Assembly: GCA_964612675.1 (NCBI GenBank)
Contig: CAZTDD010000026.1
Span: 1 to 59,258 of the forward strand
Source of the DNA: an uncultured bacterium
GTDB taxonomy: Bacteria > Hinthialibacterota > Hinthialibacteria > Hinthialibacterales > JAKPRU01
Length of the DNA: 59,258 nucleotides
Direction: 5' to 3'
The notes beneath the pieces were generated by a model that was not told where the DNA came from, did not search any database, and saw nothing but the letters and a program-made list of their open reading frames with translations. Shown here one piece after another: positions 1 through 59,258 of this stretch (the first letter of the stretch is position 1; every line of letters begins with the position of its first letter). The position numbers and the translations under genes were made by a program.

Positions 1-169
1 CCGAAGATCGGGGGAGGTTAGGAGGGGGTTGAAATCCGTATCCCAGACTTTTTGCAACCTCGTCGAGATTGGGGGAGAAAACGCTGCAGACACGCTCGTT
101 TTTTTCCTCCCCCGAGACCGGGGGAGGTGTAGGAGGGGGTTGAAATCCGTATCCCACACTTTTTGCGAC
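1..169. repeat. two ~58-bp direct repeats (period 110 bp), purine-rich CGGGGGAGGT-TAGGAGGGGGTTGAAATCCGTATCCCA-ACTTTTTGC
   Basis: Copy 1 at 1-58 and copy 2 at 111-169 differ by about 3 substitutions and 1 indel. A 52-nt unique spacer lies between them. The window edge truncates the context. Confidence 0.6.
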
Positions 170-220
170 GACGCTAAGTTTTGGGGTTACTTTGTTTTCA
201 ACAAACGTTACAATGTGCGT

Positions 221-814
221 ATGGCAAAAGACCCACTGAGTCGAAAGAAATCGGAAGCTCTTCTGAACCTGCACCTTCGCAAAGCCGAAGAAGAAACGTT
301 ACGAAATCCCGAAGTGCGCAAGATGGTGGAAGAGCTGCGCGAGATGTATCATAACGATCAAGAGGGAGTCTTCGCCGCCTTCGCCGTGACCGCACAAGAG
401 GACAAACCCAGCCAGAAGAGAGATCGCTCGAAACCTCCTCCGTCTAAGATCCCGCAGCTCCTGCTGATGCTATCCGAACTCTCTGAGCGCACTCCCGACA
501 TGTCCCCACCGTCGCACCCGAACGAACCCCAGCCGCTTCTGATGAGGGGTGGCGTTCCGACGGCTCCCCGGAAATCGTCACCAACAGAGAAGCCTCCTGA
601 GGATGAGCGACAACGGGAGCTAATCCAGAGAATTGAGGAAACAAAGCAACAGCTCGCGTCGATCAAAAAGGAAGAACCTCTCATTCGCGGCAAAAGGGGG
701 AAATACGGTCTTCCGGCGGAACGGCTGAAAGCCGAACGGATACTGCGAGAATTACCCGGACAGATCGCCCATATGGAGCATACCCTTCAGCTCATGCGGG
801 AAGGCGTTCTGTAA
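221..814 (+). CDS. hypothetical charged/Pro-rich protein (start uncertain)
   Basis: The ORF-track frame 29..814 begins with a TTG and reads through the upstream direct repeats. The first ATG is at 221 (MAKDPLSRKK...). No recognisable domain. Confidence 0.4.
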   Translation: MAKDPLSRKKSEALLNLHLRKAEEETLRNPEVRKMVEELREMYHNDQEGVFAAFAVTAQEDKPSQKRDRSKPPPSKIPQLLLMLSELSERTPDMSPPSHPNEPQPLLMRGGVPTAPRKSSPTEKPPEDERQRELIQRIEETKQQLASIKKEEPLIRGKRGKYGLPAERLKAERILRELPGQIAHMEHTLQLMREGVL

Positions 815-896
815 GGCGACCTTCCCCTTGAAGCGCCGGCCTTCGGATACCAAAATTACGATCGTTCACATTCATCATTAGGAGGTCATACAGAGC

Positions 897-1220
897 ATGC
901 CCGATGAAAGTCAAAAAGTAACGTTCCAGGATTTCATTTCTATGATATCGGGTTCCGCGATGGTCGGACTCGGGTTGATCCCCAACCCGATGACCAACAA
1001 GCAGGAAATCGATCTTCGGTCAGTCCAACACACAATTTCGATGTTGGAGATGATCCAAGAGAAAACCAAGGGCAATCTGACACAAGAGGAGGAAACGCTC
1101 CTCGAACAGATTCTGCATGAGTTACGGATGGGATATGTCTCGTTGCTCCAGCAGCAGGGCGGCACACCTCCCGAGCCTCCCGAAGAGGAAGAGAAACCGA
1201 GCCGGATTATCGTGCCGTGA
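897..1220 (+). CDS. DUF1844-family small protein
   Basis: ATG at 897 with an AGGAGGT RBS at 880-886. Motifs IPNPMTNKQEIDL..HTISMLEMIQEKTKGNL..EE..LLEQILHELRMGYV match my recollection of DUF1844. Confidence 0.55.
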   Translation: MPDESQKVTFQDFISMISGSAMVGLGLIPNPMTNKQEIDLRSVQHTISMLEMIQEKTKGNLTQEEETLLEQILHELRMGYVSLLQQQGGTPPEPPEEEEKPSRIIVP

Positions 1221-1272
1221 GAACGAGAACTCCGCATCAACTTTCTGAACTAATGACGGCCCTAAAGAGAGA

Positions 1273-2844
1273 TCATGATTCCGGGACAAACTCGTCCAGT
1301 CGCACCTTTGGGAGCTTCCGTAGAGTTGTATAGGTCGGGGGTTTCTCAGCCTCTATCTTGATCTCTTCGAGACCACGTCGCCGTCGTACCCCCGTATAGA
1401 ACGAATAATCTAGCAGGTACGCTTCATGCGTCTCACCGATTTTGCCGGGGTTAATACTAGGGTGAATCAAGTGGACGAGTCGTAGATCAACCAATTTCTG
1501 AAGGAGTCTGTACCCAGGGTGTCTTGGGTCCTGACGAACAAGAAAAGAGTTCCATTTGTGATCATCGAGGACCAGTCTCTTCAATTTGTCCAAAGCAAAG
1601 CGCAATGATTCACCGTCCTCGGAAGCATCTTGTTCGAGTTCAGCAGATTTTTCTTCTCCAAACTCTCCCACAGCCATGTTCACTTCTTCTATTCCAACGC
1701 GTTTTCTCCTATGCTGGATGGCAAATCCCACCGACCGTTCGAATAGCTGGAGGAAATCTCGAGGGACGCCCGCTGAACACCACACCAACCGATCAATCGC
1801 CCGGTCATGCATAATTTGGTTCGTTCTGGAGAACCCGCACTCTTTCAAAAACTGCTTCAGAACGGAAACAAGGTGCTCGCGAGCCGAAGCCGGATCGACA
1901 AGTGTTAGGTCCAAATAAATGTGCTGAACGTCGCCGGGCTGCTGCAACCCCATTCGCTGTGCGGGTTGATATAGACAAATGAAATTCTTGACGCCGGCGA
2001 TTTTCAGGCATCCCCCTGTTCCTTTCAAGATAGAGTGCAGCAACTCGAACATCTGGGGCTGCAATGCAGAGTCCAGAAGGTGCGCATCGTCCAGAAAAAC
2101 GAAGAGATTTCTGCCTGTTCTCCGGGTGAATCCTCGCACAAGCCTCTTGAGCTCCGGCACAAGTTTGCGAATCGTTGCCACGGAAAGTCTCGACGGAGAA
2201 GAGTTCATCAGGTCTGTGACTTCCCTGTGACCATGGACGAACTCAAGTGGGGCCTCAGTACCATTCCTTTCAAAAGAATCTATACACTCGCCAAAAATCT
2301 CGGCCAGGACTTCTGATATCGCGACTGCGTCGTCTCTACCCTTGTAAGGCTGCAAATCAAGCCAGATAGGGAGATCATTGTTTTGAATCACTTTGCGATA
2401 CGCCGTCAAAATCAAACTTGATTTCCCGACCCCGCGTCGACCTAAGATCGCGTGGTTGACAGGTTGAATAACCTTTTGTTCCTCTCCAGCACGAAAAGGC
2501 ACGAACTCCACCGACACTCCCCTATCGAGGGCATCGCTGGTTATCCGAAGCGTTCGTGAGATGAGAGATCGAAGTAACTGAACCTCCATTGAAGAGATGA
2601 CGTTTGGCACCTTCTCAACCTCGAGACTCAGCCTTCCTCGATACGGATGATCCATCGGCAAGCGGTCATTTATCTCAGCGAGTGCACGTTTGTAAATCGG
2701 AGCGTCGCGCCCCACTCGGAAACGGAGAAACACCTCGGGTCCGGCACGTTCCTCGTCTGTGTCCACATCTCTTATGCCCGTGCGTGCCAGGAATTCACGA
2801 CGGATGTCTTCAACTGATTCCTGCAGAGCGGAGATATTATTCAT
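1273..2844 (-). CDS. AAA+/STAND-like P-loop NTPase (Walker A GRRGVGKSS, Walker B FVFLDDAH)
   Basis: 523 aa. Walker A is near residue 135 and an hhhhDD Walker B about 70 aa later. GAGGAG RBS present. The ATG overlaps the stop of the upstream HEPN gene (ATGA). Confidence 0.7.
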   Translation of the reverse strand: MNNISALQESVEDIRREFLARTGIRDVDTDEERAGPEVFLRFRVGRDAPIYKRALAEINDRLPMDHPYRGRLSLEVEKVPNVISSMEVQLLRSLISRTLRITSDALDRGVSVEFVPFRAGEEQKVIQPVNHAILGRRGVGKSSLILTAYRKVIQNNDLPIWLDLQPYKGRDDAVAISEVLAEIFGECIDSFERNGTEAPLEFVHGHREVTDLMNSSPSRLSVATIRKLVPELKRLVRGFTRRTGRNLFVFLDDAHLLDSALQPQMFELLHSILKGTGGCLKIAGVKNFICLYQPAQRMGLQQPGDVQHIYLDLTLVDPASAREHLVSVLKQFLKECGFSRTNQIMHDRAIDRLVWCSAGVPRDFLQLFERSVGFAIQHRRKRVGIEEVNMAVGEFGEEKSAELEQDASEDGESLRFALDKLKRLVLDDHKWNSFLVRQDPRHPGYRLLQKLVDLRLVHLIHPSINPGKIGETHEAYLLDYSFYTGVRRRRGLEEIKIEAEKPPTYTTLRKLPKVRLDEFVPES

Positions 2845-3341
2845 AGTCTCACTCCTCTTTGCCTAAGATAATCACGGCAAAGGCGAAGAAACTGCCGCGT
2901 CAGCCGTAAGGCGTCATCCGGTTCATGTATGATGTTTCGCCGGACGTCATGCCAAGGCTCATAATCGGCTATGTTCCGGTCTCGCCGCAAATCCGTTGCG
3001 AAACTCGACCATTGAGACCGCTCGGGAAAATCCTTCGGCAGGTCTCCTACTTCCTGGTGGTTATCCTTGACGCAGCCTTCGCTGCAATAGCGAACACTCT
3101 TTGAACTGTTGTATATCGCGTAATAGCAACGAGACAACATAGAGCGCCACTGCCTTCGTGAGCCAGACAGATGCTCGGCTGCCCGAAGGTGCTGCTGAGC
3201 GAGGCGAAACCATCTTTTCGAGATCTCATTTGCGGGTTCCTTTAGCCAGGAGAGATCCACCTCTCCCGCGTATCGAGACAAGATGCGATGGACTTTTTGA
3301 TGGTTTTCCAGCCCGAGAAACTCCGGTCGTTTGTCCCGCAT
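2841..3341 (-). CDS. HEPN-domain protein, paralog of the HEPN at 19965-20351
   Basis: 166 aa. Shares with the other HEPN ORF the blocks L.AAE.L...YYA, D..RxxxDY[ED] and A.[QE]FL...R.YL. The 4-nt overlap couples it to the downstream ATPase. Confidence 0.6.
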   Translation of the reverse strand: MRDKRPEFLGLENHQKVHRILSRYAGEVDLSWLKEPANEISKRWFRLAQQHLRAAEHLSGSRRQWRSMLSRCYYAIYNSSKSVRYCSEGCVKDNHQEVGDLPKDFPERSQWSSFATDLRRDRNIADYEPWHDVRRNIIHEPDDALRLTRQFLRLCRDYLRQRGVRL

Positions 3342-3546
3342 TTATTGCTCGCCTTTTCTGCCCGTCACCGAGATCAACATACAACAGGACGCGTAACTCA
3401 GAAAATCAGCAAGTCTTTCAAATTAACGTTCGCATGAGCGTTCAGTGTGTCGGCAATGGGCTCCGCCCGAAGGCCACACCGCGTGTATTGAAAACTCGCG
3501 AAATCAATGAACCTGGAACGCATCACCTTATTCACCCATCCACCGC

Positions 3547-4299
3547 CTACGCGGTCACGGCGGCCATTACCTCATCCGGTATATCAAAATTCGCGTAAAC
3601 ATTCTGCACGTCATCGTGCTCTTCCAGATACTCCATTAACTTGAGCATCGTTTCCGCATTCTTGCCTTCCAGCTGGATCGTATTCGCCGGGATCATGGTA
3701 ATCTCCGCCATTTCGGGAGTAATCCCCAGACCGGTTATGGCATCTTTGACCGATTCAAAGTCCGGCACTTCAGTAACAACCTCAAAAATGCCGTCTTCTT
3801 CCTTGACATCTTCCGCACCAGCCTCAATAGCTGCTTCCATCATCGCATCTTCATCCTGGACGGCGGATCGATTGAATGTGATAAGCCCTTTCCGGTTGAA
3901 GAGATAGGATACGCAGCCCGATTCCCCGAGGTTTCCACCGTATTTTGAGAAAAGGTGCCGAATCTCGGCGGTTGTCCGGTTTTTGTTGTCGGTGACCGCC
4001 TCAACAAACACGGCGACACCTCCGGGGCCGTACCCTTCGTAGCTGACCTCTTCGTAGCTGACGCCTTCAATTTCGCCGGTACCCTTTTTGATCGCGTTGT
4101 CGATATTCTTGGCGGGCATATTGGCGTTCTTCGCCGCGCCCATGGCGGTACGCAAACGCGGATTCATGTCCGGGTCGCCGCCGCCTTCACGTGCGGCAAT
4201 GGTGATCTCCTTAATGAGCTTAGTGAAGATCTTGCCACGCTGCGCATCCATCTTCGCCTTCTTATGCTTAATAGTGCTCCACTTCGAGTGCCCTGACAT
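3547..4299 (-). CDS. yebC: YebC/PmpR-family transcriptional regulator
   Basis: N-terminus [28 protein letters not shown] and full-length similarity to the DUF28/YebC family. Confidence 0.93.
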
Positions 4300-4430
4300 G
4301 GACCCGGAACCTCCTTTTACCTGTCATCGAGAACGATGAAGCACACCTGTCTCGTTCACTGATCCTAAATGTACCATAGCGCTGTCACGCGAACAAGCCG
4401 CAGACCAATTTGCTCAATAAATGCGACGTT

Positions 4431-5717
4431 CTACGCAAGAATTTGCGGCAACAAAAGCGAGATCTGAGGAAACACAACCAGAACCACAAGCGCCAAAAAC
4501 TCGGCGACTATAAACTTCACCACGGCCCAAGACACGCTTGCAACCGGCACACCGCATACCGAGGAGGCGACGAAGAGGTTTACCCCAACCGGCGGTGTGC
4601 TCTGGCCAATAGCCAGATTGACCACAACCATCACCCCAAAATGGACCGGATCGATCCCCAACGATCGAATGACCGGCAAGAAGATGGGTACAAAGATGTA
4701 GATCAACGATATCGCATCGATGAAACAGCCGGCGATCAGCAGAACCGCATTGACAAGCAGAAGAATCGCGTAGCGGTTCCCTGAAATGGATAGAGTCAGA
4801 TCCACAAGACTCTGCGTAAGGCCGGATGAATGCAAAACGAACGAAAAGAGAGACGCGCACGCCACAAGAAACAGTACCTGGGCCGAGGTTTTCGCTGCAT
4901 CATAAAAGGCACGCCCCAGCTCTCTCCATTTCATTTCCCGGTACCAGACCCATTCGAGCAGAAGGATGTACATGACAACAGCCGCCGCGGATTCCGTGGC
5001 TGTGAAGATCCCTCGGTAAATACCCCCAAGGATGATCAAAGGCGCCATCAGACCGCCCAGCGCACCAACACCGGCCTGAACCAACTCCCGAGCCGTTGTT
5101 TCTTTGCGACCCGCGCGCGCAGGGGCGCAGAACATGACGACGATGATGAGAACACCACTCACCAGAATTCCGGGAAGAATCCCCGCAAAAAACAATTTGT
5201 TGACCGATACTTCAGCCACCACACCGTACAAAATCAGCGCGATACTCGGCGGTACAATGATCCCGATGCCGCCTCCGACCGCCAGCAAGGCGGCGGCCGT
5301 CGAATTGGTGTAACCGGAAGCCACCAGAGGCGGATACAGGAGCATTCCCAAAGCGGCTACATCCGCAGGCCCGGAACCTGAGATTCCCGCGAATAGCAAC
5401 GATGCGACAACCGCAACGATTCCCATCCCTCCGCGCACGTTTCGGATCAGAAGGTCAATGAATCGGATCAGGCGGACGGAAAGTCCACTGGCACCAAGCA
5501 GACGGCCTGCAACCAGAAACAAAGGAACCGCAAGAAGAGTAAAAGAATCGTAGGCTCCGAGGATAGTGTGAGGAATAACGGTCAGTGGAGTAACCGGGTC
5601 GAAAATGACGAGGCAGAGTATGGCGGACAATGCCAAAGAAACGGCAATCGGGACCTCGCAGAAAAGCAAGGTCCCGAACGTACCGAATAGAACAATGGCT
5701 GTCAGTGTTTGAGACAC
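4431..5717 (-). CDS. dctM: TRAP transporter large permease (DctM family), orphan
   Basis: 428-aa polytopic membrane protein with DctM-like glycine-rich TM blocks. GTG start. No dctQ or dctP nearby. It sits 48 nt downstream of ilvC. Confidence 0.75.
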   Translation of the reverse strand: MSQTLTAIVLFGTFGTLLFCEVPIAVSLALSAILCLVIFDPVTPLTVIPHTILGAYDSFTLLAVPLFLVAGRLLGASGLSVRLIRFIDLLIRNVRGGMGIVAVVASLLFAGISGSGPADVAALGMLLYPPLVASGYTNSTAAALLAVGGGIGIIVPPSIALILYGVVAEVSVNKLFFAGILPGILVSGVLIIVVMFCAPARAGRKETTARELVQAGVGALGGLMAPLIILGGIYRGIFTATESAAAVVMYILLLEWVWYREMKWRELGRAFYDAAKTSAQVLFLVACASLFSFVLHSSGLTQSLVDLTLSISGNRYAILLLVNAVLLIAGCFIDAISLIYIFVPIFLPVIRSLGIDPVHFGVMVVVNLAIGQSTPPVGVNLFVASSVCGVPVASVSWAVVKFIVAEFLALVVLVVFPQISLLLPQILA

Positions 5718-5764
5718 TCAATTATAGCGGCAAACGCAGAATCCGGGGTTGTGAGTTTCCCTCG

Positions 5765-6793
5765 CTATTTCTCATCCATCTTGGCTTCACCAAGCGCGGA
5801 TCCTTTCTGCTTGATAAACGGCATCATGCCCCGGAGTTCGCGCCCGACTTTTTCTAGAAGCGAACGACGGTCTTTCTCACGGAGAGCGTTGAATACCGGC
5901 CGGTTGGCCTGATTCTCGAGAATCCACTCACGGGCGAACTCGCCGTTCTGGATCTCGGCAAGGATCTTGCGCATCTCTTTGCGAGTTTCTTCCGTAATAA
6001 CACGCGGTCCACGGGAAAGGTCGCCGTATTCGGCGGTATCCGAGACCGAATAACGCATCCCTGAAATCCCCGCTTCATAAATCAAATCGACGATCAGTTT
6101 TGTCTCGTGCAGGCATTCGAAATACGCCATCTCCGGCTGATACCCCGCTTCGACGAGCGTCTCAAAGCCGGCTTTGATCAATGCGCTGATGCCCCCGCAC
6201 AGGACAACTTGCTCGCCGAACAAATCGGTTTCGGTTTCTTCCTCGAAACTCGTCTCGATGACACCGGCGCGTGTTCCGCCGACTCCTTTGGCGTACGCCA
6301 ACGCCGTTTTCTTCGCGTCGCCGGAGGCATCCTGGTGGATGGCGATCAAACAAGGCACGCCACTTCCTTCGACATAGGTTTTTCGGAGCAGATGTCCCGG
6401 TCCCTTCGGAGCGACCATGATCACATCGATATCGTCCGGAGGCACGATCTGCCCGAAATGGATGTTGAAACCATGGGCGAAAAGCAGCGTCTGACCTTTT
6501 TTGAGGTTCGGGCCGATTTCCGCTTTGTACACAGCCGCCTGAACCTGGTCGGGAACCGCCATGGTCAGCACGGCCGCCTTCTTGGCCAGTTCCGATGCGG
6601 AGACCGGCTTAAAGCCGTGCGAAACGGCGAGCTCATAGTTCGGTCCCGGCACTTCCGCTACCATGACGTCGAGACCGCTGTCCCGAAGGTTCTGCGCATG
6701 CGCGTGGCCTTGGCTGCCGTACCCCACGATCCCAATGGTCTTTCCCTTCAACAAATTCAGGTCTGCGTCCTTGTCGTAATACATTGTTGCCAT
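5765..6793 (-). CDS. ilvC: ketol-acid reductoisomerase
   Basis: [20 protein letters not shown] Rossmann motif and full-length IlvC similarity. GAGGAG RBS. Confidence 0.96.
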
Positions 6794-6961
6794 CTTGTTT
6801 CTCCTCGAAGCGATATTAGAAAAACTATGCTCGGTTTCGCTACACTCGTCTAGAGCGGTAGTCGAATACGCGTTACTTTACAACGTGCATACCGGTGGTT
6901 GTAGACTCACGATCTTCGCGCAAATAAAGGTCTCCTCAAGAAGAACATACGCCAGCCAGCC

Positions 6962-7525
6962 TCATACTGCTTCTAGAACGGGCTCAGCGGTTTGCGCCTG
7001 ACCGTTTCGAAGCCCACGCGCCATCGCGACGCGACCGGACCGGGCAACCTCGACAACGTCGTAAGAACCCAGACACCGCAGCAAAGCCTCGATTTTTCCT
7101 TCAGCGCCGGTGCCTCTCAGAATCATTGAATCTTCGGACAGATCGACGATTTTCGCACGATAGACATCGGCAATTTGTAGGATCTCGTTACGCTCTCTCC
7201 CGTCCTTTATCGCTACCTTGATCAATATCAACTCGCGGTCCACGATGTCGCGCGTCTCGATCGAGAAATCATGGACCTCGTGAACGTCGATCAGTTTCCC
7301 CAGTTGTTTACGTACCTGGTCCATAATTCGATCATCGCCGCAAACAACGATCGTCATCCGAGAGACCTGCGGATCGTCAGTCTCTGCAACGGTCAGGCTC
7401 TCGATATTGAATCCCCGGGCCGAGAAAAGCCCCGCCACGCGGGCCAAGACTCCCGAGCGATTCTCCACCAGGACGAAGAAGATATGTCGAAGCATGTCTT
7501 GTTTGTTGTTTTTTGCGCTGCTCAT
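6962..7525 (-). CDS. ilvN: acetolactate synthase small (regulatory) subunit
   Basis: ACT domain HIFFVLVENRSGVLARVAGLFSARGFNIESL. GGAGGA RBS. Confidence 0.9.
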   Translation of the reverse strand: MSSAKNNKQDMLRHIFFVLVENRSGVLARVAGLFSARGFNIESLTVAETDDPQVSRMTIVVCGDDRIMDQVRKQLGKLIDVHEVHDFSIETRDIVDRELILIKVAIKDGRERNEILQIADVYRAKIVDLSEDSMILRGTGAEGKIEALLRCLGSYDVVEVARSGRVAMARGLRNGQAQTAEPVLEAV

Positions 7526-7543
7526 GATTTCCTCCAGACAAAA

Positions 7544-9304
7544 TCACGCCATGCCTTCCAGCATTTGGTTTAGTGAAGCGCCCGCGGGCACCATCGGATA
7601 TACGTTCTCTTCCCGAGCCACCCACACATCGATCAGGCAGGGAGAATCGTTACTGAATGCCTCCTGCAATGCCGGTTCGAGCTCGGATCGTGTTTTCACT
7701 TGTCTACCCCACGCCCCGTAAGCCTCCGCCAGCTTGGCAAAGTCCGGCAGATACTCCGCGTCCATCCACGAACCGTGGGACGACGCCCGCCGCGTCAGCT
7801 CCGTTGCGGAGTAATTCTTCTTGTAGAACAGATCCTGCCACTGCCTCACCATTCCCAGCCAGCCGTTGTTGGAAATCACGACTTTCACCGGCAGATTGTA
7901 GTAAACCGCAGTCGCCAGCTCTTGTATGGTCATCTGAAGCGACCCATCGCCCGCGATATCAATCACCATACGGCCGGGGTTGCCCGCCTGAGCGCCGATC
8001 GCCGCCGGGAACCCATATCCCATCGTTCCGAGACCGCCCGACGTCAAGAATGTACGAGGATAGCGGAACGTGTAGTACTGAGCCGTCCACATCTGATGTT
8101 GACCGACCTCGCTGGCCACAATCGCGTCCTCCGGTGCCAGTTTATTGACCATCTCGACCAGATACTGAGGCTTGATTTCGTCGCCTTCCATTCCGTTGTA
8201 CGCCAACGGATGTTGACGTTTCCATTCTTGAACCTGTTTGACCCATTCTTCCGTGTCGCACGGCTCCACGAGCTTGTTCAGATCTCCCAGGATATGCTTC
8301 ACATCGCCCACAAGATCGACATCCACCTTCACATTCTTGCTGATCGACGAGGGATCGATGTCCATATGGATAACTTTCGCATGTGGGGCGAACTCGTCGA
8401 TTTTCCCCGTCACCCGGTCGTCGAATCGCGATCCGGCTGCAATCAGAACATCGCACGCTTGGATCGCCTTGTTGGCATAGATTGTCCCATGCATGCCAAG
8501 CATGTGCACTGAGAGCGCGTGGTTCTCCGGAAACCCACCCAATCCCATCAGCGTGGTGGTCACAGGAATATTAGCTCGGGTAGCGAATAAAAAGAGATCG
8601 TCCGCCGCATTCGAGTTGATCACACCGCCACCCGCATAAACCAACGGCCGCTTCCCGTTTTTGATCAACTCCCACGCTTTTTGTACTTTGTCGAGAGACG
8701 CCGACATCTGCACGTGATAACCGGGAAGATCCGGTTCCGCCGGGTATTCATAATCTTCGAGCGTGCCTTTCTGCACATCTTTCGGAATATCGATCACCAC
8801 CGGCCCCGGTCTGCCCGTCCGGGCAATATGAAAGGCATTCTTAATGATCGGCGCCAATTCCTCCGTGGTTTTGACGAGGTAGTTGTGTTTTGTAACCGGA
8901 CGCGTAATGCCGACCACATCCGCCTCTTGGAACGCATCGTTCCCGATCAGCGGTGTCGGTACCTGCCCCGAAATCACCACAAGAGGAGTCGAGTCCATGT
9001 ACGCGTTCGCCAAACCGGTCACGGTGTTCGTGGCTCCCGGGCCGGATGTGACGAGAACCACACCAACCTTCCCGGTCGAACGCGCATATCCCTCGGCCAT
9101 GTGCATCGCGCCCTGCTCGTGACGAACAAGAATGAACTTTATCTTCTTCGACATGTTGATCTGGTCAAATACGTCGATGATGGCGCCTCCGGGAAAACCG
9201 AACACCACCTCGACGCCTTCCTTTTCCAGGGCGTCAATCACAATCTCGCATCCGCGCGCCGCACGCTTCGCATCCAGTTCTTGAGCAGTTTCCGTGGTTG
9301 CCAT
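7544..9304 (-). CDS. ilvB: acetolactate synthase large subunit (TPP-dependent)
   Basis: Full-length ALS/TPP enzyme similarity. The track start at 9310 has its RBS abutting the codon, so the second ATG (9304) was chosen. Confidence 0.93.
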   Translation of the reverse strand: MATTETAQELDAKRAARGCEIVIDALEKEGVEVVFGFPGGAIIDVFDQINMSKKIKFILVRHEQGAMHMAEGYARSTGKVGVVLVTSGPGATNTVTGLANAYMDSTPLVVISGQVPTPLIGNDAFQEADVVGITRPVTKHNYLVKTTEELAPIIKNAFHIARTGRPGPVVIDIPKDVQKGTLEDYEYPAEPDLPGYHVQMSASLDKVQKAWELIKNGKRPLVYAGGGVINSNAADDLFLFATRANIPVTTTLMGLGGFPENHALSVHMLGMHGTIYANKAIQACDVLIAAGSRFDDRVTGKIDEFAPHAKVIHMDIDPSSISKNVKVDVDLVGDVKHILGDLNKLVEPCDTEEWVKQVQEWKRQHPLAYNGMEGDEIKPQYLVEMVNKLAPEDAIVASEVGQHQMWTAQYYTFRYPRTFLTSGGLGTMGYGFPAAIGAQAGNPGRMVIDIAGDGSLQMTIQELATAVYYNLPVKVVISNNGWLGMVRQWQDLFYKKNYSATELTRRASSHGSWMDAEYLPDFAKLAEAYGAWGRQVKTRSELEPALQEAFSNDSPCLIDVWVAREENVYPMVPAGASLNQMLEGMA

Positions 9305-9690
9305 GATCATTCCTCCGGCCTTCTGAATACTTGAGGATAAACCTCCGTCCCTATAAATGAAAAAGGTCGCGGACGTCTTTTCGCCCGCGACCTTTGGGAT
9401 TGACTCTTGGCTCGACCTTTATCTCCCATCGGTCGCGGACGCACGTATGGATACAACAACGACGACCGCGCCGAGAGAAAGACTATGGGGAAGAAAGGCC
9501 GATGTTTCCATGATTACTGGCGATACTCTAACGAACGGGCTGAATCGAGTCAAGTTAGGGGGCTTGTTTTTGAAATTTGTCAAGCGTGCTGGACGCCGCG
9601 TTCGTTTTGACGGACAATTGCATCGGACAGTCCGAGACCGGATTCGGCTGTCTTTGTACATAAGCTCTGCGTCACAGGAGGAACCTGAAC

Positions 9691-10992
9691 ATGTCAAGAC
9701 GCGCTATCGTTTGTAGTGGGATCGTCATAGTACTCGCCGGGATGGTCACGGCCCAGCAGCTCGAGCCGGTCGTTGTGGTCACGGATACTGCGGGACCTCA
9801 GCAGTTTCCGGATATTGCGTACGGCAGCGTAGGCAACGAATTCCTCGTTGTCTGGGAACAGGTGGACGACAGCGACAACTACGACATCTACGGTCGTATG
9901 CTGGACGGAACCACCGGAGAACCAAAGGGAGATGTATTCCCGATTCTCGTCGACGATTCGGTCGATCTCGAAGCGCCCGAAGTCGCGTACAATCCCGATT
10001 CCGACCAGTTTATTGTGATCTGCCGTGTGGCAAGCACAATCGATGTCTACGGTCAGCTCGTGGCAAACGGGAAACGCGCGGGGACGGACTTCTTCATCGC
10101 AAAGTCATCCGGACCGACCTTCTTCGATCCGGCGGCGCGTGCACGGGTCGCTTCGATCAGCTATAAGCCCACGGGACAGGAGTGGTTTGTCGGATTGACG
10201 CCCAACGAGAGTGCGGCATACATGTTCTTGGCAAGCGATGGCGAACCGGTAACCGATCTAATTCAGAATCTCGGCAGCGGAACGAATCCGGCAACTGCGT
10301 GGAGCACCGGCAGCGACGTCGGGATCGTTGCGTACGAAGACCGTCGGTCGCGAGATACTGGAGCGGAGAACCTCTCGTGCTTCCTAACGGATGAGGCCGG
10401 GAATCCGCTTCACGATGAACCGATCCTGCTGCGCGATCAGGCCAACGCGGAAGAGTCCCCTCGGGTCGCGTACAACAGCGATGACGATCAGTTCCTGGTG
10501 ATCTGGGATGAGCGGCTCAGTTGGGCGGACGACAGCGGCGGAGCCCGCACGACGGACACGTTCGGCCAGATCGTTGGCACTGACGGAACGCTGATCGGCG
10601 AGCCGATCCCCATCGAAGCATCCACACCATACACCCTGAGACAAGATGTCGATTACAGTCCGCAGGCGGGCGTGTATCTCGTTGTCTGGAAAGGCGATGA
10701 CGTAAACAGTTTCGCATTTGCGGATATCAATGGTCGCATGGTGAATCGAGATGGATCGATGCCCGCCGAGAAGTTTTTGATTTACGACAGCGGCGATGAC
10801 GACACCTCCGATCCGGATAACGAACAATATTACGACGAATCCAAGCTACCGGTAGTCGCTGCAAATTCCGCCGGTGAGTTCTTTGTCGTGTGGGAGGAAG
10901 GCGGAACGAATCGAGATCCACAGGACAGGGACATCATGGGCCGGTTTGTCAGCACGCAGAGCGGGGTCGTGGGCTGGGAACTGTTGAAGTGA
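9691..10992 (+). CDS. secreted protein with at least 4 internal repeats ([VA]AYN.D.DQF.V.WE)
   Basis: Signal peptide MSRRAIVCSGIVIVLAGMVTAQQ. Repeated blocks are PDIAYGSVGNEFLVVWEQ, PEVAYNPDSDQFIVICR, PRVAYNSDDDQFLVIWDE and PVVAANSAGEFFVVWEE. AGGAGG RBS. Confidence 0.7.
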   Translation: MSRRAIVCSGIVIVLAGMVTAQQLEPVVVVTDTAGPQQFPDIAYGSVGNEFLVVWEQVDDSDNYDIYGRMLDGTTGEPKGDVFPILVDDSVDLEAPEVAYNPDSDQFIVICRVASTIDVYGQLVANGKRAGTDFFIAKSSGPTFFDPAARARVASISYKPTGQEWFVGLTPNESAAYMFLASDGEPVTDLIQNLGSGTNPATAWSTGSDVGIVAYEDRRSRDTGAENLSCFLTDEAGNPLHDEPILLRDQANAEESPRVAYNSDDDQFLVIWDERLSWADDSGGARTTDTFGQIVGTDGTLIGEPIPIEASTPYTLRQDVDYSPQAGVYLVVWKGDDVNSFAFADINGRMVNRDGSMPAEKFLIYDSGDDDTSDPDNEQYYDESKLPVVAANSAGEFFVVWEEGGTNRDPQDRDIMGRFVSTQSGVVGWELLK

Positions 10993-11070
10993 AAAGGTTG
11001 TGAAACAGGAAGGCACAAAGGAGATACGAAGACACGAAAAGGCAAGGAAACCGACTCGAAAAAAGGCCGG

Positions 11071-11321
11071 ATGACATATACAGTCAAAATAACAAACCGG
11101 GCGAAAAGAGACCTGAAGTCAATCCCCGCAAGGGATAGAGATGTCATCGCTGAAGGAATCGACGGACTCGGAACCGATCTTCGTGGGAACGTCAAACGGT
11201 TGACCCGTTATAGCTTTGAGTATCGATTACGGATCGGTGACTATTGAGTACTATTTGACGTTGAGAACAGCGTTATCATTATTCACAGGATTGCGTTGCG
11301 TCGAGACTTATACCAAGGGCT
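11071..11321 (+). pseudogene. RelE/ParE-family toxin disrupted by an in-frame TGA (codon 59) and a lost native stop
   Basis: MTYTVKITNRAKRDLKSIPARDRDVIAEGIDGLGTDLRGNVKRLTRYSFEYRLRIGDY-stop-VLFDVENSVIIIHRIALRRDLY matches the RelE/ParE N- and C-terminal consensus. TGA at 11245-11247. The frame then runs on past the antitoxin ATG. Confidence 0.65.
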
Positions 11322-11335
11322 GATGGAGGCAGACC

Positions 11336-11629
11336 ATGAGAAAACTGGAATTGACTCCGAGGGTTTTGGAAAAAGACGGCAAGAAGATGTTTGTTGTTTT
11401 GCCTTACGAACAGTTCACTGAATTGGCGGAGCGCCTGGAGGAATTGGAAGACCTGTGCGACTTGAGAGAGGCAAAACTGGAGGCTGTCGGCGAGGATTAC
11501 CTCTCATGGGAGAGTGTGAAAGAGGAATTGGCAATTGGAACGGGTGATGCACAGAATATTAAAGTCACCAGTCAGAGTTTCTACATAGGTAAGTATGAGG
11601 TGACGCAGGCGCAATGGGAACTGGGCTGA
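11336..11629 (+). CDS. Phd/YefM-family antitoxin with a C-terminal fragment of an FGE-sulfatase domain
   Basis: KMFVVLPYEQFTELAERLEELEDL..SWESVKEEL resembles the Phd/YefM family. The last ~20 aa (KVTSQSFYIGKYEVTQAQWE) are a divergent copy of VTISKPFYIGKYEITQAQWK from the FGE gene at 46098-46934. Confidence 0.6.
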   Translation: MRKLELTPRVLEKDGKKMFVVLPYEQFTELAERLEELEDLCDLREAKLEAVGEDYLSWESVKEELAIGTGDAQNIKVTSQSFYIGKYEVTQAQWELG

Positions 11630-11658
11630 TTGACATCCTTTATCTCCCGATAGATAAT
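11630..11658 (+). promoter_or_regulatory. sigma70-like promoter TTGACA-N17-GATAAT(CCT) for the vapBC pair
   Basis: TTGACA at 11630-11635, GATAAT at 11653-11658. AAGGAGGG RBS at 11744-11751 before the ATG at 11761. Confidence 0.5.
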
Positions 11659-11760
11659 CCTAATTGTTGATTTTCAATTTAACGAGTTTTCTTCGGGGGA
11701 TTGTGTGTGCATTGCCGACGCGGTTTCATGATAGACAAAGACTAAGGAGGGAATAGGATC

Positions 11761-12195
11761 ATGCCAATTAGAGTCTTGTTGGACATACCTGAGAGCGCGT
11801 TCTCACTGTTTTCCGGAGACGCGGACGAGTTCGTTCGGGAGATGCGGATTGCAGCGGCTGTGAAATGGTTCGAGATGGGGAAACTCTCCGAGTCGAAAGC
11901 GGCGGAGCTGACTGGAATGAGTCAGGAGGAGTTTGTCCATACTCTGCGTCGGTACGGTGTGTCGCCATTCCAAAGCGATTCGGTGGGAGAAACGCGGGAA
12001 GAAAACTCCAGCCAATTTCCGCATGACTTCTGGCAATCGCCGACTATCGAGGAATTGGCCGCTGCGCAAGGAGTGGGACCTGTTCAAGATGTCGGGTCAC
12101 TCAGTGGAACCTGGCCGGGAGAACCTAACGACGGTTTCGAAGAAACCATCGGGGATCTCCGGCAGGAAGACGTGATGCGAGAAAGCCGCCCATGA
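11761..12195 (+). CDS. UPF0175-family VapB-like antitoxin with a C-terminal extension
   Basis: IRVLLDIPESAF...AVKWFEMGKLSESKAAELTGMSQEEFVHTLRRYGVSP fits the UPF0175 signature. 4-nt ATGA overlap with the downstream PIN gene. Confidence 0.7.
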   Translation: MPIRVLLDIPESAFSLFSGDADEFVREMRIAAAVKWFEMGKLSESKAAELTGMSQEEFVHTLRRYGVSPFQSDSVGETREENSSQFPHDFWQSPTIEELAAAQGVGPVQDVGSLSGTWPGEPNDGFEETIGDLRQEDVMRESRP

Positions 12196-12608
12196 GCGTC
12201 TCCAGGATTATCCTCGATACGAATGTAGTGAGTTACCTTATGCGTGGCGGACTGATTGCGGAGGCATACGGAAAACGTGTACAGGGCCGCGTCGCAGCCA
12301 TATCGTTTATCACCGTCGGTGAGCTGTATTACGGTGCGGAGAACGCGAACTGGGGTGCAGATAAGAGGCAGCAGTTGGAGGAGACTCTCCAGAATTTCGT
12401 TGTCGTTCCCTTCGATAACGAGATCGCGCGCGCCTATGGTAGGATCACCGTTCAGAGAAAGCGAGCCGGAAGGCCGATCTCTTTACATGATGCCTGGATT
12501 GCGGCCTGTGCCGTAAGGCATGATCTGCCGTTGCTAACACACAATCCTAGAGATTTTCAACACATCAGCCACCTGCAGGTAGTAACCGAAACGATCCAGG
12601 CACATTGA
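12192..12608 (+). CDS. vapC: PIN-domain ribonuclease toxin VapC
   Basis: ILDTNVV N-terminal acidic motif and PIN fold residues (D at 9, E ~43, D ~100). Confidence 0.85.
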   Translation: MSVSRIILDTNVVSYLMRGGLIAEAYGKRVQGRVAAISFITVGELYYGAENANWGADKRQQLEETLQNFVVVPFDNEIARAYGRITVQRKRAGRPISLHDAWIAACAVRHDLPLLTHNPRDFQHISHLQVVTETIQAH

Positions 12609-12816
12609 GAATTGATGGATCGAAAGCGAAGTGTACCCCGGCGATCGGCGTCCGAATACTATCTGAATCCGGATGGTCCGGATGGAAGGCTATTCGGGTC
12701 AAATTTTCTCCAGGGGCGTTGCCCTGGCTATCGTACTTCACCCCGTTGGGGTGAAACACAAGAAATCCCGCCTCTTGTGCGTTTCGCACGCGGGTAACGA
12801 TCCATTACACCGCAAC

Positions 12817-12854
12817 TCTTCTGAAATATCCTATGTCTTCTGAAATAGCCTATT
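12817..12854. repeat. tandem 19-bp direct repeat TCTTCTGAAATA[TG]CCTAT overlapping a -35 element
   Basis: Two adjacent copies immediately upstream of, and overlapping, TTGACA at 12853. Confidence 0.6.
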
Positions 12855-12882
12855 GACACGCTGCATCCGGGGGAGGGATAAT
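12853..12882 (+). promoter_or_regulatory. near-consensus sigma70-like promoter TTGACA-N18-GATAAT(CCT)
   Basis: TTGACA 12853-12858 and GATAAT 12877-12882. The same GATAATCCT extended -10 occurs at 11653. Confidence 0.5.
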
Positions 12883-12897
12883 CCTACTGTCATCGAG

Positions 12898-13040
12898 TTG
12901 AGCAAGTAGCGAGTTCGCTGCTGGGAGGGCGAGCCTCCCGGCGAGCCGAAAAGCATACTTTGTTGGGAGGGCGAGCCTCCCGGCGAGCCGGACAGTATCC
13001 GAAACTCGGCTCAGCAGGAGCTTCGCCCTCCCGACTCAAT
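12898..13040. mobile_element. MITE-like ~143-bp element carrying three GGGAGGGCGAGCCTCCCGGCGAGCCG hairpin units (two direct, one inverted), flanked by 9-bp direct repeats G[TA]CATCGAG
   Basis: Hairpin units at 12923-12948, 12965-12990 and, inverted, 13007-13032. Flanking direct repeats at 12889-12897 and 13041-13049. The same unit family recurs at 41262-41476. Confidence 0.45.
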
Positions 13041-13151
13041 GACATCGAGGATAATCCTGCAATTGGATTTCTGTCTTACCCGGAAGCGTTTTCTCAGAGG
13101 GTTGTGTGCTGTTCTGCCTCTGCCTTCCAGATCGTAGGTTTTCCTCCCGCT

Positions 13152-13199
13152 GGTCCAGGAGTTGAACACCTGGACCTGTTTCTCTTTGTTCTTTTTCTG
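13152..13199 (+). terminator. intrinsic terminator (GGTCCAGG-9nt-CCTGGACC + T-tract)
   Basis: 8-bp GC-rich stem followed by TGTTTCTCTTTGTTCTTTTTCTG. Plus-strand only. Confidence 0.55.
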
Positions 13200-13337
13200 T
13201 GCTTTCGCGGCTCTTTCGTGTCTTCGTGTTTCAAGATTCTTCCGGTCTGTGTCGTTGTGCTGCCGCGCACTCTCAATTCCTCTGCACAAAGATCGGTTTG
13301 TCAATCCGTGCCTGTCGGCTCCCAAAAACGTGGTACC

Positions 13338-14015
13338 CTATTTCTCTTCTTTACTGTGCGCTTTCAGGACGCTTTTGCCCACAGGGCTTGTGCCTTCACC
13401 CAAGGAATACCGAAAGACTTCCTTTACCGCTCCTCTGACTTTTGGGTGATACCAATGCTCCCGCGTGACTTTGACTGTGCCTTCTCCACCGTCGCGGACA
13501 AACGAAATCGTCTCATCTCTTTTGACATGCATGCAATTCTCAAACTTGCCCGCAGGGACCTCCAGCGTAACGTCGTCCACCCGTTTCGCCTTGATTTTCT
13601 GGGTAAAGGTGCGCCCTTCTCCCATCATAAAGCGCGACTCGAATTCCTTCTCCTCGCCGGGCTTCAAATTCATATTGTATACGGGGTACGCAGGTTCTAT
13701 ACGTACGGTCGTGTCGCCGACTTCGATTCGATCGCACATACCGCTCTTATTCAGGTATAGCGTCGCCGGGCGATCGTCATTTTCCCCCCATTCGTCTCGT
13801 ATCAACCAGCGCTTCTCTTCTGCTTCTCCCTGAATCGAGACTACTTCCAGAACTCGATTGCCGACAATTTCCCGGTCGGGAGGCCGCCACGGCATCGGAC
13901 CTTCATGTTCGTAGACCCATTTTTCACCAACAACCCACTCATCGGCTGCATCGACTGCAATCACTGCGGTTCCTGCGATCAGAATCCCAAGAAGGAATAC
14001 TGTTAGCCTTTGCAT
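13338..14015 (-). CDS. secreted hypothetical protein
   Basis: Signal peptide MQRLTVFLLGILIAGTAVIAVDA. AGGGAGA RBS. Upstream in-frame Ms lack an RBS. Confidence 0.6.
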   Translation of the reverse strand: MQRLTVFLLGILIAGTAVIAVDAADEWVVGEKWVYEHEGPMPWRPPDREIVGNRVLEVVSIQGEAEEKRWLIRDEWGENDDRPATLYLNKSGMCDRIEVGDTTVRIEPAYPVYNMNLKPGEEKEFESRFMMGEGRTFTQKIKAKRVDDVTLEVPAGKFENCMHVKRDETISFVRDGGEGTVKVTREHWYHPKVRGAVKEVFRYSLGEGTSPVGKSVLKAHSKEEK

Positions 14016-14266
14016 ATCTCCCTGACTCCCTTCTTGTTTGTTCGTCGCCCATAAAAACCGCACGGTTCTCAGGTCGAAGCGATAACGAAGTAGCACGACG
14101 TACGTGGAAGACTAACACAAATGGAGGACGCTGCCGACGGGATGTGACTGCGATTTTCTCCAGATTCCTGTCGTTCCGTAATTGACAATGTTCGACAATA
14201 CAAGGCACAATAGCGAAGGCTGCAAACGGCAGAAGTTCATATCCAGCCAGGAGGGAACATAGAACC

Positions 14267-15880
14267 ATGGGAACAATGAAACGCTGCGCACACTTTTTCC
14301 ACAACCTACGGACCGTTTTGCCAATGATCCTTGTGGTAGCCATGACAACAGGAACCGTCTTCGCACAGCAGACGCAGATAAAGTGGCGGGCTTTATTCGA
14401 TCAGACCCAGGGCCAAACCGGCACCTGGACGCCATTCCCGTTTCCCGGTCTGCCCGACGACTGGAGTGGCAGCCTGGCCCAATCGTTCGAGGTCAGTGAG
14501 CCCTTCATGGGCGTAGGCATCAGCAGCCCGACCTGGAACGGCCAGGGCGCAGGCTACTGGATGGCGCTCTACGAATGGACAGGAGACTACGCCTCCTCCG
14601 TCGAGGGCATTCCGATTATGGAGAAGGAGTTCTCCGACCTGGCCGACAACGCCGTCAATACCATGACATGGGACGAACCAGCCCCGCCGGGGCAGTATCT
14701 CCTTGTAACGGATGGACCGGTGCCATCCGACACAGGGAACGTGGGGCACTGGGGCTGGGTCAACTCCTCCTTCGCCACCGGTGATTTCCCTGCCGCGTTT
14801 CAAAACGGGGATTATCTCGACCTGGTTTATGAAGCCCCAACATTGGATGTCCGCGTCGGCTATGTGAGCATACGTACATTCACCGTGGTCGAGGAATTCT
14901 ACACAATGCAGGGAGACGACCACTCGCCGATCGATCTGTTGGGTGGAAGACATGTTGGACAACGATTCGCCGCCACTGCTCCTTTCGAAGGAGTAGAGGT
15001 TCACGGCCCGACATGGTCGGTCGACGGACAAAAGGGTATGACGATACGTTTGTGGTCCTGGGCGGGCTCGTATCAGGCAACCGTCGACCAGGACCCGTTG
15101 GCGGTTTCGGTTCTCGAACAACTGGACGATAACGATTGGTTCCCATGTGTGGCCGACACAACATTGGAACCGGGTGTCTATTTCTGGGAAGCGTCGGAGC
15201 CGACCAACCCCTTCAACCCAGACGATCGCCAAATCGGCGTTTGGCTCTCAAATCAGAGTCTCTATGCGGATGGGGAAGCCTATATTAACGGTGAACCCGC
15301 TCAAGAAGTCAGCGCTACGTGGGTTCGTCTGTTCGGTGGGCCAGACCAATCCGGTACGTGGACACCTTTCCAGTTTCCCGGCCTGCCGGACGATCGATCC
15401 GGAAGCCTGGCCCAGAATTTCGAGGCAACTGAACCGTTCGTCGGTGTCGGTATTCTCAGTCCAACGTGGAACGGTGCCGGTGCCGGGTATCGGATGACAC
15501 TGTTTGAATGGACAGGCGACTATGAGTCCTCCGTCGCCGGAGAGGTTCTCGCCCGGCAAACGTTCAACAACATCACCGACAACGGCCGCAACGACCTCGT
15601 GTGGGATGCACCTCTCGAGCCGGGGCAGTATTTGCTGGTGACGGATAATCCCGTCCCGTCCGACACCGGTCTGGTCGGGCACTGGGGCTGGGTGTTTTCA
15701 CCGTACGCCGTCGGCGATGTCCCGGCAGCGTTTGAAAACGGATGGTTTGCGGACGAGATTTACGAAACGCCCAGTTTAGACGTGTATCTCGCGGTTCCGA
15801 GCGAGCAGGCGACAGGAAAGGACTTTGAATCGAGGTCCATTATTGATGAAACGAGTATTGGCTCGTGGTCGCTCTATTAA
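14267..15880 (+). CDS. secreted protein made of two tandem ~170-aa homologous modules
   Basis: Signal peptide. TGTWTPFPFPGLPDDWSGSLAQSFEVSEPFMGVGISSPTWNGQGAGYWMALYEWTGDYASSV is repeated as SGTWTPFQFPGLPDDRSGSLAQNFEATEPFVGVGILSPTWNGAGAGYRMTLFEWTGDYESSV. ...QYLLVTD.PVPSDTG.VGHWGWV... is also duplicated. Confidence 0.75.
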   Translation: MGTMKRCAHFFHNLRTVLPMILVVAMTTGTVFAQQTQIKWRALFDQTQGQTGTWTPFPFPGLPDDWSGSLAQSFEVSEPFMGVGISSPTWNGQGAGYWMALYEWTGDYASSVEGIPIMEKEFSDLADNAVNTMTWDEPAPPGQYLLVTDGPVPSDTGNVGHWGWVNSSFATGDFPAAFQNGDYLDLVYEAPTLDVRVGYVSIRTFTVVEEFYTMQGDDHSPIDLLGGRHVGQRFAATAPFEGVEVHGPTWSVDGQKGMTIRLWSWAGSYQATVDQDPLAVSVLEQLDDNDWFPCVADTTLEPGVYFWEASEPTNPFNPDDRQIGVWLSNQSLYADGEAYINGEPAQEVSATWVRLFGGPDQSGTWTPFQFPGLPDDRSGSLAQNFEATEPFVGVGILSPTWNGAGAGYRMTLFEWTGDYESSVAGEVLARQTFNNITDNGRNDLVWDAPLEPGQYLLVTDNPVPSDTGLVGHWGWVFSPYAVGDVPAAFENGWFADEIYETPSLDVYLAVPSEQATGKDFESRSIIDETSIGSWSLY

Positions 15881-15957
15881 CCCATCGCGAGCCCCATACC
15901 GTCGTTGCCGGCGATTTGAGCAAGAAAGGGCGCGCTTGAGGAACAAAGGGGCACGCT

Positions 15958-15995
15958 GGTCCAGGAGTTGAACTCCCGGACCGGCAATTTCCTTC
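15958..15995 (+). terminator. hairpin (GGTCCAGG-AGTTGAACT-CCCGGACC) downstream of 14267-15880, same family as 13152
   Basis: Shares 28/30 nt with the hairpin at 13152. Weaker T-tract. Confidence 0.4.
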
Positions 15996-16019
15996 TAACG
16001 AGCAGTAGAGAGATCGTTT

Positions 16020-16646
16020 ATGCGAAAAACGAATGCGTTCACGTTGATCGAACTTCTAATCGTTGTTGCGATTATTGGTGTTTTGGCCGCGATTGCTGTG
16101 CCGAATTTCCTGAACGCGCAGACAAAGGCAAAGATCACACGGGCTGCGGCGGACATGCGCAACATCAGCGTTGCTTTCGGCGCGTACATGGCCGACCATA
16201 ATGAGTTTCCCATGGGGATTATCATGGGCCACGATCCTCGGGAACGCTGGGGATGGGGATTCCTGCCTGAATCGTTAAGCACACCTGTGTCCTACCTGAC
16301 CACATTGCCCATCGATAAGTTCAACGTGGATTACAAAATCTTCGGTCAAAAACAGGGACTTGGCGATCAGGAAGGAAGTCCGCATACACGCTACCGAACT
16401 CGACGGCGCGCTCCCTACGATGGCCCCAACCCGGCAATGACGCCTCAAGACCACCTGAACGACTGGAACAAGATGTTGATGCGAACAGGTATCGATGGGG
16501 CGTACGTCCTTGTAAGTCCCGGTCCCGACAAGACGGAGGATATCCTTCCGAGCTATAACCCGCACGTCTATGCGATCTCCAACGGTCTCATCAGCAGCGG
16601 AGATATCGTGCTAAGCGATGGAGGCGTTGTCGGGATTGGTTCGTAG
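16020..16646 (+). CDS. prepilin-type N-terminal cleavage/methylation domain protein (type II/IV pseudopilin, PVC-style)
   Basis: MRKTNAFTLIELLIVVAIIGVLAAIAVPNF is a class III signal. C-terminal ...SSGDIVLSDGGV resembles a DUF1559-like tail. Confidence 0.85.
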   Translation: MRKTNAFTLIELLIVVAIIGVLAAIAVPNFLNAQTKAKITRAAADMRNISVAFGAYMADHNEFPMGIIMGHDPRERWGWGFLPESLSTPVSYLTTLPIDKFNVDYKIFGQKQGLGDQEGSPHTRYRTRRRAPYDGPNPAMTPQDHLNDWNKMLMRTGIDGAYVLVSPGPDKTEDILPSYNPHVYAISNGLISSGDIVLSDGGVVGIGS

Positions 16647-16725
16647 GAGAATTCATTAAAGGCGGAGCCCCACGAGTATATCCGTGGGGCTCCATTTGTT
16701 CATTGGATTCGGCAGAGCCGTCTGC

Positions 16726-17952
16726 TTACTTCTTTTCTTCGCCCGTCGCTGCCCGGTGGAGTTTGACCTCGACCCTTTCGTCGTCTTTCAGACCACCGTA
16801 ATAAGCACGAAGGATCTCGAGTACTTCCGGCCGACTGAAGTCTTCCGGAACCTCGCCGCCTTCCGAGAGGGTCTTCCGAAGCACCGTTCCGCTCAGCAGG
16901 AGACGATCGTCTTTTCCGTGCGGGCAAGTCTTCATGGACGCCATGCCGCGGCACTTGAAGCAATAGAATGTCCAGTCGATCTTGAGAGGCCGTGTCTTCA
17001 ATGCGTCTTCCGAAATTTCATCGAAGATATCCTGTGCGTCGAATGGACCGTAATAGTCGCCGACGCCGGCGTGGTCGCGTCCGACGATCAAATGGCTGCA
17101 TCCGTAGTTCTGACGGAACACTGCGTGCAGGAGCGCTTCGCGCGGGCCACCATAGCGCATTTCCATCGGATATCCGCCACACATAACCGTATCTTTTACG
17201 AAGTAATTATCCACGAGTGTGTTGATGCATTTGACACGAACGTCAGCAGGAATATCGCCCGGTTTCAGTTTTCCGACCAGCTGATGAATGTAGAGCCCGT
17301 CGCAAACCTCGATAGCAATCTTCGCAAGATACTCGTGCGAACGGTGCATGGGATTTCGCAGCTGCAATGCCGCAACCCGGCTCCAGCCCTTATCTTCGAA
17401 CATCTTCCTACTTTCGGCGGGCCGCTGATATATTTCTTTGAATTCCTGCGGGTAATAGCTTTCACTAACCACTTTCACCGGTCCGGCCAGGTTCCACTCC
17501 GCCTGATCCATGACCTTGGCGACGCCGGGATGTTCCATGTCGTCCGTCCGGAACACCTGCGTGCATTCGTATTTCTTATCGATCTGGTACTTTTCGGTCA
17601 CTTTCATCGTGCCCATGATCGCGTCGGTATCACCGTCCACGAGGGCGACTTCCGAACCTTCGTTGATCGATCCAGCCACTTCCGGCGAAGCGGAAAGTGT
17701 AATCGGTATGGGCCAAAACACCCCATTCGACATTTTGTACTCGGCGCAGACGCCTTTCCAATCATCATGCCCCATGAATCCATCCAGAGGTGTAAACGCC
17801 CCGATACCCATCATGATCAAGTCGGAGGTTTCCCGGCTTGTCATGAGCACTTTTGGAAGGCTCTCCGCCTTCTTCATTTCCTGTTCCCGTTCCTGTCCAC
17901 TAAGAAGTAGTGGCTTTAATTGATCCGATCCGTGCGGTTGTACCAGAGCCAT
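16726..17952 (-). CDS. sat: sulfate adenylyltransferase (ATP sulfurylase)
   Basis: [11 protein letters not shown] and GRDHAGVG motifs. Full-length similarity to homo-oligomeric Sat. Confidence 0.9.
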
Positions 17953-18264
17953 CGCGTTCCTCCACCAAGCCGTTTGTTCCCAACCGATTCTTATGATTGA
18001 TTGGTTTTTTAGTGATCCTCGCCCATGGCGAAACTTTCACTTTGTGTTGGAAATGATGCCAGACCGGAACCACGCGGACAAGGGATCTTGGAAAAGAGAT
18101 CGTCACCGTGCAACCATTCAGACACGTTAGTTGTATATCTATGCGAATCAATTGGTTACCATTCACGACTCACTCCAGATACTCCGCTCCGAAGAAAAGG
18201 GCACCATGACCGTCATTGCGATCGAATCCGTCATTCCGAGGAGCGGACCGTCGTTCCGAGTCCC

Positions 18265-18406
18265 GGACCGTCGGAGCCGGTGATTTGGGAAAGAAAACGC
18301 GATCTCCGTTGCCGTCATGGCGAGCGAAGCGTGGCCATCTCGTTTTTCCGGTTCAACGGTGAGATTCCCACGTCGCTTCGCTCCTCGGAATGACGGATTC
18401 GGGAGC
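18265..18406 (+). repeat. 142-nt nested-hairpin element, copy 1 (partner at 53394-53535)
   Basis: About 90 % identical to copy 2. Outer stem GAGCGAAGCGTGG/CCACGTCGCTTCGCTC, inner stem ATCTCG/[CT]GAGAT. Ends 84 nt upstream of the radical SAM gene. Confidence 0.7.
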
Positions 18407-18489
18407 GTTTTCTCACAAGGCCCTTAGGATCAAAAACCCTGCCATCGCTGTCCCGTCCCCTGGTACACTTCCTGTAGAGGAGAAAGTCG

Positions 18490-19917
18490 ATGCGAGTTTT
18501 GCTACTGAACCCCCCGGGAGATCGGCCTTATCTGCGCGACTACTATTGCAGCCATTCCGCGAAGGCGCGTTATTTCTGGCATCCTTACGATCTCCTGGTA
18601 CAGAGCGGCATCCTGTCGCGCCGTCACGAGGTGTTCGGCCTGGACGCCAATGTTCATGGTCTCAGCTTCGAGGAGGCACGGCGGCGGGTGGGTGAACTTG
18701 GCCCGGATGCAATCTTATTGCTCACCGGCGCGGCCAGCTGGCAGAACGATTCCGCTTTCATGAAGCAACTCGAATTCCCGGGACCTGTCATCGGTACCGG
18801 CGATGTGATGCTGGTCAATGGAAAGGAACACATTCAGCGATTGGATTGGCTCACAGCAGTCTTGCAGGATTTCACCTCGGATTCGGCATCGCGGTATCTC
18901 GATGTCTTAGACCCAAAAACCAACGCCCCTGTTAACGGAGAGGTTCCGCTGCCCGACATGCTATACAGCCACGGCGATGAGATTATCGAAGGACCGCGAT
19001 CTCATGAGAAGTCCTTCCGTTTTCCCCTGCCCCGCATCGATATCTTCCCGATGAACCGGTACCGCATCCCTCACGGCATGTATCGAAAATTCTGGTCAAC
19101 CCTGACGGACTTTGGATGTCCGTTTCGGTGTAGCTTCTGTGTGAGCGGAACGTTGCCTTACAAAACAAGAGACATCGACAACGTGATCCGCGAGCTGCGG
19201 TATGCGCGTGATTTGGGTTACAAGGAAGTCTGGGTAAAAGACGTCACCTTTGGTGTCAGCCGAAAACACACGCGTGAGTTCCTTGACGCTTTGGAGAAAG
19301 AAAAACTCGGCCTGAAATGGGTTGCGCTTTCTCGTGTGGATGTAATGAACGAAGAGATTCTAGAGAAAATGGCGCGGACCGGCTGCCACACGATCCAACT
19401 CGGTGTCGAGTCGGCGGATGAGGCGATACTCGAGTCCATCGGTAAGCGAATCAAACCGCAGCGGGTAAAGGAAATTTTTGACACATGCCGAAGGACGGGT
19501 ATCCGAACACTGGCGCACTTTATTATCGGCCTGCCGGGCGAAACCGAGGAAAGCGCGCGGAAGACAATCGAATTCTCTAAGGAATTGGATCCGGATTTTG
19601 CTTCCTTCAACATCGCAACACCGAAAATCGGCACACCTCTCCGCACTGAGGCGGTTGAGAAAGGCTGGACCGATCCGCGAGTCGATGTCCTCGACAATTC
19701 GACCGCGTTTCCGGTGATGGAAATCGGAACATTGTCATCCCAGCGCGTTTGGGAATTACGCAACCAGGCTATCCGGGAATTTCATCTCCGGCCTCAGTAT
19801 ATACTGCGAAAGATAACGGGCATCCGGACACCGTGGGAGTTTTACCGATCGATTCAGAACGCAGCGACGCTGCTGAGATCCACAATGAACACGCCGAAGG
19901 GAGTGGAGATGGAGTGA
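18490..19917 (+). CDS. B12-binding domain radical SAM protein
   Basis: N-terminal B12-binding-like domain, then the CPFRCSFC radical SAM cluster motif. GAGGAG RBS. Confidence 0.85.
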   Translation: MRVLLLNPPGDRPYLRDYYCSHSAKARYFWHPYDLLVQSGILSRRHEVFGLDANVHGLSFEEARRRVGELGPDAILLLTGAASWQNDSAFMKQLEFPGPVIGTGDVMLVNGKEHIQRLDWLTAVLQDFTSDSASRYLDVLDPKTNAPVNGEVPLPDMLYSHGDEIIEGPRSHEKSFRFPLPRIDIFPMNRYRIPHGMYRKFWSTLTDFGCPFRCSFCVSGTLPYKTRDIDNVIRELRYARDLGYKEVWVKDVTFGVSRKHTREFLDALEKEKLGLKWVALSRVDVMNEEILEKMARTGCHTIQLGVESADEAILESIGKRIKPQRVKEIFDTCRRTGIRTLAHFIIGLPGETEESARKTIEFSKELDPDFASFNIATPKIGTPLRTEAVEKGWTDPRVDVLDNSTAFPVMEIGTLSSQRVWELRNQAIREFHLRPQYILRKITGIRTPWEFYRSIQNAATLLRSTMNTPKGVEME

Positions 19918-19964
19918 AGTTCTAACTCCGAAAGTTGTTTGACGGTGAAATGGGCTCAAAATCA

Positions 19965-20351
19965 TCAATCTGTTAAAGATTCCAGGTATTTCCTGGCGGC
20001 CATCAGAAACTCACGAGCCTGTTCGAGCATGATCGTGACTGTCTCAGCATCAATGTCCATCTCAGCGTCATAGTCCCCTTTCAGCCTCCGGTCGAACGCA
20101 TCAAGCATCCAGCGATGGAACTTCGGATCGAGAATGCCCGCCTTAGCGAAATGCTCACCATAAGCCGAGTGAACACCGGAGTGTTTGCGATACGTTAGGT
20201 CATGTTGGCGCAGGAGTCCCTGCGCAACATGAAGCATAGCGTAATAAGCACGACCGGCAGCGAATTCTGTATCTCCGTTGTCGTACAGAATCTCGGCGGC
20301 AGCGAGAGCACGTTCGGCTTTCTCCAGAAACCTGCGAGACTCGTATTTCAT
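19965..20351 (-). CDS. HEPN-domain toxin of an MNT-HEPN pair
   Basis: 128 aa, all-alpha. Motif RRLKGDYD. 4-nt overlap with the upstream nucleotidyltransferase. Confidence 0.8.
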   Translation of the reverse strand: MKYESRRFLEKAERALAAAEILYDNGDTEFAAGRAYYAMLHVAQGLLRQHDLTYRKHSGVHSAYGEHFAKAGILDPKFHRWMLDAFDRRLKGDYDAEMDIDAETVTIMLEQAREFLMAARKYLESLTD

Positions 20352-20677
20352 GCTGATATCGCTTCTCCTCGTACGTTCTGGAGAAACATCGTGCCCTCAG
20401 TGTTCCATTGCTGCTCCGAAGTGAAAACCCGGCTGATACTCCTGCCAAATCTCAGTGAAAGTGACGCAATAATGGTGCTTGTCGAGTCGATCTCACGAGA
20501 GTAACTTTCCACACGGTCCAGCACAATCACGACGTCTACGTCAGATTCCCGGCCGGCTTCGTTCCGCGCGCAGGACCCAAACAGATAGACACCCTTCAGC
20601 CGGTCACCATAAACCAGGATAAGCTGCTTTTTGAGTTCATCGAGCAATTGTCGGATCTCTTCATTCATCTGTTCCAT
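20348..20677 (-). CDS. minimal nucleotidyltransferase (MNT) antitoxin
   Basis: GSCARNEAGRESDVDVVIV is the polymerase-beta-type hG[GS]x9-13Dh[DE]h motif. Confidence 0.85.
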   Translation of the reverse strand: MEQMNEEIRQLLDELKKQLILVYGDRLKGVYLFGSCARNEAGRESDVDVVIVLDRVESYSREIDSTSTIIASLSLRFGRSISRVFTSEQQWNTEGTMFLQNVRGEAISA

Positions 20678-20991
20678 CTCCCGAAAAGTCTCGTTTCTCC
20701 AGTTCCCAGCGCACCCCGCTCACTGTATATGCTAGCTGTGAAAAAGTATACCATAACTGCAACACTGCGACTGGGAAAAACTTACAGAATTTCTCATAAG
20801 GAATCTACAAACGAACTGACAGAAAGCATACACCATCAACTTCTTCAGTTTTCGCATCTCTTTTGTAGGTTCCTTTTAAGAGAACGGTTTCCATCCGTAG
20901 AATTCACAAAATCGTCTGCCTACTGTATTCTCCAATACTGCGGTGCCTCCACGTACAAGAACTTGATTCAGGAACCGACAAAACGCGAGGA

Positions 20992-23016
20992 GTGGTTTTC
21001 ATGTATAAGCAAGCCAAAGTAATCGGAATCATCGTAGCATTGACTGGGACGATTCTATCATTGCCTTCTGAGGCTCAGGTCAGCCTCGTGCGGGACGGCA
21101 AAGCGCGTGCGATCATTGTCACTTCTGATGAGCCTGCCGAAACCGCGCGTTACGCCGCGGAAGAACTTATCAGCCACCTGAAAAAGGCAACGGGCGTCAC
21201 CCTGAAAGTCGTGTCGGAATCCGAAACGCCCACAGAACCGCACACCCGAGTCTACATCGGTGAAACAGAAACAGGCATCCACAATGGCATTGATCCAAGC
21301 TGTCTACAGCGGGAAGAGTATGTCATGCGCTCCGTTGGAAACGATCTCTTCATCGTCGGACAAGACGGCGACGAGAATCCTCTGCTACAAAACAACCCGA
21401 ACGTCGGCACACTGTTCGGCGTGTATGAATTTCTAGAACGCTATCTCGGCGTCCGCTGGCTCTGGCCGGGAGATCTCGGTACATACATCCCGAAAACCGA
21501 CACGGTCGAGTTTTGGTCGGTCAATGAAACACATGCACCGGCACTGGCGTTCCGATTGCTGGTCTGGTCGCGTATCCGCGCCATCGCTGTTGGCGGTCGA
21601 GATCTCAGTAAAGAAGATGAGCGGCTGGGATTCAGTCAACCGGGAGCGAAGCGCTACGGCGAGGCGTTGCAAGTTTTGCTGCGCCGCCACCGCCTGGGCG
21701 GCAGAGACGCCGAACCGCCCACGGGTCACGCATTCAGTGGATGGTGGCAACGCTACGGCCAGGAACACCCCGAGTGGTTTGCCCTGCGCCGCGATGGGAC
21801 ACGCGGTCATCCGGACAAAGATTATGCCCATGTCTCCATGTGTGTCTCTAACGAAGAACTACAGGATTTCATCATCGAACAATGGGACGGGGAAAGCGTC
21901 CTTCGGCTTGGCCCCGTAGATCGGCCGGGACGGTGTATCTGTGAGAAATGCCGTTCCTGGGACGGACCGCAGCCGGAAGATCCGCCCTGGTTCGCCGAGC
22001 GGGTATACGCAACCGATCACCGGGCGCAGGAGCACTTTGCGGGCGTAACATCAGACCGCTATGCCCGGTTCTGGAAGATCATGCAAAAGAAAGCGGCGAA
22101 ACGCAATCCGCACGCCCTCGTGTCGGTATCCTACATCTATGAAAATGAATTCCCGGCACCGGTGACGGATATTGACTTGAACAAGAACATCTTCGCCGAG
22201 TTTGTACAGTGGCAGGACCCGCACCTCCGGTGGTTCCCTATGCCGGATGAAGCGTATAAGTGGATCAAAGAACAGTGGCTGGGCTGGAGAGAAACCGGAA
22301 TTCGGATGGCCTACCGGCCCAACTACTTGCATGACGGTTACGTGATGCCCCATTTCGACACTCGGCAATCGGGCGGTTTCTTCAAGTTTGCATATGAGCA
22401 CGGGATGGAAGGCGCCCGCTTCGATTCGCTAACCGGTCAATGGGCAGCGCAGGGACTCAGACTCTATATGCACATGCGTTTAATGAATAAACCCGAATTG
22501 GAAATCGAGACAATCCGTGACGAGTATTTCTCTGCGTTCGGGCCTGCCGCAACAACGATGGAGCAGTATTTTGATTATTGGGAGGATTACGCATTCGACA
22601 ACCGAATGCGGTTCATCGAGTTGTATTGGGACGTGGGCTGGCGATACAGCAACTACGTGCGCTGCGCTCATCTCGCATTTCCCGATGAATGTTTCGAACC
22701 AGCGGAAGAACTACTCGAAGAGGCCCTGGCGAAAGCGCGCAAGGATCCGCTCCCTGAGTTTGCCGAACGTGTGCGATTTATTCAGACCGGTCTTGAGCAT
22801 GCTCGGTTGGCATGCGATCTCGCGGCTGTATATGACGGCAACGAAGTGGTTCCCGCAGGTCGAGTGGAGGAAGCCAAAGAAGCGCTACGTAAACTCGTGA
22901 AGTTCCGCAAGGAGAACGAACATACCTATTTCTCGGATCTTTTGCACGTCACCAACTTCTGGGAACGCCCGCGGTTGAATGTGGAGGAACTCGTTGGGAT
23001 GCTCGCCGGGGAGTAA
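20992..23016 (+). CDS. secreted DUF4838-like (glycoside-hydrolase-associated) protein
   Basis: Signal peptide. N-terminus VRDGKARAIIVTSDEPAETARYAAEELISHLKKATGV is typical of DUF4838, as I recall it. Confidence 0.45.
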   Translation: MVFMYKQAKVIGIIVALTGTILSLPSEAQVSLVRDGKARAIIVTSDEPAETARYAAEELISHLKKATGVTLKVVSESETPTEPHTRVYIGETETGIHNGIDPSCLQREEYVMRSVGNDLFIVGQDGDENPLLQNNPNVGTLFGVYEFLERYLGVRWLWPGDLGTYIPKTDTVEFWSVNETHAPALAFRLLVWSRIRAIAVGGRDLSKEDERLGFSQPGAKRYGEALQVLLRRHRLGGRDAEPPTGHAFSGWWQRYGQEHPEWFALRRDGTRGHPDKDYAHVSMCVSNEELQDFIIEQWDGESVLRLGPVDRPGRCICEKCRSWDGPQPEDPPWFAERVYATDHRAQEHFAGVTSDRYARFWKIMQKKAAKRNPHALVSVSYIYENEFPAPVTDIDLNKNIFAEFVQWQDPHLRWFPMPDEAYKWIKEQWLGWRETGIRMAYRPNYLHDGYVMPHFDTRQSGGFFKFAYEHGMEGARFDSLTGQWAAQGLRLYMHMRLMNKPELEIETIRDEYFSAFGPAATTMEQYFDYWEDYAFDNRMRFIELYWDVGWRYSNYVRCAHLAFPDECFEPAEELLEEALAKARKDPLPEFAERVRFIQTGLEHARLACDLAAVYDGNEVVPAGRVEEAKEALRKLVKFRKENEHTYFSDLLHVTNFWERPRLNVEELVGMLAGE

Positions 23017-23111
23017 TGCATTCGTCTAGCAGAAGTGTCAGAATCCTAAGAGAGATACTGGCTGGGGAATCGCTTTAGGAGCGAGCTCCGAATACGCGCG
23101 TGAGGCATTCA

Positions 23112-24401
23112 ATGAAACAAAACAAACTGAATCGACGGGAATTTGCCGAGAAAACACTCGCCTACGGGACAACACTGGGGGCAACCTCCTTCGTTCCGAC
23201 GGATGTACGCGGTGCCAACGACAAGGTGGTTATCGGCGCGATGGGAATCGGACGCCGTGGCGGTGTCTTGCTGTCCTCATTCCTGCGTCAAAAAGACGTC
23301 TCTGTCGCCGCGGTCTGCGACATCGACGAAAGACACCTTGCGGAAGGCATCGCTCGAACCGACGGCAAAGCCAAAGGCTATCACGATTTTCGCAACATGC
23401 TCGGACAAGAGGACATCGACGCGATCCTCATCGGCACGCCCGATCACTGGCACGCACTCCCAACGGTTCAGGCGTGTCGAGCGGATAAAGATGTTTACGT
23501 CGAGAAACCGTTATGTCACAACGTTCGCGAAGGACAAGTTATACTGGAAACCATGCAAGAGACCGGGCGTATTGTGCAGATGGGAACACAGCAGCGGAGC
23601 CAATCCCACTGGCAGCAGGCCGTTGAGATCGTGAAATCCGGACAACTCGGAACTATCGCAGAAATACGCGTTTGGAATAACTTCCGGTATAGAAACCTGG
23701 GCAATCCGCCCGACGGGACTCCGCCGAAAGAAGCAGACTATGATTTCTGGCTCGGCCCTGCTCCGAAACGGCCGTTCAATCCGAACCGCTTTCATGCCAC
23801 CGCGTTGTATTTCTGGGATTATGCCGGGGGATGCGTCACATCATGGGGAGTGCATCTGTTGGATGTGGCCTATTGGGCGCTCGATCTGGATGGACCGACA
23901 AGCGTCGCGGCGGCCGGCGGCAAATTCTGTATCGATGACAACCGCGAAACACCAGACACGTTCAGCGCAGTCTATGAATATCCCGGCCTGACAATGACCT
24001 ATATGCTGCGGCACTGGAACGGACTCACAAGACCGTTGGGGCGATTCGGCAAATCGAATCACGGCATCGAATTCCATGGAACCGATGCGTCCCTCTACAT
24101 CGACCGGCGCGGATTCGAACTTTGTCCCGTAGGCGACCAACCGCAGGCACAGAGCGTGGAAGGCGGGAACGGTACAGAGGCCCACATACGGAACTTCATC
24201 GATTGTGTGAAGAGTCGAAACAAACCCAATTCGAGCGCCGATTTTGGCCATCCGCCGAGTGTAGCAACGTTTCTTGGTAACATCTCCTATCGAACCGGAA
24301 GGAAGATCCACTGGGATCCCGACACCGAAACGATCATCGGAGACGCGCAAGCAAGTGACTATCTCTCGCGTGAGTACAGAAAGCCGTGGACGCTGACATA
24401 G
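23112..24401 (+). CDS. Tat-exported Gfo/Idh/MocA-family oxidoreductase
   Basis: Twin-arginine signal NRREFAEKTLAYGTTLGA. Rossmann block VVIGAMGIGRRG. The ATG at 23112 has a GAGG RBS; the track start at 23100 is a GTG. Confidence 0.85.
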   Translation: MKQNKLNRREFAEKTLAYGTTLGATSFVPTDVRGANDKVVIGAMGIGRRGGVLLSSFLRQKDVSVAAVCDIDERHLAEGIARTDGKAKGYHDFRNMLGQEDIDAILIGTPDHWHALPTVQACRADKDVYVEKPLCHNVREGQVILETMQETGRIVQMGTQQRSQSHWQQAVEIVKSGQLGTIAEIRVWNNFRYRNLGNPPDGTPPKEADYDFWLGPAPKRPFNPNRFHATALYFWDYAGGCVTSWGVHLLDVAYWALDLDGPTSVAAAGGKFCIDDNRETPDTFSAVYEYPGLTMTYMLRHWNGLTRPLGRFGKSNHGIEFHGTDASLYIDRRGFELCPVGDQPQAQSVEGGNGTEAHIRNFIDCVKSRNKPNSSADFGHPPSVATFLGNISYRTGRKIHWDPDTETIIGDAQASDYLSREYRKPWTLT

Positions 24402-24557
24402 CTATCGTGGTCGGAAACGATACATTCAACCGAGCCCCCAAGTTGGAACTGGGTGTGACTCCCGCTTGGTCTGTCTACGAGGACGATTAATCAAGTTGCG
24501 TGGACAATCCAGACGACTGTTCAGGCCGTTGACTCACCCTACAGCTCGCATTGGGTT

Positions 24558-25427
24558 CTAATCGGAAGCCTCGCTTTTCACGCCGCGTCGTTCCCGCCAC
24601 TCTTCCATAATCGATTCATCGAGAGAGTAGCTCTCATCCAGTGTCGGAAATCCGCTCTCTCTCACTTCGGAGGCGTATTCCTTGAAAGCGTCCGACATGT
24701 CTTCAGCCAGGTGGGCGAATCGGCGAACAAACTGCGGTTTGAATGCGGTGAACAAACCGAGCAGGTCCGGCGTAACCATCACTTGTCCGTCACAGTACGG
24801 TCCGGCACCGATCCCGATGGTGGGAATGCTCACAGACCGGGTGATCTCTCGAGCGACAGGCCACGGAACCGCTTCGATAACAATCGAGAACGCGCCGGCT
24901 TCTTCTACGGCCCGAGCGTCTTCAAGGAGTTGGCCTATCGCCTCAACGGTCTTGCCTTGAACCTTGTGCCCGCCAATCGCACGGCAGGACTGTGGCGCCA
25001 ATCCAACATGACCCATCACGGGAATACCGGCTTTCGACAAAGCCGAAACGACAGGAACGACATTCGAGCCGCCTTCGAGTTTGACCGCCGTCGCCCCGCC
25101 CTCTTTCAGCATCCGACCAGAATTATGCAGGGCTTCCTCCACCGAGGTCTGGTAGGACATGAATGGCAAATCGGCAATCACCATGGCGCGGCTAACCCCC
25201 CTGCAGACCGCACGTGTATGGTAAACGACCTCGTCGACCGTAACCGGCAGCGTGGTCTCCTGTCCCTGAAACACCATTCCCAGCGTATCGCCAACAAGAA
25301 TCGCATCCACACCGGACTCGTCCAGAAGCCGTGCAGTCAGATAGTCATACCCTGTCAGCATGACAATCTTCCTTCCGTCATCCTTCATCTTCTGGAAAGC
25401 CGGTACGGTTACCTTCTTCATATTCAT
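24558..25427 (-). CDS. panB: 3-methyl-2-oxobutanoate hydroxymethyltransferase
   Basis: Full-length PanB similarity (TGYDY..ILVGDTLGMV...). The ATG at 25427 has a GGAGGA RBS; the track start is a TTG. Confidence 0.9.
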   Translation of the reverse strand: MNMKKVTVPAFQKMKDDGRKIVMLTGYDYLTARLLDESGVDAILVGDTLGMVFQGQETTLPVTVDEVVYHTRAVCRGVSRAMVIADLPFMSYQTSVEEALHNSGRMLKEGGATAVKLEGGSNVVPVVSALSKAGIPVMGHVGLAPQSCRAIGGHKVQGKTVEAIGQLLEDARAVEEAGAFSIVIEAVPWPVAREITRSVSIPTIGIGAGPYCDGQVMVTPDLLGLFTAFKPQFVRRFAHLAEDMSDAFKEYASEVRESGFPTLDESYSLDESIMEEWRERRGVKSEASD

Positions 25428-25539
25428 TACGAACCAATTCCTCCTATGTTCATACAAATGAAATGATTATAAAATCCAAATCTCCGCCCGGAATAAATCC
25501 GGGCGCTAAATCTCATTTTCATTGAAATGAACTGAATGA

Positions 25540-25574
25540 AGGACTACTGTCCTCTTTAGAAGGACTACTGTCCT
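25540..25574. promoter_or_regulatory. two AGGACTACTGTCCT (GGAC-N4-GTCC) sites spaced 21 bp, in the divergent panB/TPR-gene intergenic region
   Basis: 20-bp direct repeat GAAGGACTACTGTCCTCTTT at 25538-25557 and 25559-25578. Each copy contains a 5-bp inverted repeat. Confidence 0.4.
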
Positions 25575-25724
25575 TTTTCGATTGTAGAACGCTGAAGATC
25601 CAGCACGTTCCATCATAATCAAGTATATCAAAACAGTCGAGAATGGTTGAGAGAAGATCGTACGCTTTCGTCGTATTATTCGTTAGACTATTGAGTAGAG
25701 ACAAAAGTTGATGGAAAGAAAACC

Positions 25725-27122
25725 ATGATACGAACACGAGTTCAGAATACCATTTGCGTGACATTCCTATTGACGCTGGCGCTGCTCATGAATCCGTCGG
25801 TTACCAGCTGTGCCGACGATGACGAAACACAGGCAACAGGAACCACTGTCGAAGAGTCGACCTCCACTGTATCTTCACCGCTCCTGAAGGTCACTCAACC
25901 GCTCATTCGTGGGCGAGAATACGAGCAACGCGGACATCTTCAGCTCGCAGCGGAGGCCTATCGAGAAGTGGTATCGGCCAGCCCCGCTTATGTGGAAGGG
26001 CATCACAGACTTGGCAACGTCCTGCGCCGTATCGATCCCCAGAGTGTCGAGGCATTGCAGCATTTGGAGTATTGTGTCCAAGCGAGACCGAGTCATCCCG
26101 GCTACCGTATGGAATTGGCAAATGCGTATATCGCCGCTGATAAGGAAGCGAAAGCGATAGAACAATATGAAGCCCTCGTCCGAATGCGGCCGAAAGACCC
26201 GCAGCTGGTCAATCGCCTTGCCAACCTGTACATGGAACAGGGCAACGACCGTCGCGCGGCTCAACTCTACAACACGCTCATGGAACAGCACCCCAACCAG
26301 GTAGCGCCGATGGTCAATCTTGCACAGATTCATCGCGAGCAAGGCAACTACGAGCAGGCGTTGTCGCTGCTTAATCGGTCGCTATCGAACGATCCCGACA
26401 ATTACTACGCCCTTGTCGAGCGCGGAAAGGCCATGATGGCGATCGGCAACGCCACTTCAGCGGCGCAGGATCTGGAAACCGCACTCAGGTCGAACCCGTT
26501 GAATCCCGACACGTACAGATTGCTGGCCCAAGCCCGCCTGCAGAGCGGCAACCGGGAGGGCGCTCGCCAGGCATCGAAAATGGCCGAGACGTTCTCCGAG
26601 TTACCACCGGCTCAAGCCCAGCAGCTGTACAGGCTTTACCAAAAACCGCGCCGAACACCGCGTGAAAACATCTATCTCGGCACACAACTTTCCCAGCTCG
26701 GCAGGCTGGACCTTGCGCAGAATTTCCTTGAGCAAGGCCTGCAACGGAATTACGGGAACCGATCTGCGTGGTACCTTCTGGGCTTGCTCCGATACCAACA
26801 GCGCGATTTCCAAGGAGCGGTCCAGGCGTTTGAGAATTCCGGATCCTATCTCAACCGTCAGGGCGTCGATCAATACCGCTACATGTCCTCCGCGCTGTTG
26901 AATGCCGGCGAGTACCGAAAGGCACGCAAGTATGTGCGTGAAGGATTGAAGAGTTACCCCAACGACCAGGCGCTCTTGCGTACCCGGGAAGCAATTCAAG
27001 CCGCACAGCAACCAAAACCTGAGATGACCGCAAATGAGCGCGAACGAATCGAGGACATGAGAAAACGTCAGCGCTATATCGAGGAAATGCGCGAAAAAGG
27101 CCTTCTTGACGTTGTCGACTAG
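25725..27122 (+). CDS. secreted TPR-repeat protein
   Basis: Signal peptide plus at least 8 TPR-like 34-aa repeats (A.Y..G......A). Confidence 0.8.
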   Translation: MIRTRVQNTICVTFLLTLALLMNPSVTSCADDDETQATGTTVEESTSTVSSPLLKVTQPLIRGREYEQRGHLQLAAEAYREVVSASPAYVEGHHRLGNVLRRIDPQSVEALQHLEYCVQARPSHPGYRMELANAYIAADKEAKAIEQYEALVRMRPKDPQLVNRLANLYMEQGNDRRAAQLYNTLMEQHPNQVAPMVNLAQIHREQGNYEQALSLLNRSLSNDPDNYYALVERGKAMMAIGNATSAAQDLETALRSNPLNPDTYRLLAQARLQSGNREGARQASKMAETFSELPPAQAQQLYRLYQKPRRTPRENIYLGTQLSQLGRLDLAQNFLEQGLQRNYGNRSAWYLLGLLRYQQRDFQGAVQAFENSGSYLNRQGVDQYRYMSSALLNAGEYRKARKYVREGLKSYPNDQALLRTREAIQAAQQPKPEMTANERERIEDMRKRQRYIEEMREKGLLDVVD

Positions 27123-27251
27123 ACACGATTTCCGCCGACTCGTGCGGATCCGGCTCCCCCACCCGGGACAAAATGGAATGATTCCGTTAGGATTTCCGCC
27201 GTTTTCAACAATTCGAACAGCCTTCACACGACCTTGAGGAGAGTGTTCACA

Positions 27252-28520
27252 ATGGCGAACTCCGAGAAATTGGCAATCGACGGCGGGACTCCGGTCTGCG
27301 CCGAGAGAATCTCAAACAGCCTACATGGCGTCGAACAGATCGGCGAGGCGGAAAAGCAGGCGGTTCTCAATGTATTGGAGAAACGTCGGCTGTTCCGTTT
27401 TTATGAAGACGGTCTCGACCAATCCGAAGCAGCGCGGCTCGAAGCGCGCTACGCGGAGCGTCTCGGCGTGAAACACACCCTGGCAGTCAATTCGGGCACC
27501 TCAGCGCTCATCGCCGCGTTGGCGGGATTGGATTTGGACCCGGGCGACGAGGTCATCATACCCGCGTACACATTCATCGCCTCCGCCGCCGCAGTAATCG
27601 CCGTACGGGCAATTCCCATTCTGTGCGAAATCGACGAATCGCTGACGATGGATCCGGAACATGTACGGAAATGCATTACACCGCGAACCAAGGCGATCAT
27701 GCCCGTTCACATGCGCGGATTTCCCTGCAGGATGGATGAGATCCTTGCCATCGCAAGAGAATACAACCTGAAGATCATCGAAGACGTCGCACAAGCGAAC
27801 GGGGCGACCTACAAAGGACGACCGCTCGGTTCGATGGGCGAGGTAGGATGTTTCAGTTTTCAACAGTACAAAATCATTACCGCAGGCGAGGGCGGCCTGC
27901 TGTGTACGGATGACGAATGGCTCTACGGCCGCGCTCGGACACAGCATGATTGCGCCGCGCGTTACTGGCTGCGCAGGAATGAGGAGATCTACGATATCGC
28001 CGGGGAAGACTACAGGCTTTCGGAGCTCAGTGCGGCGCTTGTCCTGGTCCAGATGGACCGGCTCGATCCCCTGCTGAGCCACTTTCGGCATTGCAAAAAG
28101 CGCATCGTCGACGGGATTCAAGATCTCGATGGTATCGAGGTGGCCCCCAGTCCCGATCCGGAAGGGGACGCAGGAATTGCGATCATGTTTTATACAGAGA
28201 GCGAAGATACTTCCCGCCGGTTTGCCCAGGCGCTCGACGCCGAAGGAGTCGAGTGCGGAACAATGTACAACCAGGGAATTCCCGACCGACACATCTATTG
28301 CTACTGGCCTTTCGTGAACCGGCCACAGTCCGATGAGAAGATCTGCCCCTGGACCTGCGGATGCCGGGATACGGAAATTCGGTACAGCCGGGACATGTGT
28401 CCAAAAACATTAGACTATCTCGGCCGGGCGATCAGCATCGGTATCCACCAGAAGCTTACGGACAGCCAGTGCGATCAGATGATCGAGGCAATCCGCAAAG
28501 TAGCAGGTGCCCTGTTTTGA
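27252..28520 (+). CDS. DegT/DnrJ/EryC1/StrS-family PLP-dependent aminotransferase
   Basis: Fold-type I motifs and a conserved lysine region. The ATG at 27252 has a GAGGAG RBS. Confidence 0.85.
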   Translation: MANSEKLAIDGGTPVCAERISNSLHGVEQIGEAEKQAVLNVLEKRRLFRFYEDGLDQSEAARLEARYAERLGVKHTLAVNSGTSALIAALAGLDLDPGDEVIIPAYTFIASAAAVIAVRAIPILCEIDESLTMDPEHVRKCITPRTKAIMPVHMRGFPCRMDEILAIAREYNLKIIEDVAQANGATYKGRPLGSMGEVGCFSFQQYKIITAGEGGLLCTDDEWLYGRARTQHDCAARYWLRRNEEIYDIAGEDYRLSELSAALVLVQMDRLDPLLSHFRHCKKRIVDGIQDLDGIEVAPSPDPEGDAGIAIMFYTESEDTSRRFAQALDAEGVECGTMYNQGIPDRHIYCYWPFVNRPQSDEKICPWTCGCRDTEIRYSRDMCPKTLDYLGRAISIGIHQKLTDSQCDQMIEAIRKVAGALF

Positions 28521-28587
28521 AGGACGGGTTGCTTGCCTGAAGGCAAGCTCACGGCCATAATCAGCATACATTTTCCGAAAGATAACA

Positions 28588-29409
28588 GTGAGGCTTTCGT
28601 TGGACGGGACAACCAATTCCGTGTCTGTACTCGACAATCTGCTCCTGAAAGTGACCGGTCCGCTCGTGTATGTAGCGAGACTCTGGTCGCTTTTTGCGCA
28701 GACGATTTACTGGATTGTCGCGGTGTTTTTCAAGCCATCGCAGCGGATCCGCCGGGCTGAGGTTTTCAAGCAGATGGTCGAGGGCGGCGTGAACTCGATC
28801 CCCATCCTTTTCTTGATCATCTTCCTCATCGGTCTGATTCTGGCGATGCAAAGTGCGTATCAGCTGCAGAAGTTCGGAGTAACTTCGCTTGTGGCGTCGC
28901 TTGTGGGAGTCACCATCACACGCGAAGTGGGACCGCTGATCGCCGCCATTATTATTTCAGCGCGTGTCGGAGCAGCCATCACGGCTGAACTCGGAACGAT
29001 GGTCGTGTCTGAAGAAATTATGGCGCTCGAGACCATGGCGGTCCGGCCGGTGCCGTTTCTTGTTGTTCCCCGGTTCATCGCCCTGATGGTCATGCTTCCC
29101 TGCCTGACAATTCTTGCGGACATTGTTGGTATTCTCGGTGGGTTTTGTGTAGGAGTCGGCAACCTGGAGATCAGCGCCGGAGCGTATATCAACAACACAT
29201 TAGAAGGGCTTGCGAATCAGGATATCATCACAGGCCTGATCAAGAGCGTCGGATTTGCCGCGGTCATTGCGATTGTGGCATGTCACGAAGGACTGTCTGT
29301 CAGAGGCGGTCCGGAAGGTGTCGGCACAGCGACAACACGCTCCGTTGTCATGGCGATACTCCTTATTATCCTTACCGATCTCATGTTCACCATAATCTTT
29401 TACTTGTAG
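28588..29409 (+). CDS. mlaE: MlaE-family ABC transporter permease
   Basis: YrbE/MlaE similarity across 6 TM helices. Confidence 0.85.
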   Translation: MRLSLDGTTNSVSVLDNLLLKVTGPLVYVARLWSLFAQTIYWIVAVFFKPSQRIRRAEVFKQMVEGGVNSIPILFLIIFLIGLILAMQSAYQLQKFGVTSLVASLVGVTITREVGPLIAAIIISARVGAAITAELGTMVVSEEIMALETMAVRPVPFLVVPRFIALMVMLPCLTILADIVGILGGFCVGVGNLEISAGAYINNTLEGLANQDIITGLIKSVGFAAVIAIVACHEGLSVRGGPEGVGTATTRSVVMAILLIILTDLMFTIIFYL

Positions 29410-29414
29410 AGACG

Positions 29415-30236
29415 ATGATCGAGGAATCGCAATCGACGAACAACAACATAATTCGGGTCGAAGGCGTGGTGAAGCGGTTCGGACCGCGCACTGTGCTGAA
29501 TGGACTCCGCTTTCCGATTCAGCGCGGCAAGACAACTGTGATTCTCGGCGGCAGCGGTTGCGGAAAATCCACGTTGTTAAAAATCCTGGTCGGGTACCTG
29601 AAGCCGGATGAAGGCAGCGTCTATTATGACGACCTGGATATCGTCCCTTTGGATGAAGAAGGCCTCGATCCGATTCGGAAACGATTTGGCATTCTTTTTC
29701 AATACGGAGCACTGCTGAATTCGATGACGGTCGGCGACAATGTCGCATTGCCGCTAGTCGAGCACACGAATCTCGATCCCAAGATCATCCAGATGATCGT
29801 CAAGATGAAGTTGGAGCTGGTCGGATTGCGCGGTTTCGAAGATCTGAAACCGTCGCAGATATCCGGCGGAATGTGCAAACGCGTCGGTCTCGCGCGGGCC
29901 ATCGCACTGGATCCGGAAATCGTCTTTTATGATGAACCGTCGGCCGGTCTGGATCCGGTAACGTCAGCGGTCGTCGACCAGCTGATGATGGATTTATCGC
30001 ACAAACTGAAGATTACATCGGTCGTTGTCACGCATCACATGGACAGTGCGTTCAAAATCGCCGATTACATGGTCATGCTTCACAAAGGAGAAATCCTCGT
30101 GCAAGGAAGCCGCGACGACATCCGGAACTGCGATAATCCAGTCGTTCAACAATTCATCAAAGGCGAACCGGACGGTCCCGTGCCGCTGACACGAGTCGCG
30201 GACGATTACATCAAAGATCTATTGGGTACGGAATAA
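29415..30236 (+). CDS. mlaF: MlaF-family ABC transporter ATP-binding protein
   Basis: Walker A GGSGCGKST, signature ISGGMCKRVGLARA, Walker B VFYDEP. The track ORF starts upstream (29145); M91 was chosen. Confidence 0.88.
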   Translation: MIEESQSTNNNIIRVEGVVKRFGPRTVLNGLRFPIQRGKTTVILGGSGCGKSTLLKILVGYLKPDEGSVYYDDLDIVPLDEEGLDPIRKRFGILFQYGALLNSMTVGDNVALPLVEHTNLDPKIIQMIVKMKLELVGLRGFEDLKPSQISGGMCKRVGLARAIALDPEIVFYDEPSAGLDPVTSAVVDQLMMDLSHKLKITSVVVTHHMDSAFKIADYMVMLHKGEILVQGSRDDIRNCDNPVVQQFIKGEPDGPVPLTRVADDYIKDLLGTE

Positions 30237-30270
30237 GAGATTTGAAAATATCGATACAAACGAGGTCTCG

Positions 30271-31380
30271 ATGCGTATTTTCACCAATGAAGTCAAAGTC
30301 GGATTGATTGTTGTCATTTCGGTCGGCTTCTTCGTCGCCTTGGTTTCCGCAGTCGGTAATTTCGGCAAGATGTGGGGGACGGAAGAGGTCCAGGTACGGA
30401 TGGAATCCGCCGCCGGTCTAACGAACTACGCATCGGTGACCTTCGCCGGAAAGAAGATCGGCGTAGTCGAGAAGATCGAGCTGGAACGGATAGGAAACAA
30501 AACGTGGGCGATGTTGACATGCTCGATTCACGAGCCCGCACACATCGTGTTGGATTCCACAGCGCATGTTGCCCAATCGAGTTTGCTCGGCGAAGCGTAT
30601 CTCGAACTTTCGGAGGGCAAGAGCCGTGTATGTATCACGGACGCCACAACAAAACCCCACGTATTGAACGGCGTTCCCGTAACCACCTTCGACCAGGTGT
30701 TTGCAGCGGTCAACCGGATTAGCGCGCAAGTGGAAGACATTCTTCAGGACGTGAAGCAGATCAGCGGTAATGAAGACATCCATTCAAGCCTGCAGGGGAC
30801 ATTCGTTCGTATCGAAGAGGCTGCGGTAGAGATTCGCAACGCCGCCGTGGCGGTCCGGGCCGCGATAGGGGACGCGACCGGCGACCTGAGATATGTTCTG
30901 GAACGAGGCAAACGGGCAGCCGATAACCTGGACGCTGCATTTGCAAAGATGCGTGAGGGAGCCGACAATGTTCCCGACCTGGTGGCCGATCTACGAACGA
31001 GAGTGAAGACAGTGACCGAACAAGCAACGAAACTGTTGGCCGCGGGCGAAAAACTCCTCAGCGACTCGAAGCCGAAAGTCGACTCGACGTTGGACAACAT
31101 TTCCGAACTGGCTGCGCAGTTGCGCACGGATGCGGAAGTGCTTATCGCGGATATACGCGGTCTCGCCGCCGACCTGGATGGCGTGGTTGTCGAAAACAGG
31201 GGAGATATCCGTATTCTGCTGGATGAATTGCGCGTCGCGGCGGGTCACCTGGCGTCCATTGCGCGGCAACTGGATGAACATCCGTGGCGGGCGATCTGGA
31301 AAACCGAAGGACGCCTGGAACCGCCCTCGGAAACACCCGAGTGGAAACCGGACATGGAGAAAGGATCCTCGCAAGAATAG
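30271..31380 (+). CDS. mlaD: MlaD/MCE-family substrate-binding protein
   Basis: N-terminal TM then an MCE domain, followed by a long coiled-coil tail. Confidence 0.8.
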   Translation: MRIFTNEVKVGLIVVISVGFFVALVSAVGNFGKMWGTEEVQVRMESAAGLTNYASVTFAGKKIGVVEKIELERIGNKTWAMLTCSIHEPAHIVLDSTAHVAQSSLLGEAYLELSEGKSRVCITDATTKPHVLNGVPVTTFDQVFAAVNRISAQVEDILQDVKQISGNEDIHSSLQGTFVRIEEAAVEIRNAAVAVRAAIGDATGDLRYVLERGKRAADNLDAAFAKMREGADNVPDLVADLRTRVKTVTEQATKLLAAGEKLLSDSKPKVDSTLDNISELAAQLRTDAEVLIADIRGLAADLDGVVVENRGDIRILLDELRVAAGHLASIARQLDEHPWRAIWKTEGRLEPPSETPEWKPDMEKGSSQE

Positions 31381-31393
31381 TCGTGCTGAGATC

Positions 31394-32086
31394 TCAGCCG
31401 CTTTGCGCGATGGTTGCGATACATTGATCCTCGCGTACAACCTTCCGGGGACCGCCGTCGTATCCGGTTGACCAATCGTGCGGCGCGGCGATTTCGGTCA
31501 ATCGATCCAGCATGCCGATTGCCTTTGCACGGTCATAGATCAACTGCCAACCACACTCGAGATCCGGATTCACTTCACATTTCCCATCGCGGGAACCTCC
31601 ACACGGACCATTGAACAACCGTTTGGCGCAGCGGCTGATCGGGCAAATTCCCGCGAATTCTCCGAGTCGGCAATTGCCGCAACCGACACACTTCTCGGTC
31701 CAAACGCCTTGCGATTCGAGAATCCCGATGAATTGCGTATTGAGGCCCGGATAAACCGGGGTTTGCGGAAAGCGCTCTGCCAGCGCCTGAACCCCCGCCC
31801 CGCAACCCAATGAGCAGATTGCGTCGTACCCGGCGGCCCGCTGGGCCAGAATATCGATAAATGCGTCTTCGCATTGGCGTTCAATAGTACATTCGTCTAC
31901 AACAACATTTCCACGACCGGCCAATTTCAGGGACATGCGTAACGCCGCCCCCAGGATATTTGTTTCACGTTCCCCGCCGGCCAAACAGACCGTAACACAG
32001 GTACCGCATCCGACAAGCAACACCCGGTTGTGGTCTTTGACCATATCGCGAATTTCCGGAACTGTTTTTCGATCCGCAACAATCAT
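31394..32086 (-). CDS. MetV-like Cys-rich protein (MTHFR C-terminal-type domain)
   Basis: Cys clusters GCGTCVTVC, CGAG, CVGCGNC and NGPCGG...CE resemble the acetogen MetV family. Confidence 0.55.
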   Translation of the reverse strand: MIVADRKTVPEIRDMVKDHNRVLLVGCGTCVTVCLAGGERETNILGAALRMSLKLAGRGNVVVDECTIERQCEDAFIDILAQRAAGYDAICSLGCGAGVQALAERFPQTPVYPGLNTQFIGILESQGVWTEKCVGCGNCRLGEFAGICPISRCAKRLFNGPCGGSRDGKCEVNPDLECGWQLIYDRAKAIGMLDRLTEIAAPHDWSTGYDGGPRKVVREDQCIATIAQSG

Positions 32087-32165
32087 AGAATTTCTCCAAA
32101 AAGGAATTCCCAGCGATGAATCGCTGGGCTATTATCGTTCGTCCATCGGACGGTCCGTCAGGCTT

Positions 32166-32612
32166 TTAGTCTGGGACCGAAATTGCTTCCACCTCTTCGT
32201 GCCCTTTCGGTATGGGACTGGGTCCCAGTCGGGCGACACGTTCGCTCATTTCAGTCACGATTTCAGCGAACCGCCCACCCTCCGCAGAAGAAAGGTTGAA
32301 CATTTCGAGACGTTCGGGTTCTAGACCGATTTCTTCAAGAAGCTTTTTGGCGCGTTCGACCCGTCGACGTGCACGCAGGTTCCCTTCGAGGAAGTGACAA
32401 CCGCCTTCGAGACAACCGGCAACCATCACAGCGTCTGCGCCGCGTTCGAATGCAGCCAGGATATGATTGATCTCGACTTTTCCCGTACACGGTAGCCTCA
32501 ACACCCGCACGTTCTGCGGGTATTGGAGGCGCATCGAGCCTGCCAGGTCCGCAGCCGCGTAGGCGCAATAATGACAACAGAAAGCGAGTATCAGCGGTTC
32601 TTTTTCTGCCAT
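32166..32612 (-). CDS. mvhD: MvhD/FlpD-family iron-sulfur protein
   Basis: FCCHYCAY...CTGKV...GADAVMVAGC.EGGCHF.EGN signature. Confidence 0.85.
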   Translation of the reverse strand: MAEKEPLILAFCCHYCAYAAADLAGSMRLQYPQNVRVLRLPCTGKVEINHILAAFERGADAVMVAGCLEGGCHFLEGNLRARRRVERAKKLLEEIGLEPERLEMFNLSSAEGGRFAEIVTEMSERVARLGPSPIPKGHEEVEAISVPD

Positions 32613-32618
32613 TCGACT

Positions 32619-35600
32619 TTATCCTTTGTGCCAGCGCGGCGGGGCGACTCCCACAAGTTCAGGGTAAGCCAATTCCGTTTCCTCTTTTCTCGCGCCGAGC
32701 AAGCTGTTTACCGCCCCCAGGATTTGCGCGTTCATGTAGTGACGCAGTTGAATTGCCCTGGCGGGACACTCTGCGGTGCAACTCCCACACCCCATACAAA
32801 CCGCCTGTTGAATGACCGCTTTGTTGTCCTGACCGACGGTTGGGGCCATGTATGGGCAAACATGAACGCAGGTCATACAGGAGATGCATTGGTCGGGATC
32901 GACCCATGCGATTTGCGCACTGACCGGCATTTCCTTCTTTGAGAGGATGGAGGCGGCACGCGCGGCCACCGCGTTCGCCTGAGAAATCGTCTCAGTGATG
33001 AATTTCGGCGCATGAGCGGTACCACAGAGGAAGAGTCCTTCGCTCGCGAAATCGACCGGACGCAGTTTCATATGGGCTTCGAGGAAGAAACCATCTGCGT
33101 TTAGCGGTACCCGAAGCAATTCCGACAATTCTTCTCGATCCGCTCGTGGGACCATCGGTGCGGCAAGAACAACCGTGTCCGGATGGATTTCCATTTGGCT
33201 GTTGAGAGAAGGTTCATTAAACCGAAGACAGATGCGTTGTCCTTCGACCGTCAACTCGGGAGGAGTTTCCTGCTCGTAACGAACGAAGAGTACACCTTTT
33301 TCACGCGCCTCGCGGTATGCCGCCTCACGGAATCCGTAGGTGCGCATGTCGCGGTATAGGATCACGATCCGCGCCTTGGGATACCGCTCCAGAAGCAACA
33401 GAGCGTTCTTAACGGCAGTTGTACAACAAACACGACTGCAATACGGATGCTCGTCGTTACGCTGCTCGACACACTGAATCATCGCAATCGTGGGCTCTTC
33501 CGGGATTCCCAGATCCTGCCGCGCCATCCGGTCGGTCAGTTCGAGCTGTGTCACCACACGATTGCTCTTACCGTAACCGAATGAAGACGGCTTCTTTTCC
33601 GTCGCGCCGGTCGCAACCACCACAACGCCGTGTTCAACCTCTTCGACATTCCCGTTCGAACTCAACTGCGAGGTGAATTCGCCAATGTGTCCGTCAACCT
33701 TGTCGATATGTGTATTGAGGTGAACCGTGATCAGCGGGTTTTTCTTTACATTCTCAACGGTATGGGACAGGAATTTCTGAATGTCGTCGCCATCGAGAGT
33801 ACGGTGGATCTGTTGAGCAGTGCCTCCAAGGCGTTCGCCTTTCTCGACCAGATGAACCGGAAATCCCTGCTCCGCCAATGCCAAAGTCGCTGTCATTCCC
33901 GCAATGCCTCCACCGACCACAAGGGCGGCATTGTTGATAGGAACGGTTTCCTCCTCCAGAGGCTGGAGGTTTGCAGCGCGACCGACAATCATACGAATGA
34001 GGTCAATCGCCTTCTCTGTGGCTTTCTGCGGATTGTCGGAATGAACCCAGGAACATTGATCGCGAATGTTCGCCATCTCCAGAAGGTACGGATTCAAACC
34101 GGCGTCCCGTAATGTGTCACGGAAGATCGGTTCATGGGTTCGGGGTGTACAGGAAGCGATAACCACGCGATTGAGGTGCTCATCACGGATGATTTTCTTG
34201 ATTTGATCCTGCGTATCGTCCGCGCAGGTATAGACACTGTGATCCGCGAAAACCACGTTCGGTAGTCCTCGTGCGCGTTCAACAACCTTTTCGATATCGA
34301 CCACGGAGGCGATGTTGCTGCCGCAGTGACAGATGAAAACACCGACTCTCGGCGGCTCGTCCGTGATGTCTCGTTCCTGTGGATAGGATTTCGTACGGAC
34401 TTCCGTGCCCCGTGCCGCTGAAAGCAACGCCATTGCGCGGGCCGCCGATCCGGTTGCCTGCATCACCGTATCGGGGATGTCTTTCGGCTCCTGAAAAACC
34501 CCGCCCACAAAGACACCCGGACGGGAAGTCTCGAGCGGAGCCAGTTCACGGGTTTTCGCGAAGCCCCATTGGTTTAGTTCGACGCCAATCTTTGCCGCTT
34601 GCTCCCGAATCGACTCGCTCGGTTCCAAGCCGAGTGAGAGGATAACCATGTCGAACTCTTCTTCGACCTGCTTTAGGTCGGAGCTGAAGTAATTCAACCG
34701 AAGGTTATGCGTGCCGGGCATTTCGTAGGTCCGAGAGACAAAAGACCGGACATAATGAATGCCCATTTTCTTTGCGCGCTCGCAGTAGCGGTCAAAGTCC
34801 TTGCCGAAAGCACGCAGATCGAGAAAGAACACCGTCATGTCCAGATCCGGCTCGTGCTCTTTCGCCAGGATGGCCTCTTTTGTTGCCGCCATACAGCAAA
34901 TCGACGAACAGTAATCGTTACCGCATCCGTTGTCGCGCGAACCGACACATTGAATGAACGCCAATCGTTTGGGTTTCTTGCCGTCGGATGGTCGGACGAT
35001 GTGCCCTTCGGTCGGTCCGGAAGCGGACAGGATTCGTTCAAACTGCACATTCGTGACAACGTTGGGAGCAAATCCGAAACCGAACTCGCCCCTGCGCGTT
35101 GCATCGAACGCATCGAAACCCGGTGTGAGCAAGACCGCACCAACGTCTAGATCGAAAGACTTCTCAGGTTCGAAATGATTGATCGCCCCGGCCTGGCAGG
35201 CTTCCACACACAGCATGCATTCCGCGCACCCCGCACATGCCAGACAACGCCGCGCTTCCGCCTGCGCTTCGTCTTCACTGTATGTCGCTTCCACCTCCCG
35301 AAAGTCCGATAGCCGTTCGACAACAGGGACTTCCTGATGTGGAACGCGAGGAGCGCGTTTTGTTCTCTTTTTGATTTTTGCGAGTTCCTCATCCGAAAGT
35401 GGGTTCAACCGTTTCTCGCGCTTCGAGAGTCCCTCTTGAACCGGCCTTTCGGCAAGATAGTTGTCGATAGCCTGTGCCGCCTGTTTCCCGTGCGCGATTG
35501 CGTCGATCACGCTTGACGGGCCGACGACCACATCGCCTCCGGCAAAGACATTCTCACGTGATGTAACCATCGTGACCTCATCGGTCTCGATGGTCCCCCA

Positions 35601-37145
35601 GCGCGATGTTTTCAGTTCGAAAAGCTGTGCGAGTTTCTGGTCGGCCGATTGACTAACCGCCGGAATGAGAGTGTCTGCCTCAATTGTGAACTCGGAACCT
35701 TCGACCGGCACCGGACGTCGGCGGCCGCTTTCATCGGGTTCGCCCAATTCCATGCGGATGCATTCGATGGCGGATACACGATTGTTCTCGGATCGAACTT
35801 TCGTAGGCGCTGCGAGATAGTGGATTTTGATATCCTCAGCCAAGGTAGCGTCGATTTCCGATTCGTCGGCAGGCATCTCTTGGCGCGTACGTCGATACAC
35901 AATAGTGACTTCGTCCGCTCCGAGCCGTTTCGCCGTTCGCGCAACGTCGACCGCCGTGTTGCCGCCCCCGATAATCACAATTCGTTTCCCTGCCCCTGTC
36001 GGTTCACCGAGGGTGTGTTTTCGGAGGAAATCGACACCGTGGACAACTCCCTCGGTATCCTCTCCTGGAATCCCGAGTTTTCGACTGTGATGAGCCCCCG
36101 TCCCCACGAAGATCGCATCGAATTGGCTCTCCATTTGTTCGACGGAAATGCCGTCGCCAACAGGAGTCGCCGTCTTGAATTCGACACCGAGAGATCGAAT
36201 CCCGTCGAGATCCCGCTTCAGGATATCGGGTGGAAGTCTGTATTGGGGGATTCCGACTGCCAACATTCCCCCCAGAACGGGCAGCGCCTCGAAAACGGTA
36301 ACGTTATGGCCCTTAAGAGCCAATGAGTGGGCCGCTGCCAGCCCTGCTGGTCCGGAGCCGACAATCGCAACCGATTTGCCGGTCGATTGAATTCCTTCAG
36401 GTGGTTCGCTTGAAGGATACAGATCCATTGCAAACCGTTTCAGGCCGCGAATATTGACCGGTTCGTCGATCGCGCCTCGATTGCATTCACTCTCACAGGG
36501 GTGAAAACAGACACGCCCGCAGATCGAAGGAAGAGGATTCTCGCGGCGAATTACTTCAGCGGCCTCTTTGAATTTTCCGTCGCCGATAAGAGCAACGTAG
36601 GCTTGGACACTGTGATCGATGGGACAGCCCGAACTGCAGGTCGCACGACCGTTTTTCTGGATGACATTCGCATTCGGAGCCGCCTGGGCGTATACACGAT
36701 CGATTGCCTTCCGTGTCCCGAGACCGGCGTCGAACTGACTCGGAAGATCCACGGGACATACTTTTGTACAGTCGCCGCATGCCGTACATTTATCGACGTC
36801 GATAAAACGCGGCCGTTGACGAATCGTGGCTTTGAAATTCCCTTGGTCTCCTTCAAGTCCGTCCAACTCCGCCATTGTATAAACGTCGATGTTGTGATCC
36901 CTCAAACATTCGACGAGTTTTGGTGAAATAATACAGGTAGCGCAGTCGCCGGTTGGGAACGTTTTATCGAGGCGGGACATGCCTCCACCGACAGCCGCGT
37001 TCTGCTCAACGAGATAAACACGAAACCCGGCCGCCGAAAGATCCAGGGAAGCCTGTATCCCGGCGACGCCCGCACCGGAGACCAACACCGCGCCGCGCGG
37101 TTCTTTGCCATTTGTCGAGGATGTCTTCTGCTGGACTTCACTCAT
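32619..37145 (-). CDS. 1508-aa HdrA-family fusion: HdrA(N) + ferredoxin + GltD/NfnB-like NAD(P)H-FAD module + ferredoxin + HdrA(C) + second complete HdrA-like module + ferredoxin
   Basis: GAGVAGIQASLDL and TFPTGDCATCII (HdrA). ICGRVCFHPCESEC with GSGPAGLAAAH and RMELGEPDESGRRRPV (GltD-like). CVGSRD..YCSSICCM (HdrA core). A second AALVVGGGIAGM..CVEQRNDEHPYCSRVCC module follows. Stop/start overlap with hdrB. Confidence 0.85.
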   Translation of the reverse strand: MSEVQQKTSSTNGKEPRGAVLVSGAGVAGIQASLDLSAAGFRVYLVEQNAAVGGGMSRLDKTFPTGDCATCIISPKLVECLRDHNIDVYTMAELDGLEGDQGNFKATIRQRPRFIDVDKCTACGDCTKVCPVDLPSQFDAGLGTRKAIDRVYAQAAPNANVIQKNGRATCSSGCPIDHSVQAYVALIGDGKFKEAAEVIRRENPLPSICGRVCFHPCESECNRGAIDEPVNIRGLKRFAMDLYPSSEPPEGIQSTGKSVAIVGSGPAGLAAAHSLALKGHNVTVFEALPVLGGMLAVGIPQYRLPPDILKRDLDGIRSLGVEFKTATPVGDGISVEQMESQFDAIFVGTGAHHSRKLGIPGEDTEGVVHGVDFLRKHTLGEPTGAGKRIVIIGGGNTAVDVARTAKRLGADEVTIVYRRTRQEMPADESEIDATLAEDIKIHYLAAPTKVRSENNRVSAIECIRMELGEPDESGRRRPVPVEGSEFTIEADTLIPAVSQSADQKLAQLFELKTSRWGTIETDEVTMVTSRENVFAGGDVVVGPSSVIDAIAHGKQAAQAIDNYLAERPVQEGLSKREKRLNPLSDEELAKIKKRTKRAPRVPHQEVPVVERLSDFREVEATYSEDEAQAEARRCLACAGCAECMLCVEACQAGAINHFEPEKSFDLDVGAVLLTPGFDAFDATRRGEFGFGFAPNVVTNVQFERILSASGPTEGHIVRPSDGKKPKRLAFIQCVGSRDNGCGNDYCSSICCMAATKEAILAKEHEPDLDMTVFFLDLRAFGKDFDRYCERAKKMGIHYVRSFVSRTYEMPGTHNLRLNYFSSDLKQVEEEFDMVILSLGLEPSESIREQAAKIGVELNQWGFAKTRELAPLETSRPGVFVGGVFQEPKDIPDTVMQATGSAARAMALLSAARGTEVRTKSYPQERDITDEPPRVGVFICHCGSNIASVVDIEKVVERARGLPNVVFADHSVYTCADDTQDQIKKIIRDEHLNRVVIASCTPRTHEPIFRDTLRDAGLNPYLLEMANIRDQCSWVHSDNPQKATEKAIDLIRMIVGRAANLQPLEEETVPINNAALVVGGGIAGMTATLALAEQGFPVHLVEKGERLGGTAQQIHRTLDGDDIQKFLSHTVENVKKNPLITVHLNTHIDKVDGHIGEFTSQLSSNGNVEEVEHGVVVVATGATEKKPSSFGYGKSNRVVTQLELTDRMARQDLGIPEEPTIAMIQCVEQRNDEHPYCSRVCCTTAVKNALLLLERYPKARIVILYRDMRTYGFREAAYREAREKGVLFVRYEQETPPELTVEGQRICLRFNEPSLNSQMEIHPDTVVLAAPMVPRADREELSELLRVPLNADGFFLEAHMKLRPVDFASEGLFLCGTAHAPKFITETISQANAVAARAASILSKKEMPVSAQIAWVDPDQCISCMTCVHVCPYMAPTVGQDNKAVIQQAVCMGCGSCTAECPARAIQLRHYMNAQILGAVNSLLGARKEETELAYPELVGVAPPRWHKG

Positions 37146-38029
37146 TGCGATTCAACTCCACAAGCCGCTGTCTTATTTCCGAACAAAGGTTCCGCACTCA
37201 CAGTCAGCGCTGTTAGACCGAGTTCCTCTGAGGACAGTCCCAACGCGAGTCCTAGAAGCTGTGTTATATAAAGCACGGGCGTATCGGAGATACCGCCGTG
37301 AGCTTGTCTCATGTCCGATTGCCGTAGGTCGAGATTGGCCTGACATAACGGACACGCAACTACCAAACAATCTGCGCCGGCCTCACGCGCCATAGTGAGG
37401 AGTCTGTAGCCAAGACGGCTTACGACATCGGAATTCGTCAGCGACAGCCCTGCACCGCAGCATTCGGTTTTGTAAGGCCAAGAGACGGAAAAAGCTCCGA
37501 CCGCCTCAACCAGCTCGTCCATACACGTCGGATTCTCCGCATCGTCGAACGCAACCACTTCCGGTGGCCGCGACAAGAGACAACCATAATAGCTCGCGAC
37601 ACGCAAACCTTTCTGAGAAGCAGTGACCTTCCTGCGAATCACGTCCGGTCCGATATCGTTCATTAACACATCGAGGATATGGCGCACTGCCACGCTACCG
37701 TCATAGGAACGGCCCACGATGCGGTTGGTTCGCTCTCGCTCTTCGGGATTGTTCTTGACCTTGTAATTGGCTGTCCGAAGACGCGCATAACAGGAGGCAC
37801 AAGCGGTCAGCACATCGAGCCCCATGGTTTGAGCCTTTTGGAGGTTCATCACAGGCAGCGCCACCGCGAGAGAAGCGTTGCTGGTATGCGCGGGAGTCGA
37901 TCCGCAACACACCCAGTCCGGTATTTCCTCGAGCTCAATATCCAAAGCCCGGCATAGCGCTCGGGTCGAGCGATCGAAATCCCAAGCCGTCGATTCAAGA
38001 CTACAACCGGGATAATAAGCGTATTTCAC
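37142..38029 (-). CDS. hdrB: heterodisulfide reductase subunit B (two CCG domains)
   Basis: Duplicated C..CCG..C...C motifs (WVCCGSTP and TECCGAG). Confidence 0.9.
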   Translation of the reverse strand: MKYAYYPGCSLESTAWDFDRSTRALCRALDIELEEIPDWVCCGSTPAHTSNASLAVALPVMNLQKAQTMGLDVLTACASCYARLRTANYKVKNNPEERERTNRIVGRSYDGSVAVRHILDVLMNDIGPDVIRRKVTASQKGLRVASYYGCLLSRPPEVVAFDDAENPTCMDELVEAVGAFSVSWPYKTECCGAGLSLTNSDVVSRLGYRLLTMAREAGADCLVVACPLCQANLDLRQSDMRQAHGGISDTPVLYITQLLGLALGLSSEELGLTALTVSAEPLFGNKTAACGVESQ

Positions 38030-38592
38030 CGCTTCCTCTCCTCTTCTTGGGCTCGGCGAAAGACCTCTCTAACCTCGCCCGCGCTTCCGCTGCGCGATGG
38101 GAGAAGAGAGAGTTTTCCTTTCGAGAACATTTTCGGTGCTTTGTCTACGTCGGAAAAGAAGTCGCCGGATCGGATTTTGTAGGCGGTCAACATGCCCAGT
38201 TCGAAAACGCGCCCGTGACGGCGAACGCTCTGCAGAAACGAACGATTGAACCGCTCTCCGCGCGAGTCGGGAACCGACACTTTTCGCTCAACCGCCATCA
38301 TCCGCAGTGTGTCCATGACGGCGGCGATGTCAATTCCCATAGGGCAGCGCGTTGTACAGGCTTCACACGACGCACACAGCCAGATAGCGCGCGATTCGAG
38401 AGCCTTCGATTCCTCGCCGAGATGAATCAGACGCATAATCTGACTGGACAGAAAATCCATTTCCGGAGCAACCGGGCAGCCGGTTGAACACTTGTGGCAT
38501 TGGAAGCACGCACTAACCGGAGTGCCGCTGCGGCGTTCCACCTCGTGCAAAAAGCGAGTCTCTTTCCATTCAACTGTTGAAGTCATCTTCAT
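38026..38592 (-). CDS. hdrC: heterodisulfide reductase subunit C (2x[4Fe-4S])
   Basis: CFQCHKCSTGCP and CASCEACTTRCP. Confidence 0.88.
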   Translation of the reverse strand: MKMTSTVEWKETRFLHEVERRSGTPVSACFQCHKCSTGCPVAPEMDFLSSQIMRLIHLGEESKALESRAIWLCASCEACTTRCPMGIDIAAVMDTLRMMAVERKVSVPDSRGERFNRSFLQSVRRHGRVFELGMLTAYKIRSGDFFSDVDKAPKMFSKGKLSLLPSRSGSAGEVREVFRRAQEEERKR

Positions 38593-41261
38593 TCACTCAA
38601 TAATTCAAAATCGGGTTCCGGCTCTTCCTGTGCCATGGCGCTGGGAACGACTTTCCGATACACCTCGAATGGTTTCCGCAACACGCCATCGACAGTCAAA
38701 AGGTCTCGTTCGATCTCTATACCGAACAGACGCTCGTTCTCTCGCAGATAGGGTAGTATCAATTTCCAGTCTTCGGCTGTAAGCGATTGGTACGCTCCGG
38801 CGTTGAGCTGTTCCTGCACAAGCGTGCGATGCGGATCGCGAACGTAAATCGCGCCTCCGGAGGCCAGAGAAAGCAGATTGCTGCCCGGGTAAGGCAAATC
38901 CAGAGGAACGACACGGCCGTTCTCATCGAATCGGATACCATTCACAATTGCGAATCCGCCTCCCTTGAGTGGGTCGCCCGCCATGAACGACTCCGCCAGG
39001 AAATCGAGAGCGGTTCCGTTAATCACCACCCGGGGTTTCCCGACAGCGTTGATCATCGGCCTCCCGGCGGCGTTCCCCATGACATAGAATTCCCCGCCCT
39101 TCGCACCGTAAAGAAACGTCTGACCGACGTCGCCGTAAATCACGATTTTGCCTCGTTTGGCAATTTGGCAGAGCTGATCCTGCGCGTTGCAATGAACAAG
39201 CGCTTCGAGACCGTCTAGACCGGACCCGAGATAATCGCCGGGATTGTCATAACAATCCACACGAAGCCCGTCGGAGCTGGGACCGAAACCGGCCGCGTGA
39301 AAACGCGTCCCCCGCGTGTTGTAATGGATCAACCATTTCCAGCCGAGCTGGTAGGCATCGACCGCGAGTTTCGCGTCGCACGTCGGACCTTCGGGTGTAA
39401 AACCTCTCGCGTCAATCAAAAGGACTCTTTCGCCCGGGCGAGGTTCGCGGAGATCTTCACGTATCTCCCAATTCACTCTGCGACATGTTGACTCCGCTGT
39501 ATCGGTAAGAAGCGGTTGGCTCTCGAAAATCTTTCCAAGCCCGTCACGCAGAATGGTCAGAATGGAACTTCGCTTTTTCTCTCCGGTTGGATACTGACGG
39601 TCTAAACAAAGGGTCAATGCCTGGATACCGAGAAGCGGGTTGCTCTCTCCGCTTCGTTTTGCCGTTTCATCGACAAACCACCGAAGGCGGTCGTATGTCA
39701 TTTCCGCGAGAGAATCGCGAAAATACTCAAAAATGACTACAGGATTGTTACTCTCAATCGCACGTTGAATTTCCGCAGCGTCTCGCTCGCGTTCCTGCTC
39801 GGAAGGGGTCTTTAGTTCGGCGGTTGGTTTGTAAGCAACCTGATTTTGAGGCACCGTTACAGGAAGGCCGAACTTATTCGTCACTTGCATCGAGTAATGA
39901 CCGTTGCTGCCCGCAGAGCCGTTCGACGGGACAACATTCATCGCAAATGCCCCACCGTCCGAGTAACTTCCACCGCGCGCGTTCCAGTACATATCCGCAA
40001 CAGGCCGGAAACGGTTGTCTTCGGACGACAAACTGGCCAACGTCGCATCAATCGCCTGTTTTTCGGAACAGATCAACCCGGTAGAGACTTCGCCTTCCTG
40101 TAACGCGAAAACTTGCGGCCGCAGCATCGCTGTATCCGTGATTCCAACCAATTGATAGCCGGCTTCTTTTCCGAGATTGCGCGCAATGATGAAAAACCAC
40201 GGACCGTCGGGCGATCCGTGCATATGTGCCGCCTGGATTTGACGATAAATCCGACGCTTGTCCGCAGCCAACCGGTCGAAGTCCAGTTCGGTAGTCGGTG
40301 CGAGCGCTTCGATGATGTATTCCAGGGGATACTTGTATGTCCGGTTCATTAAATCGAAAAGAAGTACCGAGACTTCAGTATCTGTAATAAACAATGGAAA
40401 TAGATTCCGCTGCGCAAGATACTCGCTGACCGAAACATAATTGGCAAAGTCGCCGTTATGTACCAGCGCTTCGTTCATCCCAATGAACGGGTGGGCTCCG
40501 CCGGGATGCCATACACGACCACGCGTTGGATAGCGCTGGTGAGCGATCCACACATGGGCACGTAAATCCGGCATCCGGTAATACTGAACCGCAGCCTCGG
40601 CGTATCCCACGATTTTAATGATAAAGAGATTCCGAGCGTGCGAGAGAACGAAAGCCCGCTTCTCGCCCAAAGAAGAATAGAATTCCGTATTCAACAGAAA
40701 CGAATTCTGAAAAACAAATTCATCCTCGATTTCGCGTTCGGGAAGATGAGTCAGTCCTTTTTCCTGAGCGAACTGTGCGAGGACGTCCGACTTCACACGA
40801 ACGAAATACCGGGCGACTTCCGGGGGTTTGATCTCCAGCAATGGTACGTCCCGGTAATCGTCGACAGTTGGAATCACCCCTCCCTGATGAATATCGAAGT
40901 ATGGCTCGATACGGCTCTTTTCGACATCCTTCTGCGCCTCAGGATCCAAGAGGGCGATTTGGAGGATATAGTCTTCGTCGATCTCTTTTTGCGTGACGCC
41001 CAGATCCTCGGGCACAATCCCGCATGCGGCAATTCCGCCTCCCCGTCCGTTTCCGCGATTCCGCATTTGGATGGAGGGCTCGTAGATGTGACGGCCCCCG
41101 ACAGGGACGGTACAAGCGAATCCCGTCACACCGCAGCCGCCCTCGGCTTCCGTGGGTTTTGGGAACCAGGATTCGCCCTCTTTAGGCCGCAGATGGGATC
41201 GCGACCGAATCAGCATATTGGCCCGATTCAAGTTATTGATTTCCATTGTCTTTGAACTCAT
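38589..41261 (-). CDS. glutamate-synthase-like fusion: class-II glutamine amidotransferase (GltA-like) + GXGXG domain (GltC-like)
   Basis: The GGCGVTGF Ntn-type Cys is preceded by ~40 aa. C-terminal IVIYGDVGQTFLYGAKGGEFYVMGNAAGRPM...NGTALDF GXGXG repeats. Confidence 0.75.
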   Translation of the reverse strand: MSSKTMEINNLNRANMLIRSRSHLRPKEGESWFPKPTEAEGGCGVTGFACTVPVGGRHIYEPSIQMRNRGNGRGGGIAACGIVPEDLGVTQKEIDEDYILQIALLDPEAQKDVEKSRIEPYFDIHQGGVIPTVDDYRDVPLLEIKPPEVARYFVRVKSDVLAQFAQEKGLTHLPEREIEDEFVFQNSFLLNTEFYSSLGEKRAFVLSHARNLFIIKIVGYAEAAVQYYRMPDLRAHVWIAHQRYPTRGRVWHPGGAHPFIGMNEALVHNGDFANYVSVSEYLAQRNLFPLFITDTEVSVLLFDLMNRTYKYPLEYIIEALAPTTELDFDRLAADKRRIYRQIQAAHMHGSPDGPWFFIIARNLGKEAGYQLVGITDTAMLRPQVFALQEGEVSTGLICSEKQAIDATLASLSSEDNRFRPVADMYWNARGGSYSDGGAFAMNVVPSNGSAGSNGHYSMQVTNKFGLPVTVPQNQVAYKPTAELKTPSEQERERDAAEIQRAIESNNPVVIFEYFRDSLAEMTYDRLRWFVDETAKRSGESNPLLGIQALTLCLDRQYPTGEKKRSSILTILRDGLGKIFESQPLLTDTAESTCRRVNWEIREDLREPRPGERVLLIDARGFTPEGPTCDAKLAVDAYQLGWKWLIHYNTRGTRFHAAGFGPSSDGLRVDCYDNPGDYLGSGLDGLEALVHCNAQDQLCQIAKRGKIVIYGDVGQTFLYGAKGGEFYVMGNAAGRPMINAVGKPRVVINGTALDFLAESFMAGDPLKGGGFAIVNGIRFDENGRVVPLDLPYPGSNLLSLASGGAIYVRDPHRTLVQEQLNAGAYQSLTAEDWKLILPYLRENERLFGIEIERDLLTVDGVLRKPFEVYRKVVPSAMAQEEPEPDFELLSE

Positions 41262-41476
41262 ATCCGTCTCGGCTCGGCGGGAGCCTCGCCCTCCCGGGCC
41301 TGTCGCCTTCTGAATTTGGCTCCCCTAGTCCTTCTCGGCTCGGCAGGAGCCTCGCCCTCCCGGGCCTGTCGCCTTCCGGATTTGTCTCACCTAGTCCTTG
41401 AACTCATGTTCGTCTCGGCTCGGCGGGAGCCTTGCCCTCCCGGGCCTGTCGCCTTCCGGATTTGTCTCACCTAGTT
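41262..41476. repeat. three tandem 66-80-bp units, each with a GGGAGGGCGAGGCTCCCGCCGAGCCG hairpin (minus-strand sense), between two operon genes
   Basis: Units start near 41267, 41333 and 41413. Each also duplicates the first ~14 nt (ATGAGTTCAAG) of the downstream gene start. Confidence 0.75.
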
Positions 41477-43039
41477 TTGCGGAGAGCCTTCGTAATCTAA
41501 ATGCGTTAGTAAATCGGTCCGCCCGCGAAGGGCCTGTACTGAGTCGAGTCCCAGGCGATACAAGATGTCGATCAACATCTCGCGCCAGGCGTTGTACATG
41601 TTCACGAGTCTCTGGGTACACCAATCGATGGTGACCATTTCCAGAAGTTCCGGGTCCGTCGTTGCGATTCCGCGTGCACAGCCTCGCCCGCTCTCACAAC
41701 AACCGCATCGGATACAGCCCAGAGCGACAAGTTCCGCCGTGCCGATAATGACGCCATCCGCTCCCAGGGCGATCGATTTCGCAATATCGTCAGGCGTCCG
41801 TATGCCGCCGCTGACCATCAGACTCACTTCATCGCGGACCCCTTCATCCACGAGGAAGCTATGTACCATGTTGATGGCATACTCGATCGGCATCGCAATG
41901 TTCTTTTTCGCGATGTTCGGCGCGGCTCCGGTCCCTCCGTAGCTTCCATCCAGATGAACAATGTGCGAGCCCGCACAATACGATCCGACTGCTACCATAT
42001 CCACATCGGCGGGAGTCGAGACTTTCGTCGAAAGAAGCGCCCGCGGATTGATGTGGGCTATCCAATCGAGATGTTTCTTATGATCTTCGATGGAGTAGAC
42101 ACTGTGAAATGGAAACGGCGAGAAAAGAGACGTACCGACAACCGCCTCGCGCATCCTCGCGACATCGGGAGTATTCTTGTCGCCGAGAAGGTGTCCGCCG
42201 AGGCCCGGCTTGGCACCCTGTGCGTACTTGAATTCGACGATTCGTGCACGTTGAATGGTCTCTTCCCGTACTCCGAATAGTCCGGTGGCGACCTGGGTGA
42301 TCATGTGATCCGCGTAAGGAATCATCCGGTCGGGATATCCGCCTTCTCCCGTGCAGCTGAACGAATTCCAGGCTTTCGCCGCCCGCGCCTTCGCCAACAA
42401 AGCCCGCAGGTTGGTCGACCCGTACGACATCCCGCCACCGTACCACGGAATATCGATTTTCACTCTCGGACGCGAGTCGTTGCGCCGATTCAGTACCAGT
42501 TCCGTAGAAATATCTTCGCGCCGTAAATCCGCAGGCGGAGAGTCCGGGAACAGAAATCGGAGACGATCGAAACCGCCACCGGATGCGCCGATTGCACTTT
42601 CAAGATGGGGCGGCGGCACCTCACCGGTCTCGGCCATCATCCATGTAGCAACCAGCAAATCCGCCGGCCATCGATGATCGCCCATGGTATCGAACGCCGG
42701 ATTTCGGCTGAGGGAGAGCGCACCGACCGGACAAGTATCGATGCAGTAATGGTCCGTCTTGGCACAGTCAAAGCCGATACAACGATAGTCAAACGGACGC
42801 GTCATACGGCGGTATCCCTCGGGACGGACATGCACCTCGTGAGGGCAGGTTTCGACGCATTTTCCACAAGCGATACAGTTGGACGCCCGGAACAGGCTGA
42901 ACTTGCCGATCTCGTTCCGGTAACGTGGCGGCGCGGGATTCAATTCTCTTGAGACCTTTGCGTACTCGGGCTTTGACGCGAATTCATCGCCGCGTTGCGG
43001 GTGAATCGTGGATACATCGGCTGCCGGTGTTGCGTTCAT
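41471..43039 (-). CDS. archaeal-type glutamate synthase FMN-binding (GltB-like) subunit with N-terminal 2x[4Fe-4S]
   Basis: CIACGKCVETCP..CIGFDCAKTDHYCIDTCP, then MVSGGIRTPDDIAKSIALGADGVIIGT FMN barrel, then CIRCGCCESGRGC. Confidence 0.8.
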   Translation of the reverse strand: MNATPAADVSTIHPQRGDEFASKPEYAKVSRELNPAPPRYRNEIGKFSLFRASNCIACGKCVETCPHEVHVRPEGYRRMTRPFDYRCIGFDCAKTDHYCIDTCPVGALSLSRNPAFDTMGDHRWPADLLVATWMMAETGEVPPPHLESAIGASGGGFDRLRFLFPDSPPADLRREDISTELVLNRRNDSRPRVKIDIPWYGGGMSYGSTNLRALLAKARAAKAWNSFSCTGEGGYPDRMIPYADHMITQVATGLFGVREETIQRARIVEFKYAQGAKPGLGGHLLGDKNTPDVARMREAVVGTSLFSPFPFHSVYSIEDHKKHLDWIAHINPRALLSTKVSTPADVDMVAVGSYCAGSHIVHLDGSYGGTGAAPNIAKKNIAMPIEYAINMVHSFLVDEGVRDEVSLMVSGGIRTPDDIAKSIALGADGVIIGTAELVALGCIRCGCCESGRGCARGIATTDPELLEMVTIDWCTQRLVNMYNAWREMLIDILYRLGLDSVQALRGRTDLLTHLDYEGSPQN

Positions 43040-43042
43040 TTC

Positions 43043-44437
43043 CTACTGTGCTCCAACCTGGACCTTCCTCTTTCCAAAGATACGTCCGAATGTGTTGCGT
43101 TCAAGATCCTCAAAGAACATACAGCGGCCTGTTTCGCCGCGCAGACGACGAACCTCACGGATCCCCATAGCGCCCAGCATCTCCAACAGCTGGCTATGCC
43201 ACGCGCTCATCAGATTGACAATCCTCTGGACGGCGTATTCAGGATCGGCTTCGTCCAGCGCGACAGGACACATCTCGCCGTGCTCGCATTCGCCGCAGAG
43301 TCTGCATTCCAATGCGACAATGAGGGGAACATCGATAGCGATCAGGTCCGCTCCGCATATCACCGCTTTGGCCATGTGCTCGGCTAGAGCGATTCCCCCG
43401 GAGGCAATGATGGTTACCTCGTCGCGTGAGCCTTCCTTGACCAATGCGCCGTGTACATCCCGCAAGACATCGCGCATATGTCTCGGATCGGGCGCAACAT
43501 CCTCTTTTCCGTGGATATCGAACCGAATATGAATCACCTCAACGCCTGCCCGGGTCAATTCGAGGACTCGATCCGTGACTCGCGGAGTCGCGAAGAGGCG
43601 TACGGCGACAACCTGGCTGGGGTTCTTTTCTTTCAGTGCTTGACATGTGGAGGAAATGTCGTCCCGCTCCGGTACCATGACCATCGGCGCGGAGGCGAAT
43701 GTCTCGACCTCCGACGGGTCGGAAACCAGTGGAATAATATGTCCTCCGAGCGTCTCTTCAATGATCTCGCTCTCTCGTAAAACGGCCATTGTGCCGATTT
43801 CCGCGGCCGCTTTGGCAACCGACCGTACCACAGGGCCTCTGCACCAATGGTCCGGAATGATGTCGAAAATCAACGGAAGCGGCGTCTCCAGCAACGGGGG
43901 AAAGGGATCATCCTGTCGATCGTCTTGAAAAGTCAGGTGAGACAGTTTTCGGCCGATATCGACGCTTGTGTTGATGTATTCCCGGCCGTGGATACCGTCC
44001 CGGGTGGGCCGCACGATCTCGGACATGTCCGTCCACATGGAATCGAATCCCGAGCCACTGAACGGTCCGCCGTAGCCCGCGCCGGTCACGGGGATTTTGC
44101 CGGTTTCCGCCTGGAACCACGTTGTAAGGATAGTGTCTGGAGTATAATAGTGGTCCCCGAGCCGCCGGTATTCAGGATTCACAACGCGGGTCAGAATCCC
44201 CTTCGTACAGTCCTGAACACAGTTCAGGCAGCCTTTGCACTGATAGATATAGTCGAGATACCCGAGTTCATCGCGCAAGGTATCGGCTTCTTCGCGATAG
44301 AAACCGTAAACACAGCTTCGTTTGACACAATTATGACAGCTGGAGCAGTCTTCCCGCCAATCCACGATTCCGAGTTTGCCGACGGGTCGTGTGCGGGGAG
44401 AGACCGGAACGGGATGGATTGTGTACTTTATTGGCAC
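43043..44437 (-). CDS. second GltB-like FMN-domain paralog with N-terminal ferredoxin
   Basis: CSSCHNCVKRSC..CKGCLNCVQDC, then IIASGGIALAEHMAKAVICGADLIAID, then CRLCGECEHGEMC. Confidence 0.7.
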   Translation of the reverse strand: MPIKYTIHPVPVSPRTRPVGKLGIVDWREDCSSCHNCVKRSCVYGFYREEADTLRDELGYLDYIYQCKGCLNCVQDCTKGILTRVVNPEYRRLGDHYYTPDTILTTWFQAETGKIPVTGAGYGGPFSGSGFDSMWTDMSEIVRPTRDGIHGREYINTSVDIGRKLSHLTFQDDRQDDPFPPLLETPLPLIFDIIPDHWCRGPVVRSVAKAAAEIGTMAVLRESEIIEETLGGHIIPLVSDPSEVETFASAPMVMVPERDDISSTCQALKEKNPSQVVAVRLFATPRVTDRVLELTRAGVEVIHIRFDIHGKEDVAPDPRHMRDVLRDVHGALVKEGSRDEVTIIASGGIALAEHMAKAVICGADLIAIDVPLIVALECRLCGECEHGEMCPVALDEADPEYAVQRIVNLMSAWHSQLLEMLGAMGIREVRRLRGETGRCMFFEDLERNTFGRIFGKRKVQVGAQ

Positions 44438-44439
44438 GG

Positions 44440-45372
44440 CTAATCGATCCTTAGTCCTGTTTTTTGAATCACTTCCAGTGTCGCATCTTCATCGCCGCAG
44501 ATCTCGAATCCCCGCAACCCCTCAATCGATGAGAGCCGCTGAATGGCCTCCACAGCGATGTCGATTCCCGCAGAACGCTGCGCCGTCTCCTCGGTTTGTG
44601 ACTGGATGCGCTCAATGAGAGCATCCGGCACTCTTGGCGATGGACGTTTGGCTGCAAATTCTCTGGCGGACTGCGCATCCGTCAGGATATGGATACCCGC
44701 CAGTATAGCAGTCTTCTTATGGACACCGGTCTCAGCGACCTGTTTCCACCAGATGTCGAAGCGGTCTATGTCGAAAACCGGCTGAGTAATCAGAAACTGA
44801 GCCCCTGCGTTCACTTTCTTCACGACCCGCATCACCTGCAGTTCCATCGGGTCCGCGAAGGGGGAGGCGACAGCACCGAGACAGAACGGACCTGCACCAT
44901 TCAATTGCTCTTGCCCAACAATCGACGCATCGGATTCGATCCTCGAAATTGCCTGGATCAACTGAGTTGAATCGATGTCGAAAACGTTTTTCGCGGCTCG
45001 CGAACGTCCCAAGGTTTGGTGAGCGCCGGTATTGGAGAGAACGTTCCGAATGTTGAGGGCAGCGGCCCCAAGGATGTCGGATAGAAGTGCGATACGGTTT
45101 CTGTCGCGTGTGACCATGTGGAGGATCGGCTCCACACCTTCAGCGTTGAGCAGCGAAGCTGCTGCGAGAGCCGACATCGTGACCCCGTCCCGGTTGTCGC
45201 TCACACCGACGGCATGCACTTTGCCGCTGAGTTTCTTGGCTGCGTTTCGAATCGGTTCGGGATCGGCGCTCGACGGGGGCGCTATCTCGGCAACGACAAT
45301 TGATTGCCCCGATTGGATTCGTTTATGAAGTGCTGTTTTCGCTTTGTCCATTGTCCTCAACCTGTCATACAT
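44440..45372 (-). CDS. metF: 5,10-methylenetetrahydrofolate reductase (acetogen-type MetF)
   Basis: MTHFR TIM-barrel similarity (SIVVAEIAPP..., ...LITQPVFD...). Immediately upstream of the glt-like and hdr genes with a 2-nt gap. Confidence 0.75.
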   Translation of the reverse strand: MYDRLRTMDKAKTALHKRIQSGQSIVVAEIAPPSSADPEPIRNAAKKLSGKVHAVGVSDNRDGVTMSALAAASLLNAEGVEPILHMVTRDRNRIALLSDILGAAALNIRNVLSNTGAHQTLGRSRAAKNVFDIDSTQLIQAISRIESDASIVGQEQLNGAGPFCLGAVASPFADPMELQVMRVVKKVNAGAQFLITQPVFDIDRFDIWWKQVAETGVHKKTAILAGIHILTDAQSAREFAAKRPSPRVPDALIERIQSQTEETAQRSAGIDIAVEAIQRLSSIEGLRGFEICGDEDATLEVIQKTGLRID

Positions 45373-45437
45373 CGAAATGGAATCGGCCGGCTGTTCTGCA
45401 GTGCGTCGTGAGTCGTAAATTCACTCGACAACTTCTG

Positions 45438-45857
45438 TTATTCAGCTCTGAGGAGCGGACTATCACCTAATTCTGCAAACCGGGAAACCGCAGAACGAAT
45501 CTCGTTCTCAAGCTTCTCGGGAGCATCCTCAGGAGAACACTCAAGTAATCGGACCCGGTCGGGTTCAATTCCGATTTCCGAGAGAAGCCGCTGAACAGTA
45601 TGAGTCCGCACCTCCGCTCGATAGTTGCCCTGCGCCAGTCGACATTCGCCTTTCGGACACGCGACAACGCAAACACCGCGTCCGCCTCCTTCAAGAGCAT
45701 GAAAGAGATATTGGATATCGATTTTGCCGCTGCACGGGATCTCCTGGACGCGCACATGTACGTCGTCCTGCTTCCATTGACGGGGGACCTTTGCCCCGTG
45801 AGGTACGCAGTTGTGGCAGACATAAACCAGTACATCGGGACACACAGGATTCGTCAT
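45438..45857 (-). CDS. second MvhD/FlpD-family protein (first gene of the operon)
   Basis: VYVCHNCVP...PCSGKID..LFHALEGGGRGVCVVACPKGECRLAQGN. The ATG at 45857 has an AGGTG RBS; the track start at 45953 lacks one. Confidence 0.75.
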   Translation of the reverse strand: MTNPVCPDVLVYVCHNCVPHGAKVPRQWKQDDVHVRVQEIPCSGKIDIQYLFHALEGGGRGVCVVACPKGECRLAQGNYRAEVRTHTVQRLLSEIGIEPDRVRLLECSPEDAPEKLENEIRSAVSRFAELGDSPLLRAE

Positions 45858-46018
45858 TGGGTTAGCCACACCTACTTTTCTCTTCGATATGGGGTACGTA
45901 CCTCGAATATCGACAAAGGGTACCAAACGGCCTTTGCGGACCGCTGGTCTCATGTATCGAATCCGAGCAACAAGAGAGAGAAATGTTTACTCTGCCAGCT
46001 GGAACCTGTCAACCCTAG

Positions 46019-46038
46019 TTTGGCAATAGATTGCCAAA
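46019..46038. promoter_or_regulatory. perfect palindrome TTTGGCAAT-AG-ATTGCCAAA upstream of the redox operon
   Basis: 9-bp arms and a 2-bp spacer. About 65-160 nt upstream of the first operon start codon, and 60 nt downstream of the FGE gene. Confidence 0.45.
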
Positions 46039-46097
46039 AAAGAGGCGCCTACACAACACTGGGCTTCCTATCGATTCGTTGAGAAACCTCTCGCGCA

Positions 46098-46934
46098 TTA
46101 TGTTGCAGAATGAATCGCCCCTGCGACGCGGAATCCGACATAGTAATAGGAGTTCTCCGGCTTATCCCGATTCCGAAACGCGGACCGGCAACGCCAGGCA
46201 AAACTCACCGCGGTTCCCCCACGCAGTACACGTTCCTCGCCGCTCGCCGGGCCGATCGGATCGATCTGCGGCTTCGCGGGATATATACCGTATAGGTCAT
46301 AACACCATTCGTAAACATTCCCGGCCATATCGTAGAGCCCCCACGCATTGGGTTTCTTGCGCCCAATGGGCTGAATGGTCATCGGTCTGTTGATCTCGCG
46401 GTACCACGCGTACTGTGCGATCTGAAGGTCGTCCGGATCTTCGCCCCAATAATACGCCGTCTCGGTTCCAGCACGGCATGCGTATTCCCATTCGGCCTCC
46501 GTCGGCAGCCGAAATGTGCCAAAGCCCCTTCCATTCAACCGCTGGATGAATGATTGGCAGTCGTTCCAGCTCACGTTGTAGACCGGGACGTTGTTCCCTT
46601 CCCCGTAGTCCCGCGCAGGGTTCGATCCCATCACGCTTTTCCACTGGGCCTGCGTGATTTCATACTTGCCGATGTAGAACGGCTTGGAAATCGTAACCTT
46701 GTGTCGGGGACCTTCTCTTTCGAAATGCCCTTGTTCGCTGGAAGACGACCCCATAATGAAGGTGCCCGCCGGAATCGAGACCATGACGAGCGGCGTCGCC
46801 TCCTCCGGGAGACCCGCGAGTTGGATCGCAACTTCCTTACGCCCGGAGTGTGGATTGACTCCGAGACCGGTTAGCTCCTGTCCCCGGCAGGGCAAAACAA
46901 ATACCAACAACAGTAGTCCGCAAATCCACATCAT
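46098..46934 (-). CDS. formylglycine-generating-enzyme (SUMF1/FGE)-family protein, secreted
   Basis: FYIGKYEITQAQW, RLPTEAEWEYACRAG, GNVYEWCYD and LRGG motifs. Signal peptide from MMWICGLLLLVFVLPC. The track start is a TTG further upstream. Confidence 0.85.
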   Translation of the reverse strand: MMWICGLLLLVFVLPCRGQELTGLGVNPHSGRKEVAIQLAGLPEEATPLVMVSIPAGTFIMGSSSSEQGHFEREGPRHKVTISKPFYIGKYEITQAQWKSVMGSNPARDYGEGNNVPVYNVSWNDCQSFIQRLNGRGFGTFRLPTEAEWEYACRAGTETAYYWGEDPDDLQIAQYAWYREINRPMTIQPIGRKKPNAWGLYDMAGNVYEWCYDLYGIYPAKPQIDPIGPASGEERVLRGGTAVSFAWRCRSAFRNRDKPENSYYYVGFRVAGAIHSAT

Positions 46935-47053
46935 CGTCTTATCGCGCACCAGTCCACTAGCCACGTAATATGTGTCCGTCCTAGTATAGCGGAACCATAC
47001 CAGTTCGATGAAAGTACGCAAGATCTTTGCACATCGGAAAGGAGCCGATCGGC

Positions 47054-48250
47054 ATGTCTGAAGGGATGGAACAATTATATCAGGAACGGCTCAAGCGCTA
47101 CGTCACCGCGATGCGCAACGAGAAACCGGATCGAATTCCCATTCGACCGTTTGTGGCGGAATTTGCCGCGAAATACGCGGGATACACCTGTCAGGAAGTT
47201 ACGCACGACTATGAGAAGGCATTTGCCGCCGCGCGGAAATGTGCCGCCGATTTCGATTGGGACGCGGTGGTCGGAAACATGGTGTATGTCTGGACCGGAC
47301 TGACTCAGGCCATCGGTCTCAAATATTACGCAGCACCCGGGATTGAGATACCGGCCGAGACTGGGTTCCAATACGTCGAACCGCCTGAAGAAGAAGCATT
47401 TATGAAACCGGACGAATACGATCGTCTTATCGCCGATCCAACAGAGTTCCTATTCAACGTTTGGCTGCCCCGAGTGTCGACAGACGTTGCCGCCGAGGGA
47501 GAGCCCACATCGTACAGAAACAACCTTTCCTTCCTCAAAGGCGGCATGGCGATGCTGTCTTACTTCATGGCCTTCGGAACACAAAACGCGCGGCTCCGGT
47601 CGGAATCCGGAACCGTCCCTGCGATTGCGGGGATCTTGAAAGCACCGTTCGACATCTTGGCGGATAAGTTGAGAGGGTATATCGGTCTGTCCATGGATTT
47701 ATTCGAGCGACCCGAAAAGGTTCTTGCTGCATGCGAAGCGCTCGCCCCACACTTGACACACATCGCTCTCGCGGGGGCGGATCCCGAGAAAAACGTGCCG
47801 ATCTCCATTTGGATGCATCGCGGCTGCGTACCTTTCGTAGGGCCGGACCAGTTCAGTCGGTATTACTGGTCCACACTTAAGCCGATCATTCAGGAAATCT
47901 GGAACAACGGACATCAAGTGTTGTTCTACGCCGAAGGCGACTGGAATGCCCACTTGGAATCATTCGCCGAATTGCCCGACGCGAGTATTATCTACCATGC
48001 CGACAAGGCGGACATTTTCGAGATCCACAAAAAACTCGGACACAAATTCTGTATCAGTGGAGGAATTCCGAACACATTACTGAATTTCAACACGCCGGAT
48101 GAAGTCCGAGAACGCTGTAAAGAGGTTATTGACGGCGTGGCGAAAGACGGTGGCTATATCATGGATGCCAGCGCCATTATTCAAAACGACGCCAAAGTGG
48201 AAAATATCCAGGCGTTGACCGATTTTACACGTGAATACGGAGTATACTGA
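47054..48250 (+). CDS. uroporphyrinogen-decarboxylase (URO-D) family protein, likely a methyltransferase-like paralog
   Basis: URO-D/MtaA-like fold similarity. The ATG at 47054 has an AAGGAG RBS. Confidence 0.6.
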   Translation: MSEGMEQLYQERLKRYVTAMRNEKPDRIPIRPFVAEFAAKYAGYTCQEVTHDYEKAFAAARKCAADFDWDAVVGNMVYVWTGLTQAIGLKYYAAPGIEIPAETGFQYVEPPEEEAFMKPDEYDRLIADPTEFLFNVWLPRVSTDVAAEGEPTSYRNNLSFLKGGMAMLSYFMAFGTQNARLRSESGTVPAIAGILKAPFDILADKLRGYIGLSMDLFERPEKVLAACEALAPHLTHIALAGADPEKNVPISIWMHRGCVPFVGPDQFSRYYWSTLKPIIQEIWNNGHQVLFYAEGDWNAHLESFAELPDASIIYHADKADIFEIHKKLGHKFCISGGIPNTLLNFNTPDEVRERCKEVIDGVAKDGGYIMDASAIIQNDAKVENIQALTDFTREYGVY

Positions 48251-48760
48251 ACGAAGAACCTCGAAATGCGTTTACTGAATTATTCGGAGGAAGTGCCATA
48301 ATGAACGAAAACACCGAACAGAAACCAAAGCCGGGAATCTGTATACCATGGGAAGAAAAACTGAAAGAAATTCCCGAGATCCAAGGCGATCATGAAATCG
48401 TTAAACAAAAATGGGAAGAAAACGAGTTTTTTGCACACCTGTATGTGTGGCATTGTCTTGTCTCGTTTTAATGAGGATTTTGATTCCGTCACAAGCCCAC
48501 GCGAAACGTGGTAATCGTAGGGTCGGCTCACGGGCGTTATATCGGAACATTCCTTCCGACTCATTATCACGTAAGCCCGTAGCCCACCACTATCTGTTCG
48601 GAATTCGCACCAAGCAACCGGTTGGTGGGCTACGGGCTCCAGTAGACATTAACCGGACACCGCAGCGCGATACGACGCCCGTGAGCCCACCCTACAGCCG
48701 TCCACCAGACTTCTTGCCCCCCGTCAGATTTTGGCGGTCCCGCAAAAAGTCCGGAGCGTT

Positions 48761-48970
48761 CTTCTCCCTCTCCCTCTGGGAGAGGGCCGGGGTGAGGGAA
48801 CGTTGCATTTTCCGGTGACGTTCCATTGTACGTGACAGACCCCTGTCATCATCCAACCCCTTTGCCGCTGATTCATTTGCTGTCTCTGACGAATACACAG
48901 GCTAGTCATGATAAACGAACCCGATGCAATTAACGCCCCTCACCCTACCCCTCTCCCGGGGGGAGAGGGA
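48761..48970. repeat. inverted pair of CCCTCACCC..CCCTCTCCC-N3-5-GGGAGAGGG palindromic units flanking ~135 bp
   Basis: Units at ~48761-48797 (reverse orientation) and ~48938-48970. The same family occurs at 59093-59258. Confidence 0.6.
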
Positions 48971-49025
48971 ACTTCCGATGCCAACTTTCGACTTTTTGCG
49001 ACGGCATCAGATTCTGGCGAAAAGA

Positions 49026-49070
49026 ACGACCCCGTCCGGAATCGCAGTCCGAACGGGGTCGTTTCTTGTC
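49026..49070 (-). terminator. bidirectional intrinsic terminator downstream of the encapsulin gene
   Basis: 15-bp stem ACGACCCCGTCCGGA/TCCGAACGGGGTCGT, 7-nt loop, T-tracts on both strands. Confidence 0.65.
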
Positions 49071-49151
49071 GGTGGAGAGAAAAACAGCTGCAGCATCGAG
49101 ATTCCGATAATGCTCGCTGTCCTATCGCATCATATTTGTAAATATTCCTTT

Positions 49152-49961
49152 TTACGAACCGGCTTTCAACTGAACGACAGCCGCCGGCTCGATAACGCGG
49201 AACGTGAAACTTTCGGTTAAATACAGCTCGACTTTATCCCGATCGTGGCTCGCATATCCGATGGAAATATCCTGACCAACCGCCATTTCAAAATCGCCGC
49301 CGCGTTTCGATATTAGGACTCCGCCCTTCAAAACAGGACTCCACAAGATATCGCCCTGGGTAATGTCCTTGATGAAACGACGGATTGGGTAGCCTCGATG
49401 CATGGTTTGATCGAGACCGTGATACGGATTCGATCCGAGAACCAGGTCATACGGTCCCCCGATGCCTTTCAGGCGCATCATTTTCACGCCTTCTGCAACG
49501 ACAGAAGGGTATTTCTCGGCATCCTTGCCAAGTGGAAGCGCTTTGTGATCGCTTGATTGGAGGAGACCCTTGATGCCTGCTTTGTCAAACCCGTCATAAA
49601 GTACCGACTCTTCGAAACGGGCCAGTTTATCGGCGGAGTCCGTGACTGGTTCCAGATCGGCGTCGGCGGCACCGCGCGTAATCGAATCCAGTTCCATTTG
49701 ATCCAATGTAAACGGGATACGGGCTTCAATCAGTGGAAGGACTTCGCGAATGCCCCATGTCACTCCGTTGGTCTCGTGTTTATCGGGGATATGGAGCCGG
49801 CCTGCGTTGACCGCGCCAAGTTCCCAACCGTGCGGTCCACTGAAATCCACGATTCGCCGTGCGGAGAGTCGTGGCTTTAGTGTCCGGTTCGCTTCCTCTT
49901 CGATCTCTTTCCAAGCCTCTTCGGTAATCGGTGCTAATGAACGTCTCAGTATATCGCCCAT
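49152..49961 (-). CDS. family-1 encapsulin shell protein (linocin M18/CFP29-like)
   Basis: MGDILRRSLAPITEEAWKEIEEEA N-terminus and HK97-fold-length similarity. AAGGAG RBS. The track start at 49967 is a TTG. Confidence 0.88.
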   Translation of the reverse strand: MGDILRRSLAPITEEAWKEIEEEANRTLKPRLSARRIVDFSGPHGWELGAVNAGRLHIPDKHETNGVTWGIREVLPLIEARIPFTLDQMELDSITRGAADADLEPVTDSADKLARFEESVLYDGFDKAGIKGLLQSSDHKALPLGKDAEKYPSVVAEGVKMMRLKGIGGPYDLVLGSNPYHGLDQTMHRGYPIRRFIKDITQGDILWSPVLKGGVLISKRGGDFEMAVGQDISIGYASHDRDKVELYLTESFTFRVIEPAAVVQLKAGS

Positions 49962-49967
49962 GGTCAA

Positions 49968-50348
49968 TTACTCCTTGTCGCTCATGTTGCCAATGCCAAG
50001 ACTTTCTCCGGAAGAAGAAGTCCCAGCTTCCTGTGAGTTCTCGTTGCCTCCCTCAGCCTCTTCCTCCACCGCAGTGATGGGAGCGGAGGTGAACAGGTAT
50101 GTTCGCAGTTCCTCGTCAAACTCCGGAATTCTCCTGCGCAGCCACTCCAGAGCCATCGCCGCATGTTCAATTTCCTCGTTGCGGTTGTGAATCAGGATGT
50201 CCCTCAGCGATTCGTCGGCGGTAACATCCGCTCGCTGGTTGTACCAGTCGACCGCTTCCAATTCCTCGATCAAACTGGCCAACGCACGGTGAACGTTTTG
50301 CGCCTCCGCCGAAATGTCAGCATACGGCTCGTGATACGTTGTGCTCAT
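49968..50348 (-). CDS. encapsulated ferritin-like cargo protein with a C-terminal targeting peptide
   Basis: Ferritin-like E..H motifs (EIEHAAMALEW) and a C-terminal ...SGESLGIGNMSDKE resembling the SLGIG-type encapsulin cargo tag. AAGGAGG RBS. Confidence 0.8.
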   Translation of the reverse strand: MSTTYHEPYADISAEAQNVHRALASLIEELEAVDWYNQRADVTADESLRDILIHNRNEEIEHAAMALEWLRRRIPEFDEELRTYLFTSAPITAVEEEAEGGNENSQEAGTSSSGESLGIGNMSDKE

Positions 50349-50639
50349 TATGCAGCCTCCTTATCCATGCAATCCGAACTCGCGGGGATACGAAAACACC
50401 GAACCCGTGTGAATCTGTTAACGATAATCCACTGGTGCCAACGTTATCTACAATCTATACGATTCCGATTTTTTCAAATCGGCCCCCAGCCACATAGGAG
50501 AGCAAATCCTGTGCAGCTACTCTACTAAGAGCTATCCAGTAGGTATTCTGATGTCAAGTGGCGTGCCCTCAGCCCAAACCTTCCGTAGCGAGTGGTAAAC
50601 AAAAAAGGCGCTGGGCTTCTCTCATTCGAATTCCCTCGG

Positions 50640-51188
50640 CTAGAACAAGGCATCGTAGGTCACAATTACGAAGATCACCGCACCAATCAGTAATTTTGCC
50701 ACCATCGCCAACACATGCCCGATCATTGCCGCTCTTCCCACTTCAAAGGGCTGCTGTGCCGTACCGCCTTTCCACGACTGCCCGAAGGCGCCTCCAAGGA
50801 ATGCGCCGACTCCGCCGCCGACAAGGGCGCCGAGTATCGGCCCGAAAAAGAAAATCGGCAGCAGGATCACCGCTCCTACGGTGGCTCCTGCAAAACCGCC
50901 GACCACGGCGAGAATCGCCGCCCGTCGGCTCGCACCACTCTTGAACGCTCCTACAGGCCCCCCGCTCAATTCGATCAACTCCCCGACAGCTGCAAGTGCT
51001 GTAATCACGCCGACAGTAGCCCATCGAATTCCCAAACCGTCTTCAGCGGAGAACCCCCACGCGAAGAGTGCCGTCACAACCACCATGATCCAGTTGCCCG
51101 GAATCATCAGCAACGAGGTGCACCAGGCGGCAAAATTCAATACCAGAAGCAGCATCACCCAAAGATAGTACGTCCAACTTATGTCCAT
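50640..51188 (-). CDS. DUF456-like small membrane protein
   Basis: 4 TM helices with Gly-rich GG.VGAFLGGAFG segments. Confidence 0.45.
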   Translation of the reverse strand: MDISWTYYLWVMLLLVLNFAAWCTSLLMIPGNWIMVVVTALFAWGFSAEDGLGIRWATVGVITALAAVGELIELSGGPVGAFKSGASRRAAILAVVGGFAGATVGAVILLPIFFFGPILGALVGGGVGAFLGGAFGQSWKGGTAQQPFEVGRAAMIGHVLAMVAKLLIGAVIFVIVTYDALF

Positions 51189-51322
51189 GAAAGATCCCTA
51201 TGATGTTTGTAAGGAGTCTAAAGCTGAATAGTGTCGCTTCCAACCAACCTCCCTGTCCGCTAAGGGCGTATCATTCTATCTTGAAAAAACCAACGTTGTT
51301 TGTCCGTATGGAGTGAAAAACT

Positions 51323-53287
51323 ATGCCGTACCGATCCCGCTTTCTTTTCTTCTCTCTCGCGTTTCTGCTTGTTTCCGGTTCCTCGTTGAGCTTGTGCACA
51401 TTCGGGGCGGAGGTACCGACATATGACGCGGACACCAAGGGTGTGTACCTTCGTGAATGGCTTCTGTGCGGGCCGTTTCCCAACAGCCTCAGCACCGATG
51501 TAACCGATTACATGCACGGTGAACGATGCATTGGCTTTGAGCGGGATTACCTGGTCGGCATTGGCGGAGAACAGCACGCCGATCCCCGCCCCGGCCAGAC
51601 CGTTGAAATCGAAGATCTCAAACTAAAACATGATTGGTTCACGTTCGAGTCGGAAACCGACGAGGTCCGTTTGAACGATGTATTCTCACCCAACGATCTT
51701 GTCGTCGGGTACGCATTCTGCCATCTCCAATCGAAAAAGAAACAAAGAGTAATGTTGTCCGTCGGCAGCAACGACGGAATCAAGATATGGCTCAACGGCG
51801 AGCTGGTTCATCGTTTCCATGTGCCGCACGGACGCTGGCTGCAGAAAGATGATGACTACGTCCCGGTGGAACTGCAACAAGGCGTGAACCGTTTGCTCTT
51901 AAAGATCGACGAGGGCAGTGGAGATTTCGGTTTCGTGGTTCGTCTTCTGGATTACAAAGAGACAGTCACGAACCTTCGTACACACATGGACGAACACAAA
52001 CACCTATCGGTGATTACACGGGAAGACGAAGTCGTCGTCACATTCGGCACGCCGCACCGAATTGAAGCGCTGTCACCCGGAAACCACGTAAAGATCGATA
52101 TTGTCGATGAGACCGGTGAGATTGTCGATACACAATCGGGAACGCCCGGTTTCGAGCAAGTCTTCCCCTTGGACAAGGTCCCGGAAGGACGTTTCACAGT
52201 AAGGGCGGAATTCGCGCTATCGGACGGCGAGAAAATCGTCTCGGAAAAAGAGCATTTCAAAGGCTTACTTCCCAGACACCCACTGCCCAAGCGACTCGGT
52301 GCGGACCTCGCAATGCGGAATGCTGAAGGGAAGCCATTTTTCCCGATTGGAACGTACGGTGCCCCTGTCGATCAGTATGAGCGAATTCGCCAGGCCGGAT
52401 ACACATTTGTCGTGGGCGGCACGGGGTCGCTCGATGCCGCTGAAGCCGCAGGCTTGAAAATGGGCGTTTCAATCCATGGACACGGAGCCGATTGGCTGGA
52501 TGAAATTCGCGAGACGGTTCGGGCTCACCGCGATCATCCCGCCCTCTTATTTTGGATGCTGTTCGACGAACCCGGTTACAACAAAGCCGATTTGATGCTG
52601 ATCCACGACGCGTACAATTTGATTTATGACGAGGATCCCGTCCATCCGGTGTACCTCGTGATTACGAATCCGAAAGTCTACGAGACATTTGGACGATGCT
52701 GCGATGTTCTGGCAGTCGATACCTATCCGATTTCACGCAGCGACATATCGAAAGTCCCCGAAAACATCGCTAGGGCCTACCGTGTTTCGGACGGCGACCA
52801 ACCGGTTTGGCATTGCGGACAGCTGTTCAGCTGGCCGGCGGACCGCTACCCGACTCCTAAGGAACACCGCCTGATGACCTATTCCGCGATTCAGGCGGGA
52901 ACAAAAGCTATGCTTTGGTATACCTATTCATGGCGGGGCGATGCGTTGCCGGAAACCGTACCAGTCCTTTGGGAAGAACATCTACAAATAATGGCCGAAC
53001 TCAAAGAACTGGAACCGGTAATCGTTTATCCGGGACTCGGCGAGAATCTCGGAACCGGCCATCACTCGCTGCGAGCTACCGCAAAACGCGGCCCGGATAA
53101 TTCGCTTACGGTTTTTGCAGTGAATGTCTCGGAAGAAAAAACAGTCACATCGCGGATACAATTACCGACAACCTTTACGGGCGATATCGAAGTCCTTTTT
53201 CAAAACCGCAGTCAACACATTGAAAACGGATTATTATGCGATCGGTTTGCACCATTGGATGTGCACATCTATCGATTGAATCCTTGA
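51323..53287 (+). CDS. secreted two-domain protein: N-terminal beta-sandwich (PA14/CBM-like) + C-terminal TIM-barrel glycoside-hydrolase-like domain
   Basis: Signal peptide. FWMLFDEPGY resembles the GH NEP catalytic-acid block. Confidence 0.45.
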   Translation: MPYRSRFLFFSLAFLLVSGSSLSLCTFGAEVPTYDADTKGVYLREWLLCGPFPNSLSTDVTDYMHGERCIGFERDYLVGIGGEQHADPRPGQTVEIEDLKLKHDWFTFESETDEVRLNDVFSPNDLVVGYAFCHLQSKKKQRVMLSVGSNDGIKIWLNGELVHRFHVPHGRWLQKDDDYVPVELQQGVNRLLLKIDEGSGDFGFVVRLLDYKETVTNLRTHMDEHKHLSVITREDEVVVTFGTPHRIEALSPGNHVKIDIVDETGEIVDTQSGTPGFEQVFPLDKVPEGRFTVRAEFALSDGEKIVSEKEHFKGLLPRHPLPKRLGADLAMRNAEGKPFFPIGTYGAPVDQYERIRQAGYTFVVGGTGSLDAAEAAGLKMGVSIHGHGADWLDEIRETVRAHRDHPALLFWMLFDEPGYNKADLMLIHDAYNLIYDEDPVHPVYLVITNPKVYETFGRCCDVLAVDTYPISRSDISKVPENIARAYRVSDGDQPVWHCGQLFSWPADRYPTPKEHRLMTYSAIQAGTKAMLWYTYSWRGDALPETVPVLWEEHLQIMAELKELEPVIVYPGLGENLGTGHHSLRATAKRGPDNSLTVFAVNVSEEKTVTSRIQLPTTFTGDIEVLFQNRSQHIENGLLCDRFAPLDVHIYRLNP

Positions 53288-53393
53288 GAAGGCTGAATCG
53301 AAAGTTCTTGTAAGCATAAAGCCGAGGAAATCGGCGATTTAAAAAGAAAATGTGAGTGTTTGCATCCGGTTACTTTGCCGTCATCGGGAGCCA

Positions 53394-53535
53394 CGGACCG
53401 TCGGAGCCGGTGATTTGAGGAAGAAACCGCGGTCCCCGTTGCCGTCATGGCGAGCGAAGCGTGGCCATCTCGTTTTGTCCGATTCAACAGCGAGATTCCC
53501 ACGTCGCTTCGCTCCTCGGAATGACGGATTCGAGC
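53394..53535 (+). repeat. 142-nt nested-hairpin element, copy 2
   Basis: Same length and about 90 % identity to 18265-18406. A partial extra arm lies at ~53374-53393. Ends ~100 nt upstream of the SDR gene. Confidence 0.7.
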
Positions 53536-53637
53536 GCGTAGGGTGGGTTAGCGACGATCTGTCTGCAGACACTCCCGACGCGCACTTCAGAGGAGCGTAA
53601 CCCACCGAAACCACTTTATCGCTTAAGAAAAAAAACA

Positions 53638-54375
53638 ATGTCCGACACATCAAAAAAAGCCGTAATCATCGGCGCAACATCGGGTATCGGAAGAGCAGTC
53701 ACCGAACACCTTATCGAACAGGGGTTCTATGTAGGAATCACAGGAAGACGAGAGGAACTTCTTAAAGAGTTCTTCGCCCGCCACCCGGAACGTACCTATT
53801 TCAAGAAAATGGATGTGGGTCAACCATCGGAAGCCGTTCAATTGTTGATCGAGTTGATTGACGAGTTGGGCGGCATGGATCTGATTGTCATCAGCGCGGG
53901 TATCGGACTCCTGAATCCCAGCCTGAAATGGGCCGGCGAGAAACAGACAATCGACGTCAATGTATCCGGGTTCACCGCCCTTGCCGACACCGCGATGCTT
54001 CATTTTTTCAAGCAAGGGCACGGTCACCTGGTCGGGATCAGCTCCATCGCCGCATTCAGGGGATACGGTGACGCACCCGCTTATTACGCATCCAAAGCGT
54101 ATATGTCGAACTACCTGGATGGTCTTCGGTTCAAAGCAACGAAATCGAAAGTCCCGATTTACGTAACCGATATCAAACCCGGCCTTGTCGACACACCCAT
54201 GATCAAAGGTCAGGAGGGAATGTTTTGGGTGGCCACTACGGAGACAGCCGCCAAACAGATATTCCGCGCGATACAGAAAAAGAAGAAACGGGCATACGTC
54301 ACAAGACGTTGGCGTATCATCGCGTGGATGATGAAAATGATGCCCGATTTTCTTTACCAACGTTTTTGGCAATAA
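53638..54375 (+). CDS. SDR-family oxidoreductase
   Basis: GATSGIGRA cofactor motif and YxxxK (YYASK) catalytic motif. Confidence 0.88.
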   Translation: MSDTSKKAVIIGATSGIGRAVTEHLIEQGFYVGITGRREELLKEFFARHPERTYFKKMDVGQPSEAVQLLIELIDELGGMDLIVISAGIGLLNPSLKWAGEKQTIDVNVSGFTALADTAMLHFFKQGHGHLVGISSIAAFRGYGDAPAYYASKAYMSNYLDGLRFKATKSKVPIYVTDIKPGLVDTPMIKGQEGMFWVATTETAAKQIFRAIQKKKKRAYVTRRWRIIAWMMKMMPDFLYQRFWQ

Positions 54376-54405
54376 GAATTCCGGTCTTTTACTACGATGC
54401 GTGTT

Positions 54406-55110
54406 CTATTTGTCAAAAGGAACTTCGGAATAGACGCCAAAATCCTGGAAACACGCCCATCGGTCCGCTCCGGCTTCACCTCCGTGCGTGAACACTCCCA
54501 CCCTGGGTCGAGGGCTCATCGGAAACTCGGCCTTTCCCATCACAGTATGTTTCTCATCATCCCAAATGTGGACAGTGAGTTCTTCGTCGTTAAATTCCAT
54601 CCCCACTGAAGCGGACTTTTGAGGTCTCGGAACCTTTCCCAATACCTTTGCGGCCGCATCAACCTCAACAACGAGCACGATATTGTGTTCCTCCCCCACC
54701 CTTTCCAGAACAAGTTTGACGTAGTTGTCGTCATCGCGATACAGAATCATACCGGCCTGTTCATATTGAACCTTGTGATCGGCCGCGACATGCACCGAAA
54801 CGAATTTCGCCTCTTCTGGCAACGGCCGGACGAGTATATTCCTGACACCTCGTCCCCCACCCATCAAACTGCCCGAAGCGATCTTGATTTCCAGGCCCTT
54901 CTCGCTTGAACGATGCGCAGCGGGATCTTCCCGGATCCACTTCCACGGTTCCTTTGGAGGCTCCTGAAACGAATCAAAGAATAGCGCGTCTTCGGGCGAT
55001 ATCACGGTCTCGCTTTTCTCCTTTCCATCCGCCACGGATATCCCTGCACCCAACAATGTGGCCGCAAGAAGACAGATCATGACACGTACCGTCCTGTTCT
55101 TTTTCAGCAT
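54406..55110 (-). CDS. secreted concanavalin/LamG-like (DUF1349-like) protein
   Basis: Signal peptide. W.WIREDP and QAGMILYRDDDNYVKL blocks. Confidence 0.4.
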   Translation of the reverse strand: MLKKNRTVRVMICLLAATLLGAGISVADGKEKSETVISPEDALFFDSFQEPPKEPWKWIREDPAAHRSSEKGLEIKIASGSLMGGGRGVRNILVRPLPEEAKFVSVHVAADHKVQYEQAGMILYRDDDNYVKLVLERVGEEHNIVLVVEVDAAAKVLGKVPRPQKSASVGMEFNDEELTVHIWDDEKHTVMGKAEFPMSPRPRVGVFTHGGEAGADRWACFQDFGVYSEVPFDK

Positions 55111-55420
55111 GATTCGGCTCCTTCAACACTACAGGATTCGTCTGTCGCTCGTTTGAATTGTAATGGCGGATCGCCGGAGAGCAACCGCTCTGCCCTGAGC
55201 GTGCCATGAGAACGATAGCAGGAGGTCTGCCCGTGGATCAAAGGCTTTTGAGAATCTGCTGAGACTACCGTGGAGAGCGGCGAGCGATCCGATCCGGACC
55301 GGAGAAACTCGCAGTTGACATAAAACGAATTCGTGCAACGATTGCGGACCGAACAAACCGGAAGACTGAATGCTGTTTTTCAGGACGCAGACAATACAAT
55401 CCTATCCGAGGAGTCGTCAC

Positions 55421-55585
55421 CATGAGGCAAATGACCAGACGAGATTTCATTCGAGAAACCGGATTGGGAGCGGCCGGATTGAGTGTGACTCGCTGGACCC
55501 GGAGAAAGTGAACGAACTTGAACGGATGTGGCTGGATTGGGCACATCGGGCCAATGTTTTGCCCTGGCCGTGGGATAAAGAATAG
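55421..55585 (+). pseudogene. gene remnant: intact RBS + Tat signal (MRQMTRRDFIRETGLGAAGL) that stops after 29 codons, then an out-of-frame C-terminal tail (...MWLDWAHRANVLPWPWDKE)
   Basis: GAGGAG RBS 9 nt before the ATG at 55421. Twin-arginine motif. No mature domain follows, so an internal deletion is implied. Confidence 0.45.
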
Positions 55586-55851
55586 GGGAAACGTGACATA
55601 CATATGCCGGCATCGCGGCTCCGAAAGACGCAATGCCGGCCGACTTGGCGTGTTAGCCGTGAGATCGAATGTCGCGTGCAAGTATCTCACGCGAGAACCG
55701 GGTTTGCGGTATCGGAAGGACGATACATGGCCAATCCCAGCTGATCGCCGGTGTGGTGTGAAATGAGGATTAAATCGTTAGCGGCATCGTAGTCGACACA
55801 CTTGTTACGTCGGAATCCAGCAAACGTACGTCTATGGAATAACAAGCAGAA

Positions 55852-57072
55852 TTACAGGGAATATTGCGGTATCTTCATCGTTTCACCGTCCTTCATCGAG
55901 GACAGGTGCGCATAATAGCCGGGAACCGTCATGTTCAGTGCGTCGATGACATCCACCCTCGGTTTCCGACCGCGCAGAATGGCGTCGATGAAGTCGTCAC
56001 CGAGGTATCCATGAGAACCGCCGTGTCCCCCGGGGCGGACTCCCGGCGGTAAGGGGTACTTCTTCATCTTCAGGCCACCTTTGATGGCCTCGTCGTAACG
56101 TTTTCTGCCGGTTTTGTCACCGGTAAACGTTTTGTTGAATCCGGCATATTCGCCTCTGATCCGTCCCGCTTCGAGATACTCCCCCTGCGAGTGGCATATG
56201 ATCATCCGAGAAAGCCCTCCTTCCGCGGTACGGAACAGGCCGACCTCCGAATCAAATATGTTTCCGATCGCGTTGGGAACCTGCAACTCCTTGTCAAAAT
56301 GAGGAGTGCCCAGACAGGAGACCTCAAGCAAGGGTTTGTGCGTAATACCAACATAGTAGGCCGTCGCGTGAGTCGGATACCACATCGGGCATCCCTTCTT
56401 TCGCCAGTCCTTGTAGGAACCCAGCGCAGGCGCCCCAATCGAATGCGGATGACAATATTCCCCCTCGGAATAGACGAGACGGCCAAACACTCCGGCGGCA
56501 TAGAGTTTTTCCATCGCAAAGAGATCGTCATGAAAACACGATGTTTCGAACATCGCGTACACCAGTCCTTTGTTCTTCTTGCAGCAGTCGAGGAGCCTGT
56601 CGGCATCTTCGATATCGCCACGGAACGCAGGAACCGCGGTCGCGACGTGCTTGCCGTGTTCCATGCACAGGATCGCGTGTTTGGCGTGGGATGGCGCGTC
56701 CGTGGCGCAATAGATGGCCTCGATGGAATCGTCTTTGACCATCTCCTCCAGCGATGGGTACGTCTTCTCGCATTTCGCCTTTCGAGCCATGTCGGCACAA
56801 CGGTCCGGGAACAGATCGCTGACCGCAACCAGTTCGACGTTGGGATGATGCTGGAGATCGAATTGCAGACCGAATTGGCAAACGCCGTGGCCGACAATTC
56901 CGAGCCGGACTTTGCGGTCGGTAAACGGCTCCCAGACTTGGTCTTTGTCAACGTCGGTTCCCGTCTGGTCAAAACCGGGAATATCTTCGGTAGCCCGAGC
57001 GGAACAAAGCATGGAACTTCCCGATGCAGCGGCGGAAACGGATAAAAACGTTCTACGTGAGAGTTTCGACAT
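55852..57072 (-). CDS. Tat-exported Gfo/Idh/MocA-family oxidoreductase (second paralog)
   Basis: SRRTFLSVSAAASGSS Tat signal. VRLGIVGHG Rossmann block. Confidence 0.85.
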   Translation of the reverse strand: MSKLSRRTFLSVSAAASGSSMLCSARATEDIPGFDQTGTDVDKDQVWEPFTDRKVRLGIVGHGVCQFGLQFDLQHHPNVELVAVSDLFPDRCADMARKAKCEKTYPSLEEMVKDDSIEAIYCATDAPSHAKHAILCMEHGKHVATAVPAFRGDIEDADRLLDCCKKNKGLVYAMFETSCFHDDLFAMEKLYAAGVFGRLVYSEGEYCHPHSIGAPALGSYKDWRKKGCPMWYPTHATAYYVGITHKPLLEVSCLGTPHFDKELQVPNAIGNIFDSEVGLFRTAEGGLSRMIICHSQGEYLEAGRIRGEYAGFNKTFTGDKTGRKRYDEAIKGGLKMKKYPLPPGVRPGGHGGSHGYLGDDFIDAILRGRKPRVDVIDALNMTVPGYYAHLSSMKDGETMKIPQYSL

Positions 57073-57305
57073 GGCGGTACACTCCTTCGTGGCGATGAGA
57101 ACTCGCTCTTTCTCAGAGTTCGCAACTGAGCGCCGTTCTCGTACTCATAGGAGAATTCTCTATCAGTTGCACAGTAGTAGTCAACGGCACGGTTTGCAGA
57201 CTTTCCGAACCGGCTGTCTTTTGCGTGCGTTTCCACCAAATGAAGTATTGTCCGTCGGAATTTCTTCAACGGTTCATGGAGATGTTGGAGGTGGAGGTGG
57301 TGAGA

Positions 57306-59246
57306 TTACATTCCACCGATCCTCCCATTCAGCTTTAAATCATTCACCAACACGGATGATTCTACTCCAGGCCCACCATTCTGAACGACGCAGAGAACAG
57401 GAAACGCTGGATTCTCGGCGGTGAATCCGCCACCGATGGTCACCTCCTGGAATTCAGCACCCGCTAATCCTGCGTTGTTTACGAAGACACCGACGTTGCC
57501 GTTTCCGTTTGTCATTACCAACGCCGTTACGCCACCCTCTCCATCGAACAATCGCGCATCGACCGATGCCTGAAGCATATGTGGAAAACCGCCCTGGAGC
57601 TGACTCGCGAAGGCGCCGATATTCGCGGCGTCATTCGTTTGCGTGAGTGACAATAGGAAATTGTTCCCGCCTTGTGCATCCGGGAACGGAAGCGCTGTTC
57701 CGCCATTTTCGGCCATTACATTCTTTAATAAACCGGACGTATCTCCGTCAAACGAACCATCGACATCCAGCGTGACATTTTCAAATGGAAATTCCGGCAA
57801 TTCGGAAATAACCAGATTATCGAAATACACTTTTACCGGTCCCGCTGCCGATTCCGGCAAAGCGACTTGAAGTCCAGGCTGAAGCGCGTCCGAAGGCGGA
57901 TCATAAATGAGAACGAATTTGCCCCACTCGCCGACAGGCACATCCGCACCACTTGCGTTCGAATACCCCAGCTGTCCATCAATCGGCGAATTGAGTGCGG
58001 CTAACGCCGCTGAACAACCTTCGCCATCGGCTCGCACATTTACGGACAACAACACTGCACCGTCGCCCGTCGAGATCGGCACGGTCGAAATCGCCAATGT
58101 GCCCTGGCCCGGTTGAGCTTCGATAATCAAGCCACGGCCGTCCGTGCCTGGACCTGCTGGAACGTCACCGACGGAAATTGCCGCTGCGTCAAATCCGGTT
58201 GCGGGACTATACACAAATCCTGCTTCTTCGACTGTTGCTTCCGAGAAATCGATCTGAGCGAGAACATTCTGCGGAGCCGGCGTTGGTGTCGGCTCGTCGC
58301 CACCCTCAAGCGGTCGATAATATTTTCCGCGATTGTCCGCGTATGCTACATTACCGAGCGTGTCGACCGCTTGGACAAAAAACTCGATACCGGCGACTTT
58401 CGTTAATTCGCCTTGCCAGATCAATGGATTCGAAGACAACTGGTCAAGATCAACTGGGTTCCATTCGCCGGTTCCGTCCGTCCATAACGCGACAACTCGA
58501 TACAACGGATCGCCGTCGACATCTTCCGCTTCAACAGTAATCAAAACGCGTTCGCCCTGAACGATTACGGACGGATCGCTGACAGTCGGTGGTGTTTCGC
58601 TGGATTCGCTGCCTGTGTAATACGTGCTGTAGCGAAGTTCTTCGTACAGGCGCTCCTGCTTCGTTTGATCGTTGTATTGACCCGCAACGAAGACGAAACG
58701 TTGAAGCGGAGGCAGGCCGCCCTGCGCCGCAATTGTATTCACCGTAAACGGTATCGCAGGGAAGAAGCCTTGTTTATCGAAAATTCCTTCTTGGGCTTCG
58801 CCCGCTCCCCATTGCGAACCTTCGATGACAGGGTCGAAATTGTCGATTACTTCGTATTTCGCATACTCAAGGACAGCACCTTTCGGGAAGAAGCCTTCAG
58901 TGCCGGTGATATAGCCTGCGCGCGGCTGGACCGGTTCATTGACGTTGGCCTGAGTGATTCCATTAAATGCATAGAAAATCCCGGATTCGGTTTCGTGTTT
59001 TTCGAGGAATTGTTTGTCAATCAATTCGATACGCTGGCTGCGGAGGAGTCCTTCTCCGACGGCGTTCGGTTCTGCCCAGAGGATATTTTCCCTCACCCTA
59101 ACCCTCTCCCAGAGGGAGAGGGGACTGGTTGTCTTTGGCAGCAAGTCTTCTTTTCTTTCTGTGACGGAGAGCGGACTCTCCGTTTCTGCAAGTAGTTTCT
59201 TCTCCCTCTCCCAGAGGGAGAGGGGACTGGTTGTCTTTGGCAGCAA
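57306..59246 (-). CDS. large secreted/surface hypothetical protein (5' end uncertain, N-terminus reads through repeats)
   Basis: Long ORF with Gly/Asp-rich beta-type composition. The first ~55 codons are translations of the CCCTCTCCC/GGGAGAGGG repeat, so the true start or upstream extension is unresolved at the window edge. Confidence 0.5.
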   Translation of the reverse strand: MLPKTTSPLSLWEREKKLLAETESPLSVTERKEDLLPKTTSPLSLWERVRVRENILWAEPNAVGEGLLRSQRIELIDKQFLEKHETESGIFYAFNGITQANVNEPVQPRAGYITGTEGFFPKGAVLEYAKYEVIDNFDPVIEGSQWGAGEAQEGIFDKQGFFPAIPFTVNTIAAQGGLPPLQRFVFVAGQYNDQTKQERLYEELRYSTYYTGSESSETPPTVSDPSVIVQGERVLITVEAEDVDGDPLYRVVALWTDGTGEWNPVDLDQLSSNPLIWQGELTKVAGIEFFVQAVDTLGNVAYADNRGKYYRPLEGGDEPTPTPAPQNVLAQIDFSEATVEEAGFVYSPATGFDAAAISVGDVPAGPGTDGRGLIIEAQPGQGTLAISTVPISTGDGAVLLSVNVRADGEGCSAALAALNSPIDGQLGYSNASGADVPVGEWGKFVLIYDPPSDALQPGLQVALPESAAGPVKVYFDNLVISELPEFPFENVTLDVDGSFDGDTSGLLKNVMAENGGTALPFPDAQGGNNFLLSLTQTNDAANIGAFASQLQGGFPHMLQASVDARLFDGEGGVTALVMTNGNGNVGVFVNNAGLAGAEFQEVTIGGGFTAENPAFPVLCVVQNGGPGVESSVLVNDLKLNGRIGGM

Positions 59247-59258
59247 GTCTTCTTTTCT
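59093..59258. repeat. two copies of the 55-bp unit CCCTCTCCCAGAGGGAGAGGGGACTGGTTGTCTTTGGCAGCAAGTCTTCTTTTCT, 96 bp apart, running into the window edge
   Basis: Copies at ~59108-59162 and ~59204-59258. An internal palindrome CGGAGAGCGGACTCTCCG lies between them. Confidence 0.65.

Follow-up and report, generated by a model that had tools for sequence, protein, structure and literature searches.

Two overlapping genes on the minus strand of contig CAZTDD010000026.1, one encoding a small HEPN-fold protein and the other an Orc1/Cdc6-like AAA+ ATPase, form a translationally coupled pair that is inherited and exchanged as a unit. On balance, and with modest confidence, we favor the view that this pair is a self-contained mobile two-gene conflict module of the defense, abortive-infection, or toxin-regulator type, in which an ATPase switch would control a HEPN effector. 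The whole 59,258-nt stretch of the contig is referred to here as the window.

The HEPN-fold gene (PF05168-like, 166 aa) lies at positions 2841–3341 and the ATPase gene (523 aa) at 1273–2844, both on the minus strand. At their junction (2841–2857), the ATG of the ATPase gene (2842–2844) overlaps the TGA of the HEPN gene (2841–2843) as ATGA (2841–2844), preceded by a GAGGAG Shine-Dalgarno sequence (2852–2857) with a 7-nt spacer. The open reading frames and overlap read from the sequence are those given in the initial annotation, and the translational coupling it proposed is borne out by relatives: 29 of 41 loci have an NTGA overlap whose start codon is in frame, three more have TAATG, and gene calls on independent contigs place the HEPN/ATPase junction at 10004/10001. 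Upstream of the HEPN gene, we found neither operator-like inverted repeats nor a sigma-70 promoter. The GC content of the pair (about 0.50–0.53) is slightly lower than that of its flanks (0.54–0.57), a difference that is not diagnostic.

The two genes are strictly conserved together. We found 59 loci among reference genomes of 185,579 species, and the family is rare, comprising 377 clusters at 50% identity among 1.84 billion. In every one of the 41 genome loci with a close ATPase and upstream DNA, the gene immediately upstream, in the same orientation, encodes a HEPN protein, and the same arrangement holds in 13 of 13 further loci, spanning more than 10 phyla overall; the pair, recurring in about 50 loci, is more than a chance arrangement. 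The proteins also diverge in step, with pairwise identities of HEPN and ATPase correlating at r = 0.93 (Mantel, 0 of 2000 permutations as high). The hosts include Planctomycetia, Hydrogenedentota, Binatia, Acidobacteriota, Armatimonadia, and Verrucomicrobiae, as well as alpha-, beta-, and gamma-proteobacteria, Actinomycetota, and one Nitrososphaera fragment; no homolog of the pair was found in phage genomes. Neither the 150 best HEPN-profile matches nor the 120 best ATPase homologs contain a HEPN-ATPase fusion, and one apparent fusion (L032) proved to be a broken locus. Several loci look degraded, with no obvious loss of the HEPN gene alone.

The pair is a horizontally mobile unit that passes between distantly related hosts. 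Its flanks differ from genome to genome and are mostly metabolic or housekeeping, and one copy resides on a Paraburkholderia plasmid. There is no third conserved gene: all-against-all clustering of flanking ORFs yielded only antisense shadows, and the 148 nearest neighbors in the 41 loci fall into 140 Pfam families of at most four members each. A DUF3037 gene overlaps the ATPase stop in one locus only (L070). Defense or toxin-antitoxin (TA) genes appear in about 4 of 11 annotated contexts, namely SIR2+ATPase, PIN, and Eco29kI restriction-modification (R-M) genes (L068); MmeI-type R-M, PIN, and OLD-TOPRIM ATPase genes (L070); a NACHT protein (L071); and a TA cluster with PIN, Phd, BrnT, and NYN (L064). 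PADLOC models match only a handful of the 148 neighbors and the contexts are mostly metabolic, so enrichment in defense islands is at most a possibility. A possible defense or abortive-infection role is suggested by the architecture, the mobility, and this minority of defense-island contexts.

These contexts also bear on a reading of the pair as a TA-like addiction module, in which the HEPN protein would be a growth-arresting toxin, the ATPase a large antitoxin or chaperone sequestering it, and the cassette would persist because its loss is penalized. In its favor, the pair is a solitary overlapping two-gene cassette set among housekeeping genes at a site that differs in each genome, it occurs on a plasmid and inside a TA cluster (L064), and in class II HEPN/MNT modules the toxin is a PF05168 HEPN. 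We nevertheless regard this reading as unlikely, since the toxin gene comes first, the upstream region lacks an operator-like inverted repeat, a highly conserved 523-aa AAA+ protein with intact catalytic motifs would be atypical as an antitoxin, and the degraded-looking loci do not obviously shed their HEPN gene.

The initial assignment of the small protein to the HEPN type is upheld by both its fold and its signature. It is an all-alpha four-helix up-down bundle (helices 31–58, 62–88, 108–125, and 141–161) with an N-terminal extension of ~30 aa before the bundle. The Pfam HEPN model PF05168 scores the window protein at 20.4 bits (E 6e-4), below the gathering threshold of 22 bits; among relatives, the partners in L066 and L067 give an unmarked PF05168 match and the partner in L060 a weak one. 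At the end of helix 3, the signature RRDRNIADYE (2958–2987, minus strand, coordinates checked against the sequence) replaces the canonical Rx4-6H. Across 33 diverse HEPN partners, R122, D126, and Y127 are invariant, and the canonical histidine is absent from the motif R122-N-I-A-D126-Y127 in all 33; H95, conserved in 32 of them, is a candidate substitute, and R66 and R71 are also conserved across phyla. This His-less motif agrees with a subset of PF05168 having Asp for His and a histidine elsewhere: Table 1 of Anantharaman 2013 lists many PF05168 members with this replacement, which retain a conserved His at another place. PF05168-type HEPNs lack the canonical Rx4-6H histidine and do not count among the established RNase classes; RNA cleavage by the present protein is a putative activity.

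The initial annotation had called this protein clearly paralogous to the HEPN with an MNT partner that is encoded at 19965–20351 of the window. Close paralogy is ruled out by a BLASTP E value of 0.095 at 25% identity and an hhalign probability of 3%. The shared blocks YYA and RxxxDY[ED] are present and constitute the PF05168-branch signature; what the two window HEPNs have in common is a family-level signature. An adjacent MNT (PF01909) gene is absent, the sole conserved neighbor of the HEPN gene being the ATPase gene, and the swap of an MNT for an ATPase partner is best taken as narrative.

Could the HEPN protein instead be non-catalytic? It would then act as a nucleotide-binding, RNA-binding, or dimerization adaptor, a role of the kind proposed for the HEPN domain of human sacsin, and the pair would form an ATPase complex with an accessory role in nucleic-acid handling or in regulation rather than a killing module. 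The absence of the canonical His, the slow sequence evolution, and the mostly metabolic contexts all fit such an adaptor. We judge it quite unlikely, however, because R66, R71, R122, D126, Y127, and the near-invariant H95 look like an active site, proteins with Asp in place of His retain a conserved histidine at another position (Anantharaman 2013), and a physiological accessory factor would not usually be so patchily distributed and mobile.

The larger protein, initially described as an AAA+/STAND-like ATPase, is an AAA+ protein of the Orc1/Cdc6 kind with a possible STAND-like character. It combines an AAA+ base, a lid, and a C-terminal winged helix, as in Orc1/Cdc6 and archaeal ATPases, and Foldseek alignments of its model to Orc1/Cdc6 span 410 to 480 columns. 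Both nucleotide-binding motifs noted initially are present on the minus strand. The Walker A motif GRRGVGKS (aa 135–142; 2419–2442, coordinates checked against the sequence) has G135, R136, R137, G138, G140, and K141 invariant across 60 homologs. The Walker B motif FVFLDDAH (aa 248–255; 2080–2103, likewise checked) belongs to the hhhhDD type and has an invariant His after it; in the same homologs, F250, D252, and H255 never vary and conservation at D253 is 90% or more. A third motif, GVPRD (aa 359–363; 1756–1770, minus strand), lies in the lid, with G359, V360, R362, and D363 invariant in the 60 homologs; it is similar to GDAR, the sensor-2 motif of Orc1/Cdc6, and we infer that the two are equivalent.

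The C-terminal region, to which no function had been ascribed initially, resolves in the structure model into the AAA+ lid and a strand/helix/strand segment that we read as a probable winged helix. The ATPase is well conserved across phyla, and this winged-helix-like domain with its tail (aa 431–523; 1273–1554, minus strand) is its most conserved part (58% identity). The protein ends ~45 aa past the winged helix, and neither the model nor Pfam contains a C-terminal repeat or sensor superstructure of the TPR, WD40, or LRR type.

At its other end, the ATPase carries a family-specific N-terminal domain (aa 1–120; 2485–2844, minus strand) with an alpha-beta-beta-alpha-beta-alpha order in the structure model. 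It has no Pfam match and belongs to no recognizable family, and a profile search for other architectures brought up nothing beyond short pieces of this ATPase family. A VGRxAP motif after a strand raised the suspicion of a degenerate MNT, for which hhalign and Pfam give no support. In HEPN-linked loci, the Walker A motif begins 132 to 140 aa from the start; in several members of an actinobacterial sister clade that has no HEPN partner, an upstream stop leaves at most 54–80 aa, too little room for the ~120-aa domain. The N-terminal domain is a candidate for the surface on which the HEPN protein docks. Partial correlations for co-evolution with HEPN (partial r 0.23 for the N-terminal domain versus 0.38 for the core) were uninformative.

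Profile searches set the ATPase apart from housekeeping families. Pfam ORC-CDC6-like PF24389 reaches 26.7 against a threshold of 27 over the lid only (aa 350–420, the GVPRD segment), NCBIfam Sll1717 reaches 27.5 against 75 over the same segment (aa 349–424), DS41_1 scores 19.1 against a cutoff of 370, and TIGR02928 (orc1/cdc6) scores 10.6 bits against 181.3. These sub-threshold scores, together with the rarity of the family and the lack of conserved synteny, rule out a housekeeping initiator such as DnaA, Hda, or Cdc6. It is likewise highly improbable that an integrated mobile element uses the ATPase as its replication initiator or partition-type factor, with HEPN as a passenger, an idea that would suit its Orc1/Cdc6 architecture, winged helix included, and the transposases adjoining the sister clade, but that sits poorly with the absence of conserved integrase, replicon, or other element genes around the pair, with Orc1/Cdc6 and Hda models far below threshold, and with a strict coupling and co-divergence unexpected for a passenger.

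The initial annotation recognized no named system in the pair, and PADLOC v2, NCBIfam, and PHROGs likewise return no family-level match for either protein. PADLOC v2 has no match to the HEPN protein and matches the ATPase only through QatA (E 0.04, over the P-loop), all NCBIfam matches to the ATPase are sub-threshold and confined to the P-loop or lid, the best PHROGs match has an E value of 0.013, and searching PDB sequences with HEPN and ATPase profiles gave nothing significant.

Several comparable systems share features with the pair and differ from it in others. Class II HEPN/MNT modules (PF05168 + PF01909; the window pair at 19965–20677) share the HEPN branch, with R.YYA and RxxxDY[DE] and no RX4HXY, and likewise consist of two overlapping genes in a mobile cassette. 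Their partner, however, is a minimal nucleotidyltransferase rather than a 523-aa Orc1/Cdc6-like ATPase, their gene order is the reverse of the HEPN-first order here, and the MNT-linked HEPN of the window, to which the similarity is marginal, is distinguished from the present one by the latter's N-terminal extension. HEPN domains are often fused to related DUF499/BrxC-like ATPases, and the Hma or "BREX-related" systems also unite HEPN with an ORC/Cdc6-STAND-type AAA+ ATPase bearing wHTH domains in a defense setting; in those systems, the ATPase is far larger and carries the HEPN as a fusion, and a methyltransferase and a helicase-nuclease are required, whereas the present pair consists of two separate genes with no additional conserved ones. 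RADAR (RdrA/RdrB), PARIS (AriA/AriB), and HEC-01 to -03 offer a functional analogy, an NTPase scaffold or sensor beside a separate effector enzyme, but the pair is not a member of these sequence families (PADLOC negative), their effectors are deaminase, TOPRIM, NERD, or PIN rather than HEPN, and the PARIS and HEC ATPases are ABC-type rather than AAA+. Over base, lid, and winged helix, the best structural matches are the archaeal ATPases PAB2304/SSO1545 (PF01637) and Orc1/Cdc6 initiators, with no significant sequence match; these lack the extra N-terminal domain, the present ATPase has a DD-type Walker B, is made from a gene coupled to that of a HEPN protein, and is not a chromosomal replication factor. 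In contrast to the fast-evolving Avs-type sensors, it is conserved throughout.

The conflict-module reading that we favor draws on the strict linkage, conserved coupling, and co-divergence of the two genes, the lack of a third conserved gene, the mobility of the pair, its defense or TA neighbors in a minority of contexts, the folds and motifs, and the N-terminal domain missing along with the HEPN partner in the sister clade. Counting against it are the missing canonical histidine, the mostly metabolic contexts, the conservation of the whole ATPase across phyla, the lack of HEPN-ATPase fusions among the best matches listed, and the absence of phage homologs and of a PADLOC, NCBIfam, or PHROGs family. 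Under this reading, we propose the following scheme. One transcript would yield both proteins in coupled amounts. The Orc1/Cdc6-like ATPase would serve as a nucleotide-dependent switch, with its conserved winged helix probably contacting nucleic acid, and would hold or assemble the HEPN protein, perhaps by way of the N-terminal domain specific to the family. A trigger would then drive ATP-dependent oligomerization and bring HEPN subunits together; dimerization is generally needed to form a HEPN enzyme active site. The assembled HEPN would cut RNA, arresting the cell or the invader. More speculatively, and as a tentative possibility, the pair may be an unnamed immune or abortive-infection system in which an ATPase ring or filament on an invader-specific nucleic-acid structure activates the His-less HEPN nuclease in trans, which would make it a nucleic-acid-sensing counterpart to the protein-sensing Avs/NLR systems and for the first time assign a function to the active site of the PF05168 "class II" HEPNs.

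If functional as proposed, the pair would be a compact two-gene addition to the NTPase-plus-nuclease conflict modules and an experimental handle on PF05168-type HEPNs, a group that is very frequent among archaea and bacteria. It would also be one more Orc1/Cdc6-clade ATPase recruited to conflict systems, of which Orc/Cdc6-family ATPases are a mainstay (PMC10853773). The general design would be unsurprising to specialists, and the family is rare. Cultured hosts make the pair open to testing; they include Pandoraea pneumonica, Paraburkholderia bannensis, P. aromaticivorans, Bradyrhizobium sp. dw_78, Burkholderia catarinensis, Nocardia wallacei, Frankia torreyi, and Luedemannella helvata.

The small HEPN-fold protein (166 aa; 2841-3341, minus strand) and its Orc1/Cdc6-like ATPase partner (523 aa; 1273-2844, minus strand) are encoded, as the initial annotation had described, by overlapping genes joined by ATGA, with the ATPase ATG (2842-2844) overlapping the TGA of the small gene (2841-2843). 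A Shine-Dalgarno sequence, GAGGAG, lies 7 nt 5' of the ATPase start, inside the last part of the small gene. The same strand carries, upstream of the pair, a YebC-family gene (3547-4299) and, beyond it, a transporter permease followed by ilvC, ilvN, and ilvB; downstream is a convergent small ORF. The 205-bp intergenic stretch 5' of the small gene yielded neither a sigma-70-like promoter nor an operator-like palindrome, and the GC content of the pair is slightly below that of its flanks. The first listed ORF of the window (29-814) encodes a near-repeat peptide (KSVSQTFC ... KSVSHTFC within 40 residues), suggesting that the DNA is directly repeated over a short stretch at the start of the window.

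We scanned one genome per species across 185,579 species, identifying 59 ATPase-related loci. The gene order is conserved: profile searches found a homolog of the small protein directly upstream, on the same strand, at 41 of 41 loci that combine a close ATPase with sequence upstream of it (another four end at a contig edge and fall outside the 41), and in 13 of 13 loci obtained by other routes. Of the 41 junctions, 29 show an NTGA stop/start overlap with the start in frame and three show TAATG; in most of the others, the ATPase frame is broken. The two proteins have closely correlated pairwise identities (r = 0.93, reached by 0 of 2000 permutations in a Mantel test), so the pair travels and diverges as one. 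No third conserved gene emerged among the flanking-ORF clusters, which were antisense shadows of the ATPase gene, and the 148 nearest neighbors represent 140 Pfam families, none with more than four members. At a single locus, L070, a DUF3037 gene (9620-10486) shares a 4-nt overlap with the ATPase stop. The ATPase frame is broken in ≈8 of 45 loci (L029-L033, L040, L043, and L044), mostly beside an intact HEPN gene; these breaks could be sequencing indels or real ATPase decay, several of these MAGs being, we presume, long-read assemblies in which indel errors are possible.

Sequence profiles gave only near-threshold or partial matches to the ATPase: Pfam AAA_16 (32.2 bits; threshold 32.6), Pfam ORC-CDC6-like over residues 350-420 only (26.7; threshold 27), the NCBIfam Sll1717-family ATPase (27.5; threshold 75), TIGR02928 orc1/cdc6 (10.6; threshold 181.3), and Hda (E 0.13). 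A very confident model built with 60 homologs (pLDDT 92.2, pTM 0.89) ranked ORC1/Cdc6 proteins at the top of a Foldseek search (alignments of 420-478 columns, E 1.6e-9 to 4e-8), which indicates a predicted architecture of AAA+ base, lid, and C-terminal winged helix. Across these homologs, the Walker A motif GRRGVGK, Walker B residues Phe250, Asp252, and His255 (Asp253 in at least 90%), and the lid motif GVPRD (Arg362) are conserved, the last probably corresponding to sensor 2 of Orc1/Cdc6 (GDAR). The model also includes an additional N-terminal α/β domain of ≈120 residues lacking any Pfam match. Mean identity in the C-terminal winged-helix region is 58%, a level of sequence conservation that favors a conserved ligand, for example nucleic acid, and argues against a fast-evolving sensor of phage proteins.

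The HEPN fold of the small protein is a solid assignment. Its match to Pfam HEPN (PF05168; E 6e-4, 20.4 bits) falls just below the gathering score of 22, and a confident AlphaFold model (15 homologs; pLDDT 86.9, pTM 0.81) has two short helices ahead of a four-helix bundle. In 33 diverse partners, Leu47, Arg66, Arg71, Tyr73, Tyr74, Tyr77, Leu101, Pro102, Arg122, Asp126, and Tyr127 are invariant and His95 is kept in 32. From this conservation, we define the signature as SRxYYAxY, DDH, and RxxADY[DE], which does not include the canonical Rx4-6H histidine, in agreement with Anantharaman et al. and also with Yao et al. The small protein is a putative RNase.

The initial annotation regarded the small protein as a clear paralog of a second HEPN protein in the window (19965-20351, minus strand), a bona fide PF05168 member (55 bits). 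That gene overlaps by 4 nt, and is coupled to, an MNT gene (20348-20677, minus strand; PF01909, E 3.5e-10), forming an ordinary, canonical class II HEPN/MNT toxin-antitoxin module. The close paralogy did not hold up in BLASTP (E 0.095, 25% identity) or hhalign (probability 3%); the common blocks YYA and RxxxDY[ED], although real, belong to the family signature and do not point to recent duplication.

A sister ATPase clade from Solirubrobacterales and Gaiellales (L045-L059; for example, L045 5329-7005 and L051 5317-7020) has no HEPN partner. HEPN-linked ATPases carry 132-140 residues before Walker A; in several sister-clade members, an upstream stop leaves at most 54-80, and the N-domain is missing wherever such a stop permits the check. 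N-domain and partner thus appear, from sequence, to have been gained or lost together, and mainly for this reason we propose the N-domain as the contact site for HEPN; a partial-correlation test gave no added support. At the two loci inspected, L045 and L051, the ATPase adjoins ORFs resembling IS630- and IS110-type transposases. In L045, a 274-aa protein whose HEPN motif is canonical (KLRNTVAH) is also encoded ≈580 bp upstream (3929-4753), and in L051, an ORF pair resembling MNT+HEPN lies directly downstream.

The family is rare, with 377 hits (E ≤1e-3) to the small-protein profile among 1.84 billion representatives; nearly all of the best 150 stand alone, at lengths up to ≈270 aa and often as fragments, and none of these 150 is fused to an ATPase. 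Hosts include Planctomycetia, Hydrogenedentota, Binatia, many Acidobacteriota, Armatimonadia, Verrucomicrobiae, Actinomycetota, and alpha-, beta-, and gamma-proteobacteria, as well as one Nitrososphaera fragment. The phage collection yielded no homolog and the plasmid collection a single occurrence (L068, Paraburkholderia), annotated in RefSeq as "HEPN domain-containing protein" and "ATP-binding protein."

The best-supported reading is that the pair forms a mobile conflict module: the Orc1/Cdc6-like ATPase would act as an NTP-dependent switch controlling a HEPN effector supplied in trans, with coupled translation setting their stoichiometry. The outcome may be abortive infection, toxin-antitoxin-like addiction, or something nonlethal. 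The general pattern has support in the literature: Orc/Cdc6-family ATPases are described as a mainstay of conflict systems (PMC10853773), and fusions of HEPN domains to DUF499/BrxC-like ATPases, which are related, are common. Consistent with the earlier impression of no named system, neither protein has a family-level match in PADLOC v2, NCBIfam 20.0, or PHROGs, and a literature text search found no description of the pair; the building blocks and general design are already known, and the specific pairing is unnamed.

Flanks differ at every locus. The context is housekeeping or metabolic in the window, L060, L061, L063, L066, L069, and L072 and rich in defense or toxin-antitoxin genes in L064 (PIN, Phd, NYN, BrnT), L068 (ATPase+SIR2, PIN, Eco29kI restriction-modification with Vsr), L070 (PIN, MmeI-type restriction-modification, OLD-TOPRIM ATPase, SMC-like protein, metallophosphatase), and L071, a planctomycete-like contig on which a convergent DUF4062-NACHT-FGE-sulfatase protein (9913-12648) directly follows the pair. 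PADLOC matched only a handful of the 148 nearest neighbors (Cas3, type I REase, PD-T4-6-like kinase, mad2/3/6); an association with defense islands is no more than suggestive. An imuA/imuB/dnaE2 error-prone polymerase cassette adjoins the pair at two unrelated loci, the metagenome contig L060 (12379-17551) and the plasmid L068 (800-7068), which could reflect a shared insertion hotspot or coincidence.

What the first reader, a model, noticed from the sequence alone, without database searches (positions are those of the whole stretch)
11071..11629. Decayed RelE/ParE-Phd locus: toxin with an in-frame TGA, antitoxin fused to a fragment of an FGE-sulfatase gene
**Seen in sequence.**
- The toxin ORF has a perfect RelE/ParE N-terminus and C-terminus (..YRLRIGDY | VLFDVENSVIIIHRIALRRDLY), separated by a single in-frame TGA at codon 59.
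- It has no native stop; the frame runs into the antitoxin.
- The Phd/YefM-like antitoxin ORF continues for 20 codons that are a diverged copy of residues ~118-137 of the FGE-family gene at 46098-46934.
- The gene order is toxin-first.

**Inference.** The toxin has been inactivated by a nonsense mutation (a classic toxin-antitoxin decay route) while the antitoxin is retained. The FGE fragment marks a past recombination or insertion with a paralogous FGE gene. Programmed UGA read-through is a remote alternative.
Basis: seen in the sequence. Interest (0 to 1): 0.5.

Follow-up and report, generated by a model that had tools for sequence, protein, structure and literature searches.

The report
Decayed RelE-type toxin–antitoxin remnant
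This is a broken copy of a common bacterial toxin–antitoxin gene pair: the toxin is cut by a stop codon at a catalytic residue and the antidote gene is joined to a scrap of an unrelated enzyme gene, which is an ordinary case of gene decay.

Summary
The toxin frame (11071 onward) has a TGA at codon 59. With Arg there it matches Pfam ParE_toxin full-length. All 15 aligned homologs have Arg at that position, and it aligns with catalytic R61 of E. coli RelE. The toxin has also lost a near-invariant His (Leu76) and its own stop codon.

The antitoxin ORF (11336-11629, 97 aa) is a complete copy of a 62-69 aa Phd-like antitoxin plus about 28 foreign residues. Twenty of those residues are the N-terminal motif of the FGE-sulfatase domain.

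The TGA is not an assembly error. One independent assembly is 100% identical, and a 99.64% sister strain also carries it. In that sister strain the antitoxin is frameshifted, so the toxin is harmless and the pair is dispensable.

Toxin-first order is native to this subfamily. TGA is a normal stop codon in this contig, and there is no recoding signal.

The block sits in a mosaic toxin–antitoxin (TA) island next to an intact UPF0175–VapC pair. A related contig has a different TA pair at this position, and an intergenic repeat that is contiguous there is split here around both modules.

Verdict: an ordinary pseudogenised type II TA module with a recombination scar. Interest is low.

The parts
11009..11055 (+). 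5' half of an intergenic repeat ('U'). It is purine-rich: GAAGGCACAAAGGAGATACGAAGACACGAAA... Its right edge is the left junction of the inserted TA block.
   Evidence: 90% identical to L012 1153-1183. In L012 it runs straight into the 3' half of U. An inverted copy of its 14-nt core lies at 13214-13227.
11071..11247 (+). Toxin gene, N-terminal part: 58 codons ending in the premature TGA.
   Evidence: PF05016 scores only 14.3 bits for this ORF alone.
11245..11247 (+). In-frame TGA at codon 59. It replaces the Arg equivalent to E. coli RelE R61. CGA to TGA is the simplest change (inferred).
   Evidence: Arg in 15 of 15 homologs. hhalign to RelE, probability 93.9%. Present in L001 and L011.
11248..11316 (+). 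Toxin gene, C-terminal homologous part (codons 60-82: VLFDVENSVIIIHRIALRRDLYQ). Leu76 sits where homologs have His.
   Evidence: Alignment A1. Pfam match is full-length only when this part is joined to the N-terminal part.
11317..11421 (+). Read-on of the toxin frame past the point where homologs stop. It has no family homology and overlaps the antitoxin start.
   Evidence: Homologs end at residues 81-84. The frame runs on to TGA at 11419-11421. The out-of-frame TGA at 11321-11323 would be restored by removing one G from the GGG run (inference).
11326..11330 (+). GGAGG Shine-Dalgarno sequence, 5 nt upstream of the antitoxin ATG.
   Evidence: Read directly from the sequence.
11336..11629 (+). 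Antitoxin ORF, 97 aa. Residues 1 to about 69 are a complete short Phd/RelB-like antitoxin. Residues about 70-97 are a foreign tail.
   Evidence: Homologs P0002-P0004 are 62-69 aa and 42-52% identical (alignment A2), and they end where the tail begins. PF02604 scores 16-17 bits, below the gathering score of 29.8.
11561..11620 (+). Scrap of an FGE-sulfatase gene (KVTSQSFYIGKYEVTQAQWE), fused in frame to the antitoxin.
   Evidence: In an exhaustive search with the tail, 397 proteins reached E<=1e-3, and all 10 sampled were PF03781 proteins. No further FGE homology follows in any frame.
11630..11658 (+). Promoter-like TTGACA-17-GATAAT immediately after the antitoxin stop. It probably serves the next module. 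The GATAATCCT core lies at 11653-11661.
   Evidence: Homology with L012 begins at 11653.
11761..12608 (+). Neighbouring intact TA module: UPF0175 antitoxin (11761-12195) and PIN/VapC toxin (12192-12608).
   Evidence: PF03683 69.4 bits and PF01850 66.4 bits. VapC NCBIfam hits. 94.6% identical to L012. Unchanged in L001.
12710..12885 (+). 3' half of the U repeat, ending in a second TTGACA-18-GATAAT / GATAATCCT.
   Evidence: 81-94% identical to L012 1198-1374, where it lies upstream of the UPF0175-PIN module and is contiguous with the 5' half.
46638..46700 (-). The segment of the intact in-window FGE-sulfatase gene (46098-47021) that matches the scrap.
   Evidence: PF03781 scores 173.9 bits for the whole gene.

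Best explanation
The locus is a pseudogenised type II toxin–antitoxin module. It belongs to a toxin-first subfamily made of an ~82-aa RelE-type mRNA interferase followed by a ~66-aa Phd/RelB-like antitoxin.

**The toxin cannot be made in active form.**
- Codon 59, the Arg equivalent to catalytic R61 of E. coli RelE, is TGA.
- The resulting 58-aa product lacks the whole C-terminal half, including the equivalents of the catalytic Arg/His and of Tyr87.
- A near-invariant His is Leu.
- The native stop codon is gone.

**The antitoxin.** Its ORF is still intact in this strain and has a good ribosome-binding site. It has lost its own stop and reads into a ~60-nt scrap of an FGE-sulfatase gene, which is a junction scar left by illegitimate recombination or deletion.

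**The setting.** The block lies in a small, low-GC, mosaic TA island. It has no promoter of its own: its left junction is only 15 nt upstream of the toxin ATG.

**Shown:** the lesions, their conservation context, their presence in independent assemblies, the foreign origin of the tail, and the mosaic junctions.

**Inferred:**
- The order of events.
- CGA>TGA as the nonsense change.
- A one-base G insertion as the cause of stop loss.
- The antitoxin is now neutral rather than selected.
For: **Toxin identity and lesions**
- Frame and TGA.
- PF05016 is full-length (1-89 of 89, 29.8 bits) only when the TGA is bridged.
- 15 of 15 homologs have Arg at codon 59, all but the window have His at 76, and all stop at residues 81-84.
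- hhalign of the family to E. coli RelE gives 93.9% probability, with codon 59 aligned to R61 and Tyr81 to Y87.
- R61, R81 and Y87 are required for mRNA cleavage (PMC2807027).
- The closest solved structures are RelE3 (3bpq) and Rv2866 (3g5o).

**Native arrangement**
- Intact relatives L004-L006 have the 82-aa toxin, then the 66-aa antitoxin, with an ATGA overlap.
- L002 has an 8-nt spacer instead.

**Not an artefact**
- L011 (run SRR7048220) is 100% identical over 10461-11864.
- L001 (run SRR7048224) is 99.64% identical and keeps the TGA.

**Dispensability**
- In L001 the antitoxin has a 1-nt deletion and stops after 32 native residues.
- 5 of the 13 differences between the strains fall within 98 nt of the antitoxin (permutation p 0.0026).
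- By contrast, the neighbouring 433-aa ORF shows 5 synonymous and 3 non-synonymous changes.

**Foreign tail**
-.

**No recoding**
- TGA ends 15 of 43 long ORFs.
- The hairpin downstream of the TGA has z = -0.53.

**Mosaic context**
- GC is 46% against 53-58% in the flanks.
- L012 carries a different TA pair at this position and a contiguous U repeat that is split in the window.
Against: - The antitoxin ORF is intact in this strain, has a good Shine-Dalgarno sequence, and is identical in a second assembly. A residual function as an orphan antitoxin or regulator is therefore not excluded.
- Apart from the three lesions, the toxin keeps all 16 invariant family residues. Decay is recent, and no divergence-based test of relaxed selection on the toxin is possible, because there are zero differences between the two strains in 11071-11334.
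- The frameshift in L001 rests on one Logan contig, without read-level inspection.
- No close ortholog (closer than ~52% identity) with an intact toxin was found, so the ancestral state is not known directly.
Confidence: 0.85

Rival explanations
1. Orphan antitoxin kept by selection. The toxin is dead, but the 97-aa antitoxin is still expressed and useful. It could neutralise homologous RelE toxins that arrive on mobile elements (anti-addiction), or act as a transcriptional regulator. The FGE-derived tail would be a tolerated appendage.
For: - The ORF is intact with a GGAGG ribosome-binding site and is identical in L011.
- All 19 residues invariant among the four aligned family members are retained.
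- A weak promoter-like site lies inside the toxin remnant at 11255-11282.
Against: - The sister strain L001 has the antitoxin frameshifted after residue 32.
- Strain differences are concentrated in this gene.
- The block has no recognisable native promoter or operator. Its left junction is 15 nt before the toxin ATG.
Confidence: 0.15
2. Programmed UGA read-through or recoding yields a low level of full-length toxin, as a way of regulating it.
For: Both halves of the toxin are still well conserved and in the same frame.
Against: - UGA sits at the catalytic Arg, so any read-through amino acid other than Arg would cripple the enzyme.
- His76 is Leu and the native stop is absent, so the read-through product would be 116 aa with a nonsense tail.
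- TGA is a standard stop in this contig.
- The downstream hairpin is unexceptional, z = -0.53.
- None of the 15 aligned homologs has a stop at that position.
- The sister strain tolerates loss of the antitoxin.
Confidence: 0.02
3. Sequencing or assembly artefact: the TGA, or the fusion to the FGE scrap, is an error or a chimeric join in the metagenome-assembled contig.
For: The window is a metagenome-derived contig. Chimeras and consensus errors do occur in such assemblies.
Against: - Two Logan assemblies from different runs reproduce both the TGA and the antitoxin-FGE junction: L011 at 100% identity and L001 as a distinct 99.64% haplotype.
- The fusion protein's C-terminal 61 aa is also recorded as P0001.
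Confidence: 0.02
4. The FGE-like tail is either chance similarity or a genuine part of this antitoxin family.
For: The match is short (20 aa). The Pfam score of 16 bits is below the gathering threshold.
Against: - The pairwise match is 16 of 21 positions, E 2e-8.
- 397 database proteins match the tail at E<=1e-3. The best ones are long proteins with multiple matched stretches, and all 10 sampled are PF03781.
- The only short protein among the best 150 hits is the L001 allele of the same gene.
- The antitoxin homologs end before the tail begins.
Confidence: 0.02

Closest known systems
RelE-family ribosome-dependent mRNA interferases (E. coli RelE; M. jannaschii RelE3, PDB 3bpq; M. tuberculosis Rv2866/RelG, PDB 3g5o), within Pfam PF05016 ParE_toxin
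   Same: - About 82 aa in length, with the motifs YRLRxGDYRVLF and HRxxxY.
- Profile alignment to E. coli RelE places the basic residues, the R61 equivalent and the Y87 equivalent in register.
- Paired with a small acidic antitoxin.
   Different: - Here the gene is broken: a stop at the R61-equivalent codon, His76Leu, and no native stop.
- In this subfamily the toxin gene precedes the antitoxin. This is the reverse of relBE and the same as higBA.
Phd/YefM (PF02604) and RelB-like (PF18506) antitoxins
   Same: - A short acidic protein encoded next to a RelE-type toxin.
- Weak but consistent matches to the second half of the Phd/YefM profile.
   Different: - All family members score below Pfam's gathering threshold and cover only profile positions ~25-68.
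- The window copy carries a ~28-aa foreign C-terminal tail.
Degenerate or orphan TA loci described in bacterial chromosomes (toxin pseudogenes with surviving antitoxins). This comparison rests on general knowledge of type II TA evolution.
   Same: - The toxin is knocked out first, by a nonsense mutation.
- The antitoxin outlives it and then decays, as seen in the sister strain.
   Different: Nothing essential differs. The in-frame fusion of the antitoxin to a scrap of an FGE-sulfatase gene is an unusual but mechanistically trivial scar.
FGE-sulfatase / SUMF1-like domain proteins (PF03781), for example the in-window gene at 46098-47021(-)
   Same: The 20-aa motif KVT.S..FYIGKYEVTQAQW, which corresponds to profile positions 27-50.
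   Different: Only 24 of the 255 profile positions are present. There is no catalytic or metal-binding part, so this is not an FGE protein.

Membership tests
RelE/ParE toxin (PF05016) | Sequence match to the family profile above the gathering score, over the whole domain | tested here: met
   29.8 bits against a gathering score of 23, covering profile 1-89 of 89. This holds only when codon 59 is read as Arg. 42-51% identity to 15 aligned homologs (alignment A1); the database search lists up to 52%. This establishes descent from the family, not function.
RelE/ParE toxin (PF05016) | Uninterrupted ORF of about 80-95 codons with its own stop codon | tested here: not met
   TGA at codon 59. The frame has no stop at codons 82-84 and runs to 11421. 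The 58-aa ORF alone scores 14.3 bits, below the gathering score.
RelE/ParE toxin (PF05016) | Catalytic residues equivalent to E. coli RelE R61, R81 (or a His general acid) and Y87 | tested here: not met
   The R61 equivalent is the stop codon. The near-invariant His76 is Leu. Only the Y87 equivalent (Tyr81) is encoded, and it lies downstream of the stop.
RelE/ParE toxin (PF05016) | Ribosome-dependent mRNA cleavage, or growth arrest on expression | not testable with these tools
   This needs expression and cleavage assays.
Phd/YefM antitoxin (PF02604) | Profile match above the gathering score | tested here: not met
   16-17 bits for the window protein and 22.8-27.6 bits for its homologs, against a gathering score of 29.8. 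Only profile positions ~25-68 of 74 are covered. No hit among solved structures with the family profile. It is best described as Phd/RelB-like.
Phd/YefM antitoxin (PF02604) | Encoded next to, and co-transcribed with, a cognate toxin | tested here: met
   Intact relatives have a toxin–antitoxin ATGA overlap. In the window the antitoxin lies directly downstream of the toxin remnant.
Functional type II toxin–antitoxin module | Both genes intact, with an autoregulated promoter upstream | tested here: not met
   The toxin is broken. No promoter-like site lies upstream of 11071, and the block's left junction is 15 nt before the ATG. The antitoxin is frameshifted in the sister strain.
FGE-sulfatase domain (PF03781) | Complete ~255-position domain including the catalytic and metal-binding part | tested here: not met
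   Only profile positions 27-50 match, at 16 bits against a gathering score of 23.3. No further homology follows in any frame.
Integron gene-cassette array (considered for the TA island) | attC recombination sites bounding each cassette, and an IntI integrase nearby | not tested
   - Repeats bound the modules: the U halves, the GATAATCCT core and a terminator-like tail.
- No attC model was available to run.
- The few large ORFs scanned gave no integrase, but the window was not scanned exhaustively.

The most novel reading that the evidence does not exclude
The dead RelE/Phd-FGE' block and the intact UPF0175–VapC module could be cassettes moved by an undescribed site-specific or repeat-mediated shuffling process in this uncultured lineage.

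- The process would use a ~220-nt intergenic repeat (U) that is contiguous in L012 but split around both modules here.
- It would also use a 9-10-nt core, GATAATCCT(A), found four times within 1.4 kb and nowhere else in the 59-kb window.
- On this reading the FGE scrap is a junction scar that records a previous landing site.
Probability: 0.1. Interest if true: 0.5.

Novelty: new member of a known kind. Interest (0 to 1): 0.15.

Why it matters
It matters little beyond correct annotation.

- **Annotation.** The locus should be labelled as a relE-family pseudogene plus a Phd-like antitoxin carrying a foreign C-terminal scar. It should not be called an active TA system, a recoding candidate or an FGE-related protein.
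- **Illustrative value.** It is a clean two-strain snapshot of the usual order of TA decay. The toxin goes first, hit at a catalytic codon. The antitoxin follows once it is no longer needed.
- **Possible follow-up.** The surrounding island shows different TA modules swapped between near-identical backbones at repeat-defined junctions. That is only worth pursuing if more genomes of this lineage become available.

Tried and rejected
**Searches that led nowhere**
- Orthologous-locus search with the adjacent 433-aa ORF. Genome contigs gave only 29-50% relatives, and the best one (L007) has no TA at the site. Metagenome contigs gave one 25% relative.
- Word-indexed protein search with the tail alone. 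It returned only the L001 allele, so it was uninformative. Two earlier attempts failed on parameter limits.
- Cluster look-up of the 433-aa ORF. It led to unrelated 57-aa proteins, a clustering artefact, and cost one contig look-up.
- Two viral-contig scans, one for the U repeat and one for a degenerate FGE-motif pattern. Neither gave a hit.
- Paper search for the SRA accessions gave nothing, so the environment and taxon remain unknown.
- Exact look-ups of housekeeping proteins, tried in order to name the organism, failed.
- A profile of the antitoxin family against solved structures gave no meaningful hit.

**Ideas tested and rejected**
- Rfam found no family at the locus.
- Selenocysteine or read-through signals: there is no tRNA in the window and the hairpin is unexceptional. 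Rejected.
- Alternative genetic code: TGA is a frequent stop codon here. Rejected.
- The two flanking ORFs (433 aa and 252 aa) as an inverted duplication: the proteins show no similarity. Rejected.

Full report
**1. What is in the sequence**

The + strand has an ATG at 11071 followed by 58 sense codons and then TGA at 11245-11247. The same frame continues as VLFDVENSVIIIHRIALRRDLYQGLMEADHEK... and does not stop until TGA at 11419-11421. A second ORF, 11336-11629 (97 aa), starts 5 nt after a GGAGG and overlaps that read-on frame.

When codon 59 is read as Arg, the toxin frame matches Pfam PF05016 (ParE_toxin) from profile position 1 to 89 of 89, at 29.8 bits against a gathering score of 23. The 58-aa ORF alone reaches only 14.3 bits.

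**2. The toxin lesions in family context**

A database search returned 140 RelE/ParE-family proteins, at up to 52% identity, nearly all 80-86 aa long. I aligned 15 of them with the window sequence. That alignment shows three lesions:
- Column 59 is Arg in every homolog.
- Column 76 (the motif HRxxxY) is His in every homolog but Leu in the window.
- The homologs all terminate at residues 81-84, where the window has no stop.

All 16 invariant columns are otherwise retained, so the damage is recent.

A profile comparison of the family with E. coli RelE gives 93.9% probability. It puts codon 59 opposite R61 and Tyr81 opposite Y87. R61, R81 and Y87 are the residues whose mutation lowers or abolishes ribosome-dependent mRNA cleavage (Neubauer et al. 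2009, PMC2807027). The closest solved structures are RelE3 of M. jannaschii (3bpq, E 1.5e-5) and Rv2866 of M. tuberculosis (3g5o).

The translated product is a 58-aa stub with no active site.

Two points here are inference:
- CGA>TGA is the simplest change that would create the nonsense codon.
- The sequence TAC CAA GGG CTG A carries an out-of-frame TGA at 11321-11323. Removing one G from the GGG run would give ...YQG*, a C-terminus like that of the 83-aa homologs P0007 and P0010. A single-base insertion would therefore explain the lost stop.

**3. Gene order is native**

Contigs encoding the antitoxin's best full-length homolog (L004, L005, L006) have an 82-aa ParE_toxin gene followed by a 66-aa Phd-like gene with an ATGA overlap. 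L002 has the same order with an 8-nt spacer. Toxin-first is thus how this subfamily is built.

**4. The antitoxin and its tail**

Only four proteins matched the 97-aa ORF. Three are 62-69 aa antitoxins, 42-52% identical in the alignment, and they align with residues 1 to about 69 and then end. The native antitoxin is therefore complete, and about 28 residues have been added.

Family membership is weak. PF02604 scores 16-17 bits for the window protein and 22.8-27.6 bits for the homologs, all below the gathering score of 29.8 and covering only the second half of the profile. "Phd/RelB-like" is the honest label.

The tail is FGE-derived:
- Tail residues 76-95 match the in-window FGE-sulfatase protein in 16 of 21 positions, at E 2e-8.
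- They match Pfam FGE-sulfatase positions 27-50.
- An exhaustive HMMER search of 1.84 billion representatives with the 32-aa tail found 397 proteins at E<=1e-3. The best were long proteins with several matched stretches, and all ten that I scanned are PF03781 proteins.
- The only short protein among the best 150 hits was the sister-strain allele of this same gene.

At the DNA level the similarity to 46638-46700(-) is about 70-84% over 60-90 nt. Nothing FGE-like follows in any frame. It is a short, diverged paralog scrap whose donor cannot be named.

**5. Not an artefact, and not needed**

- The exact 97-aa protein is encoded on a Logan contig from run SRR7048220 (L011). That contig is 100% identical to window 10461-11864, including the TGA.
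- A Logan contig from run SRR7048224 (L001) covers 9137-12753 at 99.64% identity. It keeps the TGA, the read-on frame and the FGE tail.
- In L001 the antitoxin has R9K and a 1-nt deletion (GAGCGCC>GAGGCC) that ends the protein after 32 native residues.
- Five of the 13 differences between the strains fall within 98 nt of the antitoxin (permutation p 0.0026).
- By contrast, the adjacent 433-aa ORF shows 5 synonymous and 3 non-synonymous changes.

A strain that tolerates loss of the antitoxin cannot have an active cognate toxin.

**6. Recoding is excluded for practical purposes**

- TGA terminates 15 of 43 long ORFs in the contig.
- No tRNA gene is present in the window.
- The hairpin downstream of the TGA is no more stable than shuffled controls, z = -0.53.
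- A read-through product would carry a non-Arg residue at the catalytic position, Leu76, and a 34-aa nonsense extension.

**7. Context: a mosaic TA island**

The block is AT-richer than its flanks, at 46% GC against 53-58%. Immediately downstream are a consensus-like promoter (TTGACA-17-GATAAT, 11630-11658) and an intact UPF0175–PIN/VapC pair.

An ENA contig (L012) carries that pair at 94.6% identity. Upstream of it, L012 has a different TA module: a 73-aa ORF plus a YafQ-like toxin of 94 aa.

In L012 an intergenic repeat is contiguous. Its 5' half matches window 11009-11039 at 90%. Its 3' half matches window 12710-12885 at 81-94%. In the window, these halves are separated by 11056-12709, which is both TA modules together.

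It follows that the RelE block begins only 15 nt before its ATG, with no promoter-like site upstream. The FGE scrap sits exactly at the seam between the two modules. I read it as a recombination or deletion scar.

A more distant relative of the backbone (L007, 49% identity in the 433-aa ORF) has no TA genes at this position.

**8. Verdict**

The amendments are:
- Toxin-first order is native to the subfamily.
- The antitoxin is not demonstrably retained by selection.
- The FGE donor is unknown, and the quoted residue numbers are wrong.
- Read-through is excluded.

Interest is low. The only thread with some novelty potential is the repeat-bounded swapping of TA modules in this lineage. Two contigs are not enough to resolve it.

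Noticed in passing
window 11653-11661, 12204-12212(-), 12877-12885, 13050-13058: The 9-mer GATAATCCT occurs four times in the 59-kb window, all within 1.4 kb around the UPF0175–PIN module (0.37 expected by chance). Two copies are the -10 elements of near-consensus promoters. One lies, in reverse orientation, in PIN codons 4-9. A 16-nt perfect inverted repeat links 12203-12218 and 13044-13059.
   Followed up: partly
window 11009-11055 and 12710-12885; L012 1153-1374: An intergenic repeat of about 220 nt is contiguous in the related contig L012 but split in the window around both TA modules. Relative to this repeat, the UPF0175–PIN module lies downstream in L012 and upstream of the repeat's 3' half in the window.
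   Followed up: partly
window 12886-13049 and 13050-13108: A 164-nt segment made of GC-rich REP-like repeats lies between two GATAATCCT copies. Directly after it comes a diverged third copy of the UPF0175–PIN leader (about 75% identity, with gaps), with no genes behind it. It looks like a vestige of another module interrupted by a small repeat element.
   Followed up: partly
window 12923-12948, 12965-12990, ~13007-13035(inverted), 41270-41441(-): The GC-rich repeat GGGAGGGCGAGCCTCCCGGCGAGCCG has five copies at up to 3 mismatches, in two clusters, plus a more diverged inverted copy. None is expected by chance. It generates spurious ORFs of the 'ARREARPP' type.
   Followed up: no
window 11026-11039(+) and 13214-13227(-): A perfect 14-nt inverted pair, ACGAAGACACGAAA, brackets the whole TA island. 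Each copy lies in a purine-rich stretch just downstream of the stop codon of a flanking ORF (433 aa on +, 252 aa on -). The two ORFs are not similar to each other.
   Followed up: partly
L002 590-860: In a relative of this TA subfamily the toxin reading frame is complete, but ATC stands where the ATG start is expected, and the gene caller did not call it. This may be another toxin on its way out.
   Followed up: no
L012 2374-2399 and 2973-2993: The terminator-like tail after the PIN gene (AAATCCGGATGGTCGAGATG...) recurs about 600 nt further on, after the next small ORF and at the contig end. This suggests that successive small modules share a 3' repeat (read).
   Followed up: no
window 19965-20677(-) and 2841-3341(-): There is a HEPN plus nucleotidyltransferase (MNT) pair and a further weak, sub-threshold HEPN match (20.4 bits, gathering score 22). 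The contig is TA-rich and is otherwise chromosomal, carrying ilvBHC, yebC and ATP sulfurylase.
   Followed up: no
window 32109-32152(+): The only Rfam hit in the window at gathering threshold is Acido-Lenti-1 sRNA, at 37.6 bits against a gathering score of 37.
   Followed up: no
window 11761-12195: The UPF0175 antitoxin is 144 aa. The Pfam domain covers only residues 9-73, leaving a ~70-aa C-terminal extension (SDSVGETREENSSQFPHDFWQSPTIEELAAAQGV...) with no family assignment. The extension is conserved in L012.
   Followed up: no

Follow-up and report, generated by a model that had tools for sequence, protein, structure and literature searches.

The segment at positions 12923-13032 of a 59,258-nucleotide contig from an uncultured bacterium (the whole stretch, here called the window) is very probably a BIME/REPIN-like cluster of three REP (repetitive extragenic palindromic) units, which belongs to a large family built on a 26-nt unit, CGGCTCGGCRGGAGCCTCGCCCTCCC. 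A sequence-only reading of the same DNA had seen here a promoter, a MITE-like hairpin element, and a terminator without an ORF, and had proposed either a repeat-derived RNA of about 300 nt or a mobilised MITE. The features that it listed are all present, exactly or to within 1-2 bases, and are non-random. Furthermore, its view that the element is repeat-derived and comes from a mobile family holds: the units recur elsewhere and flank a gene for a RAYT, a REP-associated tyrosine transposase.

The cluster lies in 3' intergenic space between vapC and the convergent gene 13338-14015, next to a toxin-antitoxin gene array that occupies 11071-12608. Just after the vapC stop (12608), a terminator-like hairpin followed by a T run (12674-12701, plus strand; 12 pairs, tail AATTTTCTCC, -13.8 kcal/mol) is likely to be the end of the vapBC transcript. 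Further downstream is a tandem 19-bp repeat on the plus strand, TCTTCTGAAATA[T/G]CCTAT (12817-12853), found as described, with copies TCTTCTGAAATATCCTAT (12817-12834) and TCTTCTGAAATAGCCTAT (12836-12853); a search of the window for a further copy gave none. The repeat abuts the -35 hexamer of a promoter-like site, overlapping its first base, and may act as an operator or as an UP-like element. The promoter-like site itself, P2 (TTGACA-N18-GATAAT, 12853-12882, plus strand), is sigma-70-like, lies where it had been reported, and matches 11 of the 12 consensus positions. Within the 59 kb, both strands included, TTGACA-N16-19-GATAAT is matched twice, compared with 0.03 matches expected. The second match is the vapBC promoter (11630-11658), and the extended -10 sequence GATAATCCT that the two promoters had been said to have in common is real. 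Only three sites in the window score at least 10/12; the two others stand just in front of vapB and the gene at 14267.

No credible ORF follows P2, in agreement with the earlier reading, and the single ORF called there (12960-13760) does begin inside the repeat and overlap the convergent gene. The 9-bp direct repeats that were thought to bound the element are present, but they are really 10 bp long with one mismatch, TG[T/A]CATCGAG (TGTCATCGAG at 12888-12897 and TGACATCGAG at 13040-13049). In addition, there is a perfect 10-bp direct repeat, GGATAATCCT, with its left copy at 12876-12885 and its right copy at 13049-13058. The left copy overlaps the -10 hexamer of P2 and contains the quasi-palindrome GGATAATCC; further occurrences of this 10-mer are at 11652-11661, where one base differs, and on the minus strand at 12204-12213, where the match is exact. 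The two 10-bp repeats around the cluster could be the trace of another kind of insertion event. The REP cluster falls between the ends of two Logan contigs, which stop at 12753 and at 13100.

What had been taken for a 143-bp element does hold three hairpin motifs, two direct and one inverted, but only three 26-nt units within it are common to other loci, and its core consists of three copies of this one unit. GGGAGGGCGAGCCTCCC, the hairpin motif, has exact copies starting at 12923 and at 12965, and an inverted copy with three mismatches at 13016-13032. Its six matches in the window, where 0.18 would be expected, correspond to six units in two clusters. Unit 1 (12923-12948), a type III variant (C8/G15), reads as the canonical CGGCTCGCCGGGAGGCTCGCCCTCCC on the minus strand; unit 2 (12965-12990, minus strand) is identical to it and lies in direct orientation 42 nt away; and unit 3 (CGGCTCAGCAGGAGCTTCGCCCTCCC, 13007-13032, plus strand), a type II variant (A7/T16), is inverted relative to both. 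Units 2 and 3 make up a REPIN-like hairpin across a 16-nt loop, and the whole imperfect palindrome (12889-13043), whose outer stem of 10 bp surrounds the three units, has a predicted energy of -86.5 kcal/mol as RNA. The other cluster of the family (41270-41441, plus strand) contains three direct units, at 41270-95, 41336-61, and 41416-41, set within tandem repeats of 66/80 nt that have a minus-strand gene on each side. Thus, two clusters were found in the 59 kb over which they can be counted in this genome.

About 100 nt downstream of the first cluster, a terminator-like site is found on the plus strand (13148-13200, -16.3 kcal/mol). The reported GC-rich hairpin, at 13148-13178, is built on a GC-rich stem of 8 bp, with additional pairs further in; the reported T-tract is T-rich but interrupted, and consequently read-through is conceivable. 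The hairpin and its T-rich tail are plus-strand-specific, and a consensus terminator scan missed the hairpin because its loop is larger than the limit of the scan. The stem, CGCTGGTCCAGGAGTTGAACACCTGGACC, is itself a repeated palindrome, with a second plus-strand copy (27 of 29 bases, no T tract) at 15954-15982, 74 nt past the stop of the gene 14267-15880. Both this copy and the cluster at 41270-41441 had escaped the sequence-only reading.

Beyond the window, the exact 26-mer is present in at least 118 stretches of metagenome-assembled genomes (MAGs) and in at least 120 metagenome contigs. According to the taxon labels given by the MAG submitters, most of the matches listed come from Planctomycetota, and others come from Verrucomicrobiota, Acidobacteriota, Armatimonadota, and further groups, the unit being almost invariant among them. 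Individual MAGs yield several contigs that carry it. There was no match to the unit in the plasmid collection, and only 10 viral contigs contain it. String searches of the literature for the unit and for the spurious peptides it encodes returned nothing relevant. A unit may stand alone, face an inverted partner across a loop that varies, or be part of an array, and cluster sizes run from one to nine. Among neighbouring units in the first 118 genome loci, the '-+' arrangement was seen 72 times, '++' 20 times, '--' 11 times, and '+-' never; the loops are 7-57 nt long, and neither loops nor flanks are related between loci. The locations are mostly intergenic: 86 of 145 clusters fall outside greedily called ORFs, although these ORFs cover 87% of the DNA, and gene contexts, as assigned with a crude ORF caller, are convergent in 23 cases and divergent in 6. 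The genes that recur beside dispersed units belong to ordinary paralogue families of planctomycetes, DUF1501, PSCyt/PSD1, and DUF1559 among them. When the window was compared with 250 loci of the family, similarity was confined to 12920-12950 and 12960-13040, with zero coverage outside 12910-13045; these loci share neither the promoter and terminator nor the outer segment and direct repeats, all of which are unique to this one. An orthologous locus was also sought through the neighbouring 225-aa protein, which has only three distant homologues, with no shared synteny. The idea that REP hairpins act as terminators was rejected, as they are without T tails (at least five T in 8 nt at only 13 of 356 hairpin sides).

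The nature of the unit is indicated by the gene with which it is associated. A scan of all ORFs for motifs, the sole route by which the transposase was found, identified at locus L202 an ORF that matches the NCBIfam model for REP-associated tyrosine transposases, NF047646 (E = 1.4e-22; score 80.1 bits, cut-off 80), with nine units on one side of the gene and three on the other. The protein has 1919 homologues at E <= 1e-10, many of them named RayT by JGI, and the best matches listed in its clade are 56-76% identical to the query. Six further loci, chosen by RAYT homology only, give the same picture: units adjoin the RAYT gene in L253, L256, L258, L259, and L260, and a variant unit does so in L257. 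Unit arrays therefore flank the gene in seven of the seven loci examined, all from one clade and one of them with the variant unit, from which it follows that the unit is a REP element and that the element in the window is a BIME/REPIN-like cluster. One Acidobacteria MAG contains both a dispersed hairpin (L074) and a unit-flanked RAYT gene (L259). No RAYT gene is present on the 59-kb contig of the window. A transposase was also considered as the neighbour enclosed between unit pairs 300-1600 nt apart, but the ORFs found there are unrelated.

Within the 26-nt unit, columns 7-9 covary with columns 14-16, forming a 3-bp stem that closes an RGGA loop. These columns are paired in 91.9% of cells, with seven extra pair types, and there are 20 double-change cells versus 3.5 +/- 1.6 in shuffled alignments (0 of 500 as high). 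Covariation was also looked for in an alternative 5-bp stem of the unit, and none was found. The covarying positions are the only variable ones, the 16 flanking bases being near-invariant, and the covariation may rest on a few ancestral events that later spread. Loop positions 11-13 read GGA in about 99% of 243 units. The paired arms are usually of different variant types: a type III arm is joined to a type I arm in 71 of 94 hairpins, and to another type III arm in only 2. The consensus 26-mer contains no GTAG, GTGG, or CGTC; that is, it is without the 5' GT[AG]G (or CGTC) tag. However, passages in two papers (PMC3733652; PMC6006769) recognise untagged REP families, and thus the tag defines classical subfamilies rather than REPs as a whole.

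By analogy with E. coli TnpA-REP and the REPINs of Pseudomonas, a cognate RAYT, encoded elsewhere in the genome, would recognise the unit as a small single-stranded DNA hairpin, and would cut and rejoin it, so that units spread and clusters form. Because the cluster in the window lies between promoter-like and terminator-like sites, it may be transcribed. If P2 fires, the very stable REP hairpin would be the dominant feature of the resulting noncoding RNA, which would be about 300 nt long; a transcript of this size is plausible. The most likely consequence would be a generic REP effect, that is, a structured segment of RNA that is resistant to nucleases or sensitive to RNase III; a specific trans-acting sRNA function for the P2 transcript is less likely.

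One feature is left over by this explanation, since "just a REP cluster" does not account for the strong promoter immediately before it, which has no ORF. A rival reading is a gene for a dedicated noncoding RNA: the RNA would start near 12889 from P2 and end at 13148-13200, and the REP-derived hairpins would be its functional structure. P2 is one of the window's three best sites, the others of which precede genes; the plus-strand hairpin with its T-rich tail comes 300 nt downstream of it; vapBC is already closed by its own terminator-like site at 12674-12701; and there is no ORF. A stretch of 312 nt also folds far better than its shuffled versions (z = -4.75), but this value is due to the repeat hairpins, so that the signal stems from generic REP palindromes. 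Moreover, Rfam gave no match at the gathering threshold, only microRNA-hairpin noise (E >= 0.08); the non-repeat parts of the transcript have no relative in the 250 fetched loci, which do not include close relatives of the window genome; an exact 25-mer from the terminator was not found in the JGI metagenomes; the other copy of the terminator stem is without a T tract; and no conserved promoter or terminator accompanies REP units elsewhere. The ~300-nt sRNA reading is thus neither supported nor refuted, and a dedicated gene of this kind is considered unlikely. It is a little more doubtful still that a REP cluster has been co-opted here. The family is unusual among REPs in its near-invariant cross-phylum unit, covarying stem, and heterotypic arms, and a cluster behind an active promoter would give a REP-only noncoding RNA; such an RNA could have been put to use, perhaps as a structured decoy or as a substrate for processing in connection with vapBC, whose promoter shares GGATAATCC. 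P2 might instead be a fossil or accessory promoter, either the remnant of a lost toxin-antitoxin cassette or the source of read-through antisense to 13338-14015, with the REP cluster incidental. The surrounding toxin-antitoxin array, the TTGACA and GATAATCCT that P2 has in common with the vapBC promoter, and the interrupted T tract are consistent with this. However, no remnant of a toxin-antitoxin gene was found in 12609-13337, where tblastn with the four neighbouring toxin-antitoxin proteins gave noise (best shared stretch, SRIIL). Paralogy between the vapBC leader and 13050-13120 was likewise rejected: the score of 39 exceeds that of shuffled sequences (20.9 +/- 3.2), but without GGATAATCCT the leader ranks only 19th of 1172 windows, so that no significant similarity extends beyond the 10-mer. 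A fossil or accessory promoter is judged improbable.

The mobilised MITE of the earlier reading does not stand. In its classical form, a non-autonomous transposon bounded by terminal inverted repeats would have entered the -10 region of the promoter and duplicated TGWCATCGAG or GGATAATCCT as its target. Two 10-bp direct repeats, one of them perfect, do bracket the cluster; its ends are able to pair (GTCAT.GAGTT with GACTC.ATGAC); and the vapBC promoter exemplifies what the uninterrupted site would be, TTGACA-N17-GATAATCCT. Nevertheless, the element is very probably not of the type defined by terminal inverted repeats and target-site duplications. Only the 26-nt units are common to the 250 family loci, and neither the outer segment (12898-12919) nor either direct repeat recurs in these loci or elsewhere in the window. 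No target-site duplication abuts the arms of the family hairpins, and the excess of direct repeats flanking them within 40 nt (16 vs 2.5) was traced to other interspersed repeat families in the cases inspected. The gene associated with the family is that of a RAYT, a transposase that is not known to leave target duplications. A classical MITE is thus distinctly improbable, slightly more so than the fossil promoter. A reading at the level of RNA is far less credible than any of these. The GGA-loop hairpins resemble CsrA/RsmA sites, and transcribed units could titrate such a protein; the loop is nearly always GGA, the closing stem covaries, and the hairpin may resemble the CsrA SELEX motif. CsrA binding would not explain why the flanking 16 nt are equally invariant, however, and both orientations of the unit relative to genes occur. 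Two of the three units in the P2 transcript would show UCCC loops rather than GGA, and the RAYT association is already a sufficient explanation.

A REP cluster is therefore the preferred reading. For annotation, it removes a false lead, as intergenic segments in these genomes that are rich in hairpins, free of ORFs, and fold well are REP clusters, which also break short-read assemblies. The features that set the family apart from textbook REPs, namely the untagged cross-phylum 26-nt unit, the covarying mini-stem, and the heterotypic arms, merit a systematic survey. At this locus, the remaining interest is whether P2 drives a REP-only RNA beside a toxin-antitoxin array.

The closest parallels are other REP systems. 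As in the REP/BIME and RAYT (TnpA-REP/YafM) system of E. coli, a short palindromic unit is dispersed in extragenic DNA, with a preference for the 3' ends of genes and with arrays around a single-copy HUH-Y1 transposase gene. In addition, units occur as singles, inverted pairs, and mosaic clusters of alternating variants comparable to the Y and Z REPs of E. coli BIMEs. Unlike E. coli REPs, the present family is without the GT[AG]G tag, and covariation supports a stem of just 3 bp, which closes an RGGA loop amid 16 near-invariant bases; unlike classical REPs, which are specific to a species or genus, it has the same 26-mer in MAGs that carry the labels of several phyla. The inverted pairs (the dominant arrangement, with 72 of 103 neighbouring pairs in the genome set, and also that of window units 2 and 3), with their short spacers and long hairpins, resemble the REPINs reportedly described in Pseudomonas fluorescens SBW25 by Bertels and Rainey in 2011. 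Here, however, the arms are usually different variants, so that the long hairpin carries mismatches, the loops of different loci bear no relation to one another, and additional direct units are frequent. Correia elements of Neisseria and enterobacterial ERIC sequences are MITE-type repeats that are transcribed and processed, and Correia elements can contribute promoter hexamers. They too are long hairpin repeats that lie beside transcription units or inside them and can affect the stability of the RNA, but they have defined terminal inverted repeats, target duplications, and a constant full-length sequence, whereas only the 26-nt arms are shared here. Finally, the class 3 TnpA-Y1 "REPtron-like" systems (Quentin et al. 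2018, PMC6006769) have a unit that is near-identical across Planctomycetes, Acidobacteria, and Proteobacteria. Like ours, it is REP-like, measures about 26 nt, has a very small stem and a tetraloop, and is present in many copies; CCGAGCCG is common to both, and class 3 units are found scattered among ours, as in the L043 flank. The unit sequence nevertheless differs (CCGAGCCGCGACCGTAAGGGAGCGG), and the protein found here is, by its score, a REP transposase of the class 2 type, with the motifs DHLH ... YVRNNP in place of the class 3 signature NHVH ... Y----Q.

Three REPs in a BIME/REPIN-like cluster make up the hairpin element downstream of P2, a promoter-like site. As the sequence-only reading had it, three hairpin motifs are present, two direct and one inverted: GGGAGGGCGAGCCTCCC occurs exactly at 12923 and 12965, and an inverted copy with three mismatches lies at 13016-13032. 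Three further copies of the core unit, in direct orientation, are found at 41270-41441, and the six window copies give a 26-nt consensus, CGGCTCGGCRGGAGCCTCGCCCTCCC. The direct repeats described as bounding the element also exist, but they are of 10 bp rather than 9 (TG[T/A]CATCGAG, one mismatch between copies), and a perfect 10-bp direct repeat, GGATAATCCT, is present at 12876-85 and 13049-58. It had been proposed that the whole 143-bp element is a MITE. However, when window positions 12800-13210 were compared by blastn with 250 fetched loci, matches were confined to about 12910-13045, essentially the three units; the outer segment, direct repeats, promoter and terminator had no match in these loci. 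Because similarity is limited to the units, the 143-bp element as a whole does not recur; its three 26-nt arms do. No target duplications abut the arms in family hairpins, where the palindrome extends outwards only weakly. The original observation holds, and its interpretation holds in part.

The cluster lies 3' of both vapC (PIN domain, 12192-12608) and the convergent gene 13338-14015, in the space between them, and such space between convergent genes is a typical REP location. In the family at large, 86 of 145 clusters fell outside ORFs on a crude greedy map whose ORFs take up 87% of the DNA, with 23 in convergent gene pairs versus 6 in divergent ones. Breaks induced by the repeat or by variants would fit the finding that two short-read assemblies of this sequence stop at 12753 and 13100, either side of the cluster. 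The second window cluster (41248-41475), three direct units in 66/80-nt tandem repeats, lies where two minus-strand genes (41471-43039 and 38589-41261) are separated by 209 nt. The tandem repeat copies the start region of the downstream gene (GAACTCAT, 41254-41261, which recurs at 41400-41407); since this copy lies inside the repeated unit, the duplication spans the annotated start codon.

A genome scan with CGGCTCGSCRGGAGSCTCGCCCTCCC, using one genome per species, found the unit in at least 118 genome stretches. About 97 of the 118 listed carry Planctomycetota-type labels, and the remaining labels among the matches listed include Verrucomicrobiota, Acidobacteriota, Armatimonadota (Chthonomonas), Nitrospirales, Ignavibacteria, Binatia, Thermodesulfobacteriota, Alcaligenaceae and others; all are the submitters' own labels, because all 118 listed stretches are MAGs. 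Three unit-bearing loci (L038, L092 and L116) from megabase-scale contigs labelled Ignavibacteria have 56-59% G+C, which seems high for that group and bears on the cross-phylum distribution, resting as this does on MAG labels. The window's exact variant, GGGAGGGCGAGCCTCCCGGCGAGCCG, is present in at least 120 contigs in JGI metagenomes. Among viral contigs only 10 have the unit, and plasmids gave no match.

In the first 118 genome loci listed (243 units at ≤5 mismatches, neighbours <300 nt apart), neighbouring units are arranged '-+' 72 times, '++' 20 times, '--' 11 times and '+-' never. The typical hairpin reads GGGAGGG...CCGAGCCG, loop, CGGCTCGG...CCCTCCC, with loops of 7-57 nt and with loop and flank sequences unrelated from locus to locus. 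These hairpins do not behave as terminators, a T-rich tail being found on only 13 of 356 hairpin sides. Longer flanking direct repeats are in excess (16 versus 2.5 expected) and, in the cases inspected, belong to other interspersed repeat families, including the class 3 REP-like CCGAACCGCGACCGTCAGGGAGCGG. At three loci (L043 4100-4260, L062 and L014), units are interleaved with CCGAACCGCGACCGTCAGGGAGCGG, with a unit of GTAGGGTGGGC type and with two simple repeats, CTGACCACTGA and TCAGTTGTC; between genes, these MAGs thus hold several palindromic repeats in mosaic.

Most positions of the unit are >95% conserved (243 units), the exceptions being 1, 7, 8, 10, 15 and 16, and positions 7/16 and 8/15 covary. 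Among 267 units found at ≤6 mismatches, pair 7/16 is G:C in 228, A:T in 25 and C:G in 4, and pair 8/15 is G:C in 243 and C:G in 14, with one T:A and one A:T. In the 66 distinct units, columns 7-9 with 14-16 hold 20 double-change cells versus 3.5 +/- 1.6 when shuffled (0/500 as high), the stem 7-9/14-16 shows seven extra pair types, and an alternative stem, 2-6 with 12-16, shows nothing above chance. The unit loop is RGGA, with GGA near-invariant. A variant arm very rarely faces an arm of its own type: among 94 hairpins, type III (C8/G15) is opposite type I in 71 and opposite type III in just 2. Given that the arms differ in variant type, the constraint operates inside single arms rather than between them. 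Independent compensatory events may be few, because the unit variants are widespread lineages. The window cluster (12923-13032), in which one type II unit (A7/T16) joins two of type III, fits this heterotypic-arm pattern.

When every ORF in the fetched loci was scanned for motifs, a RAYT gene came to light at one of them, L202. It encodes a 149-aa HUH-Y1 protein (motifs MPDHLHL ... YVRNNPVRAGLV) and is flanked by nine units on one side and three on the other. The protein is missed by the Pfam Y1_Tnp model and scores 80.1 bits with NCBIfam NF047646, 'REP-associated tyrosine transposase' (cut-off 80, E = 1.4e-22); its family has 1919 members at E ≤ 1e-10, many called RayT by JGI. When six further loci were chosen purely by homology to this protein, units adjoined the RAYT gene in all six. 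L253 has 12 units, alternating within a 179-nt repeat beside the gene (973-1535); L256 has 2 upstream and 13 direct units downstream in an array of 31-nt period (2544-2941); L258 has 3 upstream and 6 downstream, L259 has 5 and 3, and L260 has 3 and 1; L257 carries a one-base-shorter unit variant on both sides. The gene-nearest units are inverted across the two sides in L256, L259 and L260, and a single Acidobacteria MAG contributes both L259 and a dispersed hairpin, L074. Such an arrangement of gene and units is what defines a REP/RAYT system ("REPtron"). No RAYT gene is present in the 59,258-nt contig, and we infer one elsewhere in the window's genome.

Whether the locus is transcribed is a separate question. 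The remaining features of the sequence-only reading are borne out: a tandem 19-bp repeat (TCTTCTGAAATATCCTAT and TCTTCTGAAATAGCCTAT, read directly at 12817-12853), with no second copy elsewhere in the window, abuts P2 (TTGACA-N18-GATAAT, 12853-12882, 11/12 consensus positions), and 12817-13199 holds no credible ORF. TTGACA-N16-19-GATAAT occurs twice in the 59 kb versus 0.03 expected, the other match being the vapBC promoter (11630-11658). Because only three sigma-70-like sites in the whole window reach 10/12, namely the vapBC promoter, P2 and a site 56 nt upstream of the gene at 14267, such strong matches look predictive here. In addition, vapBC is closed separately by its own terminator-like site (12674-12701), the 312-nt stretch folds with z = -4.75 versus shuffles, and a plus-strand-specific hairpin (13148-13178, -16.3 kcal/mol; 13148-13200 with the interrupted T-rich tract that follows) lies downstream of the cluster. 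However, this stem is a repeated 29-nt palindrome, CGCTGGTCCAGGAGTTGAAC[A/T]CC[T/C]GGACC, which may represent another small palindromic repeat family; both copies (13148-13176 and 15954-15982) are plus-strand intergenic, and the second has no T tract. Furthermore, Rfam has no match for the locus, the parts outside the REP arms have no relative in the 250 fetched loci, and the terminator 25-mer has no exact match in JGI metagenomes. Weighing these points, a P2-driven transcript is plausible, with the chances about evenly balanced, and a dedicated sRNA function for it is unlikely.

The sequence at the -10 is, as claimed, common to P2 and the vapBC promoter. The quasi-palindrome GGATAATCC occurs at 11652, 12204, 12876 and 13049, four copies within 1.4 kb of the toxin-antitoxin (TA) array, which overlap the -10 hexamer of each strong promoter and also the vapC start; in the rest of the 59 kb, the 10-mer GGATAATCCT is found only as one-mismatch copies. 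The quasi-palindrome could serve the TA module as an antitoxin operator, or be no more than a duplicated target. A similarity between the vapBC leader and 13050-13120 failed its control, and no TA gene remnant was found downstream of P2. A 30-nt inverted repeat (11021-11050/13203-13232, 77% complementary, 13-nt perfect core CGAAGACACGAAA) brackets the TA array and the P2-REP-terminator segment, and may be due to chance.

Other repeats are present in the window. An element of about 165-200 nt, without an Rfam match, occurs at 18218-18420, upstream of a radical-SAM gene (18490), and at 53378-53540, downstream of gene 51323-53287; its copies are 89-91% identical, and the first has internal 32-nt inverted repeats (18223-18254 and 18370-18401). 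The palindromic family CCCTCTCCC(AGA/TCT)GGGAGAGGG, with GGTGAGGG-type flanks, is found at 48759-48800, 48942-48969, 59089-59122 and 59197-59224. The contig starts in tandemly duplicated repeat sequence (10-75 and 121-186, within 10-186) and ends in a tandem duplication (59102-59258, with 59102-59156 exactly repeated at 59204-59258), which suggests that assembly stopped in repeats at both ends. A 28-nt inverted pair (48517-48544/48668-48695, 89% complementary, ends GTAGGGT...ACCCTAC) resembles a GTAG-tagged REP-type pair from another family. At the gathering threshold, Rfam matches the window at one place only, an Acido-Lenti-1 RNA (RF01687, 32109-32152, plus strand; 37.6 bits versus a threshold of 37, E = 5.8e-5), between genes 31394-32086 and 32619-37145.

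No description of this 26-nt REP family was found in the literature. Its alternating unit variants resemble those of E. coli BIMEs. Unlike classical REPs, the unit lacks a GT[AG]G tag, and the same 26-mer is kept across MAGs labelled as very distant lineages. There is a precedent for one unit across distant lineages, since Legionella, Solibacter and Planctomyces share a nearly identical class 3 REP-like unit (Quentin et al. 2018, PMC6006769). The element itself, as a REP cluster, is nothing out of the ordinary, and it belongs to a REP family with some unusual properties.

Follow-up and report, generated by a model that had tools for sequence, protein, structure and literature searches.

Two intergenic stretches of the window (the whole 59-kb stretch of DNA that was analysed) look alike, and they lie 81 and 98 nt upstream of the start codons of a radical-SAM (rSAM) gene and an SDR gene, respectively. 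This raises the question of whether they are copies of a dispersed structured repeat of the REP/MITE kind or a cis-regulatory RNA leader shared by the two genes, the two readings offered by an earlier note on this DNA. Pairwise alignment confirmed the resemblance (18248–18408 versus 53378–53539, 89% identity, with 16 substitutions and one indel); the earlier description of equal-sized copies about 90% alike holds, but the 142 nt assigned to them is too short, the homology running over 161 and 162 nt, with 92% identity inside the 142-nt range. The flanks are unrelated when windows around the copies are compared, as had been claimed, and a core 23-mer occurs exactly twice in the window and in none of 100 shuffles, so that the likeness is not a product of chance. 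Copy 1 is situated between the divergent genes sat and rSAM, while copy 2 follows a gene for a 654-aa protein, 90 nt from its 3′ end and co-oriented with it, with the SDR gene downstream. The pair shows copying of a 160-nt composite as a whole, into at least two intergenic places that are unrelated to each other.

The core of each copy consists of two ~30-nt hairpin modules placed in inverted orientation with their tags outward (an ‘HH dimer’; Table 1), with decayed or truncated module heads to its left. Modules follow the formula (C/T)GTC-AT-NN-C-GA-[variable GC stem + GNA triloop]-G(T/A)(G/A)-G-N′N′-AT-CTC: a 5-bp outer stem (ATGGC/GCCAT and ATTCC/GGAAT in the two core modules) gives way to a GA / G(T/A)(G/A) internal loop and then to an inner stem of 2–6 bp, and the conserved tail reads C-TCG/TCA/TCC/CGT. 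A covariance-model search of the 59-kb window returned four full modules only. The partial arms noticed earlier just upstream are real and can be extended, with CGTCATTSCGAG-type heads at 18211, 18229, 18249 and 18313 on the + strand and at 18384–18395 on the − strand. In copy 1, which reaches leftward to ~18211, there is a terminal inverted repeat of 32 nt (91%; 18223–18254 versus 18370–18401), the left half of which is absent from copy 2. At both copies, short-read contigs of this organism end within the right arm.

Table 1. Coordinates of the features of the two copies and of the rSAM upstream region.
Feature	Position	Strand	Basis
Copy 1, outermost truncated module head CGTCATTGCGATCGAATC	18211–18228	+	Pattern search; weak covariance-model match 18212–18228; not in copy 2
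Copy 1, left terminal inverted repeat, 3′-truncated ATTCC-type module CGAATCCGTCATTCCGAGGAGCGGACCGTCGT	18223–18254	+	Repeat search; head at 18229
Copy 1, left region common with copy 2: decayed head CCGTCGTTCCGAG, then lineage-specific linker	18248–18312	+	Alignment
Copy 1, left full module CGTCATGGCGAGCGAAGCGTGGCCATCTCG: CGTC tag, ATGGC..GCCAT hairpin, TCG tail	18313–18342	+	Covariance-model match 18314–18339, 38.4 bits, E = 4.5e-5
Copy 1, dimer spacer (loop)	18343–18359	.	Alignment, folding
Copy 1, right full module CGTCATTCCGAGGAGCGAAGCGACGTGGGAATCTCA, ATTCC..GGAAT type	18360–18395	-	Covariance-model match 18363–18394, 39.8 bits
Copy 1, common right end GATTCGGGAGCGT	18396–18408	+	Homology with copy 2 ends after 18408
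cTGgTACACT motif, extended −10-like, outside the element	18460–18469	+	Conserved in relatives
Copy 2, common left region: decayed head CCGTCATCGGGAG and linker	53378–53442	+	Alignment
Copy 2, left full module, same sequence as 18313–18342	53443–53472	+	Covariance-model match 53444–53469
Copy 2, dimer spacer, longer by 1 nt than that of copy 1	53473–53490	.	Alignment
Copy 2, right full module, as in copy 1 except for the tail base	53491–53526	-	Covariance-model match 53494–53525
Copy 2, common right end GATTCGAGCGCGT	53527–53539	+	Alignment

Differences between the copies avoid the modules: none of 67 module positions differs, against 17 of 94 elsewhere (Fisher p = 1e-4), with 11 of the 17 in the left shared region (18248–18312) and four in the dimer spacer or at its edge (18360). 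The pairing-compatible CGAGAT/TGAGAT change pointed out earlier is present at that edge position (T in copy 1, C in copy 2), but it is a single site and carries no statistical weight.

Folding of both copies, as DNA core and as RNA, bore out the nested hairpin. As DNA, the 87-nt core folds at −23.6 and −25.0 kcal/mol on the + strand and at −22.2 and −24.3 kcal/mol on the − strand (z ~−4; none of 200 shuffles as good); as RNA, a 206-nt stretch with copy 1 reaches −101.7 kcal/mol (z −5.2), and copy 2 with its own flanks a z of only −1.7. Folded alone, modules do not surpass shuffled sequence (z −0.2 and +0.9), so that it is covariation, and only covariation, that argues for the hairpin of a single module. 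The two variable pairs of the outer stem (NN/N′N′) are complementary in 308 of 329 modules, and likewise in 370 of 390 and 122 of 129 modules whose 3′ half lay outside any search pattern; for unique unbiased modules the count is 181 of 206, where 98 would be expected and none of 2000 permutations reaches the observed value. Among 52 unique modules, 95.3% of pairs are formed (83.3% when shuffled) and double-sided changes number 36 (10.1 when shuffled, 0/500), alignment columns 4:35 and 5:34 being invariant AU/UA. The inner stems vary freely, with 75 distinct inner segments that mostly close on a C-GNA-G triloop. Readings of the internal loop as a K-turn or a sarcin-ricin motif were rejected on inspection, as the two strands have the wrong lengths for either, and CRISPR, type III antitoxin arrays and integron attC sites were rejected on spacing and sequence.

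A riboswitch-like leader shared by the radical-SAM and SDR genes would suit the well-folding structure of both copies and their place close upstream of a co-oriented gene; the co-orientation, correctly noted before, would nevertheless arise in half of all cases by chance with n = 2. Rfam gave no match at gathering score on the window or on 22 related loci, and the best match of Rfam 15 to the two copies at E ≤ 10 was SAH on the − strand, at 17.8 bits against a 37-bit cut-off (E 0.44). In a sister lineage whose rSAM protein is 89% identical in amino acids (loci L205, L206 and L208), sat–rSAM synteny is kept but the intervening spacer contains no module and measures 307 nt instead of 537 nt, from which we conclude that this lineage is without the element; rSAM orthologues at 72–74% amino-acid identity are also without it. 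Because the sister lineage presents an empty site, the element is dispensable. Between the element and the rSAM ATG (18490) stands a TGnTAnACT motif, kept in L205, L206 and L208 (TGGTAGACT) and in L077 and L078 (TGGTACACT), all of which are without the element. We regard this motif as a putative promoter; as it lies downstream of the element, the transcript probably starts past the element. Scans of both regions for sigma-70 promoters and terminators gave nothing above shuffle expectation. Among relatives of the copy 2 neighbourhood, a 92% orthologue of the 654-aa gene lies on a 1984-nt contig ending in Illumina adapter, the contig of the SDR relative extends only 73 nt upstream, and 62% orthologues are not syntenic. 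Also at odds with a leader is that identical modules turn up in phages and across many phyla, whatever the gene context, and that the known partner of the nearest characterized relative, the NTS repeat of Neisseria, has ssDNA and not RNA as its substrate (PMC11893778). Altogether we hold a shared leader to be extremely improbable, and of the two original readings it is the dispersed structured repeat that stands, in the form of an HH dimer of CGTC/TGTC-tagged modules with cross-phylum distribution and an empty site in a sister lineage; should any of the neighbouring genes (sat, rSAM, the 654-aa gene and the SDR gene) be affected, this would probably be incidental.

Beyond the window, modules, some of them as identical 20–32-mers, turned up across many phyla and also in viral contigs and in metagenomes of soil and gut. 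The source genome itself belongs to neither of the two collections that were scanned. We counted 744 module heads across 193 fetched loci, 82% with a TGTC and 15% with a CGTC tag. One 20-mer, GAGCGAAGCGTGGCCATCTC, occurs in 40 loci, with hosts from Deltaproteobacteria, Halomonas, Nitrospirota, Aminicenantes, Dehalococcoidia, Alphaproteobacteria, Rickettsia, Eubacteriales and Bacteroidales; modules also occur in 32 viral contigs, in some cases as tandem arrays; and the ATTCC-type head matched at least 120 stretches in a metagenome scan. In a BLAST comparison of the element with all fetched loci, matches were confined to the module core and the right end, and the lineage-specific left part had no match in the metagenome scan, the fetched loci or the protein database, its element-specific 22-mer GACCGTCGGAGCCGGTGATTTG scoring 0 matches in the metagenome scan. 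Six-frame translation of copy 1 shared words with 7380 candidates in the protein database, none at E ≤ 0.001. A literature search with sequence and peptide strings gave primers only, and agreement over a 12-mer with a Coxiella IS1111 primer was taken to be coincidental.

The arrangement of modules in the fetched loci (adjacent pairs: 150 HH, 52 TT and 166 HT) makes the window dimers typical, their outward tags being 80–81 nt apart and the 150 HH dimers spanning 52–172 nt, mostly 70–130 nt. In a Deltaproteobacteria MAG, HH dimers are found inside a larger MITE-like unit with ends of its own. As to whether copies always lie 5′ of genes and co-oriented with them, a check proposed earlier, related modules occur in every gene context and in both orientations. 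A mild same-strand bias was seen for single modules in unidirectional gene contexts (44 versus 20, a crude figure from noisy ORF calls).

This bias is one of several observations that could point to a role at the RNA level, either as a 3′ UTR hairpin that stabilizes or terminates mRNA or as a MITE-derived small RNA. The C-GNA-G triloop points the other way, since it stabilizes DNA rather than RNA, as in the d(GCGAAGC) mini-hairpin. Copy 2, downstream of the co-oriented 654-aa gene, is well placed for such a role, and the dimer also makes a strong hairpin as RNA, but the divergent neighbours of copy 1 leave no upstream gene that could read into it, and neither dimer is followed by a U-tract, apart from one weak terminator-like match at copy 1 that occurs at the shuffle rate. 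REPs are described as lying mostly 3′ of ORFs and as thought to be transcribed (PMC3733652); SsnA, the nuclease that acts on NTS, leaves RNA untouched (PMC11893778). We judge a role at the RNA level to be quite improbable, and it could coexist with the explanation that we favour.

A further possibility is that the element is a classical non-autonomous transposon, either a MITE moved by a DDE transposase acting at terminal repeats or a REPIN mobilized by a tyrosine transposase of the RAYT/IS200 type. The terminal inverted repeat of copy 1 fits the former, although copy 2 has no left terminal repeat, and the MITE-like unit of the Deltaproteobacteria MAG speaks for it as well; the REPIN layout of two inverted REPs with a spacer is the layout of the element, but the tag is CGTC and not the GTAG of RAYT-associated REPs. 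Mobility of this kind is also consistent with the presence of the entire composite, non-module parts included, at two unrelated sites and with the empty site of the sister lineage, yet no target-site duplication was recognized at the borders of the two copies or on comparison with the empty site, where 21% divergence of the relative blurs the insertion borders. CGTC repeats are reported to flank no transposase gene (PMC3733652), and no RAYT-like ORF (HUH and YxxNP motifs) turned up in 72 loci or in the window, which is a weak test. We consider a classical transposon unlikely.

The reading that we favour, and think likely to be correct, is that each copy is a cluster of REP-like hairpin repeats, CGTC/TGTC-tagged and of the cross-phylum kind that takes in CGTC REPs, Neisseria dRS3/NTS and ‘Ssn-related motifs’ (SRM), and not a gene-specific element. 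In Neisseria, the NTS repeat (CGTCATTCCCGCGMAVGCGGGAATCYRG) is cut by the GIY-YIG nuclease SsnA, a type of enzyme placed in CDD family cd10448, as ssDNA only, on one strand and upstream of the repeat, and ssnA genes are flanked by NTS repeats (Chenal 2025, PMC11893778). Among the fetched loci we found five single-domain GIY-YIG ORFs of 83–96 aa (PF01541, E 1e-15 to 1e-19), and all five have interrupted-stem modules within 150 nt, on both sides in L008, L009, L186 and L193 and on one side in L177, whereas only 10% of fetched bases lie that near a module; the 32-mer of the right module itself adjoins the GIY-YIG ORFs of L177 and L193. Pfam assigns these ORFs PF01541 only, their nearest PDB entries are UPF0213 proteins, and NCBIfam has no specific model for them; an HMM search found no GIY-YIG ORF in the 59-kb window. 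If the work on NTS and SsnA is a guide, each module would fold into its own hairpin when the DNA is single-stranded and would be recognized by way of the CGTC tag at its 5′ end and the tail at its 3′ end, both unpaired. Recognition would fall to an Ssn-family ssDNA nuclease, small and with GIY-YIG as its single domain, whose gene would lie in another part of the genome. Bound to the hairpin, this nuclease would nick the DNA just upstream of it and leave the opposite strand intact; an HH dimer would offer one recognition site per strand. Ssn nicking does not by itself explain the copying of a 160-nt composite.

A bolder version, which we put forward as a speculation and hold to be doubtful, is that interrupted-stem modules form a distinct class of Ssn-type hairpins, served by a GIY-YIG clade of their own, and that composites are copied via Ssn-made nicks. 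Such a class would be defined by its 5-bp ATNNC stem, GA/G(T/A)(G/A) internal loop, free inner stem and C-GNA-G triloop, and would be both cross-phylum and phage-borne; nicks in ssDNA on both strands of an HH dimer might then lead to copying of the composite as a whole. Were this so, repeat mobility based on GIY-YIG enzymes would account for CGTC repeats without a transposase, and the identity of the modules (0/67), set against 18% divergence elsewhere, would reflect ongoing recognition or templated repair.

Our verdict is that the element is a dispensable repeat cluster of the REP/SRM type, to be masked as a repeat and not to be annotated, wrongly, as a candidate riboswitch or leader of the radical-SAM and SDR genes. 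With it, the interrupted-stem CGTC/NTS-type repeat is seen to reach an uncultured lineage that has Hinthialibacter and Omnitrophota as its nearest named protein matches, and the recurrence of the same 20–32-mers across phyla and viral contigs, beside small GIY-YIG genes, extends the Ssn/NTS finding. The role of Ssn sites outside Neisseria and the multiplication of CGTC repeats might both be clarified in an organism that has few copies and an insertion that can be dated.

How does the element compare with known systems? The GTAG REPs and REPINs, which Nunvar in 2010 and Bertels and Rainey in 2011 are said to have connected with RAYT transposases, are similarly short imperfect palindromes with an unpaired terminal tag, gathered in BIME-like clusters and in inverted doublets that, spacer included, can form a single long hairpin. 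The REPIN–RAYT pairing also has its parallel in an enzyme that recognizes ssDNA hairpins, here a candidate partner; the differences lie in the tag (GTAG versus CGTC/TGTC) and in the enzyme (an HUH tyrosine transposase versus a candidate GIY-YIG nuclease). Bacterial MITEs, such as the Correia elements of Neisseria and, in Coxiella, QMITE2 (PMC5896051), provide a second comparison. Like MITEs, the element is a composite of ~150–200 nt with an embedded REP, intergenic and dispensable, but terminal inverted repeats are a likeness of copy 1 only, and neither a target-site duplication nor a related autonomous IS was seen.

The likeness to NTS/dRS3 and to SRM repeats includes an oriented hairpin with an unpaired 5′ CGTC tag, a stem beginning with AT and an ATCYNB-like tail, as well as intergenic, multi-copy and cross-phylum occurrence. 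Both SRM and NTS-Ssn sites are, like the modules, oriented hairpin repeats of 20–50 nt with a conserved non-palindromic 5′ flank, and the right module of the window has CGTCATTCC...GGGAATCTC in common with NTS. The NTS-ssnA-NTS arrangement finds its counterpart in the interrupted-stem modules that flank small GIY-YIG genes in other genomes, though not in the window. The window stem differs in its length of 5 bp, its GA / G(T/A)(G/A) internal loop, its variable inner stem and its GNA triloop. Because of the interrupted stem, the published SRM pattern, HGTCWYN(0-2)YYVSBRHN(0-5)WNVSBRGN(0-2)RNCYNB, is matched by NTS but not by the window modules or by the common module types; by eye, the misfit is in the central stem, the 5′ part HGTCWY and the 3′ part RNCYNB (= ATCTCG) being in agreement. 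This suggests that the search pattern under-counts such sites.

The CGTC REP superfamily, which includes RPE-4 and RPE-6 of Rickettsia, is characterized (Di Nocera 2013, PMC3733652) by a CGTC tag, or in its place TGTC or CCTC, by many copies per genome, a stem that starts with AT, a 3-nt tail, a predominance of HH dimers with spacers of 20–100 bp, and the lack of a dedicated transposase. Its four published families, CGTC-1 to -4, have an uninterrupted 8–9-bp stem, a 4–5-nt loop and a CCA tail consensus, whereas the modules, compared with them by description, have an interrupted stem, a mostly 3-nt loop and CTC/TCG tails. The modules nevertheless carry the terminal CGTC tag (18313–18316 and 53443–53446 on the + strand, 18392–18395 and 53523–53526 on the − strand), and their first two stem pairs are A-T and T-A; they share with these REPs (PMC3733652) the prevalence of HH dimers with 20–100-bp spacers, frequent heterodimers, a short tail that would likewise be unpaired, occurrence in several phyla and the absence of an adjacent transposase gene. 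On sequence grounds, then, the modules appear to fit the CGTC-tagged REP superfamily and to resemble the NTS/dRS3 repeats of Neisseria.

The earlier note described two stretches of 142 nt, roughly 90% identical and with unrelated flanks. On alignment the homology stands at 89% identity (16 substitutions and one 1-nt indel) and the sequences outside the shared part indeed do not align, but that part is somewhat longer, at 161/162 nt. One core 23-mer has exactly two occurrences in the window, and none of 100 shuffles contains it. Copy 1 extends further left than copy 2, and the partial arms upstream, which the note reported for both copies, are recovered in copy 1 as CGTCATTSCGAG-type heads, the tag ends of ~30-nt hairpin modules with a 5' (C/T)GTC tag, of which the window has eight matches against 1.95 expected. 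A transposase may or may not have had a part in copying the 160-nt composite: copy 1 has a 32-nt terminal repeat, but no target duplication is visible.

Features of the window, with positions and strands
Feature	Position	Strand	Remarks
Copy 1, shared part	18248-18408		
Copy 2, shared part	53378-53539		
Left module of core			CGTCATGGCGAGCGAAGCGTGGCCATCTCG
Right module of core		-	CGTCATTCCGAGGAGCGAAGCGACGTGGGAATCTCA
Terminal inverted repeat of copy 1	18223-18254 / 18370-18401		32-nt arm, 91% complementary
CGTCATTSCGAG-type heads	18211, 18229, 18249, 18313	+	
CGTCATTSCGAG-type heads	18384-18395	-	
ATP sulfurylase gene (sat)	16726-17952	-	copy 1 neighbour
Radical-SAM gene (rSAM)	18490-19917	+	copy 1 neighbour
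Gene for 654-aa protein	51323-53287	+	copy 2 neighbour; no Pfam match
SDR gene	53638-54375	+	copy 2 neighbour
cTGgTACACT motif	18460-18469		downstream of copy 1
HEPN + nucleotidyltransferase gene pair	19965-20677	-	directly downstream of rSAM
537-aa ORF	14267-15880		no Pfam match
Internal repeat of 537-aa ORF	14413-14603 / 15346-15536		191 nt, 72%
Acido-Lenti-1 RNA (RF01687)	32109-32152	+	37.6 vs gathering score 37 bits; window's only Rfam match
Second repeat family, palindromic	12919-13035; 41248-41475		units like GGGAGGGCGAGCCTCCCGGCGAGCCG
Tandem GGGAGGGCGAGCCTCCCGGCGAGCCG-like units	41248-41475		three; 66- and 80-nt spacing; 79-90% identity to reference copy
Third repeat family	48759-48973; 59088-59258		CCCTCTCCC..GGGAGAGGG and CCCTCACCC palindromes
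Identical units of third family	59102-59156 / 59204-59258		100%, reaching contig end
Direct repeats at contig start	10-75 / 121-186		66 nt, 80%
Inverted pair	48517-48544 / 48668-48695		28 nt, 89%, 123 nt apart

The proposed nested-hairpin fold is borne out for the 87-nt core, which as DNA reaches -22 to -25 kcal/mol on either strand (z ~ -4); the CGAGAT/TGAGAT difference between the copies is real, but it is one site only. All 17 differences fall outside the two core modules (0/67 positions, vs 17/94 elsewhere; Fisher p = 1e-4), and scanning the 59 kb with a covariance model of the module gives four full modules and no more, with only noise-level partial heads elsewhere. As RNA, the whole of copy 1 folds well (z -5.2), while copy 2 with its own flanks is unremarkable (z -1.7); a side effect at the RNA level is conceivable, for example as a hairpin in the 3' UTR of the 654-aa gene.

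A shared cis-regulatory leader, the other reading offered for the repeat, fares poorly in comparison with relatives. A sister lineage sampled three times (L205, L206 and L208, their spacers virtually identical to one another), whose rSAM shares 89% aa and 79% nt identity with that of the window, keeps the divergent sat-rSAM pair with a spacer of 307 nt, against 537 nt in the window; both spacer ends align, the ~230 extra nucleotides hold the element, and the sister contigs contain no module. The element is likewise absent from more distant rSAM orthologues (72-74% aa), one with an 85-nt spacer and one with a module-free 240-nt spacer. A conserved motif of the cTGgTACACT type precedes the rSAM ATG by 20-30 nt in all orthologues examined (TGGTAGACT in the sister lineage, L205 ~3975; TGGTACACT in L077/78, L077 ~515); we infer an extended -10 promoter element, in which case transcription of rSAM would start after the element. 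An Rfam scan of the window, both copies and related loci gave no family for element or modules. By crude ORF calls, modules in the fetched loci occur in both orientations, between unidirectional, convergent and divergent ORFs and inside long ORFs. None of the relatives found was informative on copy 2. With modules spread across phyla and not tied to neighbouring genes, the dispersed REP/MITE repeat is the reading that holds and the regulatory leader does not; the element is a composite repeat, dispensable and present at no fewer than two unrelated sites. In both copies, the right arm is a point at which short-read assemblies of the same organism break, as a repeat would lead one to expect. The direct repeats at the contig start and the inverted pair, together with the other repeat families, show a genome rich in intergenic repeats; the closest named protein matches of the window are in Candidatus Hinthialibacter and Omnitrophota MAGs.

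Two further observations concern the rSAM locus. A different hairpin repeat of 25 nt, GGCCAGGCGTCTCTGCCTGGTAGTA, stands before one orthologue (72% aa) in ~9 tandem copies (L079 1-230, L080 1-200), inside which both contigs end. The HEPN + nucleotidyltransferase pair also adjoins a 73%-identical orthologue, on the other strand (L077/L078 2050-2767).

Exact-match scans of public collections with short strings taken from the two modules revealed a wide distribution. The 20-mer GAGCGAAGCGTGGCCATCTC marks 40 loci in species-representative genomes, from Deltaproteobacteria (12 loci in one MAG), Halomonas garicola (tandem arrays), Nitrospirota, Aminicenantes, Dehalococcoidia, Alphaproteobacteria, a Rickettsia MAG, Eubacteriales and Bacteroidales; a 26-mer of the common module form is present in 32 IMG/VR viral contigs, several with intergenic gaps filled by arrays of 2-6 modules, and in metagenome contigs (soil, sediment and human gut) the ATTCC-type head has at least 120 matching stretches. 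Adjacent modules in the fetched loci form 150 tags-outward pairs (tags 52-172 nt apart, most 70-130 nt), 166 tandem pairs, which include arrays and rows of truncated heads, and 52 tags-inward pairs, besides 185 singletons. Both window copies are tags-outward pairs, 80-81 nt between tags; complete dimers flanked on one side by successive truncated or decayed heads, as in copy 1, recur in loci from Halomonas, Dehalococcoidia, Nitrospirota and Aminicenantes.

Modules also occur within larger structures. In the viral contig L041, arrays of 3-6 modules (2669-2860, 11850-11970, 12666-12790; 37-45-nt spacing where measured, pyrimidine-rich spacers) fill, in the stretches read, the gaps as far as apparent ribosome-binding sites and start codons on the minus strand; every module lies on the opposite strand to those genes. 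The exact right window module ends a conserved ~100-nt sequence (..ATTGCGTCTGTAGCGGCGCTCACTGAGCGCC..) in many human-gut contigs (L082-L084, L091, L095, L098, L103, L117, L120, L124) and lies inside a 320-nt tandem unit in L113 (6372-7034) and L118; neither sequence has an Rfam match. The Deltaproteobacteria MAG CP064976 carries at least six copies of a near-identical ~150-nt unit (L001, L007, L019, L029, L036, L037) in which inverted ends of its own, AAATTCCGCA...TGCGGAATTT, surround a tags-outward (HH) dimer; the unit looks like a MITE with the dimer as cargo. A GGGAGAGGG-like motif adjoins a module in L028. One locus, L201 ~1935-1970 (ENA contig NODE_85558), ends in Illumina adapter sequence AGATCGGAAGAGCACACGTCTGAACTCCAGTCAC, an assembly artefact.

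From 193 loci (1.46 Mb), 744 module heads were collected; the general module form is (C/T)GTC - AT NN C - GA - inner stem/loop, free in sequence - G(T/A)(G/A) - G N'N' AT - C(T/C)N. The variable dinucleotides NN and N'N' are Watson-Crick complementary in 308/329 modules, in six types (TG/CA, GG/CC, CG/CG, CA/TG, AG/CT and TC/GA); a seventh, CC/GG, appears in a larger set. Where the 3' half lay outside every search pattern, complementarity persists in 370/390 bystander modules, and 122/129 ATTCC heads are followed by GGAAT; 181 of 206 unique modules of this unbiased kind are complementary against 98 expected (0/2000 permutations as high). In 52 unique modules, 95.3% of cells are paired, vs 83.3% in shuffles, double-sided changes number 36 cells vs 10.1 (0/500), and sliding the partner by 1-3 columns makes the pairing collapse. 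Because single modules are no more stable than shuffles (z ~ 0), it is covariation rather than energy that shows the module to be a hairpin, and the element to be built from covarying modules of a cross-phylum family. The inner part takes 75 different sequences among 94 unique modules; its stems are longer than those formed by its shuffles and are mostly closed by C-GNA-G triloops (GAA 16, GCA 10, GTA 4, GGA 3). The d(C-GNA-G) motif, of which d(GCGAAGC) is an example, gives a DNA mini-hairpin of unusual stability, and no comparable stability is known for RNA; the triloops are a hint, not proof, that DNA is the folded form. In the window dimers the partners differ in NN (GG/CC and TC/GA), so that at those positions each module pairs with itself and not with its partner, which speaks for separate hairpins rather than for a double-stranded palindrome read by a protein.

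Modules flank small GIY-YIG genes in other genomes. An HMM built from four GIY-YIG ORFs found by a motif screen detected five such ORFs, all of them in fetched loci, and gave no match in the 59-kb window. All five consist of a GIY-YIG domain only (83-96 aa; PF01541, E 1e-15 to 1e-19), NCBIfam has no specific model for them, and their nearest solved structures are UPF0213 GIY-YIG proteins. Interrupted-stem modules lie within ~150 nt on both sides of the ORF in L008, L009, L186 and L193, and on one side in L177; in L193 and L177 one of them is an exact 32-mer of window 18363-18394. A module head is within 150 nt of only 10% of the fetched bases, which makes five out of five unlikely to be chance (roughly 1e-5, or about 1e-4 for four independent cases, L186 and L193 being near-duplicates).

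In Neisseria, NTS (CGTCATTCCCGCGMAVGCGGGAATCYRG), a longer oriented element that accounts for about half of the dRS3 repeats, is bound by SsnA, a 94-aa single-domain GIY-YIG nuclease that cuts just upstream, acting on one strand of ssDNA only and not on dsDNA or RNA; repeats typically flank ssnA genes, 'Ssn-related motifs' (SRMs) and Ssn homologues span many phyla, and the N. meningitidis pair modulates natural transformation (Chenal et al. 2025, PMC11893778). By analogy, the modules of this organism are probably recognised as ssDNA by an Ssn-type nuclease whose gene lies outside the window, an HH dimer offering one site per strand; full module identity against 18% divergence elsewhere could reflect nuclease recognition, or gene conversion among copies. 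The related superfamily of CGTC-tagged REPs, known from five phyla and including Neisseria dRS3 and Rickettsia RPE-4/-6, have an unpaired CGTC (or TGTC) tag, stems starting A-T, T-A and a 3-nt tail. They form mainly HH dimers, their tags outermost, with spacers of 20-100 bp; heterodimers are frequent, and no transposase is associated (Di Nocera et al. 2013, PMC3733652). Window modules share the tag, the A-T start and the dimer arrangement, but not the uninterrupted 8-9-bp stem with its 4-5-nt loop. The right module has CGTCATTCC...GGGAATCTC in common with NTS, yet the published degenerate SRM pattern, which matches NTS, matches neither the window modules nor the common interrupted-stem forms: its 5' and 3' parts fit the former, its central stem does not. 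The element is an ordinary REP/SRM-type repeat cluster, of a known kind though found in a poorly known lineage, and the sole aspect of some wider interest is that the interrupted-stem class, very widespread and present even in phage contigs, escapes the published SRM pattern.
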